A stretch of DNA of 64,000 nt, taken from the NCBI GenBank assembly GCA_032718475.1, contig JAUCBJ010008896.1, positions 1-64,000 on the forward strand. The letters are read 5' to 3'. The DNA comes from Nemertoderma westbladi. Taxonomy: Eukaryota > Animalia > Xenacoelomorpha. Positions 1 through 64,000 of this stretch are shown here, one piece after another. A program made the translations under genes and the position numbers. The notes under the pieces are model-generated. The model was not told the origin of the DNA and ran no database searches. It saw only the letters and a list, made by a program, of their open reading frames with translations. The stretch's first letter is position 1; the number at the start of each line of letters is the position of its first letter.

Positions 1-274
1 CCATTCTTTTTAAATACAAACCTGGCTTTTGTCTATAAAATTTTTAGAACAAAAAAACATTTTTTAGAACATTAATCTTTTCCAAATAAAATAGCTAACA
101 TGTTCTGGTACATTTCAAAAAAAGAAATTCACAAAAACTATCTAGTAGATAAAATTTGGTGAGGGGTGTACGCATACTGCACCAGTACCCAGTCGAATGG
201 ATGAAGATGATTGCGTCGAATTCCCCCCCCCCCCCCCTCCCCCTCCCCCTATCTGGGTGTTTCTTATTATCATT

Positions 275-878
275 TATTATTGGAGCTGTTCAAGGTGTCT
301 TAACCTCAACTGATAGTTTATTTTATCGAAAATAACTTATCTCTCTGTTGTAGAGACAAGTTATGATAGTGCAATGCATACTTTTTAACATGGTAGTTTG
401 CAAATTTTTGGAATTGCGAAATTCTTATGATGAAATTAATATCTCATATTCGTTAACAACACAACCTCTAGGACACAGGTATGTACTTGAGATATGGAGT
501 AGGACCTGTTAATTTTAAAGCCAGCTGCCATTTTATTGTCTCTAATTTATATTAATGTATTTTTTAAGGTGTGGGGAGGATTACTCCTATGTTTGCGCCA
601 GTTATTTTCGGTAAAATAAACTTATCATTCGAGGTTAAGAGCCCTCTAGAACAGAAGGGCATGAGGGGGGACATGTTAAAACGGGGAGATTAATTATTAC
701 AGATGTTGAAGACCGACACCCGCTGGTAAAGTTCCAATAGAACCATATGGTTTGAATCCCGGTCCCAGCGATAATTTTTCAACAAGTCAATATCTCTCAA
801 TATGATTCTATTTGAATTTTACCAGCGGGTGTCGGCCTTAAACATCTTTAATACCCCTAGAACAGTTGTTATAATAAA
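275..878. mobile_element. Composite MITE-like foldback element(s)
   Basis: About 283-337 is an imperfect inverted repeat of about 599-654, with a shorter partner at about 854-878. A separate near-perfect hairpin has arms at about 696-746 and 801-852 (gaccgacacccgctggtaaa / tttaccagcgggtgtcggcc). No ORF. Confidence 0.55.
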
Positions 879-3357
879 ACTGTATAGCAACAAGCACCAC
901 GAATATACAGCTATATGTTAACATGCTTTGTTAAAGAAATCCAATAAAAATGTAGGCCTACCTACCTAAGGACAAATTATAAATGGTTATTTCCTAACTT
1001 TGTTGAATATTCTGGAATTGCTATTTTTCCAGTTGGTATGATAACTAATTAAATGGCGAATAATAATAATACAGTTATTACATCACCTCCTGTGCCGTAG
1101 GCCTATATTCAATCAATTCAACAACAACTTCCCTTAAACAAATGGCAACCGACATAGACGAAGAGCGTGACAAAACCATAATGTCTTACGGCGATCTCAT
1201 ACTGTAGCTACTGTAGTATTATCCAGACACTGTTGTGTTTTTATAAGAAAATATTTATGGAAATTAAAGTATTTTTCAAGTTAATGTGCTAGAATATAGC
1301 ATTTTCTACGAAATTTTGGAGAAAAAAAATTTTTGGAGAAATTTAGGCTTAACACTTTTGGAAAACTTAATATTTGGCAAAACGTCAACCTGTTAAACCA
1401 TTAAATTGTCAAAAGTTGTCATACTTGCAAAAAGATGTCAAAAGATGTCAAGCCACACAATTATTATGTGGATTAAATCTTTTTTGCAATATTATGTGTG
1501 TTTTAACACTCTTTGACTTATTACAAATCCGGATTGTGGCTTAACTTTCTTGTATTTTTAAGGCATTTTTTCGTATTATTGGGCAATAGGATCTCATAAA
1601 TTAGGTAGCTTACACTTTCCTCTATCGAATGATACCAAAAACTCAATTTCGACAAAATGTGGGATAACACCCTATTATTGCATAACACCGTCCAGTTGGT
1701 CTAAATACCACCTCAGTTGCCTTACCTCATACAGGAATAAACACCGTAGATTTTATATATTCACGATGATTTAAGTACAACTGACATGTTGTTATTTAAA
1801 TTAGAAAGTGTACATGTAAATGTTAATTAATGTAAATATTAAGCCTAATAGGAAAGTGCTACAACATAAATATGCAAATGCCCATTGCTATGGTAACAAT
1901 AAGGACTTCACTGGTGATCATAACGGTAAACTACTGTATGTATACTAACCAACCGAGATATAAACACATGGACGCAGTTGAAGTATGCAGGCCTACAATA
2001 TGACTTTTTCGAGATTTTTTGCAGATTTCCAATAGTTTTCAAGTGTCATGGCAACAGAGTCAGACCTACTTGGTCTTTACTTAATTGTCTGGAATTAACA
2101 ATATTCAAGGTATTTGACCCTCAATGGATTTTATTTTACTTTCATGGTAACAACTGCATTTCACATGACGAAACATTTCAGAAGGTCATAATTTTCTTGC
2201 TTCCATGGTTACGGGGAGGCTGCCAATTAGTTTCAATGGAGCCACTGCTAGAAAATGAAGAGTGTGACATGCACAATATATTTATAGTTTTTCATGATTT
2301 TGAACACGTATTGGGTAACGGTTTAAGAAATTCCTGATATTTACCGTAAAAGGACGTTTTATGAAGTAGTTGCCATGGCAACCGGGTTTTGAAAATACCA
2401 CAATCGATTCTCTGATGGCGATTTAGTGGGGAGTAGGTAAGGGTTATTATTCTGTAGGAGTCTTGGAAAATTATGCTTTATAAATGACCCCCTGTAGCCA
2501 TGGTAATTGGGACTCTTTCTTATTAATATGCGGATTTTTCGTGGAACCATTGATTTTGATATTCACATAACTTTTGCGCTTCGTAGTAGCAATTTTCTTG
2601 CTTTTGTAAATTTTTTGCATATTTGCCATTTTAATAGCATAACAGACTCAACTAGTATGCAATATATTGTATACCCTATGGTAATACAGATCAGCTAGGG
2701 GTAAATGTGAAGTTAATTACCGCAGATTTATAATAATACTACAATATTTCCCTCAACTCGAAGTAGCGGTAAAACCCCATGGAATATGTCATGTGCGAAT
2801 TATCGTAGGCCCAACCCGGACACTCCCTGCAGTGCAGTGCCTAAGGGGGGATGTGTTCATTTATCACTCATGTACTGTATATAAATTATTGGGGGGTAAT
2901 GTAATCGAAGTTGGTACAATCCGGCATGTAATAAAGTTCTTTATTGCGTGGTCAATAATGTACAGTGCAATGTTATTTTCCCTATACTCGATAAATTCTA
3001 TGTACTGTAGGGGATCTACCGAGCCAAGAGAGATTGATAAAGAATTGAAACCCTAGTTAAAATATGGTCCACGTTATTTAATCCGTGAACCGGGATTAAA
3101 GGGTTGGGGGGGGGGGGGGGGGGGGGGAAACTGGCTTTCAAATGTGAGTCTCGTTTATTGTTTTGTTTAGAATAACGTCGCCTTTGTAAATAAATTTTCG
3201 CAATAATTTGAAACATAAACTTTATAAAGTAACTATCAGGAACCGACTTCCAACTATTCAATAGATTGTACAAAATTCGTAAATGTGTGGGTTGCTTAAT
3301 AATATACTGTACAAACATCATGGTGTTATTTTTTTTATTGGTGTGATAGCAAAGAAT

Positions 3358-3744
3358 GCTACGCCGGGTTCATTGTGTCAAGTACAATGCACACATCTCC
3401 AACCAGACACTATATAACATTGGAGGTGTCTCATTGGTTCCCCCAAGCTTGACACTAGAACAAAATCGCCTCCGCTTTGCAGGACATTGCTTTCGCCGTG
3501 AGGACCAGCCAGTGCATAATCTTGTACTTTGGCAGCCTCATGGAGTGAATAAGCATGGTGGACAGCCCATGACTTTCTTGAGACGCATCTTAAAGGACAC
3601 TGGCCTTAAAGATGCGGATGATCTAGCAAATGTCATGGGTGATAGGGAGTTGTGGCGGTGCAATTTTGTTGACAAGCCGGCACAGTATTCGTAAAAATGC
3701 AGCTGCAATGCAGCATGCCGATCCTAGTAGTAGTAGTAGTAGTA
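3358..3744 (+). mobile_element. 5'-truncated non-LTR retrotransposon (RTE-like) 3' end
   Basis: ORF with the post-RT motif RLRFAGHCFR...LVLWQP...DRELWR. (TAG)n tail at 3725-3744. 13-bp target-site duplication gatagcaaagaat at 3345-3357 and 3745-3757. Confidence 0.85.
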
Positions 3745-4214
3745 GATAGCAAAGAATTAAGTTTTTAATACTATAATGTCCAGATAGAGAATACTGATAA
3801 TTTGACTAGTTAAAATTTTCTACACAAAATTACCCAATTCCCGGTTCCGGAATAAAAAAAAAACATAATTATATAAAGAAAAAACAATAATAAGATTCTC
3901 CAAATTTAATTGACTAACTTTATATGAATCTATTTACTTTATCATACATCAATATATTTATATACTTGAATTACAAAATATAGTTTGAAGGACGAAGGTT
4001 TACTGTATGAACATATAATAATATACATTGTATATGAATATTGCGTGTTCAGTTAATTAATGAACAAATTACTAACAAATAATAATAATAATGTAATATA
4101 TGTTCAAGTTCGGCTTCAGTATTGTGGTTCAACAAATTGATTATTATTACTAGTAGTATAAACGACTAGACAACCTGATTAGGACACATCCCAGTGTTTT
4201 TATACACAGAAACA

Positions 4215-5690
4215 TCAGGAAATATTAAAGGAATCGGTATCTTTGCAATACGACACCGCATTACTCCCACTCACGTGGCAACCCTCCAGCAACTCTCGAG
4301 GTATCGGCAACCCCCGCGTACTAAAGTACCACTCCAAGTAACTCGCCTGCCAGTCTTTATACAGAGGATGATCCGTACCGTGGGTGGACACAAACATTCT
4401 ACCGCACTCCTCCAGGAAGCCACCCGCCGCGCTCATATTACCGGCGTACAACTCCAACGTAGCAACACGGAACAACTGCACGGATAACTGAGGGTAAACC
4501 TTCGGGTAATAATGTCTGTAACCAGACAGATTGCGCTTGGCGTACTCTAAAGCTTCGCTCCAATACTTTAAACCTACGCAAGCGTCAGTGGCTTTATCAC
4601 AAATCTTTAAGTAAACTACGCTGATCGGAGCGACAATTCCTTCGCAACTGTTAATAAACTCTTTCGTTATTTCGTAAAGATTTCTTTCAGACTCAGAATT
4701 AGTTAGTTCTTTTAAGATTACTTCACCTTTCTCTAACAGAGATGCTCCTTTTTCTTTTTGCGACGCTATCGCTCCCACAATGCAATCGCATCCATCGCAA
4801 GTAATCGTTGTATCGTTAGGAATCATGGGTAACTTACACGTAGTGCAAGGACACACTACGTAGCTATCTCTCTTATCAATTTGAGAACAAAGCGTGCAGC
4901 TACAACGGAATAAAAACTGTTTACTTAACTGTCTCTGGATCTCTTTACGACTCGAGAGAAGATCTACGTAGGATATCGAGATTTCGGCATTCATATCCAG
5001 GTCTTCAATGGCGCGCAGCTCGGCCTTCAATCCGTTGTAAACGACGGCGCAGTTGGGTTGACAGTCGTGGTTCACTAAAGACAATTCGGGGTAGACGCCG
5101 TAAGCAATATTCACTGCCATCTCGAGGTCCGTGATGGTGAAGGTGTTGCAGAGGACAGAACCCGCCAGTCGCTTTATCTCATTGTCCGAACGGTCCGTGG
5201 AAGTCATGGATTTTACTAACTCCAGTATCATCTGTAGATCCATAGAGGACAGCGGTTGGGAGCATAGACCGATGGGGGAGTTTGGGATAGCGGATTGGTT
5301 AGCGGTGTGTTGTTCCTTGGATGCGTCGAGTTTCCGCAGAAGACGACTGACCAATCGGATGGTCTCGGGTGGTTGGCTGGATTGCATGGGCGGTTGATGG
5401 AGGTGACGAAGAGCACGACACTCCCCACGGTGCTGGGAACGCCAATCTCGCGTTTGACACTCAGTACCGCAGTACCACGACAATTTGCAACCCGTGCAGC
5501 GTTGCAGTTTATGAGATGTCGAACCTTGCCGCAAACAACAGTCGCATCGTTGGCCCTTGAACTTATTAAGGATGACGTATGCGTATGGTTTGCTACTAAG
5601 CAACACGGTCCCCATAGATACATTATCTGTGGTACGAATACCACGTCCCCGTCCTGGGATAGAAAATACATTGCACAAATGTTGATCCAT
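4215..5690 (-). CDS. SET and MYND domain lysine methyltransferase (SMYD2/3-like), single exon
   Basis: N-terminal GRG, MYND finger CDCC..CTGC..YCGTECQ..W..H..EC, SET motifs NHDCQPN and EISISYVD, post-SET CSCTLC, and a TPR-like C-terminus. Uninterrupted 491-aa ORF. Confidence 0.92.
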   Translation of the reverse strand: MDQHLCNVFSIPGRGRGIRTTDNVSMGTVLLSSKPYAYVILNKFKGQRCDCCLRQGSTSHKLQRCTGCKLSWYCGTECQTRDWRSQHRGECRALRHLHQPPMQSSQPPETIRLVSRLLRKLDASKEQHTANQSAIPNSPIGLCSQPLSSMDLQMILELVKSMTSTDRSDNEIKRLAGSVLCNTFTITDLEMAVNIAYGVYPELSLVNHDCQPNCAVVYNGLKAELRAIEDLDMNAEISISYVDLLSSRKEIQRQLSKQFLFRCSCTLCSQIDKRDSYVVCPCTTCKLPMIPNDTTITCDGCDCIVGAIASQKEKGASLLEKGEVILKELTNSESERNLYEITKEFINSCEGIVAPISVVYLKICDKATDACVGLKYWSEALEYAKRNLSGYRHYYPKVYPQLSVQLFRVATLELYAGNMSAAGGFLEECGRMFVSTHGTDHPLYKDWQASYLEWYFSTRGLPIPRELLEGCHVSGSNAVSYCKDTDSFNIS

Positions 5691-6599
5691 ACCGGTAGCC
5701 TACCGTAGTTGATGGTGTACAAATATAACAAACCAACTCTCTCTACTCCACTACATAAATACAGAAATAGGCCTAGTACTGTAGTACTTTAGATAAGCTG
5801 TTCAGTTACTGGTAGTCAGCTTCTCAGCTACACAGCTACACTAGTTACTTAATTCTGTAATTAAAGTACCGGTAAATACAGAAATATAGGTAGGCCACCA
5901 AGCAAGGATGTCTGCATGTTGTCCTTCTGTCCTTGACGACCTGCAGCCAAGTCAATCTGTCAATGTTGTACAGTCGTAGGCGAAGCAACAAGTACAAAGT
6001 AAATAAATAAAACTTTGTAATGATTTATGTAGGCCTAAATAATAGGCCTAACATGCCTAAATAATAGGCCTAACATGCCTAATTTCCGAATTTTATATTT
6101 TTGAATAATGCGATGGGCGAAGGGCTGAAGGGGGACTCAGCTGCTCAGTACAACAGTATGCAGTAGGCGTAGGTCTATTATAACAATCCCGTGCAGCATG
6201 GATGGAGGACTTAATACTGGAGTTACTTTAAGCAGTTAAGTCTGTAAGTACCGGTCCGGTATTCCACTCCATGCATGCAGCCATGTAACGTCAGAACGTG
6301 TTAATACTCCGAATTTGAATGTCCCTCCAAATTTTACAAAATAGATACCGGTAACGGTTAGCCAGTAGCCAGATAATAGCAGTGTCCCAGTCGAAATTCC
6401 CTCTTTCAGCCTTAGGAATACCCCCCCCCCCCCCCCCCCCCCCCCCCACAATATCGCCTTGTTTGTCCCCGTACAGTCCCCCCCACCTCCCCCCCCTGGC
6501 CTAGTTGGAATACTTTATTTATTCTAAAATAATAATTAAATTAATTTAAATTAAATTATAATAAAAATTAATTTTAAATATTAGACAGTTATACCGTAC

Positions 6600-8629
6600 G
6601 GAGGCAGGACAATTCGGTGCGCACAATTCGGTACCACTAATTTTGTGTTTTGGGACCGAATTGTCCGTATACTGACTAGGACAATTAGGTCCCAAAACAT
6701 ACATATTAATGGAACCGAATTGTCCGGGACCGAATTGTCCGGGACCAAATTTTATTGGTACTATATAATGGTGAATGTTCTAGAACCTTAAAGTATTTTT
6801 ATTATGCTGTATAATATTTTTTTGAAAATAAAAATATTTTATTTTTTTTTGTTAAAATTTTTAGTTATGGTAGCTACTGTATATGGTGTTTTTATGGAGC
6901 TTGTGAATTATTCCGATAGAATCTCGCATCGATCAGCTAACAGCCAATCATATGTATCGTATAACACAGTCGCTATCTCCCTCGTATCTCTCATCATTGG
7001 TCCAGTTCAACTCTGTATTGGTTAATCTCAGACATGGATGTACTCGCGCTGTTGTTCCCTTGCGACGAACTATAACAGTAAGTGAATGCCTCTCGTTTCT
7101 AGGGCCGATGATATGGAACTCGCTACCATTGGATGTAAGAAATTCTGTCTCCCTGGAGACGTTCAAACACAAAGTCAAGAATTACTTACTCGGCAAACTG
7201 GCAATGAAGGATAACTCGATTTGGAATTAATAAATTTGCAAGTTATGGCTTGGGGGGGGGGGGGGGGGGGGGGGTATCACATAACTCTTAATTATTTTTT
7301 AGTTTTTAGTTATTTTTCAGTTGTAATTATTTGCTCTATTTGCTGCTTTATTTGATTTATTTTTTAAATTACATACTACGGTCTACCATATTTTAATCCG
7401 TAATGTTTTATTACGTCATAACTATTGTTTTTTTTTTCTTATTTTCTTTTTACCTAAGTTTTACATATTTCGATTTTACGACCTATTCGCTGCTTTATTT
7501 TTAAATTACGGTCTACCATACTTTATTCCTTGTGTGTATCTCTGTACTTCATAACTATTGCTATATTATTGCCTATGTTTTACATAACTCGATTTTATGA
7601 CATATTTGCTGCTTTATTTTTTAAATTCTTTCTGTTATATTTTTAAATTTCTAACTGAACTACGGTCTACCATATTTTATTTATTTGCTCTGTTATATTT
7701 CTATCTGCACCAGAACTTTATTTTTTATTTTTATTTTTTTTAATTATGTACTACAGTATGTCTTCCATATTTTATTTCTTTGTGTCAGTCGGAACATCAT
7801 AAATATTGCTACTGTATATCTATAACTTAATTTTTTAGTGTTTTCCATATTTCGAATTGCTGTTATATTTTTTTAATTACGTAGGTACTGTACTATGGTC
7901 TACCATATTTTATTTAGTTGCATGTTAAACTGCACGTGATTCCTGTATAATTCAGTTTAATTTAAAGGGACCTCCATGGAAACGAGGTATAACCTCATGG
8001 GGCTATCCCTAACATTGTACTGTACTATAATTTAATATTATGTTGGTTGCATTATTTTTAAAACAGACAATCTCCATATACCGGTTTTTAATATGCTGTT
8101 TGCTGTTTATGTTATTGTTATGTACGATGTTAATAAAAAACTTCAACTTCAACTTCATTTACTAGCTAGTAATAGTATGTATTTAAAATGTTTAAAACGG
8201 ATTTTTTTAATATGTTGGGTATACAGCTACCTTAATAAATACTATATAGTAATGTTCGCGAACACTTACCAATAACAAATACATCGTACTTTTTAAATTT
8301 CAAAAAAATTCAAGAACAAGCTACCATAAAAAAATATATCTACTAATGTTGTAGAACATTCACCAATATCAAAAAAGCACTAAAAAACGCTAAAAAGTTT
8401 TTATCAGGAACCGGACAATTCGGACCCTGACAATTCGGTCCTAGGACAATTCGGTCCAGGACAATTCGGTTCCGGACAATTCGGTCCCAATAATTTAGTG
8501 TTTTGGGACCGAATTGTCCGGGACCGTATTGTCCGGGACCGAATTAACCGGGACCGAATTGTCTGGACCGAATTAACCGGGTCCGAATTGTCTGGGACCG
8601 TATTGTCCGGACCGAATTGTCCTACATCT
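6600..8629. mobile_element. Non-autonomous Mutator/foldback-like DNA element
   Basis: Termini ggaggcaggacaattcgg / ccgaattgtcctacatct, with arrays of a ~15-bp ggacaattcggtcc unit in both orientations near each end. 9-bp TSD ataccgtac at 6591-6599 and 8630-8638. Confidence 0.75.
6910..8157 (+). mobile_element. 5'-truncated CR1/L2-like LINE nested in the foldback element
   Basis: ORF 6952-7230 ends in GPMIWNSLPLDVRNSVSLETFKHKVK, a typical CR1/L2 ORF2 C-terminus. It is followed by a long T-rich 3' UTR, AATAAA and a (CTTCAA)3 tail at about 8132-8157. The 5' boundary is approximate. Confidence 0.7.
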
Positions 8630-9046
8630 ATACCGTACAGGTGTAGTAATAATTGCGTTTTAGTTTTTTAAGGGGAACCAACTTTACAACATAATTTATG
8701 GGTCTCATAACACCATGGCAACAGGAGGTTTTTATTGCTTGGTCTTTATTTGTTTATGGAAACCAATATCCATACCTTATGTAACAGCTGGCAGCTTCTT
8801 AGTAGGAATATAGATGTTGGTCTATCAGACCCTTTGCTACATAATCTCATAAAACAGACGAATTATATACTATTATAAACGAATCCTTCTAATAACATTG
8901 AGCTACTTTGATCCAAAATGCAACAGGCAGCAATGCATATACTGTATGTTTCGGTATTGATTGGATATTATATAACATATAGAACGCGTGTTAAATTCAT
9001 TCAAAGAAAGATTGTATTCTACATTGTTTATTGTAATTCTATAATA

Positions 9047-9154
9047 ATGTTAAAGGCAACTATTATTCTAGTTTTAGCTCTGGTAGCAGTTTTACCTTTG
9101 GAGTGCCTTGGAGAGAACATTGGGGACTCAAACAAAATGGTTGAAAGAGGCAAT
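9047..9154 (+). CDS. Exon 1 (signal peptide) of a secreted tandem fibrinogen-related-domain protein
   Basis: MLKATIILVLALVAVLPLECLG is a signal-peptide-like sequence. Phase-0 donor AAT|GTTAGT at 9155 is compatible with the phase-0 acceptor at 49678. The exon is conserved in a second copy at 58891. The join is inferred. Confidence 0.65.
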
Positions 9155-9175
9155 GTTAGTTTGTTTTTAAGGCAG

Positions 9176-12100
9176 ATCTACCCTCACTGCGTCCCAACTC
9201 CTCTCTGACCTCCCTACCCCCACTGCGTCCCAACTCCTCACCGATCTCCCTACCCCCACTGCGTCCCAACTCCTCTCTGATCTCCCTACCCTCACTGCAT
9301 CCCAACTCCTCTCTGATCTCCCTACCCCCACTGCGTCCCAACTCCTCACCAACCTCCCTACCCTCACTGCGTCCCAACTCCTCTCTGATCTCCCTACCCT
9401 CACTGCATCCCAACTCCTCTCTGATCTCCCTACCCTCACTGCATCCCAACTCCTCACCGATCTCCCTACCCTCACTGCTTCCCAACTCCTCTCTGATCTC
9501 CCTACCCTCACTGCGTCCCAACTCCTCACCGACCTCCCTACCCCACTGCGTCCCAACTCCTCTCTGACCTCCCTACCCCCACTGCGTCCCAACTCCTCAC
9601 CGATCTCCCTACCCCCACTGCGTCCCAACTCCTCTCTGATCTCCCTACCCTCACTGCATCCCAACTCCTCTCTGATCTCCCTACCCCCACTGCGTCCCAA
9701 CTCCTCACCAACCTCCCTACCCTCACTGCGTCCCAACTCCTCTCTGATCTCCCTACCCTCACTGCATCCCAACTCCTCTCTGATCTCCCTACCCCCACTG
9801 CGTCCCAACTCCTCACCAACCTCCCTACCCTCACTACGTCCCAACTCCTCTCTGATCTCCCTACCCTCACTGCATCCCAACTCCTCTCTGATCTCCCTAC
9901 CCCCACTGCGTCCCAACTCCTCACCAACCTCCCTACCCCCACTGCGTCCCAACTCCTCACCGATCTCCCTACCCCCACTGCGTCCCAACTCCTCTCTGAT
10001 CTCCCTACCCTCACTGCATCCCAACTCCTCTCTGATCTCCCTACCCCCACTGCGTCCCAACTCCTCACCAACCTCCCTACCCTCACTACGTCCCAACTCC
10101 TCTCTGATCTCCCTACCCTCACTGCATCCCAACTCCTCTCTGATCTCCCTACCCCCACTGCGTCCCAACTCCTCACCAACCTCCCTACCCCCACTGCGTC
10201 CCAACTCCTCACCGATCTCCCTACCCCCACTGCGTCCCAACTCCTCTCTGATCTCCCTACCCTCACTGCATCCCAACTCCTCACCGATCTCCCTACCCCC
10301 ACTGCGTCCCAACTCCTCTCTGATCTCCCTACCCTCACTGCATCCCAACTCCTCTCTGATCTCCCTACCCTCACTACGTCCCAACTCCTCTCTGATCTCC
10401 CTACCCTCACTGCATCCCAACTCCTCTCTGATCTCCCTACCCCACTGCGTCCCAACTCCTCACCGACCTCCCTACCCTCACTGCATCCCAACTCCTCTCT
10501 GATCTCCCTACCCTCACTGCGTCCCAACTCCTCACCGACCTCCCTACCCCCACTGCGTCCCAACTCCTCACCGATCTCCCTACCCTCACTGCATCCCAAC
10601 TCCTCTCTGATCTCCCTACCCCCACTGCGTCCCAACTCCTCACCAACCTCCCTACCCTCACTGCGTCCCAACTCCTCTCTGATCTCCCTACCCCCACTGC
10701 GTCCCAACTCACCAACCTCCCTACCCTCACTGCATCCCAACTCCTCTCTGATCTCCCTACCCGCACTGCGTCCCAACTCCTCACCGACCTCCCTACCCCA
10801 CTCCGTCCCAACTCCTCACCAACCTCCCTACCCTCACTGCGTCCCAACTCCTCTCTGATCTCCCTACCCCCACTGCGTCCCAACTCCTCACCAACCTCCC
10901 TACCCTCACTGCGTCCCAACTCCTCTCTGATCTCCCTACCCCCACTGCGTCCCAACTCACCAACCTCCCTACCCTCACTGCATCCCAACTCCTCTCTGAT
11001 CTCCCTACCCGCACTGCGTCCCAACTCCTCACCGACCTCCCTACCCCCACTGCGTCCCAACTCCTCACCAACCTCCCTACCCTCACTGCGTCCCAACTCC
11101 TCTCTGATCTCCCTACCCCCACTGCGTCCCAACTCACCAACCTCCCTACCCTCACTGCGTCCCAACTCCTCTCTGATCTCCCTACCCTCACTGCATCCCA
11201 ACTCCTCTCTGATCTCCCTACCCCCACTGCTTCCCAACTCCTATCTGATCTCCCTACCCTCACTGCATCCCAACTCCTCTCTGATCTCCCTACCCCCACT
11301 GCGTCCCAACTCCTCACCAACCTCCATACCCTCACTGCGTCCCAACTCCTCTCTGATCTCCCTACCCCCACTGCGTCCCAACTCCTCACCAACCTCCCTA
11401 CCCTCACTGCATCCCAACTCCTCTCTGATCTCCCTACCCTCACTCCGTCCCAACTCCTCACCAACCTCCCTACCCCACTGCGTCCCAACTCCTCTCGGAC
11501 CTCCCTACCCCCACTGCGTCCCAACTCCTCACCGATCTCCCTACCCTCACTGCGTCCCAACTCCTCACCGACCTCCCTACCCCACTCCGTCCCAACTCCT
11601 CACCAACCTCCCTACCCTCACTGCGTCCCAACTCCTCTCTGATCTCCCTACCCCCACTGCGTCCCAACTCCTCACCAACCTCCCTACCCTCACTGCATCC
11701 CAACTCCTCTCTGATCTCCCTACCCTCACTGCGTCCCAACTCCTCACCGACCTCCCTACCCCACTCCGTCCCAACTCCTCACCAACCTCCCTACCCCACT
11801 GCGTCCCAACTCCTCTCGGACCTCCCTACCCCCACTGCGTCCCAACTCCTCACCGATCTCCCTACCCTCACTACGTCCCAACTCCTCTCTGATCTCCCTA
11901 CCCCCACTGCGTCCCAACTCCTCACCAACCTCTCTACCCTCACTGCGTCCCAACTCCTCTCTGAACCCCTACCCTCACTCCGTCCCAACTCCTCACCAAC
12001 CTCCCTACCCCACTGCGTCCCAACTCCTCTCTGATCTCCCTACCCTCACTGCGTCCCAACTCCTCTCTGATCTCCCTAACCTCACTGCATCCCAATTCCT

Positions 12101-12300
12101 CTCTGATCTCATAACCCCACTACGTCCCAACTCATCTCTGATCTCATACCCTCACTGCGTCCCAACTCATCTCTCTGATCTCCCTAAACCCACTGCGTCC
12201 CAACTTCTCACCGATCTCCCTATCCCTACTATGTCCCAACTCCTCTCTAATCCCCCTACCCTCACTGCGTCCCAACTCATCTCTCTGATCTCCCTACCCT
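9176..12300. repeat. 36-bp C-rich minisatellite array 1 (about 85 units)
   Basis: Consensus CTGATCTCCCTACCCYCACTGCRTCCCAACTCCTCT, with 33- and 35-bp variants. It degenerates at the 3' end. Confidence 0.97.
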
Positions 12301-12722
12301 TGCCTGAACCCTACGCCGTTTCAACCAACCGCGACCAATTAATCGTTTGGTATCCTTAAGCGTTTTAATAGCCCCAAAAATGTTGTTTGTCCGGGAATTA
12401 TTTCAGTGTTTTTCTTATTTTTTTTTAGCAACCAACAATTCTCTGACTGATATTCGCTCCGGGTATAAGTTTATTTTCTATATAGAGTTTATTATTATCG
12501 CTTCACCGTACTCTGTCACACGAGAATAGCATTAAATAACTCAACAACCGTTTGGTTTTCTGAGACGAAATTACCACACCATCTAGCGGTTGTATTATAT
12601 TATTGCTTTTCTTATTATAAGTATCCGATAATAAAGTAGAAACTAGATACAATTAATTTCTTACAATTTCCAGGGCTAATCTCGCTATTTTTCATCGTTA
12701 TATATCATTATTAATATATTAA

Positions 12723-13447
12723 GGGGGGGGGGGGGGGGGGTACACCATTTTCGGACAACTCTTCGATTTATCACTCTCAGGGTTTCAAAATTGTTTGGTT
12801 TTGGCTAAAATTTGGCATATGGGTGCATAAGATGCTATTCTACATGACAGGTCAGAAAAAATTGTTTTTTCGCAATTTAATATTAGTTAATACTAGTTAA
12901 CAATAAAAAAAAACTTGGTTGCGCTTAAAACCCTAAGGCTTTTACAGTTTTGAACCTAATCACATGAAAGTTTTTTTATATGATAGATCAAAGATGGGGC
13001 AACATAACTATCAGGCGAAATTTTGTTAAAATAATTCTGAACCGCTAGGTGGCGCTGCAAATTTATGCTAATTTTTAGGTTTTTTATAAATAGTATTAAA
13101 TTTTATTAACAAAAAATTTCGAAAAGTTGTCTGATATTTTTATGCAGGGTGGCTATCTAGACACCCACAGGAAGTTTCAGACTAATTACTCAAAAATTGT
13201 AGAAGTAGTAGGGTTTTGAAGTTGACAATTTCATGAAAAAAATATTTGGAGATACCGACCTTTCATTATACATAGTAATAGTAATTTCAATAGGATTCCC
13301 TAAATGGATATTTACATAACTTGAAAACTAAAAGAGCTGTTAAATAGCGGTTTTCAGATTTGGAAACACCATTCAGTGGTGCATTATAATAGACCATAAA
13401 AAAAATATTGACATATTTTGGACCAAAATGGTGTATCCCCCCCCCCC
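12723..13447. mobile_element. Non-autonomous TTAA-targeting DNA transposon with GG termini (Kolobok-like MITE)
   Basis: TTAA at 12719-12722 and 13448-13451. TIRs (G)n-tacaccatttt / aaaatggtgtat-(C)n. Confidence 0.75.
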
Positions 13448-13575
13448 TTAATACTATATACTAAGAGTTCACATTCATGGACCGATAAACAGTTGCCCCC
13501 AATGATCGAAAAATGTTTAACCTAATTTGGTGAAAAATCTAAAACAAGGTGTGTAAATGGTTTCGCGTGGTATCG

Positions 13576-14250
13576 CTACTGAGGAGACTGAGCCTCAGCG
13601 CCTCGGTGAGGTGTGTTAGAGTTCGTGTTCGTGGGTTGATAAACAGTTTGCCCCAATGGGTTGAAAATATCGGCCCTAACTCTTATATTATCATCCGTTT
13701 TTTGGTGAAAGTCTAAAAGAAGGTGTGTAAATGGTTTTTGTGTGGCATTGCTATATGCTTGAACACTATAATTGCTATTTTTTGGGTACACTTGCTGCGC
13801 TATATAACTTATTTGACTTGCGTCGCGAGGATTTTTTGTGAAAATACAATATTTGGCATTTAGGCTTCTCGTCCGCGTTTCTGCTCCTTTACTGAAAACA
13901 TTTTGTGTTATATAGATAATGAAACAGGTCGTATGATGGCAGGTTTTTGGGAAGCTTTCTGTCAAACTCTCATCACTCTTACTTTCGCTTAGCAAGTCGT
14001 CTATAATAATCAGATCGTTTTCGTGGAAAATAGAATTGATTTTTTGTGGTAAACCTTTGAATAGATGTGTTATACCTGGGAATTCGGGTGGGGTGGCGCC
14101 ATAAAAGAATAATACACTCTTTGGGGTTATGTAAAAATCTAAATTTTTATTTTTTACAATTTTTGATACCAATACTGTTTTTCCGGAAGAACGGAAGAAC
14201 CCGCAATAATCATGGCCGAACCCATCTTGAAAGAGGCGTCGTATGATGTG
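13576..14250 (-). pseudogene. Polinton/adintovirus A32-like packaging ATPase, frameshifted
   Basis: Upstream of the listed ORF the minus strand reads DASFKMGSAMIIAGS/SGKT (Walker A broken by a small indel near 14190). The ORF has Walker B LIIIDD, YITQNVF, R.RSLNA.Y...KNPRD and KPFTHLLLD. Confidence 0.85.
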
Positions 14251-14414
14251 ATTGGTTCGTGTGATATCGCTGGCCCCTGTGAAATCATTGATAGGTGGTC
14301 ACTCATTAGATTGGAAATCTGGCAACTTGTCGGTTGACGCTTGTACCTGCGGTACTACAGTAGGTCTATACCCCCGGTGGGATTGCGCTATTTTTCTGCC
14401 TCTTACAGCCGTTA

Positions 14415-14771
14415 TTATGGGTGATATTTTCTGATAAGCGTTAAAAGCCCAATCATTAAACCAGAGATTAATAGATTTATAAATCCGCCCCTTTGCACCA
14501 ATCGTTTACGGTAAATTCTAATAGGATATTTGGCTGTTGGTTTTTTAGCAATTTCCCGTATAGTTTTTTTATGGCGTTTTAACCTCGCGATTGTTTGCTC
14601 AGGAATCTTTACGTTACCATTTAATACATTTAGAATAATATTAATTAGAAAACTTATAAGTTCGTCGGTTCCGCCAATGCGTTAGAAGGTTTTTCTACTG
14701 TTGGGGGAGGCGTTAGATAAGAACTTTAAATCCCCATCAAATTGTTTAATTAAAGTTTTGAGCGATTTCAT
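14415..14771 (-). pseudogene. Small conserved Polinton/adintovirus virion-type protein with a QxGGF motif
   Basis: Manual translation: MKSLK...F*RIGG...IILNVLNGNVKI...LKRHKKTIREIA...LVQRGGFINLLISGL. This matches the small Maverick protein pattern LNVLxGN...QxGGF plus an amphipathic tail. One premature stop. Confidence 0.7.
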
Positions 14772-14989
14772 TTACATATATATATATTAATATTAATAAC
14801 ATATATAAACGAGAACAATAATAGCGTGTAATAAAACATAAAACACTGTCACCATTATAAATAGTATCGAGTATATGCGTGAGTGTGGTTTTTTGTGTAG
14901 TAATATCACTGTCACCATTATAAATAGTATCGAGTATATGCACGACTGGGGTCCTGATAAAACACCTAAGGCACCCTGGGACGCCCGGG

Positions 14990-15840
14990 GTGAAGAAATA
15001 CGAAAAGCGTGTTTCATGGATTGACAGTTTTCCTTCTAATACTGAACCAGTGTTTCGAAATGTTGCCATAATCGAGTATAAGGGAATATTTCCTACCTCT
15101 ACCGGTACCTCAACCGAGCACGAGCAGGTAGGCCTACCCTGTCAGTCTCAATATGTGTGCACCTCACCGGCAGCTATTGAACATGTGAAGGAAAGTCTTG
15201 AACGAAATATTCCACCGAGAGAAATTTATCAGGATATGTTATTGAATGATTCGACTGAAGCACCCCGTAATATCAGACAAATTTACAATGTAAAACAGAC
15301 TGGGAAGGCAAAAACAGGGAATGCAACAAACAATCTTGCAGATGATATTCTCGAGGATATATCATCTATAAATGAACACGAGTTTATTCAGACTGTTATT
15401 CACGAGAAAAACTCGCCTCCATTAATTATTCTATACAGTGATATTCAGGTGAAAGACATGAAACGTTTCCTTTCAACCGATACGGATTATCATTCAATTG
15501 TTGGAGTTGATATAACTTTTAATTTTGGTCCCTGTTATGTTACTTCCTTAGTTTACTAGAACAATTATCTGATCCGAAAAGAGAGTGGGGATTCACCAGT
15601 CTTTTTGGGGCCAATTTTCTTACATTGGGATGGTCTTCACCAGTCTTACTATAAATTTTTCTGCCAACTTCGATTAATATTCCATGACAACATAGACACT
15701 CAAATCGGCGGCGTGGATCTTATTTTGGGTTCGGATGAGGAGAAGGCAATCTTGAAAGCTATTAACACCTGCTTTCCTAAGGCTACGCAACTGCTGCTGT
15801 GTACTAAACATGTCCGCGATAATATCCTTCGACATCTCTA
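14990..15840 (+). pseudogene. MULE transposase, DD catalytic region
   Basis: VGVDITFNFG, PVFLGPIFLH, and GSDEEKAI..AI..CFP.A..LLCTKH (D..D and CxxH motifs). In-frame stop at about 15557. Confidence 0.85.
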
Positions 15841-16979
15841 TAACAATTATTTAGTGCACATGAAGTAACATTAGCCGAAGCCAGTCTATGCGCGATCATT
15901 CACCCACAGTTAAGGGAAACTGGATTCGGGTGCTTTGAAGTTATTGAATTGCAGACCTACTGTATTATTCGATTGATCGTTCCTATATAATCTTTGACAA
16001 TATTATTCACTTTCGGGGAAATATTAACAGTTCCTTTAGGATGTGGCGCTTTAAGTATATAAACAGAGTTATGACTTATACTAAACACAACGAGATGGCT
16101 ACTGATTTTCGTAAATAGCGCATTCTTTAGGAGATGCTTTATTATCTGTCACACTGCTGCATACGACTTCACACTGCTGCACACTGATCTGCCGACCGTC
16201 ACTGAATTTGACCATATATAAGGAGGATAGCAACTGACACATGTAGGGATTATGAAATAGTATTTAATTCACACTAAAACCACTATAATGTAAGTCGCAA
16301 TTGCTACCGGTAACCGGTCCCTCTTACCTTCAGTAATCAAGAATATTGGGGTTTTATGATTATTTATCGGTATTCTCCAAATATAACAACATATCCATCA
16401 ACATATAACAATTAACAACAGACAGTAAACAGAAGTAAAATAATGCGGTGATAGTCAGCCAGTATCGGTAATACCGGTACCGCAGGTGCCAAGATATGTC
16501 CAGTCAGTAGTTTCATCAGTCAGGCCCAGTTGTTATGGTTTGTTGCCCAGTTGCACAGTGCAGATAATAGATTTATGTTCTTATAATCAAAGCCGTCTAA
16601 TGTTGGCCAAAGTCTGAAACTTCTAACACAGAAGTACAGAATAATTTCCAAGCAGTTGTTCTCGTTCAGAAAGGTAAACAAAGACCGTAATGCATTGCGC
16701 GGTTTTCCGTAGGCCTCTGTGCAAGATAAAATGAAAATCGCTCTGATTGGCCGAGCCTGAACAAAGAGAGGCTCCACGTGTACAGTAAACCAGCTGACAG
16801 ATTTCGTCATCGGAGTTCCAGTCTTTTAGAGTATTAGGCGTATTGCGGCAGAAAATGGCTTGTTATGTCCGCTAAAACACCTACAGGGTACATTGCGGAG
16901 AAAATGGCTTGTTATGTCCGCTAAAACAACTAAACAGTTCATTGCGGAGAAAAATGACTTGTTATATCCGCAAAAGCTT

Positions 16980-17125
16980 TTACACCGGATTTCTGTGACT
17001 ATTTCAAGTCGGTTGCTGATAGAATCAAGCAATATGTATTTCTTCCGAAACTGTCTAATAATAGTATTCCCATAAATTGGACCAACAACGCTAGCGAGAG
17101 CATTAACCACGTAATGAAGTTAGTG
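16980..17125 (+). pseudogene. MULE transposase fragment with catalytic Glu
   Basis: Manual translation DYFKSVADRIKQYVFLP...INWTNNASESINHVMK contains the TNNxxES motif. Confidence 0.75.
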
Positions 17126-17126
17126 A

Positions 17127-20100
17127 ACACGTTCGTGGGGCCTTCGCGCAGCACGAGGCCCAGTTATTAGATACAAATTAAAATTGAGCGACTGTATCAC
17201 AAAATCAGGTTTTGAGAAATTTACCCACACCACCAATCAATCAAAGAAAGGCGGACAGTACGTGTTCACCCCTTTTAATCCCCCCCCCACCCTTCCCAAC
17301 CACCAATACATAACCGGGACATCTACCACCCACGGAAGGGTAGCACGAACTTATTTCCAATCGCACGTTAAATATGCAAAGCCAGGTGGTTTATAGGAAT
17401 ATAATAAACGCAGTACTCGTTTTCATTATAAGCCTCTTTGCGTTCGTCCTGTTTTGTATTTAAATATATTTCTTAAACGCAGGCTAGGACGATCTTTATA
17501 ATAATAATAACTAGGGATGCGATCAATATGTGAAGCCAGGTGGTTTATATAACAATTTAGTCAACGCAGTACTCGTCTTCATTATATGCCTCGTTGCGCT
17601 CGTCGCTTGTCCTGTTTTGTCATAAAATATTTTTCCTAAACGCAGACTGACGATCTTTATACAGTTATAACTATGCGAAGTTTCGAAACTGTGCGAGTAA
17701 CTGTTGATACATCTATGTGGAGATGTGTGATATGTGGAGATGTGTGATACAACGCCAACTCGCATCTTATGCCGATGTAGTAATATGGGTATTGAAATAA
17801 TATTAAATCAATGTACACTCTTAAAGCTGCAGCGAAAAAATGTAGCTAATTTCCTAGGTTACATATAAAATAATAATATTATTTTTAAGAACATTAATTT
17901 TACTACTTTGCAAAAATTCAATTAAAAAATAACCAGACATATACATTGTGGAATAAACTATTTCAGAAGCCTACACAACAGCCATGCCATGGATTGTATT
18001 TATGTTATTATATCTGTCATTTACCTGAGATAGCAATACAACACTTATAGTAGAGTCAATACAGGAAGGATGTTGGGATGTTGGATTTCAAGAATGATGT
18101 CTGGTCTGGAATAGCAATACTGGTTGCCTATTACAGTACAATTCCTCTCTGGTTAGTCTACAGCCACAACTCCAAGCCAGCTAGCTCCACACCAGCAGAG
18201 ACTTGACCAATAATCATTCCCAGCAAATAGCTGCCTTACACACACATCCTTCCATCGTACCAGCATGTTAGCCAATAAATGAGCAGTATTTAATGAGAAT
18301 CAATTTTTTATGACGTTTTAATTACTTTAGATCAATTAAAGACACAATTAATAAAGCAAATCACTTGAACTAATTAAAAACTATAATAGAATGGCGTATG
18401 TGGATTACATCTGTATAATTTTAAGTATAATTATTTAAATCTTATACTGTAAAACAATTAATTTCCTTTAAAAGGCAGGTTGAAAATGGTGTTTTTACCG
18501 TAATCAACATAATTAACTAATTAACTGCTATTATCTTAGCTTCTCGAAGGCCACACGGAAATTCTACTTGGAAAATTTCTAAACTTTTGCCAAACAACAT
18601 GTGTACCAAGTTTAGATAGATTTCATCAAAGATTGGCTGAGTTATTAACGTTTAAAATTGGACGCGACAGAACGACAGAACGACACGTTCGTGGGGCCTT
18701 CGCGCAGCACGAGGCCCAGTTATGAGATACAAATTAAAATTGTGCGACTGTATCACAAAATCAGGTTATGAGATATTAACCCACACCACCAATTAATCAA
18801 AGAAAGGGGGACAGTACGTGTTCAGGTTCACCCCTTTTAATCTGCACACCCCCCCCCCCCCCTCCCCCCACCCACCAATACATAACCGCGACATCTACCA
18901 CCCACGGAAGGGTAGCACGAACTTATTTCCAATCGCACGTTAAATATGCAAAGCCAGGTGGTTTATAGGAATATAATAAACGCAGTACTCGTTTTCATTA
19001 TAAGCCTCTTTGCGTTCGTCTTGTTTTGTATTTAAATATATTTCTTAAACGCAGGCTAGGACGATCTTTATAATAATAATAACTAGGGATGCGATCAATA
19101 TGTGAAGCCAGGTGGTTTATATAACAATTTAGTCAACGCAGTACTCGTCTTCATTATATGCCTCGTTGCGCTCGTCGCTTGTCCTGTTTTGTCATAAAAT
19201 ATTTTTCCTAAACGCAGACTGACGATCTTTATACAGTTATAACTATGCGAAGTTTCGAAACTGTGCGAGTAACTGTTGATACATCTATGTGGAGATGTGT
19301 GATATGTGGATATGTGTGATACAACGCCAACGCATCTTATGCCGATGTAGTAATATGGGTATTGAAATAATATTAAATCAATGTACACTCTTAAAGCTGC
19401 AGCGAAAAAATGTAGCTAATTTCCTAGGTTACATATAAAATAATAATATTATTTTTAAGAACATTAATTTTACTACTTTGCAAAAATTCAATTAAAAAAT
19501 AACCAGACATATACATTGTGGAATAAACTATTTCAGAAGCCTACACAACAGCCATGCCATGGATTGTATTTATGTTATTATATCTGTCATTTACCTGAGA
19601 TAGCAATACAACACTTATAGTAGAGTCAATACAGGAAGGATGTTGGGATGTTGGATTTCAAGAATGATGTCTGGGCTGGAATAGCAATACTGGTTGTCTA
19701 TTACAGTACAATTCCTCTCTGGTTAGTCTACAGCCACAACTCCAAGCCAGCTAGCTCCACACCAGCAGAGACTTGACCAATAATCATTCCCAGCAAATAG
19801 CTGCCTTACACACACATCCTTCCATCGTACCAGCATGTTAGCCAATAAATGAGCAGTATTTAATGAGAATCAATTTTTTATGACGTTTTAATTACTTTAG
19901 ATCAATTAAAGACACAATTAATAAAGCAAATCACTTGAACTAATTAAAAACTATAATAGAATGGCGTATGTGGATTACATCTGTATAATTTTTAAGTATA
20001 ATTATTTAAATCTTATACTGTAAAACAATTAATTTCCTTTAAAAGGCAGGTTGAAAATGGTGTTTTTACCGTAATCAACTTAATTAACTAATTAACTGCT

Positions 20101-20380
20101 ATTATCTTAGCTTCTCGAAGGCCACACGGAAATTCTACTTGGAAAATTTCTAAACTTTTGCCAAACAACATGTGTACCAAGTTTGGATAGATTTCATCAA
20201 AGATTGGCTGAGTTATTAACATTTAAAATTGGACGCGACAGAACGACAGAACGACAGAACGACAGGTTGATTAATGGTACCACTACGCTAAGGCTCACTC
20301 ACTTCGTGGCTCGCCCCACAGAACGACAGGTTGATTAATGGTACCACTACGCTAAGGCTCACTCACTTCGTGGCTCGCCC
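17127..20380 (+). mobile_element. Non-autonomous Helitron/Helentron-like element as a tandem dimer (~1556-bp unit)
   Basis: Near-identical units start at 17127 and 18683. There is a 5' hairpin gggcct..aggccc, (ACAGAACG)n microsatellite, and a 62-bp tandem duplication at the 3' end. Short inverted termini gtggggc/gccccac. It interrupts the MULE between NHVMK and NWKPQ. Confidence 0.6.
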
Positions 20381-20744
20381 CACAACTGGAAGCCGCAATC
20401 TGAATTTGATAGACAAACTACAAAAGATTGTACAACTTCAGTACACAGATATGCGGCAAGCACTACAAGGGAATTTTGAACTAGACAATTCCCTTGCGAA
20501 GTTCCGCATCAATCATGTTGTTTGGCAATCAATGTCTGAGGAAGAGAAAGATGAAACCTTCAGTAGGTTTCTTAAGTTTAGTGCTAAACGTAAGATCGCG
20601 TCCATTGTTGCTAAAGGAAGACCATTTGTGATCCCTAAAAAGGACCGTGTTGCGAAGAAACACGGACAGAAGAAGAAAAGTCCTCTGGCGACTAGAACTC
20701 AAACCCGGAAGAGGCTGGCGGTAAACTCTAAGCCATGGCGTTAG
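20381..20744 (+). pseudogene. MULE transposase C-terminal fragment
   Basis: NWKPQ, then LIDKLQKIVQLQYTDMRQALQGNFEL...WQSMSEEEK and a basic tail KKHGQKK. Confidence 0.7.
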
Positions 20745-20854
20745 ATAGGACTCTTGTAGACTATATAGAGATCAGAGATCATTTGATACAGAACACTTAA
20801 CTCTCTCTCTAGTTTTGAGTTTTAGCCTTGAGTTAGTTTTTATTTGGAACTTAA

Positions 20855-22349
20855 CCCTATTAAACCCGGGGGGGGGGGGGGTCAATATGACCCTCCCCGT
20901 GGTTTTTTTATTACAATTCTGAAACAAACGCAGTTAGGAATCTGAAATTTTATGACTTTTCCTAAAAATCTATTGTCTTCCTAGTAGTGAAAACCGTTTT
21001 CAAAAATATTGGGTAGTTTTCGAGTTATAGCACCATTTTTTAACCCTACTTTTTGGCACTTTTTTTGAGACGTTTTTTGAAAATTACATTTCATTAAATA
21101 TGAATTGTAACATCTCTATTTTTGATTTACACCGGTTTTTTGGTGTTAGAAATTGGATGGAATTCATATAAATTGATTTAGAAATTTCAAACTTGTTTTT
21201 TTCGGCGGGTGCCAATTTTTGGTGCCAGCACCAAATATTGAAATATGTCAATTTTGTCAATTGATTGTGTGAAACTTGTTTTATACGCAATTGGGGTTTT
21301 TTGGGGTTCTGGTTTCGATGAATTATATACGAGTTGCACCAAGCGTATCAAACTTGTATTTTTCGGTGGTGGGTGCAAATTTTGGTGCTAGCACGAAATT
21401 TTTAAAATCCATTCAATTGATAAAATTGTTTGTGACAATTTATTTCTTGCGTTTTAGAGGTTTATGGCTATTCTGAATTGAATGGAATATATAATTTTCG
21501 AACTAGGCATCTCAAACTTGTATTTTTCGGAAGTGGGTGCAAAATGTGGTGCTAGCACCAAATTTTGAAAACCATCAAATATATAAATTGATTGTGTCAC
21601 CTTGTTTCTTGCGTTATACGGGTTTGTGAGGGTTCTGAATTCAATGGAATCAGTAAAAATTTCATAAGAGTTTTCAAACTTGTTTTTTTCGCCGGTGGGT
21701 GAAAATTGTTGTGCCAGCACCAAATTTTGGAAAATAAGCAAATTGATCAGTAGATAGTATCATCTTGTTTATTGCGTTATACGGGTTTATCAGGGTCCTG
21801 AATCCGATGGAATCAATAAAAACAACACTGGACATCGCAAACTTGTACTTTTTGGTGATGGGTACGAAATTTGGTCCTAGCACCAAAATTTGCCAAATTA
21901 CGCCGAAAAATACAAGTAGCAATGATGGGGAATTTTAGAAATGTATTCCATTAGAATCAGCGCCTTAGAAAACCTGAAAATGTGAATTTATAGCATCGTA
22001 TAAGTGAATTAAAAATTTTGTGTTCTAGCTGAAAAGTGCTGTTTACTTGTTTTTTTCATTTTTTTCCTACGCAGAGAAGACTAAACAGCCATTTATAGTA
22101 ATCATATCATTTTTAAATATTTTGCAATGTATTTTTCGCCCCAGAAAACCTGTATTGAAAAACAATTAGACGAAAAATGTAACTTTCAAATTTTCTTAAA
22201 ATTGTGCACTACTTGTAATTTTGGTGCTGCAATATAACCACCCCAGTACATTTTTTCGAAAATTGACCCCAATATCCCCTTCAATCGACCTTCAATATGA
22301 CCCCCGCCCCGGTATTTGTACAACATTTTATAGCCCGGTACTAATAGGG
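20855..22349. mobile_element. piggyBac-like non-autonomous element with internal ~162-bp tandem repeats
   Basis: TTAA|CCCTATTA...TAATAGGG|TTAA, with TSDs at 20851-20854 and 22350-22353. Internal anchor caaacttgt recurs at 21188, 21349, 21513, 21675 and 21838. Confidence 0.85.
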
Positions 22350-22939
22350 TTAAGCTTTATGATTTAATATAAAATAAAATATCATTGTTCATTTTATTTG
22401 TTATTGAATTCATTATATAGATGTTATTGAAATACAAATAATATTTAATTCAATATTGTTAGAGAATTATATACTACGGTAATATTTATTTCAGGGCGCC
22501 ACCGGGCGTCTTCAGGGCGCCTCCGGCCGTTCCCGGGCGCCACCGGGCGTCCCCGGGTGCCTCCGGGCCCCTCAGGGCGCTCATGGGCACCTCAGGGCGT
22601 GTTTTATCAGGACCCCACGAGTGTGGTTTTTTGTGTAGTAAAACCAAGCAATTATATTATATAAACGTAAACGCACCTCTTTAAAACCTAACACCGATAA
22701 TAATAAACACATTATATAATGCAAACAATGAAAATATGTAGAAAACAATTTTAACATAATTATATTTATTTTAGGCGATTTACCGTGTCCAGTGACCTTG
22801 CCGCTTGTGAAAAAGAGACACATCCCACCGCAAATTTTGACAATATATTGAAAAGGCTTTATGACGAGTTTCCCATTTAGAATTCCTTTAGTCAGTACAT
22901 CGAATGAAATGTGACCACCGACCAACCTCAAACTTATAC

Positions 22940-25121
22940 TGTTACGGTATATGGCGCTGTATCCACAGTATTAGTCCATTATGCAGTATGCAGTATTAGT
23001 CCATTATGCAGTATGCAGTATTAGTCCGTTATACTGTACGTAATATTAGTCCGTTGTGCAGTATAATTATTTAGATAAGGTGCAGTGTGGTGACATTTAG
23101 GTAAGGAAGTTAAAACGCCCATATATTTTGCATCCATTCATTTTGTATAGTATGTAGCCCTACCTACGTAATTTTGTATTAGGATATATGTAGATAGTTC
23201 CAGGGTAGCGAGTTTACTCGGACCCTGGATTTTGTGCTTGCTGATATTAGTTTGATAGGGCTAGCATATAGGGACGCTGTCCTGGCCATTCAACAGCCAG
23301 AGACGTGATCCATTACCATATATGGTAATAATTTGAGGGCATAGGGCTACAATCCGGTCTCCTTATTGGATTAACTGCTTCCAGGTTGGTTTAATGCTAG
23401 CATGGACTGGAGAGCCAATGGGAGAGCGATTGAGTCACCTTATTGCATCACCCCATCCGGATCACCTATAAATTGGCGGTGTGCCGGTAGGGCCTTTTTT
23501 GTTGTTCATATGTTCATGCCTTATCACATGACACACCCCTGTTACAATTTACTTGCTGAGCTGTCTCTAATTTTGTATTAGGATATCGTATTTTCTGCAA
23601 TTTGCTAATTTTGATTAATTTCTTGGAATGATTTGCTAGTACGATTACTTTGCTTGTGTTTCTCAATAATTCCTTCGATTACTGCAAATTACAATCGAAC
23701 TATGATTTCTACCTTTGATTGATGGTTCTATGTGATTCTTTTCTGCGCAATAATCCCAAGGGATTCCTGAGACTGTCAGACTTTGTGATTTGCATGCGCC
23801 GCTACGGTAGCTATTAGCATCATGGAGGGCTAAGGTGCCAGTGGGCGGTGGGCGCATCGGGGGGTTGAGCGACTAGGAGAGAGCGGAGGATTCAAAGCGG
23901 GCAACGCTGGCCAGGGTCACCGTTGCGGGCGGGTATCTTGCACTGCGGCACGCAGACCGATCGCCGGTACAGTATCTAGGGGGCTGATGATCCAGGTTTT
24001 GTCTCTATTTAGTATTAGGGGGGCAGGAATTGGGTTAGTTAGGAATCCTAGATGTACCCGGGAGAGGCCTGCGCGTAGTACAACGTTGAGTGTGGAGTAC
24101 GAGTAGTGAATTGCACAATTGTAAACTGTGATTTCTAACGCTGATTGGTGTGTTATTGAAGTGTGCCTAAGATTACGAATGCTTAGATAGGCGCTCTTTT
24201 TTCCTTTGATTGATTTCTATTTCTTAGTTACAATAATTAGTTATTGATTAGGTCAAAGTAATACGGCAATTTAGGCTATTACTAGCGAAACCTGTTGCGT
24301 GATAAATTAGAATTACGTATTCTGGAACTCTTAGTAATTAGTACGCTGTTAAATATTTGTGACTGTAATTAATTAGTAAAAAATTAAGAATTAGTACGCA
24401 GCATAGCAGAGAGTAGCTAAGGTAATAATTAGTGTACTGTAAACTATTCACGCTGAGCGGTTATTTGCATTAGCGGGCAATCAGCTAGAACGCACTATTC
24501 GGTACGCACGATACGCTAGTAATTTTGCTGGCCTAAAGCCAGTCGCGGGCAGTTTTAGACTCGGAGTGGTATTATCCACGTAGAAACAGATACTGTACCA
24601 TTTTGATATTTTAAATATTCTCGCATTCACACATTACGTTAGGGAACCTCCAGTATTCGCGATTAGAAAGACGTAGGTAATAGCGTGCTTTAATAGTGAT
24701 AAAATTAGGCGTAAGAATACTCTGAGTGCAAGGCCTCTCGCACTCGTCTTAAGTAAGCTTAGGGAGCCAACTCGGGTTTATTGTTTTGGTTATTCCTGCG
24801 TGGCTCATAGATTCGAACAGTTAGCTCTCTATCGAGCAATCGGTAGAGAAAGGAACAAGCGATTTTGCAGGAGTTGTGTAAATTTAGTAAAATATATTAG
24901 CGGACGGCAGATTAGCGCCATCTAACGGTAAGTAGCGGTTTGTATTTAGCAACCCTTACAATTTAGTAATAGCACACTCCTGATCCCCTTTACTTAACAG
25001 TAGAGCAGTCTTTGTGTCTTATTGGTTAGACGAGAACTTATTAGGTTGGCAGAAGGATATTAACGGGTATTGGTCTGTTCAACAGTTCTGCTGTTAGTAT
25101 AGAGGTCGCGGTTGTTTATCA
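22940..25121 (+). repeat. 5' LTR (2182 bp)
   Basis: TGTTACGG...GTTTATCA, a direct repeat of 39432-41613. I found only four A/G differences by eye. Confidence 0.97.
23410..23475 (+). promoter_or_regulatory. Putative LTR promoter (CCAAT and TATA boxes)
   Basis: agccaatg at about 23412 and cctataaa at about 23465, repeated in the 3' LTR. Confidence 0.5.
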
Positions 25122-26313
25122 GTAATACGCGATTTGTTTGCTGTAGGCTGTAGCGTACAGTAAATAGTGTATTCTTAGGCTGATAGTAGTATCACAGTAT
25201 TAAGTAATAAGTTGGAGCACGTGATCGTCTGCTGTAGGCTATAGGCTAGCGTACAGTAAGACATTGAGTTTATTCTATTAGGTTGTAGGTTTAGATTACT
25301 GTATTCACTGGCTGCGTACAATAGTACAGTAGTACATTAGGCTGATTGTTGTTACTGCGTACGGTAGAAGGACATTTGTTTGCCGTACCACACACACAGT
25401 ATCATTAGGCTGTTAGGTTGGTGTACTGTTTTACTTACTGTACTGCATACAGTGGATGTACGGTAGTGCGTTTTGCTAATTGCGAATACAGCAGTTCCTT
25501 AGGCCTTAGGGCAAACAGTAATTAGTAAGTTTTTTGAAAATTTTAGCTAGGTTTGCGAGAATTCAGTTTTCGGTCAAAATTATTTTGTAAAATTCTAGAG
25601 TTTTGTACCGGTATGTTAGGTAACCGCTTAGTTATTTTATACCATCTGGAGATACATGGCAAGACGGGACTTCTGAGTTTGGGGTTCGTGTGGGTCTGCG
25701 GGTTCGGTTTGCAATCAGCGAAGGGCCTGAATCTTTGGACGCGGACGTGGAATCTCACAGCAAACAAGGTTAGTTGTTCTGTTGGCACCAGTGTGTTTGT
25801 GGAAGCAGTAAAAAATTACCGGTTGTTTAACTGCGAAGCTGAACTCAATTTATTAGTTAGGATATTTAGGTTTAGCCGGCCATGGTTTTTTGAATCGCTC
25901 AAGTTAGAGAGAGAGTTAGAGAGAGTCGCAACCCGAAGATGTAGCCACGCGCTAGTGGATACATATAATATTTGAAATTAAAATTACGTTGATTGGAGCT
26001 ATATATATAAAATTAGAAATATTCGGGTGGCAAGTTTATTTTGAATATTTTGTATTAGATTCAAAGTTATTTTGTGCTATACCGGTATTTAATACTATAT
26101 AGTAGCTATATAATAATATTTTTTGTTTAAATATTGTGTTAGTATTTGCTATAACTATATACCCCATTAAATTCACAATATTGCATTGCGAATTTATTTG
26201 ACATTTGGACCAACTGATTATTTGACAAATAATTTGACCGTATTTCGGTTAAATTACAATTATATCTCGAACTTTTGCGAGATTTTTGCCGGAAGGCAAA
26301 CATTATTTAGACT

Positions 26314-29300
26314 ATGAGTGTCTCAGACAAAGAGGCACTAGAGGACAGCTATGAGACGGCGGCTGGACCGCCGACTGACGATAGCGTAAATATTACTGTT
26401 GATGACAATGCCGACTATGACGACGCAGCGAGCGACGCTGACGTAAGTGAACAGGAGGACGAGACAGTGACTAGTGAGGAAGAACAGCAGCCTCAGGTAA
26501 TAGTATTAGGACCCCCTACCGCTACTGATAGGAAGGACTGTACGGCAGCCCGGACAGAGGTGAGTGATAGGGAGGGTAGTGTAGTAGAAGCGAGAGCCCG
26601 GAGCCCGGTTTCCAGACCTGTGGGTATGGTAAGTGCCGTGGTCCCGACGGCTGTTAGGAGTACCCGTAGTTCCCGAAATAATCCTTCAAGTCCACCGAGC
26701 GTAAGTCAGGTGAGCGAGAGAGAACTTGATATCGCGATAAAGAAGAAACTTCGCGCGCATGCCGGACATATAACTCGGACGGCGGACAAGGTAAGGAAGA
26801 TGTTAGCTGACCCAGCGAACATCGGGAGGGTAGAGTTAGTAGAGATTAGAAGAGGATATAACTCAGCGTTATTCAAGCAGACGGAGGAGCTTGCAGTCCT
26901 AGCGAAGAAGGCAGTAGAGTCTCAGTCGAGCGATGTAGCAACGAGGATTTACGACAGGGTTTTAGCAGCCTTGTTAGAGCACCGCGAGTTATCGGAGCGA
27001 TTCCGACGAGTTAGGACGGAGAACTGGCTGCTATGGGCATCACAAACGCAGGCGACTCAGGTGAGTGACGCAGAGTTAAGAGACTTAGTGGAGCGGGAAG
27101 AGATCCAAGATAAGGAAGAGCGCCGTTATCAGAGGGAAGTTACTAGCTGGCTGATGCAGAATGGAGTGGTGGTACCAGGCCAGGTGCTACCGACGACGGA
27201 GAACATTCAACAGAGGACGTTGACTCCACCCGACGACGCATCTAGAGACAGCGGCGATTCCCAGGTTAGTCACGCGCGAGGTAAGGTAATATGTGCTAGA
27301 TCCCTTGTTTCTCACAACTCGGCGGAGGAGAGAAGACGCCGACTAGACGAACAGCAGGCGGAAGTTTTGCGTGCACAGGAAGCACGGAAGGAAGCCGAGC
27401 GGGAACGGGAGCGCACACGTAAGTTGGACGCAGAGTTACGAGAGTTGGAAGAGATAAGTAAGCGCGAGCGAGCGGAACGCGAGCAAAGGGAACGTGAACT
27501 CCAAGCCGAGCGCGAGCGCGAGGAACTCGAATGCGAACAGAGAGAACGCGAACTCCAACTCGAATGCGAACGGGAAGCGAAGAAACGCGAACTCCAACTT
27601 GAATGCGAACGGGAAGCGAAGAAACGCGAACTCCAACTCGAACGCGAACAGGAAGCGAAGAAACGCGAACTCCAAGCCGAACGCGAGCGCAAGAAACTCG
27701 ATCGTGAACAGAAGGAGCGCGAGCTTCAACTCGAACGCGGACGCAAGGAACGCGAACTCGAGATCGAGAAAAGAAGACGCCCATTGTATGAAGAAAAGGC
27801 GCGAGTGGAAGAAGAGAGCGCAGCGAGACGAGCGAGGGAAGAAGAAGAGCGTAAACTGGCGCAGTTGGAAAGTGCGAGATTAAGTTTAGAGAGCGAAGAA
27901 CGGACTAGGAAGGCGAACGAAATCGCCGAGAAGGGGATGCGAATGCTCGAAGAATGTGGGGCGAGTGTGGGGACAGAGTTGCGAGAACTGTTCGCACTGC
28001 AGAAGGCCGAACAGGAAGCGAGAACTCCGACTATACGCGAGTCAACGACGACCAGAATTCCTATACCCGGTCCAGCTATTACGAGTACACGGATCGCTAA
28101 ACCGTTCTCTACATATCGCACGCCAGTTGGTATTAGTGCTTCACCCATCGCCCAGGATCTACATCATCGGAACGCCGCACCACTGTATACCGAACGTGAC
28201 AACGGAGAATTTAGAGAAGAAACTCCGACGGGCCGAGTATTTGGCGAACCGAACCCGCGGGTTTGGAATACGCGGACGGAGCGCCGACCCAGTTCGACGG
28301 AGAACTTCCGGGTTAAACCGGAAGAGGGATCATATGAGAGACAGTGGATTACTCAGATAGAGCCGACTATACAACAGAACCCTAGCCAGGAATTTATTAC
28401 GAGGGATGAGTTAAGTGCTAGTTTAGCGCAAGCTATATCGCCGCACATCCAACCTATAACGGACATGCTTAGCAACCTACGGTTAAAGGAAGCAGCCCAG
28501 GTAAGAAGTAATTCTAATCCTAGCAGGCCTGAGTTAGATAAAGTCCAGCCTAGTCAACGAGTACGCATATCGGAGGAGACTATACCACATAGACCTCAGG
28601 TAAGGACGCCTGTCCCGAATATCCATAATCCCAATTTCGAAAATTCGGCAGAAAGATTTATTGAGGAAGCTTGGGTCAGGGCCTCGGCGCGCAAACCATC
28701 GCGAGCGCTAAGGACTGACACTGAGTCAAGTGATGAAGAGGAAGACATGAGACGTCAGAAGTCCCGAAACTATAAGGAAAGAAGGACGGACGCGGAGCAG
28801 GTAAGTTGGAACCACCGGGAAAGGACCAGACTTAACAACCCTGCGGAACTAAACCATTTGTTAACCCGGAACGACGCAACCCTTAGGGACATAGGTAAGT
28901 TTGCTGCTAGGCAAGGACTGCCGACGCAGCAACCCCAGAAGTTTATGGGTAACCATAAACATTGGAGGACCTTCAAAACCTATGTCGACGAGCAGCTAAC
29001 CAACAGCACCTTTACTCCCAACGAAAAGTTCAACTATTTGCTTCAGATGCTCCATCGAGAACCTAGAGCCATTGCTGATAATTTCGTCGGTAATGAAAGA
29101 GCATTTGAGTTAGCGATGAAGACGCTTAGTGACATCTACGGGAATAAAACCAAGATGGCGCAGTCGATAGTAGAAGACTTGGGTAAGGGCGGAAGGATTA
29201 CAACTCCGTTAGAGCTGTTGAACTTAGCGAACGCTATTTCGAACGCATTGGACATCTTGAGGACGGTGAATCTACCTCATCATGGTGATCACGCCGAAGT

Positions 29301-32300
29301 TTTGAAAAGCGTAATAAGACGTTTAAACATGCGTTACAGACAGAAATGGCGCAAATTAGAGAATAAGTTGGAGGGCCAAGGTAAGGTGTTGACACTTCAG
29401 CATATTCATGACATGATAGCCACAGACGCAGTAGCAGAGATTAAATCAAACTTCTCAGAAGAGAATATGAGGGAGTCTAAACCTGTTACCGGTAAGTCTA
29501 TGGTAAGTTTTGACGATGACAGGACCACTGTGACATTTAACTCAGTAGACAGATATAATTCGAATACCCCAGCCTTTAGATCAGACTCGCGAGTATGGTC
29601 AGGTGAGCGGTTAGATAGACCTAGGTTAAAGCAACAGGAGTTGCCGGATGGATTTGTAGGTTGCCAATACTGTTTACTAAAGGAGGTAAGATCTGACGAC
29701 CATAAGTTAGATAGTTGCAGACAGTTCAAAGAATTAAATTCGGAACAGAGAAGAGTTCAAGTGCGGACGTTGGACACCTGTTGGGCATGTCTTGCGCCAG
29801 GTCATGTACGGCGGCAGTGCCCGAACAGCAAGGACGGATGCATGGAATGCGGCAGACTACATCACAAGTTGCTACATGCGGATTTCCACACCCCAACGGA
29901 CCGTTACTTACAGCGAAATCCTCAAAGGAAGGGGAGCAAAGAACCCGTATCGATAAGGAGGAATACGTACACTGGCATCCAGGACGATGGTTACCAACCA
30001 GGTTCGTCGGACGAGGATGGCGAGTCGAGCGCGAGAGAAGTGACCTGCCAAGGTTTCACCGCGGATAGTTCATCGACCAGCGCGCGGACGTATTTATCAT
30101 CGGCCACGTCGGAAATATTTAGCGTGATTCCGGTGAAACTCACTGGCGATAAGGGATCGAAGCGAATATATGTGATGTTGGACACTGCGTCCACATTATC
30201 TTATATCGACGAGGAAGTGGCGAGAGCCGTTTCTAGCTTCCAGGACGCCGAGGAGATCCAAATAGAGTTGAAGTCTATGCATGGGGTAGGAGACCTCAAG
30301 GGACACAGAATTTCGGTGGAACTAGATTCCCTACTTCCGAGAGACCAACACACTCGACAAGAACGGAAAGCTTTGCCATTGGACGGATTTAAGTGTCTAG
30401 CTATGAAGGGATTCGGCAGGCAGTTAGGTAAGGTGCCGCCGATGAGTCCCATAGCACAGGAGTATTTTGACAAGCTCAGGATACCCAGACACCAGGTAGG
30501 TTATAGGAATGTTTCTATGTTGATTGGTGCAGAACAGCTGATCGCACACCAGATATGGGAAACGAGACCAGCTGAGCCGCATGTCAATGGACCACATGCC
30601 CATAGGACTATACTAGGTTGGTATACACGAGTACCCATGTCTTATGAGTTTACAGGTGGCGACAAGCCAATGAATAGATACGACGAATTACAGCCTATAG
30701 CTGAACCACCGTTAGTAGAACCACCAGACATAGACGAGTTTAGGAGAACCTGTATTGACCACTATAGTGACTTTAGCGAGTCGGACGAGGAGTTGATTCC
30801 CGATAATGTTAGGTTGTCGGAACCACTTCATAACGACCGGACAGATAGTGAACCCGAGGACTACTGTTATCAGACCCGTGGGTCTGGTTCAGCGGCCCAC
30901 GCTACTTATCTGACTAACGTTTTGACTTATACAGACATAGTGGAGGGTCAAGTGGCTAAATATCGAGACCTAGACATTTTCCAATACAGTGAGGAGGAAT
31001 TACAGAAGGAATTGATACGCCAGGACCTCGAGACAGGAGCCAGAACCGTCGAATGGCTGGATAGGGACGCAATGGAACCCGGTGGATATGACCTAGCCAT
31101 GTCTACTGATGAGAAACGGTCGCTGGAGATGATGGAAGACACCATACGTCTGCTACCGACTGGACATTTTGAAGTTGGAATGTTGTGGCGTCGACAACCA
31201 CCTAAGTTGGAGAACAACTACAGCTTAGCCTTGAAAAGATTAAACGGAGTAAGGGCTCGGTTGTTGAAGAATCCGGACATTAGGGAGAAGTATTGCGCCC
31301 AGATCAACAACTATTTCGCCAAGGGATATGCTGGGAAGGTAGAGGACCCTGACTTAGTGACAGACCAGACTTATTACCTTCCACACCACTATGTGACTCA
31401 CCCTGACAAGCCAGACAAAGTCCGAGTAGTCAACGACTGCGCAGCAGTCTATAGAGGTATGTCCCTGAATTCAGAGTTGATGGATGGTCCCAACCTGAAT
31501 AACTATTTGATTGGAATACTGTTGCGTTTTAGACAGCGGCGATTCGCATTTACTTGTGACATCGAGGCGATGTTCCACCAGGTAAGAGCCTGTAAGGCAG
31601 ACCAGGATAGCCTTCGATTTCTCTGGTTTGAGAATGAAGACTTATCCGGCCCAGTGGTTACATACCAAATGTACGTTAGGATATTTGGCGCCCGCGATAG
31701 TCCGAACGGCACGCTGTTTGTTCTAAAGAAAACGGCAACAGCCCAGATTGGTAAGTATCCAGTAGAAGTAATCGAGTCTATATTGAGAAACTTCTATATG
31801 GACGACGGATTGGTGTCCAAGGACACAGCGGAACAAGCCATAGAAGTGGCTCACGGCCTGCAAGAGTGCTTGGCTACAGGGGGATTTCCTCTGACCAAGT
31901 TCACTACGAACTCGGAGGCCCTATTAGAGTCGTTCCCGGTAAAAGATTGCGGGAGCGGAGACATAGAATTGGGGGTAGAACCAATCCCCATGGCGCGAGT
32001 ACTGGGACTCGCTTGGAATCCGAACTCGGATAAGTTCCAGGTAAGAGTTAGATTTGAGCCCAGTAGCCCAGACAAAGTTTTGACAAAGAGAATTTGCTTA
32101 TCGACATTAAGTAGACTATTTGACCCGATGAACTTTATCAGTCCGGTTATATTACAGGCACGAGCGTGCATGAGGAAAATTTGGTTGTCCGACTTAGAGT
32201 GGGACGAACCAATATCTCCTATACATGCAAAGCAGTGGAGGGAGTGGGAAGCCGAGTTGCATCTGTTGAAAAATATAGATGTACCCCGTTCCTACTTTCC

Positions 32301-34791
32301 GAATCAGCTGGTATTTCCAACTGATTTAGAGCTACACCTGTTCAGTGACGCAAGTGACACCGGCTTTGGTATGGTAGCCTACCTTCGCCGAGAGGTAAGT
32401 CAGGACAAATTTGAGACGGCCTTTGTGACTTCTAGATCAAAGACAATGCCGGTCAAATATATGACTGTCCCTCGTGCAGAGTTACAGGCGGCTGTAGTTT
32501 CGGTCGAGGTAAGTAAGCAGATAACTGAGGAATTAGATACGACATTGACCTTATTCTATTGGACGGACGCATCCTTGGTGTTAGTATACATTGCGGCCGA
32601 CAATATTGCACTAAAGACATTTGTGGCCAATAGACGCGCTCAGATCGTTGACTTTTCGACGAAGGAACAATGGAGACATTGTCCGGGAGTGTTGAACCCG
32701 GCCGACATAACTTCGAGAGGTGCAATGCCGGCGGAATTCTGTCAGGAAGAGTCTCAGGAGTTTTGGTTGCATGGACCTGATTTTCTAACAAGGACACAGG
32801 AACATTGGCCAGAGCGACTAAAGATAGTGACCAATCCGATGCCTGAAGATGCAGAAGTCAAAGTGGAGAAAGTCTCTAAGTTGAAGTCTAAAGCCAAACT
32901 TAAGTCATTGAAGCGGCCTGAAGAGTCATTGGAGCGGCCTGAAGAGTCATTGGAGCGGCCTGAAGAGTTATTGGAGCGGCCCGGAGACCTGTCAGACCAA
33001 CAGACTTACGTGACTACTAGGTCAGGAAGGGTAAGTTACGACGTAAAACCACCCTTACAGACTAGACGAGAGTCACAGTTGGTAAGTGACGGACAGAAAA
33101 TGACCGACACAATGGATCCTTTGGTTTCCAAACCTGCGGGTTTGGATTCGAAACTTCCATTGGTTAACGGACAACCGTCGCTGGCATTAGAGTCATGCAG
33201 TATTTATGACAAATTACTAAATTCGTCTGCCTCTTGGCTGACAATTTGTAAAAGAACTGCGTGGTTAAGCCGATACGTTTCGTACCTTTGTTTAAAACAT
33301 TCGGAACATTTAGGAGAACGAACGAGCACCAATAGTGAGCGAATTCGGAAATTGAAACAACCTCTGACGGAGGATGAGATTGATCAAGCGGAATTAAAGC
33401 ATTTGAAACATTATCAAATGTGTGCCTTCCCAAAAGAATTCCATCTATTATCGGCTCAACGACCAGTTCTCTATAAACCCCTTAGAAAATGGAGTCCATT
33501 AATCCATAAGGGTTTAATTTGTCATAGATCGAGAATCCAGACTGTCGACATAAACTCACAGTTTCGGTTCCCAGTGATAATCCCTAGTCACCCAATAGAA
33601 TTGCAAAGAGCGATTTTATGGGATATACACAAGAGGTTGCATCACGCGGGAAGGTTACACTGTCTGTCGGCAGCGAGACAGCGATTCATTCTATTGCAGC
33701 CAAGCAGGGCAGTCGGCACTATGTATGACGCCTGTCTGGTTTGCAAGAGAGTGAACGCCAGAGTATTGGAACAGGAGATGGCTGAACTCCCGGAAGCGAG
33801 AGTGCAGGCATATGACCCACCCTTTACGAACACAGGGGTGGACTGTTTTGGTCCGATTGAAGCAAAGAGTGGACGGCTGACCCACAAGCGATGGGGTCTG
33901 CTATTGACATGTATGGCGAGTAGAGCCATACACATCGAGCGTGTGGCAGACATGTCGACTAAATCTCTGCTCCTGGCCTTAAAGAGATTTATGGCCAGGA
34001 GAGGACTAGTAAAGGCGTTCTACTCTGACAAGGGTACAAACTTTGTCGGAGGGAATAGCGAGTTGAACGCGGCTCATAAAGCAGCACAGAATAAGGAAAT
34101 TTCTGCAGCACTTTTGCCGCAAAGAGTTGAGTGGAGATTCAATACTCCAGAAAGTCCTTGGAGAGGAGGAAGTTGGGAGCGTTTAGTTCGCTCTGTAAAG
34201 CAGGCCATTGCTAAGACGTTGCCTGTAAATAAACAACTTACCGACGAAGAATTGGTTACAGCTTTCATTGAAATCGAGCATACACTAAACTCGAGGCCGA
34301 TAGCCATGTTGCCAGACGGTGTTGCATTAACGCCGAATCATTTGCTAATGCAGAGTCCAGCATTTCTTGTGCCGGCATCAGAACCCATTAGTGCCGACCT
34401 ATATAGTCGTAAAAGCTGGAAAGTAACACAGTTTGTGGCGTACACATTCTGGGAATATTGGCGGAAATACTATCTTCCCACCATATCCACCAGAACAAAG
34501 TGGTACAAAACGGTTCGGAGTCTCCAAAGGGGAGATTACGTATTGATAACCGAGCCGATTATCAAGAGAAAGTATTGGGAGACGGGAGTGATCTTGCACA
34601 CACACCCAGACGTGCAAAACATAGTGCGCACAGTCACTGTGAAAATTAGGTGCAAGTGTCCGCACCCAAAAAAGTGTAAAACTAATGGTTTACACACCTT
34701 GGACCGACCGGTCCAAGATATTGTGTTATTAGAGGAGACACGTATCGAGACGGGAGATTATAATTTGTCTCCTGCCTCAAAACTGAATTAG
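26314..34791 (+). CDS. BEL/Pao gag-pol polyprotein (2825 aa)
   Basis: Gag core KFMGNHKHWRTF..EKFNYL, triple Cys/His cluster ending CMECGRLHHKLLH, protease LDTAS, RT (YYLPHH, DIEAMFHQV, FYMDD), Pao-type RNase H LHLFSDAS..VPRAELQAA..NPAD..SRG, and integrase VDCFGP, SDKGTNF, GGSWERLVRSVK. Confidence 0.97.
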   Translation: MSVSDKEALEDSYETAAGPPTDDSVNITVDDNADYDDAASDADVSEQEDETVTSEEEQQPQVIVLGPPTATDRKDCTAARTEVSDREGSVVEARARSPVSRPVGMVSAVVPTAVRSTRSSRNNPSSPPSVSQVSERELDIAIKKKLRAHAGHITRTADKVRKMLADPANIGRVELVEIRRGYNSALFKQTEELAVLAKKAVESQSSDVATRIYDRVLAALLEHRELSERFRRVRTENWLLWASQTQATQVSDAELRDLVEREEIQDKEERRYQREVTSWLMQNGVVVPGQVLPTTENIQQRTLTPPDDASRDSGDSQVSHARGKVICARSLVSHNSAEERRRRLDEQQAEVLRAQEARKEAERERERTRKLDAELRELEEISKRERAEREQRERELQAEREREELECEQRERELQLECEREAKKRELQLECEREAKKRELQLEREQEAKKRELQAERERKKLDREQKERELQLERGRKERELEIEKRRRPLYEEKARVEEESAARRAREEEERKLAQLESARLSLESEERTRKANEIAEKGMRMLEECGASVGTELRELFALQKAEQEARTPTIRESTTTRIPIPGPAITSTRIAKPFSTYRTPVGISASPIAQDLHHRNAAPLYTERDNGEFREETPTGRVFGEPNPRVWNTRTERRPSSTENFRVKPEEGSYERQWITQIEPTIQQNPSQEFITRDELSASLAQAISPHIQPITDMLSNLRLKEAAQVRSNSNPSRPELDKVQPSQRVRISEETIPHRPQVRTPVPNIHNPNFENSAERFIEEAWVRASARKPSRALRTDTESSDEEEDMRRQKSRNYKERRTDAEQVSWNHRERTRLNNPAELNHLLTRNDATLRDIGKFAARQGLPTQQPQKFMGNHKHWRTFKTYVDEQLTNSTFTPNEKFNYLLQMLHREPRAIADNFVGNERAFELAMKTLSDIYGNKTKMAQSIVEDLGKGGRITTPLELLNLANAISNALDILRTVNLPHHGDHAEVLKSVIRRLNMRYRQKWRKLENKLEGQGKVLTLQHIHDMIATDAVAEIKSNFSEENMRESKPVTGKSMVSFDDDRTTVTFNSVDRYNSNTPAFRSDSRVWSGERLDRPRLKQQELPDGFVGCQYCLLKEVRSDDHKLDSCRQFKELNSEQRRVQVRTLDTCWACLAPGHVRRQCPNSKDGCMECGRLHHKLLHADFHTPTDRYLQRNPQRKGSKEPVSIRRNTYTGIQDDGYQPGSSDEDGESSAREVTCQGFTADSSSTSARTYLSSATSEIFSVIPVKLTGDKGSKRIYVMLDTASTLSYIDEEVARAVSSFQDAEEIQIELKSMHGVGDLKGHRISVELDSLLPRDQHTRQERKALPLDGFKCLAMKGFGRQLGKVPPMSPIAQEYFDKLRIPRHQVGYRNVSMLIGAEQLIAHQIWETRPAEPHVNGPHAHRTILGWYTRVPMSYEFTGGDKPMNRYDELQPIAEPPLVEPPDIDEFRRTCIDHYSDFSESDEELIPDNVRLSEPLHNDRTDSEPEDYCYQTRGSGSAAHATYLTNVLTYTDIVEGQVAKYRDLDIFQYSEEELQKELIRQDLETGARTVEWLDRDAMEPGGYDLAMSTDEKRSLEMMEDTIRLLPTGHFEVGMLWRRQPPKLENNYSLALKRLNGVRARLLKNPDIREKYCAQINNYFAKGYAGKVEDPDLVTDQTYYLPHHYVTHPDKPDKVRVVNDCAAVYRGMSLNSELMDGPNLNNYLIGILLRFRQRRFAFTCDIEAMFHQVRACKADQDSLRFLWFENEDLSGPVVTYQMYVRIFGARDSPNGTLFVLKKTATAQIGKYPVEVIESILRNFYMDDGLVSKDTAEQAIEVAHGLQECLATGGFPLTKFTTNSEALLESFPVKDCGSGDIELGVEPIPMARVLGLAWNPNSDKFQVRVRFEPSSPDKVLTKRICLSTLSRLFDPMNFISPVILQARACMRKIWLSDLEWDEPISPIHAKQWREWEAELHLLKNIDVPRSYFPNQLVFPTDLELHLFSDASDTGFGMVAYLRREVSQDKFETAFVTSRSKTMPVKYMTVPRAELQAAVVSVEVSKQITEELDTTLTLFYWTDASLVLVYIAADNIALKTFVANRRAQIVDFSTKEQWRHCPGVLNPADITSRGAMPAEFCQEESQEFWLHGPDFLTRTQEHWPERLKIVTNPMPEDAEVKVEKVSKLKSKAKLKSLKRPEESLERPEESLERPEELLERPGDLSDQQTYVTTRSGRVSYDVKPPLQTRRESQLVSDGQKMTDTMDPLVSKPAGLDSKLPLVNGQPSLALESCSIYDKLLNSSASWLTICKRTAWLSRYVSYLCLKHSEHLGERTSTNSERIRKLKQPLTEDEIDQAELKHLKHYQMCAFPKEFHLLSAQRPVLYKPLRKWSPLIHKGLICHRSRIQTVDINSQFRFPVIIPSHPIELQRAILWDIHKRLHHAGRLHCLSAARQRFILLQPSRAVGTMYDACLVCKRVNARVLEQEMAELPEARVQAYDPPFTNTGVDCFGPIEAKSGRLTHKRWGLLLTCMASRAIHIERVADMSTKSLLLALKRFMARRGLVKAFYSDKGTNFVGGNSELNAAHKAAQNKEISAALLPQRVEWRFNTPESPWRGGSWERLVRSVKQAIAKTLPVNKQLTDEELVTAFIEIEHTLNSRPIAMLPDGVALTPNHLLMQSPAFLVPASEPISADLYSRKSWKVTQFVAYTFWEYWRKYYLPTISTRTKWYKTVRSLQRGDYVLITEPIIKRKYWETGVILHTHPDVQNIVRTVTVKIRCKCPHPKKCKTNGLHTLDRPVQDIVLLEETRIETGDYNLSPASKLN

Positions 34792-35560
34792 TGTTGGACG
34801 CAACTCACTTCGTATGCATTCCTCGTATGCAAATACAAGGAAATGCATAGGAGCGGGGTTGTGGTGATTTGCGTTGAGTTTTGTCTGGTGGGTATCAAAA
34901 CAAAATTTTATTTTCAAAAATTTTGGAAAATTTAAAATTTTAAAAATTAGAAGTGAACCCAAGACAATTCCAGACGCTGTGTATAGACGCGTTTTAGAAT
35001 TCGTCTATAGATAAACAGTAATTTGAAAAGTCGTGAAGCCTGGAAAATAGCATTTAGAAACCATGGTGACGGCTATATTACGTAGGAGTATAAATTGAGT
35101 TTAGCAACTTCCACAGATTGGTGCCAACAGTACAACTAAGGTGCTAAAGGTTAGTAGCACCAGAGGCGTACATGGACCCCACTCAGTAGTTTGCAGGATG
35201 TGTGATGTTCGATTATCAAACCTGTGGGTTTGGTATAGTCGAGTATTGTGGCTATGGTCCTTTCTAACTACTGTAGTTTAGTACGAGTAATGGGAGTAGT
35301 TTGGGCATCAAAAAGTGAGTTGGTCACGGCCAGTTTATCTCCAAAGTTTTTGCGCTATGCATGGGAATAGGTTAGAGGATAGTTAGTTAGGAAGAGACGG
35401 GATCTAGAGAGTCGAACCTGAACTGCTGGAAGGCGGGGGGGGGGGGGGAGGGGTTCGGGAGGTCTGTCCTTCGGCGACATCTAACTGATTTACCCACAGT
35501 GTAGTTGGTTACGTAACGGCACTTATTGGGATATATATATATGTATATACGCGTAACATA

Positions 35561-38500
35561 ATGGAGAGGGATATTAGAGCGCAACCGCGCAGAGGATTTA
35601 CTGCCAGAGAGGAGGCGGAGCTACCATTCGCGCGACCAGGATGTAAAGACTCTAACGTTTACTACCATGGGCGGTCCGTGATGGAGCTGAACGGGAAGTA
35701 CAAACCAAGTTATGATAAAGAATTACGGAGAGAAAGAATGAGAGCGTTGGGGGACCGGATGGAAGTCTTGCGGAGAGAGTATCGCACGCGGTATCCCTAC
35801 GACTTTGCTTTGGACGTGTGCGACATTAGCGCAGATCCGGACGAGGAAATCGCACGACTATACCATATGAATATGTATTTACGACATGAGGAGCCTCTAC
35901 CTGCAGTCCGAGACCAGTTCGACGGAATGCACCTGTATCGGAGGACTCGAGGCGAGGATCAGGAGACGCCGAAAGTCTTCAGCGTATACAAGCTCTTCTA
36001 CAAGTGTGGTGAATGCATGAATAAACAGGACGTGGCAATTCCCGACCGATTAGACGAGCAACATCCGGAACCGATATTAACGCGATGTCCAGCTCACCAA
36101 TTCCTTAGATACAACGAGGGAGGTTACCCGATGAGCAACCCGATGATCAGTATCGACTTCAGCGGAAAGCGACCTCCGAGACCCATTACGCCGACCGTTA
36201 CGACATTAGATCCGTATACGGAGATTAAACCCTGTTCGACACCCAGTTTGATAGAGACGGCAGCGGCCATTTCGCTGTACCGAGCCTACAAGGATCTAGA
36301 GGCGCGGCGCGAAGCGGCGCGGGACTCGGGTACCAAACCCGTGGGTTTGGAGCTCTCGAGTCCCTGGACTGCGTTTACTTCACCTCACCGAGTGAGAAGC
36401 CTCACGCCTGAGCATCAGGACGACATAGACGCGTTGCGGCAGGAGGAGCGAGCGGCGAAGGCGAAAGAGTTATTTGAGAACAGGATAGCGGAGTATAATA
36501 AGACCGCGGATAGACATCAAGAGGAGACGAGGAGAGTGACCGGATTTGTTCCACAGGTCGTATCTCAACCCGGACCGGTGTATTATTCCGACGGCACCGA
36601 ACCTGCGATATTAGTAGATCATCCGGAGTCGCGAGAAGCGATACGATTCTTGCCGATGGTAAGAATGGCGGACCATTGGAACGTTGACTGTCTACGGGAA
36701 GTTTTATGCGCGAAGTTCTTGCGTGATGTCCCAATGCAGATCACAGATTACGACACTTTGGACAAGATTGGAGCTCCGGGGAAGGAGAGTAAGTTATTCG
36801 GATGGTTGGATAAGTACATCAAGGTATGGGTCGCGGTGGCTACATTCCCAGATGACGAGGAAGTAGACCAGACGTGGCTGAGGGGGAAGGATCCTAGGGA
36901 ACAGATTTTGGAGGTATGCAGGCGAGGAGGTATGCACGGAGCGGAGCGTATCGACGCCAGGATGTTACCAAAGAAGGTTAGAGAGGCTATTCTCAACCAA
37001 GATTACGTCAAGGTGGGATCGGGAGTCCAGAGCGATTTGGAGAGCGACTTCAACGCCATGACTGATCTGGAAGATAGATTGCCGAGACCGTTTGTCGACA
37101 CCAAGCTATTGTTGCTATGGGCACAGGATATTGGAATTTATAGGGAGTATCCCAACTCTGCCAAGACTGGTATGGGCTTTATAGCACACTTGTTGTATAA
37201 TTGGGACTTTAAGTTAAAGACGCAGAAGAAGTACGAGGAGGCGTATGGCGAATACAACACGCCACCGGGAGCGGAGTTCAAATCCCACTTCAAGCGGCAA
37301 GCGTTAGTGTATTGGAACATTTGCGCGCCACCCCGTGCGTCGCTACAATATTATTTGGTGCTTGAGTCGAACACGGTGACTTGTTTATTAGCGGATATCG
37401 TTGCGCGAGTTTTGAAGCGTCATCCATTGGTATTCGGAGGAGATCAATACGTTCGCTCGAAAGGGGGAATCCAATCCGACGTGATGAAGCGTTTCTTAAC
37501 CCCGTTCTTCAACCAATCGTTAGAGAATACGTCGATGGTGAGGAGAGGATTAGCGATATTCGAAGGAGTATATCGACAGAACATCGGAGATTTGGGAGAC
37601 CGACCGTCGATGGAATATCCGACGCCAGAAGCTTTGGAGAAGTGGTTCGGGAATCAAACCCGCGGGTTTGGTACTCCCTTCCACTCGGAGGCTGATAGAC
37701 CTGTTAAGGAGGGCTGGCCGGAAACGTTAGTAGAGGTGTTCGGAGTAGATCTTCCGGTGGAGAAGACATATCCGAAACGAACGCGGGAGGAAATATTGGA
37801 GATAGAGGACAAGGGCGAGGATGTTTACTTTGTTCCGGATCGACAACCGTTGACCGGAGAGGACGACATCGTATTAGACATTGGGAAGGAAGGAAGTGCG
37901 AAACCGATTGGAGACCTCATATACGAGAGGGCCTGGTTTGCACAAGCGCGCAGGTGCAAATTGTGCGGCAGCACAAGGCACAATCTAAAGTCGTGCGACG
38001 CGGTAATAGAGGCGGCGCATAAGGTCTGTCGTTGGTGCAATGAGACCGACCATTCGTTTCACACGTGCACCGTCTTCATTTCTCAATGTGGATATTGTGG
38101 AGTAAAAGGACACCGTAGCGCGAGATGTCAGCTGCGAGATGATTCCTTTCAAAACCATAGCGCTAACCTACTTCGGGAGATGTTAGATAAGTGGGAGAGT
38201 GTGGCGGATTACCATATTCAAGCGCAGATGCGTTGGTTACCATTTAAAGCGGGATATGGGTTTTGGGCAGTAGACCCATCGCATGTTGCGTACGAGCCAT
38301 ATCTACAATCGCTACCACAATATCAGGAGCTCATCCTAACTGCTCAAGACCTTCCACAGAACACTGGAGTTATCGTAGTCCGAGAATACTTCAGACAATT
38401 GAACATGGACAATAAGTACACATGGAACTTCGTTGCTATTTGCGATCGCATCACGAAGGGTGTATTTACGGAGACTAGAAAAGTGGTACGCGCGCGAGGT

Positions 38501-38995
38501 GATTGGAGGATGGCGGCTATACAATACCGCAACGAATTCTTGTTGACTCATGTGCCAGTGGGTTCATTGACCGCCGAGAGGATACAGGAACAAAGGATCG
38601 CAGCGACCACAGCGACGACCGCTGGAGCTCAAGGCTCGCGGAAAGAACCAGGAGGAGGGGTCCAAGACAAGCGTCAAGTCAAGGACGACCACTACCACTC
38701 CATTATAGAAGCTCAACGGTTGCAGCGCAAGGCGCAGGGGGCGTCTGAGAAAGCGCGTGTGCAACTGCAGAAGGAAGAGTTGGCGGAAGCGACCACGGGA
38801 GCGCGACAATTGGGACGAGGCCGAGGGAGAAGTTCGAGCCGAGAATCTATCGGGGCTCAGGGAACGTCGTCGTCGGTTCCGGGGAGTGACGCCTCACGGA
38901 CGCCGTCAACGGAGTCGACTAGAGGTAGATTAGTGTATCTGGGAAGGGGACGAAAGAGAGGAGCGAGCCCAAAGAACCCAGGAGCGGGTCGATAA
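35561..38995 (+). CDS. Retrotransposon ORF2 (1144 aa): DEDDy 3'-5' exonuclease-like domain plus three CCHC zinc knuckles
   Basis: Intact ORF inside the LTRs. LPKKVREAILNQDYVKVGSGVQSDL, FVDT, GMGFIAHLL and YWN..PP....QYYLVLES resemble the WRN/EXD/MUT-7 exonuclease pattern. CX2CX4HX4C occurs three times at about 37955-38128, followed by an RG/S-rich tail. No signal peptide or TM segment, so not env. Confidence 0.8.
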   Translation: MERDIRAQPRRGFTAREEAELPFARPGCKDSNVYYHGRSVMELNGKYKPSYDKELRRERMRALGDRMEVLRREYRTRYPYDFALDVCDISADPDEEIARLYHMNMYLRHEEPLPAVRDQFDGMHLYRRTRGEDQETPKVFSVYKLFYKCGECMNKQDVAIPDRLDEQHPEPILTRCPAHQFLRYNEGGYPMSNPMISIDFSGKRPPRPITPTVTTLDPYTEIKPCSTPSLIETAAAISLYRAYKDLEARREAARDSGTKPVGLELSSPWTAFTSPHRVRSLTPEHQDDIDALRQEERAAKAKELFENRIAEYNKTADRHQEETRRVTGFVPQVVSQPGPVYYSDGTEPAILVDHPESREAIRFLPMVRMADHWNVDCLREVLCAKFLRDVPMQITDYDTLDKIGAPGKESKLFGWLDKYIKVWVAVATFPDDEEVDQTWLRGKDPREQILEVCRRGGMHGAERIDARMLPKKVREAILNQDYVKVGSGVQSDLESDFNAMTDLEDRLPRPFVDTKLLLLWAQDIGIYREYPNSAKTGMGFIAHLLYNWDFKLKTQKKYEEAYGEYNTPPGAEFKSHFKRQALVYWNICAPPRASLQYYLVLESNTVTCLLADIVARVLKRHPLVFGGDQYVRSKGGIQSDVMKRFLTPFFNQSLENTSMVRRGLAIFEGVYRQNIGDLGDRPSMEYPTPEALEKWFGNQTRGFGTPFHSEADRPVKEGWPETLVEVFGVDLPVEKTYPKRTREEILEIEDKGEDVYFVPDRQPLTGEDDIVLDIGKEGSAKPIGDLIYERAWFAQARRCKLCGSTRHNLKSCDAVIEAAHKVCRWCNETDHSFHTCTVFISQCGYCGVKGHRSARCQLRDDSFQNHSANLLREMLDKWESVADYHIQAQMRWLPFKAGYGFWAVDPSHVAYEPYLQSLPQYQELILTAQDLPQNTGVIVVREYFRQLNMDNKYTWNFVAICDRITKGVFTETRKVVRARGDWRMAAIQYRNEFLLTHVPVGSLTAERIQEQRIAATTATTAGAQGSRKEPGGGVQDKRQVKDDHYHSIIEAQRLQRKAQGASEKARVQLQKEELAEATTGARQLGRGRGRSSSRESIGAQGTSSSVPGSDASRTPSTESTRGRLVYLGRGRKRGASPKNPGAGR

Positions 38996-39431
38996 TACAT
39001 TATGGCACAGGGCGACAGACTCTAGATATATACATCATCGTCGCTCTGATGTATATTGTAGCATTTGAAAATTTTCGACTAGACTCGTATACACTAGTTG
39101 AGTTATTTGAATTTATATTATGAAAGAGGCTAAGGAAGTGATTGGGGAGACAAACCTGCGGGTTTGGCTTACTCCTTTCACTTGCCCTAGCAAAATTTTT
39201 ATATTTGATTTTGTATGTAGTAATCATTATGTAGTAAGAATGAACGAGAAACAATATTTTGTAAATTTAATTTGTATGTAATTCATTATGCAATATCTAT
39301 GGCAATATTTGTAAATAGTAGAATTATTATGTTATTTAGATTGGTTGGAAGAAATTTATTTTGTTTTGTATACATCACCTTATACTCTTCTACAATTGGA
39401 GGGAAACATTATATGATTTCCCTTGGAGCGG

Positions 39432-41613
39432 TGTTACGGTATATGGCGCTGTATCCACAGTATTAGTCCATTATGCAGTATGCAGTATTAGTCCATTATG
39501 CAGTATGCAGTATTAGTCCATTATACTGTACGTAATATTAGTCCGTTGTGCAGTATAATTATTTAGATAAGGTGCAGTGTGGTGACATTTAGGTAAGGAA
39601 GTTAAAACGCCCATATATTTTGCATCCATTCATTTTGTATAGTATGTAGCCCTACCTACGTAATTTTGTATTAGGATATATGTAGATAGTTCCAGGGTAG
39701 CGAGTTTACTCGGACCCTGGATTTTGTGCTTGCTGATATTAGTTTGATAGGGCTAGCATATAGGGACGCTGTCCTGGCCATTCAGCAGCCAGAGACGTGA
39801 TCCATTACCATATATGGTAATAATTTGAGGGCATAGGGCTACAATCCGGTCTCCTTATTGGATTAACTGCTTCCAGGTTGGTTTAATGCTAGCATGGACT
39901 GGAGAGCCAATGGGAGAGCGATTGAGTCACCTTATTGCATCACCCCATCCGGATCACCTATAAATTGGCGGTGTGCCGGTAGGGCCTTTTTTGTTGTTCA
40001 TATGTTCATGCCTTATCACATGACACACCCCTGTTACAATTTACTTGCTGAGCTGTCTCTAATTTTGTATTAGGATATCGTATTTTCTGCAATTTGCTAA
40101 TTTTGATTAATTTCTTGGAATGATTTGCTAGTACGATTACTTTGCTTGTGTTTCTCAATAATTCCTTCGATTACTGCAAATTACAATCGAACTATGATTT
40201 CTACCTTTGATTGATGGTTCTATGTGATTCTTTTCTGCGCAATAATCCCAAGGGATTCCTGAGACTGTCAGACTTTGTGATTTGCATGCGCCGCTACGGT
40301 AGCTATTAGCATCATGGAGGGCTAAGGTGCCAGTGGGCGGTGGGCGCATCGGGGGGTTGAGCGACTAGGAGAGAGCGGAGGATTCAAAGCGGGCAACGCT
40401 GGCCAGGGTCACCGTTGCGGGCGGGTATCTTGCACTGCGGCACGCAGACCGATCGCCGGTACAGTATCTAGGGGGCTGATGATCCAGGTTTTGTCTCTAT
40501 TTAGTATTAGGGGGGCAGGAATTGGGTTAGTTAGGAATCCTAGATGTACCCGGGAGAGGCCTGCGCGTAGTACAACGTTGAGTGTGGAGTACGAGTAGTG
40601 AATTGCACAATTGTAAACTGTGATTTCTAACGCTGATTGGTGTGTTATTGAAGTGTGCCTAAGATTACGAATGCTTAGATAGGCGCTCTTTTTTCCTTTG
40701 ATTGATTTCTATTTCTTAGTTACAATAATTAGTTATTGATTAGGTCAAAGTAATACGGCAATTTAGGCTATTACTAGCGAAACCTGTTGCGTGATAAATT
40801 AGAATTACGTATTCTGGAACTCTTAGTAATTAGTACGCTGTTAAATATTTGTGACTGTAATTAATTAGTAAAAAATTAAGAATTAGTACGCAGCATAGCG
40901 GAGAGTAGCTAAGGTAATAATTAGTGTACTGTAAACTATTCACGCTGAGCGGTTATTTGCATTAGCGGGCAATCAGCTAGAACGCACTATTCGGTACGCA
41001 CGATACGCTAGTAATTTTGCTGGCCTAAAGCCAGTCGCGGGCAGTTTTAGACTCGGAGTGGTATTATCCACGTAGAAACAGATACTGTACCATTTTGATA
41101 TTTTAAATATTCTCGCATTCACACATTACGTTAGGGAACCTCCAGTATTCGCGATTAGAAAGACGTAGGTAATAGCGTGCTTTAATAGTGATAAAATTAG
41201 GCGTAAGAATACTCTGAGTGCAAGGCCTCTCGCACTCGTCTTAAGTAAGCTTAGGGAGCCGACTCGGGTTTATTGTTTTGGTTATTCCTGCGTGGCTCAT
41301 AGATTCGAACAGTTAGCTCTCTATCGAGCAATCGGTAGAGAAAGGAACAAGCGATTTTGCAGGAGTTGTGTAAATTTAGTAAAATATATTAGCGGACGGC
41401 AGATTAGCGCCATCTAACGGTAAGTAGCGGTTTGTATTTAGCAACCCTTACAATTTAGTAATAGCACACTCCTGATCCCCTTTACTTAACAGTAGAGCAG
41501 TCTTTGTGTCTTATTGGTTAGACGAGAACTTATTAGGTTGGCAGAAGGATATTAACGGGTATTGGTCTGTTCAACAGTTCTGCTGTTAGTATAGAGGTCG
41601 CGGTTGTTTATCA
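39432..41613 (+). repeat. 3' LTR (2182 bp)
   Basis: Direct repeat of 22940-25121, followed by TSD tatac. Confidence 0.97.
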
Positions 41614-41659
41614 TATACTGTATTACTGTTGACAACACTAAAAGACATTACAGCCCACT

Positions 41660-44600
41660 ATAAAGCGGCATATAAAGCTTTGGGGCTGGCGCTTTGCGAT
41701 CCAAATGTGTTTTATAATGACCGTAAGGTAGGCTTTCATTAGTTGATATGTAGTATCTTTTATCTTCCCACAGTGTTAGCGATTTTTTTTTGTGAAACGG
41801 TGTAGACTTTATGTAAATTCGATTGAAACAATTGAATGTATTCGTAATGCTCGCTAACCTCGTTATATACTTTTAAATATGATTCGTGGGAGAGTTTCTT
41901 TTTTATAACCATTTTTCCTACGCCTTTAGCGACACGTTTTGGAACTGACCCCCCTCGAAAGCTATAACATTTTGTGGTCTGAGTAAAATAACCTGTTCAA
42001 ACGGGATAGACTTCCTTCATCCTTTAAATATCTATATTTCCCTTTCTGTTCTACTGTATACAGCGGATGTGTAATAGGATAATTTGAACAGTCTAAAACT
42101 TTTTTTGATTGTAACGCAGATAAAAATTGGTGTTGGGATAAACCAACACACTGTAGAAAAAATGAATCGGTGTCCCCACCTAACAAATGTATTTTACAAT
42201 TTAATTCGGCTTCCAAGCCATTTATCCATTTATCGTCCATTTATCGTAGAAAAAAGTGTAGTAATCTAACTTTGACAAGTCCAACACAGCTTGGCCTAAA
42301 AAAATAGGTTTTCCAAACAAACTGCGGTTTTAGATAGGATGTGACCAGATAATGAATCAGTGAACATAATTAAATTTTTATGGTTCGGCTTGGATAATAA
42401 TAAGTCACATTTCTCGATTGAGTTACATAAGCAAAATGAGACGCGGTCCCGTATATTCTCCATGCTTTTCCCGAAAAGTGCGTTATTTGTTCCTTTGTGA
42501 AACTTATCATAAAAGTCATTGCTAGCTATTTTTCTTTGCTGGGTGTTATATTCAATAAAATCCTTAAAAATGTAACCTTGCTTAAATCTAATAAGTTTAT
42601 GAACTTTAATCAAGCGCATTCCATGATGAATATAAAGGCGCAATAATTTTAGATGTACACCATACTCATACTTATCAAATTGGGTTAACATCAATTTTTT
42701 TGCGCGAAAGTTTTCAAAAATATCGGCTAGTAGCAACATGTCAAGATGTAAGTAAGCTTCCAAATAAACAAAAAGTGTCTCACATCCAAATAGTTCCCAC
42801 GAAAGATGAGCAAATGTATACATTGTTCTTGCATTATTGACATTATGCTATGTTATTGTATTCTTCAGGGCTAATAGATGATAATGTTAATTCGCTGTAG
42901 AACTCTTTCAGATATGGTAATTTAGTATCCCCCAATTTACTTAATGAATCGACATATTCATAAGGAAAAACTGACTAACGTCGTAAAATTTCGTCAGTAA
43001 AATTTCGTCAGTAAAATTTTGGATATAATTTTCTCATTTGCTTCACAGTGTGTGGGATAACGGTTGTTAAATCTAGCACATCTTTTGTCAAAAACCCAGC
43101 TAAAGCAGAAAGGGAAAACCCCATAAACGCGAATGAATCAATAAACTGTATAGTTATCGATTTGCTGGTTGGGAGCCCTTTTACGTCCATTTCCGGAATA
43201 GCATAACCGAGCACGCTATGTGCTTCTGACATTGGAAAATCAATGCAGAGTGAGATATACCTTTCAGTATTTTTTGCGATGGTTTTAATGCCCCAGTTTT
43301 TATATTTATTATCGGCGAACCCTTTTTGTAAAATTAAATGAGAATCATAGGCGAAAAAGTTATGTAAGACAACTGGGAATAGGTGACGTTTCACACTTAA
43401 TTGTTTATTACAGGAAATACACGCTGCACCAATGAAAGCTCCGTTGTAATGGTTGTGATGCATTACACTTGGATTTATATCTTCCCGAAAAAATGATTTA
43501 CAATTAAAGCAATTCGTGGCATGCATGTAAGCTTGGTGTTGTGTGTGATCCAGGTGTTTGGGGTGGTGTGTGTTAAAGGTAGACCATTCATAGCACTTAA
43601 ATAAATCAAAAACCAGACTATCAATAAAATTCTGTACCGAGTTATTATCAATATTTTGTCTAAATGTAGACAAAAATAAATTTGGGGTGTTAATTAATTC
43701 GCTATTAGGTAATATCAAATATGAAGCGGCCGAAGGGAGATGTCCGGCTATATAATATTTTTTTATATTATTTGTTGGGGCTAGCACCATTTCGAAATCC
43801 CCATATACTATAAAAGGCGTACTCACAGACATATAGTAATTAGTAAAACGTAAATTCAGTTTAGATGGCATCTCCTCTATTTGGCGCCCACCTTGCCAAT
43901 ACCCCAATCTAGGCATCTCCTCTATTTGGCGCCCACCTTGCCAACACCCCAATCTATGGCGTTCTAACGCATTTGGACGGTAGAAGCCACGAATACATCG
44001 CTCACAATGAAGACAATGAGTGTCGCTATTGCCTTCCCCACGACCATTAAATAATCTATTTAAGTTAGAAACCCCGACGATGTGATTTGTCGAGGTTAAA
44101 TTTTGACGTACAATAAGCAATATATTTAGTAGTCTTTTACCTTCAGCTTTTTTAGCGCTCGGTTGTCGTAGAAAGGAAATTTTCTCGCTACTTCTATTGA
44201 AATACAATAAATTTATTAAATAATTTGGATTATTTTTTTCAAAATTTAGAATATTTAGTTTCCATGATATGGTAGAATCTAATTTGCTTAAATTAAAAAA
44301 CCCTGAATACTGATTATAAGAACTTTGGCGTGAAACATGGTACAGTGTGTGATCATCTGATATATGTTTCGAAAATTTTGCGGTCAGGACCACCCACTTA
44401 AAACATTGGCCTTCATTACACGGTACATTTATTATACAATGTTTATTTTTTAATTTTGTTGGAATTGATTGGTTGGCATCACCGCTATGCCCAAAAACGA
44501 TATACCGGTCGCAAGTATGACGCAATAGTAAGTTTAATGCACGATACAGTTACAAGTTTCCAACCACTACCCCGCCTAATAAATCGCGATATTTTTTCAC

Positions 44601-45250
44601 AGATATGGGAAATGACTACGGAGTACCACACATCAAAATCCACGCTATTTTCAATATAATTATCTGTACTGGTCGAAGTAAAATGGAATTCATCTTGTAA
44701 TGTATAATTAGCATCATCGCGTTCCATTATCACCGAAGCAATCACCCACACTTTATAAAACATATCAATAAAAGTCGACACAGTCAAGTTAAAAGCGCGT
44801 GAAGCATATATCCCCACATAATTTAAATAATTCGGCACATCTGGATACATCTCATTAGATGGCACATTATGGGTATATTCCTGAACGCGTGATTTGTGAC
44901 ATGTTTTTGAGAGATGAAAACCTTCATTGGGTGTATCTGAGCTGTTTGTAATGCTTACAGGAAAACCAACGTTGAGATCCGGTTGAAATGTCGGTTCTGA
45001 TTGTTTTTGATTATGTTTGCATTTGCGAGAATTGTAATGGTTTCGATGGCAATTGTGTTCGATATATGAATTGAAATTTTCGAAATCATCGGAGCATGTT
45101 GGGCAGGATAGCGTATAACTGTGGTAGGTATAATTCGGGCGAGACGACCCACAACATCTATTACTGTGAAATATTGCTATTCTTTAGGAAGTAGTTCGGC
45201 AATTACAATTATCGCAAACATACCCATCGAAATGTGTGCGTAAATGCTGT
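41660..45250 (-). pseudogene. Polinton/adintovirus protein-primed family B DNA polymerase, fragmented
   Basis: Consecutive fragments contain GSGW, CFKW, VYGDFE, an EndoVII-like HHNHYNGAFIGAACISCN, LHNFFAYDSHLI, FIDSF, YLHLDMLLLADIFENFR, NNALFGKSMENIR, GDTDSFF and a C-terminal EDKR...LPYGHY. Multiple frameshifts, including 14-bp and 45-bp tandem duplications. Confidence 0.9.
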
Positions 45251-45636
45251 AAATAATTTTTCTTAAGCATAGTATAACCGCAAAAAATGCAAGTAATCTT
45301 GGCCATTACAATTATTACAATTATAATATATTTATTAACGTAGCTACAGAAAACATATTTACAATATTGCTTTATGCTTTAAATTTAATCCATAATTAAT
45401 AATATTATACCAATGAAAGAGATGCAGTAGATTATATGTAGATAAATATATCCAATACCCAGCCAGCCACCTTATACTAGAAACCGTTTAACCAACCAAA
45501 ATTTACTGAACTGACAAATTATCATATTTATATGCTCTATTAACTAGACTTTATAAACACGTGTAAGAGTACTGAAATAGTATTGACATGTGTCACCAAC
45601 CGAGATTGGTGTTATGCGTTTAATGCCGCATATTTA

Positions 45637-46269
45637 TTAATATGTACGGTGAAATGCCGAATTAATCTCTTCCCCATACGGCGTTAAATTCATCGGTAAA
45701 AGCCCGAAATAATCATCCGAATAAATATTAGAAACGTAAAGTATTGGTGCATTATATTGTTGGCATATAAGCTGGCATATTTTATCGCCCGATGTTCCAA
45801 TGTATACCTTAGATGTGTTGTTAGCCAATATAATTACAAGTTGATCTATATTACCGCGTGCAACGCTCGAATCCAACACACATTCGACAACATCGATTCC
45901 AATTTTTGCTAAGATAAAAGCCGGTGTAATTCTTCCAAAATAATTGGTGGGTAAATATATTTTAACGCCGGTCTCAATTAACATTCACGAGCGCGGCTCT
46001 ATTGTTCTATTCACAGCGCTATATATGTCAATCCCAGCTGGACTATATGATCCACATATAGGCGCTCGAGCTGTTGGGGTTAACAATTCAATTTTTATTG
46101 GAATAATTGAATTAGGCCCGCAGTAACTATTTTCAGGTTGTGTTATTGGAAACATTTTTTTCTTACGGTGTATTTTACCTAAAAAAATTCCGAAAAGAGA
46201 TGAAATAATGAATAATATATTTGAAAAAATGATCTTATCTATAGACTCAAGCTGCCCCGACATTGTCAT
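45637..46269 (-). pseudogene. dUTPase-like gene, frameshifted
   Basis: PTARAP..GS..AGIDIYSA (motif I), IETG..I.LP..YFGRI, VLD, and GDKICQLI (motif IV). Frameshift near 45985; motifs II/III are degenerate. Confidence 0.8.
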
Positions 46270-46832
46270 ACCACTTAATCAATAATATTTTGGCCAATGG
46301 GTTTAAAACGTCGTTCGCTCGCTGCGATCATTCGTTTTTATTAAATGATTACAGTAAAAAATATCCAACGAGAAAGTTTTGCGATGCCGACATTAAATTA
46401 AATTCGCTCATGCATAAAATTATGAAACTTCCAAGAAGCTACGCAGTTAATACAGTTGACGTCAATCAATTTAACTGTGAGTAATATCCTGTGGAAATTC
46501 AGGGGTGTGTCTATAGAAATTTATATTGGTCGCATTAATCACCACCGCAAAGCTGTTACCACTTACGTCAACCAATTTAAGCGTAAATAAATATTTCCAT
46601 TGAAATTTAGGAAGTTTTTCAAAAAAAAATTCTCTCAGGACAATGGCGATTAAACCGGTTGAATAGTTAAAATATACCAATTATCCCGATAGCCCATCAT
46701 TATATTATAAATACGCCGTAAAATACTTTATTTCATCATTCGGGTTAATTCACTATTTCATATTTTTTCGCGCATTGTTTTGGCGCAATATTATTTATTA
46801 TTTTTACACTTAATATTTCACAAAATTTGTCG

Positions 46833-47612
46833 ATGGAATCTGTGAAACCATCACAACCAAAAATGATGCCTTTAAGCGGTAGCTCTACTAGCAGTGTACC
46901 CACCCCATACGTAACATTGGCTACGGGTAAGAGTTCGTGGAGTCTCGAGTTTTTGGAGGAAGGAATAGAAATAAAAGCATTTAACAGGAAATACGTTCGA
47001 TTCAATCGTTGGGGTGATGCCAACAAAGGCCGCAACGTCGTGCAAGAATCGGTAAGTCTTACTTACCAGAACATAAGATTCCTTTTTGACTTCCTCAATT
47101 ATAAGAAAATAGCTATTGAATATTACAAGGAATACACCAGAGGTAATTTGTTTATAACACCCATAAATCACGCGTACTTACGCATTGGGAAAAACCGTGC
47201 ATCAATCTTTATCTCGCGAAGAATTCTAGATGTCTTACAAAACATCTACGCCAAAGCCATTCTTTCCCGTATTGAACCAAAAAAGAAGGAAATTCACAAT
47301 GAGAATTTTATGGAGTTCGAAGATTGTGGGTACATCGGATGTATCTACGACTTTGAAGGGCAACGATTTGTCGGCGTTTGGGAAGCAGATGATATAGGTA
47401 GACAGTGGAAGGGTGTTCTATATTACGATGGGTTGAATCTCAGAGTGGATGAATTCTGTTTGCTCGACTTTAACATAGATAAGAATGTTAAGGAGAATAT
47501 CGATGAGGTTAGTATAAGGTTCACATCGATCGTTAACGAAAACGGGATATATTCGACAACTTCGACACCAAGGTTATTTTCATCTCTCGAAACAACACAA
47601 ATGTCAAGATAA
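46833..47612 (+). CDS. Polinton-associated ORF, possibly PC4-like ssDNA-binding folds
   Basis: Open ~259 aa from ATG 46833. FEGQRFVGVWE...GLNLRVDEF and AFNRKYVRF...SVSLTYQ loosely resemble PC4 (F.G...VDIRE...GISL...QW). Confidence 0.4.
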   Translation: MESVKPSQPKMMPLSGSSTSSVPTPYVTLATGKSSWSLEFLEEGIEIKAFNRKYVRFNRWGDANKGRNVVQESVSLTYQNIRFLFDFLNYKKIAIEYYKEYTRGNLFITPINHAYLRIGKNRASIFISRRILDVLQNIYAKAILSRIEPKKKEIHNENFMEFEDCGYIGCIYDFEGQRFVGVWEADDIGRQWKGVLYYDGLNLRVDEFCLLDFNIDKNVKENIDEVSIRFTSIVNENGIYSTTSTPRLFSSLETTQMSR

Positions 47613-48809
47613 TTAAGGAATTACAGAAGTACGCAGGCCATGATATTCCGACTGGGTGCAACTTTCTACCGATTAAAAAGTTAGTTGTTGAGGCTGCGAT
47701 TGATGAATTAGTGGACGAGGAACTCATGAAAGTGGAAATGCTGAACAACGCTAGACAGAGATAGGTGAGAAAAAATCTAGTTGCCAATGATTGCGGAAAA
47801 TGAGCTAGGAGGCGGTGCTGAAAAAAATAATGATTATAAGGATATTGATACCCTCATTGGGGATGCGAGCGCTCAGATGAAAACACCTCAAGCCATGAAA
47901 GAACAAGCGCTTAAGCGAAAAATTGATCTCATCGTGAATAAAACACCTAGCTCTGTGTATGAAGATATCAGCAACTTTGAAGAGGACATAATGGATGATG
48001 AAGACATTTACAATGAGATAGAGACTGACGTGGTGTCGCTGTAATGAGTCAGACATGGTTAAATAATTATTATTATTTTGTGGTGGAAAATTATAAATTT
48101 GTTAAATTATTTGTCGGTATAATGAATTATCAGTGAAATATTTGTTGGTTTATTGAATTGTCGATTGAAATAAATATTATTAAAATGATATATAAATTTA
48201 TCTATTTATAGTATTATACATTATTATACATTATTATAAACATATTTATTTAATTTATTTTATTTATTATACATGGATGTGGATGGAGAGAATGAGATTG
48301 TAGCGGATGAGGTAGATATGGATGTGGAGGAAGAGGAGGAAGATGAGGATGTAGCGAATGAAATTGCAAATGAGAACGAAGAGATATTGGTGGTGATGTA
48401 TGCGAGGGAAAAATAAGAAGCGTGGGTGGAGAGGTTATTAATCCCAGGAACGAGTGGGAAGAGATAGAGAAGAAGCATTATTTGGAGGAAGAAGCGAGGA
48501 CAAACGGTGTGTGGGGGGAAGATTGGGAGTTGGAGATGGAGGCTGAGGGAGATAGGAGAGCCGGGAGGTGGAGAGATGTGCGCGGGAGAATGCAATGGAG
48601 GGGGAAATCGAAATGTTGCGTGGAATGTTGGGGATGTTGGGCGGTGGTGGTGAAGGTGATGATGTGGAGGATGAAGAAGATTGGGAGATTGGGTAGATGA
48701 CGATAGTGGAATAAGTGGGTGAGGTGGTGGGAGAAATTTTTAAATAAAAGCGGTGATGGATTTAAGTAAAATTCAAATTAAAATAATAATATTATAAATA
48801 CAATAACCT

Positions 48810-48886
48810 TACTTCGTCGTAGCTCGCCCACAACCCATTAATGGTACCCATAGGCTAAGGCTTCACTCGCTTCATGGCTCGCCCCA
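48810..48886 (+). repeat. Diverged 3' end of the Helentron-like family seen at 20260-20380
   Basis: attaatggtacc...gctaaggc..cactc.cttc.tggctcgcccc is shared with 20270-20318. Confidence 0.65.
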
Positions 48887-49678
48887 TTTTTTCATCAAAT
48901 TACGAAATAACTGAGTTATTAGCAACCAAAAATTTATGGTGGCGACAGAATGCGATAAGGCGCACTATTACTGGACAATAACTGTAGAATTGCAATATTG
49001 GTAGCCGCCGTTAGTCTGTGTTTATTCACCTTTTTTAGTTGTTGCGTCTGTCATAGTCTATCATGTTAAAGACTTTAACAAACGTCTGCAACCCACTTAC
49101 TTGCTATATTGGGTTTTACCTATTGCGGTTCAAAGTCAAACGACAACCGGTAGACACGAATTAATTAAATTACTTCCATCTGTGGACTGGTCTTATACCA
49201 CATATGTCACATATACACAGTGGTGACATGTTAACATATGCACAATGGTAACCATAGTAAGTGGGTGGGGTGACACAATGGTAATCATAGTAAGTAGGTG
49301 GGGCAAGAGCCGTTCGGCAATGTCTTTAACATGGTAGACTATGGCAGACGCTGTTTTATTTAAGTTGTTTACTATACTACTCCTGCTGCATAATCTTGTA
49401 ATACGTTTTAACTACAGATTCCAAATCCCAAATTCCACATTTGCTAATCCTAAATTATTTACCCAAATTCATTATTCCCAAATCCCAAACACCTTAATCC
49501 CAAATCCCACATGGTATTTGCGTCCATAGTTTCCCCCCTGTTTCAATAATTTGTATGAGAGTGCAGCACAACTTGACAATCATAATTGAAGAATTGGTAC
49601 CCACCCATATGCTAATCGTGTTTCCTTTGAAATATGCAAGGACTAACGATAGTGATACTTATCAATATTGTTTTATAG

Positions 49679-50614
49679 AACAATGGCAAGGTGGAAAAAG
49701 CAGCTAAAGAATCGAGAATACTCATGGATGAGGAAAACATGGTAGATTATCTGAAAGAAAAGAAGTCTATAGAAACAGTAGTGGATCGGGATGCTCCGAT
49801 GCGAGGTGAAATTCCCTGCAAACAATTTAATGACAATGATAAATCCGGTCTTTATAAAAATGAATTGTATTCGCTAGGTGGGTATGTTTATTGCGATCTG
49901 GATTCGGATGGAGGAGCTTGGTTGGTAATCCAACGACGCGTCGACGATTCTGTCGACTTCGATCGCAACTGGGCAAACTACATCGCAGGATTTGGAAATG
50001 TGAGTAATAACTTCTTCCTTGGATTGGACGCCATTCATGAACTTTCTAAAGGCGGGTTTCCAATGCGAATTGATATTTGGGCAGATATAAGCTCTGCTCT
50101 TTCTGATGAATTTAAAAGTCAAGTTTTGACATACTATTGTCGTGGAAAATTTAAGAAAATACATGGCTTTGAATTACCATTTTGCTCCCAGGATCACAAA
50201 CAACACATGTATGCTTACTATAACAATTTCAGTGTAGGTTCAGCAGCTACTAATTACACATTAAATGCTTCGGGGTATTCTGGCAATGCAGGGGATATGA
50301 TTGCAGGTGAGACGGGTCTCAATCCTGATCACAAACCCTTGAAGGATTCCGATAGGAGATTTTATCCCAACAGTCAGCCGTTCAGTTCATTTGATCACAA
50401 CAGTGGCGTGATTAGAGAACTACCTCAACCCAATTTTTTTGATGACAAAGAGACCAACTGTGGCCGCAAATACCGATCAGGTTGGTGGTTTGCTCCTGGA
50501 AAATGTGTCTGGGGATCGAACTTAAATGATATAATGATAAGATTATATTGGCAATCGTATGCAGGATTTTATCCACTGGACAAGGTAGAAATCAAGATCA
50601 AAGTAGGAAACTAT
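49679..50614 (+). CDS. Exon 2: fibrinogen-related domain 1 (ficolin/angiopoietin/tachylectin-like)
   Basis: VYCD..GGAWLVIQRR.D.SVDFDRNW..Y..GFG..FFLGLD.IH, GYSGNAGD, GWWF..C..SNLN. Branch point ctaac at about 49643, acceptor ttttatag| at 49678 and donor TAT|GTAAGT at 50615. 312 codons, phase 0-0. Confidence 0.88.
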
Positions 50615-51234
50615 GTAAGTTGGTATTTTATATACAATATTTCATTTTCTAATTATTATTAACATTTGCTTATAATTTCTCATACTGAGGTTGAGGTCTA
50701 CCGCTTCTACCTTAGTCTAGATGCTCCTCTCTTGCTTCATATGAACTGATCCTTGGGATTGAGAGAACTGCTGAAAAATCTCGATACAAAAGGGAAAAGA
50801 TTGTCTACAGGTAGTGCTAAACTCTAGTGCTAAACAAAACCAGCAATACCTACCTAACAAATTACGTGGAAATCAGTAATCTTACATTTACATACATTAA
50901 GTCACAAAACCATAGCCCATCGAGATGAGTGAGTGAACATTAACAGTGAATGGTCTGGAAAATCGAAATCGAGAAAATCGTTGGGTCACAGCTGACAACA
51001 ACGACGCTATGAGCATAACAATACTCACATGCACAAGTGAGCCGGATGTGGTGATGGAGCCATCCAGGACCATCGGGGAACCACGTCCCATATAAGTCCA
51101 ACACCCAACCACATCAATAATTTGTGATTATACCTGATATTTAAAAAATAAATTTTTTAATTTTGAGACTTTTTTTACAAATAATAATTACAAAATTCTG
51201 TGTTGTTGTGCTGATAAAAGCTGTTCTATTGCAG

Positions 51235-51978
51235 GAAGTGCGACCTCAACCAGCTCCAACCACAACTTATCCAGAATACTTACGCGTTTGTTATGACGAA
51301 ACTCGTAGAAATTGCCCTGAACTGTCGGGAATTTGCTTAATTCTTAACTATAACGGACTATATATGGTTAGATGCAAAGGTTGGCGGGTTGATATACAGA
51401 GGCAAACGAGAAACGACAATATTAATTTTAACCGGGATTGGTCTGAATATCGAAATGGATTCGGTAGCATTATAGGTGGAAGTTACTGGCTGGGCTTAGA
51501 AAACATAAGAAAACTCGTAAATTTTACACCCAGAAAAGTTAGAAAAGTTGGCTTAGGTGTTAGTTTGTATTATAATGATGGATATTACTACTGCAGCTCA
51601 TATACTGGTTTCAGTCTTACTGGACCCGAATACAAACTTTCTGTATCTGGCTACTATCAACCCAGTTCCTACAATGGTATAGATAATGTAGACAATCCCC
51701 CAGTATACCAAATATACGATACTTTAACGCCTTTGAATGGAGTTGGTTTCAGCACAAAAGATCGTGACCATGATGAATGGCCATCTGGAAGTATGGTTGG
51801 GTACTGGACCAGTGGAGGCTGGTGGTATAAGTACTATATAGGTAGTAATCTTAACGGCCTGAAATACAGTTACAAATACAAGAAATACCCATCATACGGA
51901 ATCCATTGGTATTCATATTTAAGGTTTTACAAGGCACAAGGATCGGAAATGTGGATTGATTTCGATCCAGGTTCCTAA
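51235..51978 (+). CDS. Exon 3: Pro/Thr linker plus fibrinogen-related domain 2
   Basis: Acceptor ttctattgcag| at 51234 is in frame (phase 0). GW..IQR..NFNRDWSEYRNGFG..YWLGLENI, FSTKDRDHD, GGWWY..SNLNG, GIHW. Confidence 0.88.
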   Translation, partial: EVRPQPAPTTTYPEYLRVCYDETRRNCPELSGICLILNYNGLYMVRCKGWRVDIQRQTRNDNINFNRDWSEYRNGFGSIIGGSYWLGLENIRKLVNFTPRKVRKVGLGVSLYYNDGYYYCSSYTGFSLTGPEYKLSVSGYYQPSSYNGIDNVDNPPVYQIYDTLTPLNGVGFSTKDRDHDEWPSGSMVGYWTSGGWWYKYYIGSNLNGLKYSYKYKKYPSYGIHWYSYLRFYKAQGSEMWIDFDPGS

Positions 51979-52927
51979 TTAGACAATGATTGTTGATTAC
52001 ACAGGTCGCACGATCAGGCTATAATGTTGATTTTTTTTTTCTTAGGCCTACTTTCTTGGTGATTGTTTTTAAATTATGGTTAAAATACTATTGTACAACA
52101 TCTTATGTTAGATATTCTAGTTTGTACAGATATACTATGGTTAGGTGATGAGTAAAACGTGACCATAGAGCCAGAACAAAACAAACCACAATTTTTCAAA
52201 ATGTTTCACCAAAATTAAGCAATATGGCATTATGCATCTTCGATGTAAAACCATTATGTATTGGACACTTTATATGTATTTGTCATAATAGGAGAACCGG
52301 AACAGGAAACATAGTCAAGAGTAAAATAACAAAGGTAAAACAACCCGCATCTTACAAAAGATATGTTATTACCCAAATTGATTTGCGTTGTTTACTCTCT
52401 TTGATAAAATCTCAGGGGAAAAACAACCTGAACTGCTTTATAGTAAGTAATGATAATGTTAACTATTAATACATGTTACAAAAAACATGTAACTATTAAT
52501 ATAGTTAAAAAAAACATATTTTCTATCATTGAAATTTAAAATGATATTCTGATACCCATTGTCCATTTTTTAATTACCTATTGTATCTTCCAAACTTCTG
52601 TGCATAAATTTAATTATGAGACGGGATCCACATTGAGAAAAATGACATGGTTTTTTATTAGAGATTGTCTGTAAGTGATACTGTACATTTGGTCAGTATT
52701 GTTCTGGATCTATAGTCATCATAATGTGGCCTTTTATAAAAAGGGATAGGTGGAATTTGTGACAATACCTAAAAACGGTGATAACAGTCAGCCAGAGTAA
52801 AAAAAAAATGGTTGACCATTATCAAAAATGGCCATAAACAATGTGAATAATAGTAGATCACAGTGCTAAAAGTAATTCTGCCAAGTTTCAGCTCCGCATA
52901 TCGCCGACAAGTCGTAGGAAAACAGTC

Positions 52928-53371
52928 AAACGTCTGGTGACAACACACAAAATGTCCGGACAACACTCTAAATCATGAATTCAGTATTCGGCAATACAGG
53001 TAGAGGTAGATTAATATTTTAATACGCCAGGCCAGACGCCAGTCTGCCTGTAATTTACTTTTATACTGAAAGTAACTCGCTGGTTCGCAACCTTAGCGTA
53101 CCGCTGTTGCTGGTACGGGTAGCCTATCACTATTTCAACCTTGGCTTATAAATTAATACCATCAAATTCCGGAATGTTTATTAGCCTTCAAACTTTCCGC
53201 GACAGATCGACCAACAGACAGAAGGACGGACAAGAGTTGAAAGAAATCCATAAACTACATAATTATATACTGTACAATACTGTAGGCCTAACTGGTAAGC
53301 AGTATTGCAGAATACTGAATTCATGATTTAGAGTGTTGTCCGGACATTTTGTGTGTACCCACCAGACGTTT
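52928..53371. mobile_element. MITE-like inverted repeat element
   Basis: Perfect 46-bp arms at 52944-52989 and 53310-53355, with imperfect extension on both sides. Confidence 0.7.
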
Positions 53372-53967
53372 CAACTACACGCCACTCGAAGCCACCCGCA
53401 CACCGGATAATGACCTAATAATTTACCGCACCAAGAATATAAATATCTACGAGTCATTTCAGTCAACACTGGTTGTAAACTAGCTTTATCTCTACGATAC
53501 CACATGAGTAAATCGTTATAACGAACCTGCCTATTAATAGGCCAGGGTAGTTCTTGTCAAGAGTTGAGCCGTTTAAAAACACGATGTGGTTGTGTGTGTG
53601 TATGTATAACCATCCAATATCTCAAAAACTCAAGCAGGTAAGCAAAAATTTTAATAACAAACTCTCCATAAATTTTGGTTGCGCACAAGACTATATTTTT
53701 TGTGGCGTTTCGATCACAGGGTCACTGAAAAATAGCGGTTTTGAAAATTTAAAGTCGAATTTCACCGATTTCAACTCGTCGAGTAGGCACCAACTTTTTT
53801 ATTTGAGATATTCAGTCACCTGAGCAACATATTTGAGACTCAGAATCTTTTCAAATATCGCCAATCTCGCACAGAACGTCGCCAAAATTTGTTAGTCCGG
53901 CAAAAAAACGCACAAATTCGTCTAAAAGAGTAAATTATTTAGTTGCGGAATAATATGATTCAACTAC

Positions 53968-54421
53968 TGTAGAAAAGCCAGCCAGCTGGCTGTAAGGAGA
54001 CCGTCCATATAGACAAACGTAGTGTTAGTTGTGTCCCTCCTCATTCATTATCATCAACTCCCTCCCACCTACCATAGCAGTGAGGAACCTTATAGACTAT
54101 TGTCATAGGATTCACTGGGAAGAGGTATTCATCTGGTGGGGTAATACATTATACAAACTTACAGTTGATGTTTGATTACTGTCTGGGTTACAGGGTTAGA
54201 GTGAGAGAGTAATCAATTTGGCAAGTAATATACTTCTCTGCAGTTTTGGCTATCCATTCAATAAATAGTAGTAGCTTACTAGGCCCACATGAGTACCAGC
54301 AGCTGGTGTTTCTATCGTTGAGTTGAAGGCAATTATCGTGTTTTCATTTTCGCTCACTCAGGGTACTGCGGTACTGGTTTGAGGGGCAGGTTCGTTTAAA
54401 GCCAGCTTGCTGGCTTTCTAG
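53968..54421. repeat. Probable LTR (solo or remnant) with terminal inverted repeats
   Basis: Starts tgtagaaaagccagccagctggc and ends gccagcttgctggctttcta. It abuts the truncated RT. No second copy was found in the window. Confidence 0.45.
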
Positions 54422-56677
54422 TATTTGTACACGTGTAAACCTAAAACATCATTATCAATTATACTCACAGGTAACTTTGTATCCAAACCATACGTATTTA
54501 ATGCTTCTTGCACTAAAATACTAGGAACAATGGTTTCATCTACATCTATGTCATCAACGTAAAAATCAACAGCACAAGATGGAAAGTTATGCACGTGTAA
54601 AACAAATTCTACAATAGTTTCAATCTCTAATCCGAAACCCATTCTTGTCATAACATAAACTTTGTTATGAAATAAAACAGCCTGATATTTAATTAAATTC
54701 GGCTCAAGCCGAATCTGTAAATACGCTTTCTTAATGTCTATGATAGAACAATCAGAGGACCGTTGCCTACAATTTCGTATTTTATCACTACAAATGCTCA
54801 TCTGCTGACCGGGATAACTTACAATACACCGATTTAATAGAGTATAATCTAACACCGGTCTAACAGGTGTAGTTATCTTATGTTCTTTTACTACAGGCAG
54901 CAGTGGCAATACACATTGAATTTCGCCATGTATATTTGCATTATATTCTATTAAAATTTCATTGTCCATCCAAGAATTAATTTCTTTGTCTAACATTGGA
55001 ATATGTATATCGGACAACCGAACTCCATAGTCTCCAATGCCACTACCTACTTTTCTGGGTGGTGGAATTCCATCATTCCAAATCCACTCCAAAACCCAGT
55101 ACTTACAAGATTTAATAAATTTACCTTAAAGTCAGTTTCAGTAATTGTTACGTCACCATTTTCATGATATATAGCATGTGCTGTACTAGACTTAAATTGT
55201 TTGATCTTATTCAAACCTGAGTCAATTACAGGTTTAGACGGTATAGGCACATCATTTTTACTACTTTCTATCAATTGTACTGTAGCACCGGAATTATCTA
55301 CAGTAACATCAATGGAATTATCTACTGTGGCACCAATTGAATTTTTTTACGATAGCACCAATGGAATTTTCTACTGTTACGTTTTCGTCACATTTCATTG
55401 AACAAGTATTAAACAAAATAGCATCTACTGATACACCATTGGTTGATATAATATTAACACCTCCGACATGCAATATTACATCAATTCCCATTAGTAAATC
55501 GACACCAAATATTTCACAACCATGAACTACCCAAGCTTCAATTTGAAGCGCTTCACTTACACCGGGGTAAATTGTATAGCAAAATATGTACTTTGCCAAC
55601 AACTTTTACGGAATTACCATTTAATATAAACAAATTTTCAGATAAATTATTTGAAAATTTTGCACCTACTTTCTTATTCAGAAATCCCGAGGATATTATG
55701 GTATGTGAGCAAAATGTATCTACTCCTATATTACAATCATATTGATCGTTTTCCTGTGGAAACGAAAGTCTTGCTTTCAACACAGGTAAATGATTTCGGG
55801 GGGTTGAAGCGTAACTTACAACCCCCCCGCCCCCCGTTTCCCGAATCTCTAGATGGACATTCCTTCGCCATATGACCGACCCCGTTGCATCGATAGCACT
55901 TAACAGTTTTATCCTTAAAGCAACGTGAAGCGATATGACCTTGATTTCCGCAGTTGTTACACAGCATACCTTTTGGTTTACTCTGCGTCCGATAACCGCT
56001 AGATGGCACACGATGTTCGATGTTACTTGCTTTAACTCTCAACGCCCCAACCGGAAAATCAAACTTCTCATTCACACTTCGGCTCGCTACTATCCTCCTC
56101 GCCTTCTGGACTAGATCTTCGACACTCATGACTGAATCCTCTGCAGAAGTCATAGTGACTAATTGACTGCTTACGTCTGGCGGTAAACCGTATATGAATT
56201 GACATTTAAGAATTGGATCCATTTTATGGATATCTGACGGTTTTATTCCCGTCAACAATAACAACCTCTTCAAATCTGACAAGTATACTTCTATAGTCTC
56301 ACCTGAATTCCACCTTCTACTAATATATTGTGAGTATGCTTGTGTAGGGGTTGCAGAAAAAGCCGAAGTTAATACCGCAACAACGTTGGTGTAACTCTCC
56401 TTAACATCCGATTGCAAATTGGTCGTAAACTACGAATGCGGGTCCTTCGAGAAACAATGGCAGGTTAGTTTTCCAGGTGATCCCACTTTTGAATTTTCGA
56501 TACCAGTTCGAATTTCTTAAGCCATTCCCTAAAATGAACGTCTCCTTCCCCATTGAATGGATGAATGATCCTATCTACTGTAGTTTGAGAGCCATTTGTG
56601 ATAAATCCAACAGCAGCTAATCCGATACTGTTGAAAATCCAAATGCAGCTACAGTTATTTGTGCTCAAATAGCACAT
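54418..56677 (-). pseudogene. Decayed Ty3/Gypsy gag-protease-RT
   Basis: Gag PFNGEGD..WLKKFELV, two CCHC knuckles (CNNCGNQGHIASRC, CYRCNGVGHMAKEC), protease VDTFCS..DLLMGID, and RT RPVLDY, DIKKAYLQI, RMGFGL, YVDDI. Frameshifts; no RH or IN. Confidence 0.88.
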
Positions 56678-58359
56678 ATAACCCTGCTAAAATCCATACC
56701 GGTAATGATTGCAGAAAACACCCGCTACAAAGGGAAATCTAAATATTTTAGTTGATAATTTTCTACAACTTTCTGGCAATAATGCGAGATACCCACTCGC
56801 TTAAATAATTTATTTTACAACAACCCAGTAATCCAGTTGGAATCCCGACTCGATCCGATCGGCAGTGTAATTCAAATAGTGGCGAGGTCCAAAACAATAT
56901 TACATAATTTTATCCGAAAATATTCTAGAATGAAACCGTTTTATAGTTTTGCAATGTAAAAATGTATGTTTCTAGTAAGGGGGTTTTGGCATAGATAGAT
57001 CAAAATAATGTTTATCACCATTTGGCTTTTGTTTGACGCAAGTATCGTTGTTCATCAAGCAGCAGGTAAGGGAAAAAGGGTAAACCTTGGCTTCGCTATA
57101 CAAATGTACCTGTAGGAATTGTGAAATGGGTTAAAATGAGATGAGAAAATAAAATACGGTTCCGTGATGATAAAAACTTATTTTTTGTTCACCTCCCAAG
57201 ACCGTAGGTAACGATAGTAAGCCGAAACTTGGTATATATATTTATTTCTCAACGCCAAGCTAATCCCACAACAAACCATCAGGGCATGAATGAATAAAGC
57301 AAAATAAAACCCAATGAACCCTCACAAAGAAGCTCACAAACTAGGGCGCTAATCCTGTAGTAACAATCAGGACGCACCTCCCGAACCTCCCTTATTTGGC
57401 TTAGCCTAATCACACCGCACAATTTTTAGCTAGGCGCCTACACTTCACCACTTACCCCTGCTGCCCTGTTATCAGTCACAATTGACCTCATAACTTGACA
57501 CCTGGTAGTAAATGCAAAGGGTAACAAAGTCAACTGTGCCCCTTTTTTGGGCCCCAAAATAAACGCCAAGCAACTAAATTACTGTAATGCCAAATGCGGT
57601 TAATCTCCCCTATTTTAAAACAAATACAACGCTTACTGCAGTGGCTGGCCTGGTACAATAGTTCAACTTCCCTGATTTTTGTTAGCTAACGCATCTCAGA
57701 CTTTCCCCCTTTCACGTTCCATAGGCCTGCGTCGGGCCTAGATGAGCCCTACTCCATATCACAGGGATTCACCGCCTTCAAGGTTGCAAGGTACGACAGC
57801 ACGGTCTGACGGTAGGCTCTGCACAGCACTGACCGCGGACTAGGTTTTAAAAGTCTGTATTGTTGATCAGCACATTGCAGAATATTAATATGTAAAATTA
57901 ATTAAATTTAAATTGTATAATCAGTCAGGCAGCACCGGACCGGTACATATTCCAGTACAGCAGTACACAAGTACAGTACCTAAAGATAACTAAGCTAATC
58001 TAATGCCTTTCGATAAGAATATTACAATGGCGTGTACTCTCGCCAACAATTTGCTTGCGGTGATAGCTTGTAGAAAATAGTTCAGAGTTTTGTTACACAG
58101 TCGGTATAATATCTAAGTATATAACGAAAAAATAATATATAAATATACAGTATTACAACTCTACGATAAACGTCACCAGTATCTTTCTACTCCTACTCAA
58201 TATCCCTCACCACTCTAAACCCCCATCCACCTTACAGCGCAATACCTTCTCCTTTACTCATACAGCTGACCCCCCTTACATTCACAATATAACTATCGCA
58301 TACTTTCGATTCCTAATTAACTAATAATTGGTAAACTACAGTAATAATGTTTTCATCAC

Positions 58360-59030
58360 ACGGACAATTCGGTCAAAAATATTTAGTGTTTTGGGACCGA
58401 ATTGTCTGGGACCGTATTGCCAGGGACCGAATTGTACAGGACCGTATTGTGGGGACCGAATTGCCCTACATCCATACCGTACAAGCGTAGCAATAATTTC
58501 GTTTTAGTTTTTTAAGGGGAACTAACTTTACAACATAATTTATGGGTCTCATAATACCATGGCAGCATGAGATCTTTATTGCTTGGTCTTTATTTGTTTA
58601 TGGAAACCAATATCCATACCTTATGTAACAGCTGGCAGCTTCTTAGTAGGAATATAGATGTTGGTCTATCAGACCCTTTGCTACATAATCTCATAAAACA
58701 GACGAATTATATACTAATATAAACGAATCTTTCTAATAACATTGAGCTACTTTGATCCAAAATGCAGCAGGCAGCAATGCATATACTGTATGTTTCGGTA
58801 TTGATTGGATATTATATAACATATAGGAGTCGTGTTAAATTCATTCAAAGAAAGATTGTATTCTACATTGTTTATTGTAATTCTATAATAATGTTAAAGG
58901 CAACTATTATTCTAGTTTTAGCTCTGGTAGCAGTTTTACCTTTGGAGTGCCTTGGAGAGAACATTGGGGTCTCAAACAAAATGGTTGAAAGAGGCAATGT
59001 TAGTTTGTTTTTAAGGCAGATCTACCCTCA
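58360..59030 (+). repeat. Segmental duplicate of about 8470-9190 (foldback right end, promoter and exon 1)
   Basis: Near-identical sequence, including the element terminus cctacatcc plus ataccgtac, the upstream region, the exon and the start of the minisatellite. Confidence 0.93.
58891..58998 (+). CDS. Exon 1 (signal peptide) of a second paralogous gene, continuing beyond the window
   Basis: Same 36 codons as 9047-9154 with one D>V change. GTTAGT donor at 58999. Confidence 0.62.
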
Positions 59031-62000
59031 CTGCGTCCCAACTCCTCCCTGATCTCCCTACCCCCACTGCGTCCCAACTCCTCTCTGATCTCCCTACCCT
59101 CACTGCGTCCCAACTCCTCTCTGATCTCCCTACCCTCACTGCGTCCCAACTCCTCACTGATCTCCCTACCCTCACTGCGTCCCAACTCCTCTCTGATCTC
59201 CCTACCCTCACTGCTTCCCAACTCCTCTCTGATCTCCCTACCCTCACTGCGTCCCAACTCCTCTCTGATCTCCCTACCCCCACTGCTTCCCAACTCCTCT
59301 CTGATCTCCCTACCCACACTGCTTCCCAACTCCTCTCTGATCTCCCTACCCTCACTGCGTCCCAACTCCTCTCTATGATCTCCCTACCCTCACTGCTTCC
59401 CAACTCCTCTCTGATCTCCCTACCCTCACTGCTTCCCAACTCCTCTCTGATCTCCCTACCCTCACTGCGTCCCAACTCCTCTCTGATCTCCCTACCCCCA
59501 CTGCTTCCCAACTCCTCTCTGATCTCCCTACCCCCACTGCGTCCCAACTCCTCTCTAATCTCCCTACCCTCACTGCTTCCCAACTCCTCTCTGATCTCCC
59601 TACCCCCACTGCTTCCCAACTCCTCACTGATCTCCCTACCCTCACTGCGTCCCAACTCCTCTCTAATCTCCCTACCCTCACTGCTTCCCAACTCCTCTCT
59701 GATCTCCCTACCCCCACTGCTTCCCAACTCCTCTCTGATCTCCCTACCCCCACTGCGTCCCAACTCCTCTCTAATCTCCCTACCCTCACTGCGTCCCAAC
59801 TCCTCTCTGATCTCCCTACCCCCACTGCTTCCCAACTCCTCTCTGATCTCCCTACCCCCACTGCGTCCCAACTCCTCTCTAATCTCCCTACCCTCACTGC
59901 TTCCCAACTCCTCTCTGATCTCCCTACCCCCACTGCTTCCCAACTCCTCACTGATCTCCCTACCCCCACTGCGTCCCAACTCCTCTCTAATCTCCCTACC
60001 CTCACTGCGTCCCAACTCCTCTCTGATCTCCCTACCCCCACTGCTTCCCAACTCCTCTCTGATCTCCCTACCCCCACTGCGTCCCAACTCCTCTCTAATC
60101 TCCCTACCCTCACTGCTTCCCAACTCCTCTCTGATCTCCCTACCCCCACTGCTTCCCAACTCCTCTCTGATCTCCCTACCCTCACTGCGTCCCAACTCCT
60201 CTCTAATCTCCCTACCCTCACTGCTTCCCAACTCCTCACTGATCTCCCTACCCCCACTGCTTCCCAACTCCTCTCTGATCTCCCTACCCCCACTGCGTCC
60301 CAACTCCTCTCTAATCTCCCTACCCTCACTGCTTCCCAACTCCTCTCTGATCTCCCTACCCCCACTGCTTCCCAACTCCTCTCTGATCTCCCTACCCTCA
60401 CTGCGTCCCAACTCCTCTCTATGATCTCCCTACCCTCACTGCTTCCCAACTCCTCTCTGATCTCCCTACCCTCACTGCGTCCCAACTCCTCTCTGATCTC
60501 CCTACCCCCACTGCTTCCCAACTCCTCTCTGATCTCCCTACCCACACTGCTTCCCAACTCCTCTCTGATCTCCCTACCCTCACTGCGTCCCAACTCCTCT
60601 CTATGATCTCCCTACCCTCACTGCTTCCCAACTCCTCTCTGATCTCCCTACCCTCACTGCTTCCCAACTCCTCTCTGATCTCCCTACCCTCACTGCGTCC
60701 CAACTCCTCTCTGATCTCCCTACCCCCACTGCTTCCCAACTCCTCTCTGATCTCCCTACCCCCACTGCGTCCCAACTCCTCTCTAATCTCCCTACCCTCA
60801 CTGCTTCCCAACTCCTCTCTGATCTCCCTAACCCCACTGCTTCCCAACTCCTCACTGATCTCCCTACCCCCACTGCGTCCCAACTCCTCTCTAATCTCCC
60901 TACCCTCACTGCTTCCCAACTCCTCTCTGATCTCCCTACCCCCACTGCTTCCCAACTCCTCACTGATCTCCCTACCCTCACTGCTTCCCAACTCCTCACC
61001 GATCTCCCTACCCTCACTGCTTCCCAACTCCTCACCGATCTCCCTACCCTCACTGCTTCCCAACTCCTCACTGACCTCCCTACCCTCACTGCTTCCCAAC
61101 TCCTCTCTGATCTCCCTACCCTCACTGCGTCCCAACTCCTCTCTATGATCTCCCTACCCTCACTGCTTCCCAACTCCTCTCTGATCTCCCTACCCTCACT
61201 GCGTCCCAACTCCTCTCTGATCTCCCTACCCCCACTGCTTCCCAACTCCTCTCTGATCTCCCTACCATCACTGCGTCCCAACTCCTCTCTGATCTCCCTA
61301 CCCTCACTGCGTCCCAACTCCTCTCTGATCTCCCTACCCCCACTGCTTCCCAACTCCTCTCTGATCTCCCTACCCTCACTGCGTCCCAACTCCTCTCTGA
61401 TCTCCCTACCCCCACTGCTTCCCAACTCCTCTCTGACATCCCTACCCTCACTGCTTCCCAACTCCTCTCTGACATCCCTACCCTCACTGCGTCCCAACTC
61501 CTCTCTATGATCTCCCTACCCTCACTGCTTCCCAACTCCTCTCTGATCTCCCTACCCCCACTGCTTCCCAACTCCTCTCTGATCTCCCTACCCCCACTGC
61601 GTCCCAACTCCTCTCTAATCTCCCTATCCTCACTGCTTCCCAACTCCTCTCTGATCTCCCTACCCCCACTGCTTCCCAACTCCTCTCTGATCTCCCTACC
61701 CTCACTGCGTCCCAACTCCTCTCTATGATCTCCCTACCCTCACTGCTTCCCAACTCCTCTCTGATCTCCCTACCCTCACTGCGTCCCAACTCCTCTCTGA
61801 TCTCCCTACCCCCACTGCTTCCCAACTCCTCTCTGATCTCCCTACCCCCACTGCTTCCCAACTCCTCTCTGATCTCCCTACCCTCACTGCGTCCCAACTC
61901 CTCTCTATGATCTCCCTACCCTCACTGCTTCCCAACTCCTCTCTGATCTCCCTACCCTCACTGCTTCCCAACTCCTCTCTGATCTCCCTACCCTCACTGC

Positions 62001-64000
62001 GTCCCAACTCCTCTCTGATCTCCCTACCCCCACTGCTTCCCAACTCCTCTCTGATCTCCCTACCCCCACTGCGTCCCAACTCCTCTCTAATCTCCCTACC
62101 CTCACTGCTTCCCAACTCCTCTCTGATCTCCCTACCCCCACTGCTTCCCAACTCCTCTCTGATCTCCCTACCCCCACTGCTTCCCAACTCCTCTCTAGAT
62201 CTCCCTACCCTCACTGCTTCCCAACTCCTCTCTGATCTCCCTACCCTCACTGCGTCCCAACTCCTCTCTGATCTCCCTACCCCCACTGCTTCCCAACTCC
62301 TCTCTGATCTCCCTACCCTCACTGCGTCCCAACTCCTCTCTGATCTCCCTACCCTCACTGCGTCCCAACTCCTCTCTAGATCTCCCTACCCTCACTGCTT
62401 CCCAACTCCTCTCTGATCTCCCTACCCTCACTGCGTCCCAACTCCTCTCTGATCTCCCTACCCCCACTGCGTCCCAACTCCTCTCTAATCTCCCTACCCT
62501 CACTGCTTCCCAACTCCTCTCTGATCTCCCTACCCCCACTGCTTCCCAACTCCTCTCTGATCTCCCTACCCTCACTGCTTCCCAACTCCTCTCTGATCTC
62601 CCTACCCTCACTGCGTCCCAACTCCTCACTGATCTCCCTACCCTCACTGCGTCCCAACTCCTCTCTGATCTCCCTACCCTCACTGCTTCCCAACTCCTCT
62701 CTGATCTCCCTACCCTCACTGCTTCCCAACTCCTCTCTGATCTCCCTACCCTCACTGCTTCCCAACTCCTCTCTGATCTCCCTACCCCCACTGCTTCCCA
62801 ACTCCTCTCTGATCTCCCTACCCTCACTGCGTCCCAACTCCTCTCTGATCTCCCTACCCCCACTGCTTCCCAACTCCTCTCTGATCTCCCTACCCTCACT
62901 GCGTCCCAACTCCTCACTGATCTCCCTACCCTCACTGCGTCCCAACTCCTCTCTGATCTCCCTACCCCCACTGCTTCCCAACTCCTCTCTGATCTCCCTA
63001 CCCTCACTGCGTCCCAACTCCTCACTGATCTCCCTACCCTCACTGCGTCCCAACTCCTCTCTGATCTCCCTACCCCCACTGCTTCCCAACTCCTCACCGA
63101 TCTCCCTACCCTCACTGCTTCCCAACTCCTCTCTGATCTCCCTACCCTCACTGCTTCCCAACTCCTCTCTGATCTCCCTACCCCCACTGCTTCCCAACTC
63201 CTCTCTGATCTCCCTACCCTCACTGCGTCCCAACTCCTCACCGACCTCCCTATCATCACTGCGTCCCAACTCCTCTCTGACATCCCTACCCTCACTGCTT
63301 CCCAACTCCTCTCTGATCTCCCTACCCTCACTGCTTCCCAACTCCTCTCTGATCTCCCTACCCCCACTGCTTCCCAACTCCTCTCTGATCTCCCTACCCT
63401 CACTGCGTCCCAACTCCTCACCGACCTCCCTATCCTCACTGCGTCCCAACTCCTCACCGACCTCCCTACCCTCACTGCTTCCCAACTCCTCACCGATCTC
63501 CCTACCCTCACTGCATCCCAACTCCTCACCGACCTCCCTACCCTCACTGCTTCCCAACTCCTCTCTGATCTCCCTACCCCCACTGCTTCCCAACTCCTCA
63601 CCGATCTCCCTACCCTCACTGCATCCCAACTCCTCACCGATCTCCCTACCCTCACTACGTCCCAACTCCTCACCGACCTCCCTACCCCCACTGCTTCCCA
63701 ACTCCTCTCTGACCTCCCTACCCCCACTGCTTCCCAACTCCTCACCGATCTCCCTACCCTCACTGCATCCCAACTCCTCACCGATCTCCCTACCCTCACT
63801 GCGTCCCAACTCCTCACCGACCTCCCTACCCTCACTGCTTCCCAACTCCTCTCTGATCTCCCTACCCCCACTGCGTCCCAACTCCTCACCGATCTCCCTA
63901 CCCTCACTGCATCCCAACTCCTCACCGATCTCCCTACCCTCACTACGTCCCAACTCCTCACCGACCTCCCTACCCTCACTGCGTCCCAACTCCTCATCTA
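59020..64000. repeat. 36-bp minisatellite array 2 (more than 135 units, runs to the window end)
   Basis: Same consensus as array 1, but dominated by the GCTT variant and containing 38-bp ctctatgatc units. Confidence 0.97.

Follow-up and report, generated by a model that had tools for sequence, protein, structure and literature searches.

A predicted long-range RNA duplex around gag-pol in a BEL/Pao retrotransposon and its possible part in the splicing of ORF2

In Nemertoderma westbladi, an intact BEL/Pao LTR retrotransposon carries two non-coding stretches, the leader and the pol-ORF2 spacer, that are complementary to each other although they lie more than 9 kb apart, and that are predicted to pair in the sense RNA. 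The window analysed is a 64,000-nucleotide stretch of DNA that contains the whole element. The complementarity between leader and spacer is real. On balance, the sequence favours a role in splicing, in which the duplex would hide decoy donors inside gag-pol and join 25610 to 35500 to give an ORF2 mRNA. LTR elements with a 3′ ORF must all balance spliced against unspliced RNA, and to our knowledge the way in which invertebrate LTR elements do so is mostly unknown. The element offers a candidate solution that comprises a 9.7-kb RNA bridge, an intron full of decoy donors avoided by other BEL elements, and a dispersed array of hairpins with a plausible element-encoded reader. Its exact coordinates make it possible to study how a donor is chosen over a long intron and what the so far unexplained exonuclease-like ORFs of retroelements may do.

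The host element

22935-22939 and 41614-41618: target-site duplication TATAC, 5 bp
22940..25121, + strand: 5′ LTR, 2182 bp, TG...CA ends
26314..34791, + strand: gag-pol, 2825 aa, BEL/Pao, one ORF
35561..38995, + strand: ORF2, 1144 aa, with a DEDDy-exonuclease-like domain, three CCHC knuckles (aa 799-856) and a basic tail
39432..41613, + strand: 3′ LTR, 99.8% identity with the 5′ LTR

The element shares with BEL/Pao (Belpaoviridae) a pair of TG...CA LTRs flanked by a 5-bp duplication and a single gag-pol ORF in which Pfam finds DUF1759, Peptidase_A17, Integrase_H2C2 and DUF5641 in this order; the ORF also has the zinc knuckles, Pao peptidase A17 region and integrase zinc finger of the group. 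PF05380 is present in all relatives at 33-42% identity. The element differs from the group in its 2.2-kb LTRs, 1.2-kb leader, 2825-aa polyprotein and exonuclease-like ORF2, and in its 22 donor motifs, YGYG hairpins and long-range duplex. No TGG-led tRNA primer-binding site stands immediately 3′ of 25121, and no convincing self-primer was found. Scans of viral contigs for pol and ORF2 returned no relatives, and Rfam gave no match.

Complementarity of leader and spacer

25647..25890, + strand: 5′ arm of the duplex, which buries a cryptic donor at 25769
35056..35343, + strand: 3′ arm of the duplex, with local hairpins at 35140-35161 and 35204-35247

The core of the duplex in the predicted joint fold comprises 12 helices and 101 pairs, 10 of them G-U, with pair probabilities of 0.83-1.0. 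The nested antiparallel complementarity described in the initial annotation is found at the positions given there, and both of its local hairpins (25805-25834 and 35209-35242) are predicted in the fold. Five of its seven helices recur, with 25771-25790/35119-35138 paired at 19 of 20 positions and 25838-25853/35090-35105 at 16 of 16 including one G-U. The other two need correction: 25798-25806/35108-35116 is out of register, the actual helix being 25795-25804/35109-35118, and 25732-25738/35160-35166 is absent from the fold and replaced by 25694-25697/35164-35167.

The comparison with shuffled controls that had been proposed as a check comes out in favour of the duplex, the joint fold of the arms reaching -218.4 against -163.9±6.2 for 40 dinucleotide shuffles. 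The binding energy is -40.2 kcal/mol against -22.5±3.6 for the best matches in shuffled whole elements, none of 39 being as good in a test that repeated the search across the whole 14.3 kb internal region of each shuffled element. By cruder helix-chain scores the leader-spacer chain is the best in the element, with 1 of 51 and 1 of 50 shuffles higher, and in an unpenalised duplex tile scan, the ranking of which was dominated by GC content, the leader-spacer tile came 12th among 5037. The strength of the duplex is unmatched in 15 of 16 other BEL elements; the sixteenth (L035, -42.3) was dismissed as an LTR-to-LTR artefact with both arms within LTR copies. Energy alone does not choose a strand, with the plus strand at -40.2 and the minus strand at -35.0, and with -46.7 and about -50, respectively, in larger windows. 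The duplex is assigned to plus-strand RNA because internal G-U pairs exceed A-C pairs 7 to 0, in keeping with the earlier reading of the wobbles as specific to that strand.

All three changes at paired sites in the one relative keep pairing, each of them one-sided and none two-sided, a result with p of about 0.17 because 55% of transitions preserve pairing. The arms differ there by 4 substitutions in about 434 covered nt, a low divergence that is not counted as evidence because the non-coding stretch 39104-39430 is equally low. That the complementarity is due to chance, or to a decaying inverted duplication of DNA without RNA function, is hardly credible: a crude chain score of only p about 0.04 and the lack of any two-sided change speak for it, but the search-matched shuffles, the wobble excess and the pair-preserving changes in the relative speak against it.

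Splice sites and the production of ORF2

24182..25610, + strand: ATG-poor stretch with 1 ATG against about 30 expected, a putative scanned 5′ exon
24928..25000, + strand: candidate 73-nt LTR intron, ACG^GTAAGT ... pyrimidine tract, AACAG
25608..25616, + strand: candidate splice donor CCG^GTATGT (25611), weak to moderate, 36 nt outside the duplex base
25613..25975, + strand: upstream ORF of 120 codons, its ATG inside the donor motif, spanning the entire 5′ arm
35481..35499, + strand: candidate branch word CTAAC (35481) and acceptor CCACAG^ (35499)

The donor, branch word and acceptor of the initial annotation are all present, the acceptor 61 nt before the ORF2 ATG. Neither splice site is part of the duplex, the donor being 36 nt and the acceptor 156 nt away from its base. 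The above-chance complementary arms sit near the ends of the putative intron, as in intron-bridging duplexes. The donor had been called strong, which is not borne out. It scores 3.8 against 5.5-8.9 for the 22 gag-pol motifs, on a generic self-made matrix that may not fit the host, and its pairing with U1 is -5.5 compared with -10.9 kcal/mol for the donor at 24928. An acceptor of its own follows this stronger LTR donor after 73 nt, and the candidate LTR intron would consume the donor.

Strong donor motifs number 22 on the gag-pol sense strand (26560-33031), for which 150 synonymous shuffles give 5.4±2.1 and at most 11; the antisense strand has one. ORF2 has none (binomial 0.0006). Among the other BEL loci, 83 of 85 have 0-2 strong donors; the excess does not require ORF2, because one BEL element that lacks a second ORF (L074) has 10. 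One gag-pol motif (29385) is changed in the relative. Acceptor-like words occur in gag-pol about as often as expected (7 against 7.5), and a further acceptor candidate stands at 35276. Use of the strong donors for an in-frame fusion of gag with ORF2 was dismissed, because the required phase would put a stop codon in gag-pol. One contig of sequencing run X1, which may be DNA, spans 25610 unspliced; the contigs of this run show no joint at 25610/35500 or across the short LTR intron, a result that says little about splicing.

The earlier proposal that the duplex drives the splicing of a subgenomic ORF2 mRNA holds up in part. The spliced mRNA gains independent, indirect support because 25611 is the best donor remaining between the duplex and the short candidate intron of the LTR, because the ATG-poor 1.4 kb ends exactly at the donor while the spacer upstream of the acceptor holds 12 ATGs, and because strong donors are plentiful in gag-pol and missing from ORF2; the duplex itself may either drive this splice or hold it back. 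If it drives splicing, transcription would start in the LTR, 5′ of the ATG-poor stretch, and the internal donor motifs would load U1 on the long unspliced RNA. The 3′ arm would be transcribed just before the acceptor, the duplex closing as the acceptor emerges and reducing the distance across the 9,889-nt intron to the duplex and about 190 nt of unpaired RNA. The looped-out internal donors would then lose to the donor at 25611 held beside the acceptor, and RNAs without a timely duplex would remain unspliced and provide the genome and gag-pol message.

There are precedents for 3′ ORFs expressed by splicing and for duplexes that bridge introns. Cellular PCCRs, or RNA bridges, are described as lying within introns near the ends, with a spread of about 10 kb (PMC8052449); as far as that description goes, they resemble the present duplex as structures at intron ends that spare the branch point and cover a cryptic site. 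They differ from it in that here the loop is the main coding region of the element, the duplex has many helices and 101 pairs, and unspliced RNA must persist as genome. Cer1 and CERV of C. elegans are LTR elements that express a 3′ ORF from a spliced mRNA and whose unspliced genome must escape retention (PMC10309623). Cer1 belongs to a different lineage, and in CERV the 3′ ORF is joined to gag exons; the available account mentions no long-range duplex for them. A search of the open-access literature found no report of such an RNA bridge in an LTR retrotransposon.

The same junction could be read with the opposite sign, the duplex restraining splicing and keeping the RNA full-length by analogy with duck hepatitis B virus (DHBV), where long-range pairing near a donor and acceptor that flank pol, likewise in a reverse-transcribing element, suppresses splicing (PMC3356268). 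In the joint fold, local stems do cover the donor (unpaired 0.14) and the branch word (unpaired 0.32), but these stems do not outdo shuffled controls (z -1.4 to +0.6) and were dismissed, and the splice sites, which the DHBV structure is described as containing within its paired region, here stand outside the long-range helices; restraint is unlikely. A duplex that acts in the cytoplasm, as a switch between translation and packaging or as a genome-genome dimer contact, and that ribosomes moving along the 120-codon upstream ORF would open, can be combined with the splicing explanation and in place of it is quite unlikely. It would suit an ORF that spans exactly the 5′ arm, is longer than in 997 of 1000 shuffles (3 being as long) and is open in the relative, and arms that are kept together only in unspliced RNA, as a packaging element would be; it leaves unexplained the arm ends beside donor and acceptor and the production of ORF2, and a homology search with the ORF peptide found no recognisable family or relatives. 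ORF2 might also come from an internal promoter or from spliced-leader trans-splicing onto 35500, with another job for the duplex, which is improbable: the acceptor lacks a strong partner donor and AT-rich, TATA-like runs lie at 35530-35549, but the TA run is just 12-30 nt from the ATG and a 1.4-kb stretch poor in ATGs that stops at the donor suits a cis-spliced leader. Ribosome shunting, earlier offered beside splicing, would carry scanning ribosomes over the base of the duplex into the spacer, and is very improbable. In shunts of the CaMV type, a short ORF terminates at the base of the stem and the landing region is free of AUGs. The long ATG-poor leader of the element does reach the duplex, but its leader and spacer lack this arrangement, the sole short upstream ORF stopping about 170 nt before the duplex base and ATGs standing at 35357, 35361 and 35541 between the base and ORF2. 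Shunting is disfavoured because the first two lie just beyond the base; splicing would remove them and a shunt would not.

ORF2 and the YGYG hairpins

25691..25706, + strand: degenerate YGYG hairpin overlapping the duplex helices at 25681-25697, the two folds being mutually exclusive
26616, 28253, 30874 and 33132, + strand: four YGYG hairpins in gag-pol
35204..35247, + strand: extended YGYG hairpin (core 35220) inside a duplex junction
36337 and 37658, + strand: YGYG hairpins in ORF2
39151..39167, + strand: YGYG hairpin in the 3′ untranslated region

ORF2 is related to the DEDDy fold, its family profile matching EXD2 6k17 (E 2.7e-6), with an Atlas lead to PF01612 at 0.89; ORF2 itself has no Pfam match, and a word search with it returned nothing. 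The catalytic residues of a DEDDy exonuclease are not intact in ORF2, the first and last motifs lacking the acidic residues found in relatives in an alignment of about 20% identity. Structure predictions are poor (pLDDT 45 and 46 in two models). ORF2 lacks the signal or transmembrane segment of a retroviral env-like protein, its maximum 19-residue hydropathy being 1.34. The ORF3 of the bdelloid elements Vesta and Juno is likewise an exonuclease-like extra ORF 3′ of pol, reported to be typically made from spliced messages (PMC5408684). It differs in keeping its catalytic residues and in not belonging to BEL elements, and is likened to ORF2 by its published description. Egalitarian has an exonuclease-like domain that, as described, touches RNA stem-loops in a way that does not require catalysis (PMC13186709), with a weak profile match to ORF2 (E 0.015). 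It is a host transport adaptor with other RNA-binding domains, whereas RNA binding by ORF2 is putative.

Nine YGYG-loop hairpins are dispersed along the sense strand of the element. A tentative and rather doubtful extension of the splicing explanation is a feedback circuit in the style of complex retroviruses, independently evolved, in which the duplex would yield the spliced ORF2 mRNA and a catalytically dead ORF2 would bind the nine hairpins, including the competitor in the 5′ arm, block the duplex and license the unspliced genome despite its 22 U1-binding motifs. Neither the ORF2 family nor the hairpin core occurs in any of the 85 other BEL loci. A search of viral contigs for the hairpin pattern gave 32 single matches.

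The element and its second reading frame

The element is an intact LTR retrotransposon of the BEL/Pao group, flanked by a TATAC target-site duplication, and its gag-pol relatives are BEL polyproteins with 33-42% identity.

22940-25121 and 39432-41613: LTRs, each 2182 bp, 99.8% identical
26314-34791 (+): gag-pol, a single ORF with BEL/Pao domains
35561-38995 (+): ORF2, 1144 aa

A canonical tRNA primer-binding site is absent directly after the 5′ LTR (25122-25140), and neither AATAAA nor ATTAAA occurs on the sense strand of the LTR (22940-25121). The LTR carries a hairpin, GAGTGC...GCACTC (24722-24747), also present in the 3′ copy. A loose contig end from X1, a sequencing run containing a relative of the element, has GAGTGT...ACACTC in its place, with both sides changed and the stem preserved.

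ORF2 has no Pfam match and no transmembrane segment. It has in common with seven distant relatives an exonuclease-like domain and zinc knuckles; profiles of these relatives match EXD2 (E 2.7e-6) and the knuckles of Lin28, with a weak match to Egalitarian (E 0.015). The acidic residues of the first and last motif, present in most relatives, are missing in ORF2 in a low-identity alignment, and the domain is therefore probably inactive. Other LTR lineages also have 3′ ORFs that are spliced or exonuclease-like (PMC5408684, in part). A six-codon upstream ORF in weak context (35541-35563) has a stop codon overlapping the ORF2 start (TAATG).

A long-range duplex around gag-pol

25647-25890 (+): 5′ arm, in the leader
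35056-35343 (+): 3′ arm, in the gag-pol/ORF2 spacer

The initial annotation described seven strictly nested pairings between leader and spacer. A joint fold bears out the nested duplex and returns five of them; the register of one is corrected and one is dropped. The core comprises 12 helices and 101 pairs, 10 of them G-U. The originally chosen windows fold together at -218.4 kcal/mol versus -163.9±6.2 in 40 shuffles. Because these windows were picked post hoc, the search was redone on whole shuffled elements, where the real duplex scores -40.2 versus -22.5±3.6 (best-of-four in shuffles) and none of 39 equals it. By two cruder chain scores it ranks first in the element, yet is exceeded by 1/51 and 1/50 shuffles. 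Filters on ORF length, flanks and redundancy kept 16 of 85 other BEL loci, many of which come from related datasets and are not independent; in 15 of the 16 the best duplex is -23.3 or weaker. The duplex of the sixteenth, L035, is an LTR-to-LTR artefact.

Binding energy is alike on both strands. The proposed bias of wobbles toward the + strand RNA holds, with seven G-U and no A-C mismatches inside helices (p ~0.008 under strand-neutral decay), and the duplex looks like a sense-strand RNA structure. X1 contigs of the relative, compared at 98% likeness (the same contigs are found at 85%), cover 25590-25985 and 34931-35229. All three changes at paired sites there (25668 G>A, 35090 A>G, 35132 A>G) are one-sided and preserve a pair; two-sided changes are absent. 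Since 55% of transitions would preserve pairing, p is only ~0.17. A change at 25819 falls in a loop and one deletion lies outside the duplex.

The changes at 35090 and 35132 are both A>G after T, so that A-to-I editing is conceivable if X1 is RNA; over the element A>G and T>C in X1 are balanced (35 vs 30). Downstream of both arms (25917-25940, 35404-35423) stands a similar word, TAGAGAGTCG(C)AACC, and AAGGTTAGT is present within both arms, at 25766 and 35147.

Candidate splice sites and mechanism

25611 (+): candidate donor, CCG|GTATGT, 36 nt from the duplex base
35499 (+): candidate acceptor, 156 nt from the duplex base

The suggestion that the duplex loops out gag-pol for splicing or ribosome shunting to ORF2 is partly supported: the splice-site context favors splicing, the strength claimed for the donor does not hold, and shunting is unlikely. 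The donor scores 3.8 on a generic matrix, not the host's, below 22 motifs in gag-pol, and ATGs at 35357 and 35361 disfavor shunting. One ATG occurs in 24182-25610 versus ~30 expected, the next lying within the donor motif, and 12 occur in the spacer upstream of the acceptor. A stronger donor lies in the LTR at 24928, with a pyrimidine tract and an AG of its own 73 nt further on. Of the donors ahead of the duplex 25611 is then the best remaining, and the duplex itself buries a cryptic donor at 25769. Counting against the reading are a second acceptor candidate at 35276, undepleted acceptor-like words in gag-pol and one internal gag-pol donor altered in the X1 relative. X1, which consists of contigs only and may be DNA, reads through 25611 with no 25610/35500 joint.

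The 22 strong donor motifs of gag-pol lie on the sense strand, versus one antisense, where 150 synonymous shuffles give 5.4±2.1 (maximum 11); ORF2 has none. In 83/85 other BEL loci the largest ORF has 0-2, the exceptions being L047 with 5 and L074 with 10. Strong donor motifs are thus avoided by typical BEL elements, and in this one they pile up precisely in the putative intron. The BEL element L074:195-5864, with its 10 sense-strand motifs (2.0 expected), lacks a second ORF; a donor excess is thus possible without ORF2. The joint occurrence of duplex, donor excess, hairpins and ORF2 rests on one family.

Formation of the duplex would shorten the 9,889-nt intron and shut out internal donors, and the 3′ arm, made just ahead of the acceptor, would suit co-transcriptional closure. 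The internal motifs would be sites of U1 binding, and U1 is known to protect long nascent RNA from premature cleavage. U1 binding can also hold RNA in the nucleus (PMC9074902, in part), which would call for an export or licensing factor, a role held in Cer1 by CERV (PMC10309623, in part). The 5′ arm lies within an upstream ORF of 120 codons (3/1000 shuffles are as long), which could serve to open the duplex once in the cytoplasm. The duplex would work in the manner of those that bridge introns in cellular genes (PMC8052449, in part); a search of the open-access literature, mostly at title level, turned up none described before for an LTR retrotransposon. By analogy with partial accounts of duck hepatitis B virus, the duplex may possibly restrain splicing instead, but local stems across the splice sites are not significant.

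The hairpin array and other features

The hairpin noted at 35209-35242 belongs to a set of eight ACC-YGYG-GGT stem-loops. All lie within the element on its sense strand, spaced 1.1-2.6 kb apart, and six are in coding sequence. The motif was derived from these same copies; chance predicts 0.29 matches to it in the window, and the four in gag-pol compare with 0.05 in synonymous shuffles. A ninth copy, at 25697, is degenerate; it overlaps with the 5′ arm and is incompatible with helices 25681-25697. With all nine copies taken together, pairing holds in 90% of cells and 3/8 pairs show two-sided changes, a level reached by 15-30 of 500 shuffles; this lends modest support to a hairpin rather than a DNA palindrome. 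The exonuclease-like domain of Egalitarian contacts stem-loops without catalysis (PMC13186709, in part), hence the idea that ORF2 may be a candidate reader of the array.

Elsewhere in the window lie an intronless SET-MYND ORF (4215-5699, -) with only distant relatives (25-27%), two ORFs with a fibrinogen C-terminal domain (49679-51978), which point to an animal host, and, at 54418-56429 (-) and 43008-44549 (-), fragments of another retroelement (zinc knuckles, RT) and an ORF weakly matching endonuclease VII. BEL DNA in five bacterial genome bins (L033-L037) is probably eukaryotic contamination. Two long C-rich tandem arrays of a 36-bp unit (9060-12400 and 59000-64000; ~210 copies in total) have open frames on both strands.

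Follow-up and report, generated by a model that had tools for sequence, protein, structure and literature searches.

Our results show that a BEL/Pao LTR retrotransposon of Nemertoderma westbladi, spanning 18.7 kb, carries behind its gag-pol gene an old, selected accessory gene, ORF2, which is not an env. In our reading, to which we would give about an even chance, this conserved gene codes for what is likely a cis-acting RNA-binding factor working on the element's RNA, with 3'-5' trimming as an optional activity. The window analysed is a stretch of 64,000 nucleotides (contig JAUCBJ010008896.1); the features given below lie on its plus strand, except the target-site duplications, to which no strand is assigned.

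The carrier is a young, multi-copy BEL/Pao element. Its LTRs (22940..25121, 2182 bp, and 39432..41613) have the TG...CA ends of this group, differ by 4 mismatches (99.8% identity) and are flanked by 5-bp duplications reading TATAC (22935..22939 and 41614..41618), a length within the 4-6 bp of BEL/Pao target duplications. A single gag-pol ORF of 2825 aa (26314..34791) contains DUF1759, Peptidase_A17 (E 4e-39), Integrase_H2C2 and DUF5641, the BEL/Pao domain content, and the assignment made in the preliminary description therefore holds. The primer-binding position (25122..25131) does not begin with TGG and is thus not the usual tRNA site, and an Rfam search of the element gave no match. In two studies the contig depth over the element exceeds that over the flank by orders of magnitude. 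Depth over ORF2 was about half of the depth over pol in X1 and X3, depth not being equal to copy number. In a survey of BEL/Pao elements (PMC3118150) sizes of 4.2-10 kb are given, and an occasional env is the sole extra gene that it reports.

ORF2 (35561..38995) encodes 1144 aa without interruption and sits between the integrase and the 3' LTR, 769 nt past the gag-pol stop and 436 nt before the LTR. Because its hydropathy over 19 residues reaches only 1.34, the protein has no transmembrane helix, and family and structure searches found no env or gag match; the earlier view that ORF2 is not an env is borne out. As read from the sequence, the N-terminus is charged and the C-terminal tail is RG-rich; a CxxC at aa 149 and a CxxH at aa 176 form an N-terminal CxxC...CxxH (aa 149-179, 36005..36097), and CX2CX4HX4C knuckles begin at aa 799, 823 and 843; the tail and these motifs agree with the first description. 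Strong purifying selection keeps ORF2 in the sibling copies: 39 of the 40 variants listed for 36620-37450 are synonymous, against 21-35% expected. Searched alone, ORF2 gave nothing significant against Pfam, NCBIfam or PDB sequences, and no relative of aa 1-345 or 950-1144 was found by family profile comparison. A related-loci search (find_related_loci) over viral and metagenome contigs returned nothing. Word-indexed searches gave no near relative of the window protein, results without weight because one such search missed even known family members.

The region of aa ~365-630 (36653..37450) is predicted to adopt a DnaQ/DEDDy fold. In a structure search (VIA) with the domain model, the best 50 matches were all members of the DnaQ superfamily (Z 6.0-8.5), the best of them with an rmsd of 4.2 over 162 residues at Z 8.5. 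The model itself is of low confidence (pLDDT 48, pTM 0.52), and Foldseek gave with it no match at E 0.001 or better. Searches with family profiles matched EXD2 at E 7.6e-4 and E 5e-5, the latter being the sole sequence match of the nuclease domain; a profile from the 14-row alignment A7 found EXD2 at E 0.94 only. The DEDDy-like layout that had been recognized by eye is thus supported, and none of the outcomes named in advance as speaking against it and its carrier (no DnaQ fold, a decaying or missing ORF2, an env or gag match) was found. ExoII is represented by D492 (37034..37036) and ExoIII by Y598-x3-E602 (37352..37366), both placed by alignment. The preliminary description had likewise read the ExoIII Asp as Glu, a change that recurs in two relatives (L016 and P0003), but had found no ExoI; D396-Y-D398 (36746..36754) is probably this motif, and is less secure than the other two. 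It is in register in several alignments and lies on a predicted strand, and it is placed elsewhere in one alignment and left unaligned in two, so that its placement is moderately sure. Since an ExoI-like D396-Y-D398 has Asp for Glu, all four acidic positions may remain (D-D-D-E); four carboxylates are probably retained in the window protein, two of them swapped.

An HRDC domain behind the nuclease, as expected of an Rrp6/EXOSC10-like protein, was not matched by Pfam in ORF2 or its relatives; an acidic linker and a zinc domain are found there instead. The three knuckles are predicted, from motifs, family alignment and fold prediction, to belong to a larger zinc-plus-helix domain (aa 799-~925, 37955..38335). 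Its profile had no match in the PDB at E 10, a fold search over 48,161 chains gave nothing above Z 2.7, an absence of match that is no proof of a new fold, and Foldseek returned knuckle-level matches only. The proposed likeness to Air1/2-ZCCHC7 survives as weak Air2 matches of the family profile (E 0.56-8.8), but the knuckles are better described as one component of a distinct, larger domain.

ORF2 defines a family that has no existing name. Beyond the window protein it comprises seven distant proteins with both modules or remnants of them, together with metagenome loci located by the motif of the zinc-helix domain, of which 65 out of 100 are members and 38 of these 65 have a BEL/Pao-like reverse transcriptase or integrase. 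The constancy of the zinc-helix domain among these loci is built in, because that domain's motif was used to find them. Most of the loci come under a few record prefixes and do not sample animal diversity independently. The single viral motif match proved not to be a family member. In leave-one-out tests the family profiles scored the window protein at 49.8 and 46.1 bits. Peptidase_A17 and DUF5641 were present in all eight relatives whose pol ORFs were scanned, the same gene stands behind pol in relatives with 28-34% pol identity, and the main clades of the pol and nuclease trees agree (the latter omits the partial sequences P0002, L027 and L041). These comparisons show that the gene is inherited together with pol.

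The nuclease occurs among the relatives in three states: with a complete active site, with the active site lost, or absent as a domain. Four acids are found in 17 of 38 aligned rows and none in 12 full-length rows; a canonical ExoI DxE is present in 18 relatives. Sixteen relatives, deeply diverged as they are, retain all four acids where a DEDDy enzyme has them, an argument for the importance of catalysis to these lineages. ORFs with no acidic site are mostly intact and well conserved, and in two loci (L032 and L075) no nuclease domain could be detected. Catalysis is thus dispensable in part of the family, and its loss in many relatives suggests that the protein mainly binds the element's RNA, in a helper role. 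The original wording, an altered or pseudo-nuclease, is supported in part: the window protein probably has its four carboxylates, two of them swapped, whereas one entire clade of relatives has none and a further pair is without the domain.

Two expression routes can be proposed. In the window element and in the complete-site clade ORF2 is a separate ORF. In the window element the protein would be made from a spliced subgenomic RNA, using a candidate donor ACG|GTAAGT in the 5' LTR (24925..24933), one of the two GTRAGT sites that precede gag, and a candidate branch point and acceptor, CTAAC...CAG (35481..35499), 61 nt before the ORF2 ATG. A short intron is present in the complete-site relatives. 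In six loci the reading frame is split between the nuclease and zinc domains; one intron model explains all six, and a programmed -1 frameshift was rejected, four of the six having no slippery site. In the dead clade, by contrast with the 769-nt spacer of the window element, which has no readthrough junction, ORF2 mostly lies in frame behind a single TGA-C; this holds for 13 of the 28 junctions examined, these 13 all belonging to that clade and 6 of them reading TGA CAA TTA, and two dead-clade loci (L061 and L063) have no such junction. The stem-loop that follows shows two-sided changes at 7 of 7 consensus pairs, and the UGA-C with this covarying stem-loop would constitute a readthrough-type signal. 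As in these 13 relatives, in the soybean element SIRE1 a 3' ORF is described behind pol and one in-frame stop in a CAR-YYA-type context, although that ORF is envelope-like (PMC2194720). In the dead-nuclease relatives readthrough would add the protein to Gag-Pol as a C-terminal extension and so take it into the particle, and such a fusion speaks rather for a target within the element, its RNA or its particle.

A possible ligand is found in the element itself. C(YGYG)G hairpins number seven in its internal region, compared with 0.03 in shuffled sequences and none in the remaining window. A motif search places copies at 26614..26629 (weak), 28251..28266 (a G-U variant), 30872..30887 (with a compensatory pair), 33130..33145, 35218..35233 (in the pol-ORF2 spacer), 36335..36350 and 37656..37671 (both within ORF2) and 39152..39167 (in the 3' untranslated region). 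These seven to eight dispersed hairpins are, speculatively, candidate targets of the ORF2 protein, and they could instead be targets of the Gag knuckle or DNA palindromes. No enrichment was seen in 24 distant relatives, which have 0 or 1 copy each. A knuckle of RSV is reported to bind a UGCG tetraloop (PMC8833184). We propose that the zinc domain may grip guanines, single-stranded or in loops, while the nuclease fold would hold the end or a stem of an RNA, on the model of TbRND and Egalitarian; more speculatively, the protein might then bind the hairpins in order to transport, protect or package the genomic RNA.

Cellular proteins offer parallels for such a role. The closest in architecture is the Trypanosoma brucei RNase D, TbRND (PDB 7C42/7C45), where a DEDDy exonuclease is likewise followed by tandem CCHC fingers, which are reported to provide its RNA binding (PMC7797062). 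It matches the window model at Z 6.6, and for relative P0003 the best look-alike cluster in the Atlas shows its architecture (0.86, a lead only). Unlike ORF2, TbRND is described as a mitochondrial enzyme of the cell that has four extended fingers and no equivalent of the helical part, and its profile match to the family is limited to the knuckles. EXD2, Nibbler/MUT-7, NrnC/diDNase and WRN share the fold and motif order (Z 7-8.5), but at 8-16% identity, with tied scores and with partner domains that ORF2 lacks. Egalitarian, Exd1 and Exuperantia (Z 6.4-6.9) combine a DEDD fold with an added RNA-binding module, catalysis being dispensable or lost; the DEDDy residues of Egalitarian are reportedly not needed to bind stem-loops, including one of the I factor, and Egl transports retrotransposon RNA through stem-loops (bioRxiv 10.1101/2025.08.03.668247). 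Unlike ORF2 these are host proteins and, as described, have no zinc knuckles. Tentatively, and with a chance that we consider rather low, a deep BEL/Pao lineage may have assembled an RNA adaptor comparable to Rev or Egalitarian, joining a DEDDy fold with a zinc-helix domain whose architecture is new. This adaptor would read spaced hairpins, be spliced in some clades and fused to Gag-Pol by readthrough in others, and would have passed from enzyme to pseudo-enzyme to a nuclease-less form within one family.

Could the window protein be first and foremost a working 3'-5' exonuclease, directed by its zinc domain in the way of TbRND, whose architecture it shares, and trim 3' ends of element RNA, primer or cDNA while reverse transcription proceeds? 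We regard this as unlikely. The four acids of 16 relatives, the complementary swaps of the window D-D-D-E with an ExoIII Glu that recurs, the strong selection on the nuclease domain and the absence of a tRNA-type primer site in the window element would all fit, but the window ExoI is insecurely placed, and 12 full-length relatives lack the acidic site and two the domain. Moreover, a tRNA-type TGGCGCC primer site is present in relatives of both kinds, those with complete and those with dead sites; the role of the family is therefore not primer making, and primer trimming was ruled out as such a role. Slightly less probable is that the protein acts in trans to counter host silencing, whether it trims or sequesters piRNAs or siRNAs or serves as a decoy for EXD1/Nibbler partners; a counter-silencing decoy had been suggested in the preliminary description. 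Nibbler and Exd1 are among the nearest folds, yet their scores are tied with those of many DnaQ proteins outside silencing; a spliced message apart from gag-pol would be in keeping with action in trans, but a Gag-Pol readthrough fusion would mean low, particle-tied amounts. The great depth of the element over its flank and the link to silencing raised in the rotifer paper (PMC5408684) speak in its favour, and the conserved window variants speak against it, as genes in conflict with the host frequently change rapidly.

An integrase-linked module acting in nuclear import or target-site choice, and binding cDNA or chromatin rather than RNA, seems improbable. In other LTR elements targeting domains sit C-terminal to the integrase, where readthrough would put the ORF2 product in 13 loci; CCHC knuckles are reported as able to bind DNA, and the hairpins double as DNA palindromes. 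Against this, both the window element and the complete-site clade have ORF2 as a separate ORF, and no chromatin-reader motif was found in ORF2 or the scanned relatives. That ORF2 is a mere passenger (a recent host-gene capture, a nested element or a cryptic env or gag) is very improbable: the blanks of the word-indexed searches and the ends of the protein without relatives would agree with it, but not the purifying selection, the recurrence of the gene after pol in relatives whose pol is 28-34% identical, the matching trees, or the lack of a transmembrane helix and of any env or gag family match. The cis-acting RNA-binding factor is the reading that we prefer; the zinc-helix domain is a structure target in itself, and the dispersed hairpins offer a concrete candidate ligand.

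The Juno and Vesta clades of bdelloid rotifers are Gypsy-type. These LTR elements and the Terminons carry a DEDDy ORF3 (PMC5408684, PMC6431247), described, like ORF2, as an extra ORF in the env position without a transmembrane helix. Its carriers differ, being Juno, Vesta and the Penelope-like Terminons as reported, while ORF2 belongs to BEL/Pao, as do 8 of 8 scanned relatives; we found in the literature no published DEDDy extra ORF in BEL/Pao elements. The rotifer ORF3 has a DEED motif and no clear departure from neutrality, and the term 'CCHC' is absent from the main text of that paper (PMC5408684). By comparison with ORF3 as described, ORF2 has the three-zinc-plus-helix domain and strong selection, and its family has dead and nuclease-less clades. 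Why unrelated retroelements retain DEDDy genes, be it to catalyse, to handle RNA or to resist silencing, has now become testable. To the rotifer report our results add evidence of strong purifying selection, and a natural series in which the nuclease is complete, dead or missing and which is linked to two routes of expression.

Our results show that the accessory gene ORF2 runs from 35561 to 38995 and encodes 1144 aa, exactly as the preliminary description had it. The element that carries it measures 18,674 bp, with LTRs of 2182 bp that differ at 4 positions and with TATAC as target duplication, and it belongs to BEL/Pao because the 2825-aa ORF upstream of ORF2 has DUF1759, Peptidase_A17 (E 4e-39), Integrase_H2C2 and DUF5641 in Pfam. 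It is unusually large: a survey of this group (PMC3118150) puts the elements at 4.2-10 kb and their LTRs at 0.2-1.2 kb, and names env as an additional gene that occurs rarely.

Alone, ORF2 gave no significant match in Pfam, NCBIfam or PDB sequences. An Atlas lead pointed to PF01612 (0.90; 41% of a cluster), and a phmmer search of 1.84 billion representatives found 7 proteins, at 26-32% identity and with E values from 1e-9 to 3e-4, that have a nuclease-like part and the knuckle region in common. Family profiles match the first 104-117 residues of EXD2 (E 7.6e-4; 5e-5); a narrower profile reached EXD2 at E 0.94 only, yet aligned all three Exo motifs. The nuclease-like reading of the preliminary description, for which AlphaFold and Foldseek had been proposed as a check, was upheld on a weak model (aa 350-660 from 7 rows, pLDDT 48) with the DnaQ-type strand-helix order: the first ten Foldseek rows are the DnaQ-type proteins EXD2, Nibbler and NrnC (E 0.04-0.1), and the best 50 rows of VIA are DnaQ-superfamily domains without exception (50/50, Z 6.0-8.5). 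Profile alignment places ExoII at D492 and ExoIII at Y598/E602. ExoI is probably D396-Y-D398, which lies on the first predicted strand; a proline precedes it by five residues, just as in EXD2 and in several relatives. The preliminary description saw no clear ExoI; three alignments place the motif at this candidate, one places it elsewhere, and it does not align in local profile comparisons.

A degenerate motif drawn from the helical part of the zinc domain retrieved 100 metagenome loci, so the presence of that domain in them is built in; most come under a few shared record prefixes, and 20 hold at most 665 nt. The family profile is matched by 65 of them, in 42 DNA clusters. An RT or integrase like that of the window accompanies 38 of the 65 members (36 of 42 loci that are 4 kb or longer) and none of the 35 non-member loci, with identities to the window's of 24-44% in aligned pieces, mostly 28-34%, and all 8 pol ORFs run through Pfam have Peptidase_A17 and DUF5641. 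Profiles made without the window protein score ORF2 at 49.8 bits for the nuclease and 46.1 bits for the zinc domain. Among the rows aligned at the active site (38 of 40 sequences), the DEDD columns hold four acids in 17, the window included, three in 2 and none in 12 full-length rows; one or two are left in L011, L037 and L061, and in L032 and L075 the zinc domain follows a BEL/Pao-like pol, with no detectable nuclease. In quick trees, 24 rows of RT/RNase H and 35 rows of the nuclease fall into matching complete-site and dead groups (SH-aLRT 95-100), although the nuclease tree does not support the dead group as a single clade; a long branch leads to the window sequence in both.

DEDDy extra ORFs have been published for the rotifer elements Juno/Vesta (PMC5408684) and Terminons (PMC6431247) and cited again in PMC6338049. 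In the open full-text literature searched, we found no report of one in BEL/Pao, and PMC8556966 has no relevant passage. The ORF2 proteins form an unnamed family.

What is the role of the ORF2 protein? We favour, at even odds, an RNA-binding part that acts on the element's own RNP, because the domain is conserved after loss of all catalytic residues and is apparently fused to Gag-Pol in the elements concerned. In Trypanosoma brucei RNase D, a DEDDy domain owes its RNA binding to knuckles (PMC7797062), and Egalitarian, Exd1 and Exuperantia are described as using a DEDDy-type fold as adaptor (bioRxiv 10.1101/2025.08.03.668247). An essential trimming role, to be set against the dead-site rows, seems unlikely; the window protein probably has the four acids and may cut, and for this protein trimming and RNA binding are compatible.

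An anti-silencing role, which the preliminary description had entertained, is slightly less probable than trimming, and targeting linked to the integrase is improbable. That ORF2 is a mere passenger is barely credible: in four runs mapped onto 36620-37450, a span that takes in the nuclease domain alone, 39 of the 40 best-supported variants (best 40 of 55) are synonymous, whereas the assumed transition share predicts 21-35% (binomial p < 1e-16), and no indel is among the variants listed.

The zinc domain has a conserved helical part directly after its three knuckles, and 17 columns are invariant in 36 aligned rows, 10 of them Cys or His. Since the insertions found in many relatives sit within knuckles 1 and 2, the region forms a single domain rather than a gag-like repeat. 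The model obtained for it is of fair quality (pLDDT 73); the best structural match among 48,161 chains has Z 2.7, and Foldseek gave nothing beyond knuckle-level rows. In one member locus, L073 (protein P0002), the nuclease part is degenerate and the zinc-helix domain is present twice in tandem.

The internal region of the window element contains eight C(YGYG)G hairpins (26614-39167), of which seven are perfect and one is weak, against 0.03 expected from shuffles, with none in the LTR or elsewhere in the window. They are spaced 1.1-2.6 kb apart and occur in each of the three reading phases as well as outside coding sequence, their copies differ by G-U and compensatory changes and in their lower stems, and 6 of 12 consensus pairs show two-sided change; 24 distant relatives have 0 or 1 each. 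Gag or ORF2 knuckles could read these hairpins, because a nucleocapsid knuckle of RSV is described as binding a UGCG tetraloop (PMC8833184), and we regard them as a candidate packaging or transport signal.

Expression routes appear to differ between clades. In 13 of 28 pol-ORF2 junctions, all of the dead clade, ORF2 follows in frame after a single TGA then C (L006, L011, L014, L037, L038, L042, L043, L044, L047, L054, L065, L066 and L078), in 6 of them as TGA CAA TTA. A conserved stem-loop about 9 nt downstream has two-sided changes in 7/7 consensus pairs (11 sequences) and single folds of -16 to -38 kcal/mol; a YCGGA bulge is common to these stem-loops. Readthrough signals described in PMC2194720 and PMC8310308 comprise CAR-YYA, UGA-C and 3' stem-loops, and we propose a putative readthrough-type junction. 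In the complete-site clade, 10 loci (L053, L057, L068, L033, L034, L071, L080, L062, L074 and L005) have a GT-AG or GC-AG segment of 57-71 nt, chosen by eye, in the linker that joins the nuclease to the zinc domain. In 6/6 split loci the frame offset matches the length of this segment modulo 3, and in the close relatives L016 and L049 precisely this segment is missing; therefore this clade probably uses a spliced message. Window ORF2 has neither arrangement. It does have a branch point and acceptor 61 nt upstream of the ATG, and the 5' LTR offers a consensus donor from which its message may be spliced. A six-codon upstream ORF (35536-35563), whose TAA overlaps the ORF2 ATG (TAATG), offers a possible stop-restart arrangement. 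The 3' untranslated regions of L005, L016, L034, L068, L071 and L074 have in common a GTGGGT...CCCCAC-type hairpin a short way upstream of the polypurine tract, and dead-clade elements have a different common 3' motif.

The stretch is present in six public runs from 4 studies, and one of these runs may be where the window sequence came from. Summed contig depth in runs X1 and X3 is about 50-70 over the left flank versus 10^4-10^5 over the element, which by this depth, itself no copy count, is present in many copies. One contig of the public run X6 joins both flanks (22936/41621) without the element, with 28 letters on its short side, which suggests a polymorphic insertion. The primer site (25122-25131) does not resemble a tRNA-type site. 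Its complement, exact over 10 bases, does occur in the LTR (24072-24231), interrupted by a GT...AG segment whose acceptor is good and whose donor is weak; at a chance rate of 153/3000 shuffles this is only suggestive. Broken ORFs on the minus strand (42296-44850), one with only Endonuclease_7 (E 0.004) in Pfam, resemble remains of a Polinton-type DNA polymerase B. The same C-rich 36-bp satellite forms two arrays, at 9178-12300 (87 copies) and 59022-63995 (138 copies).
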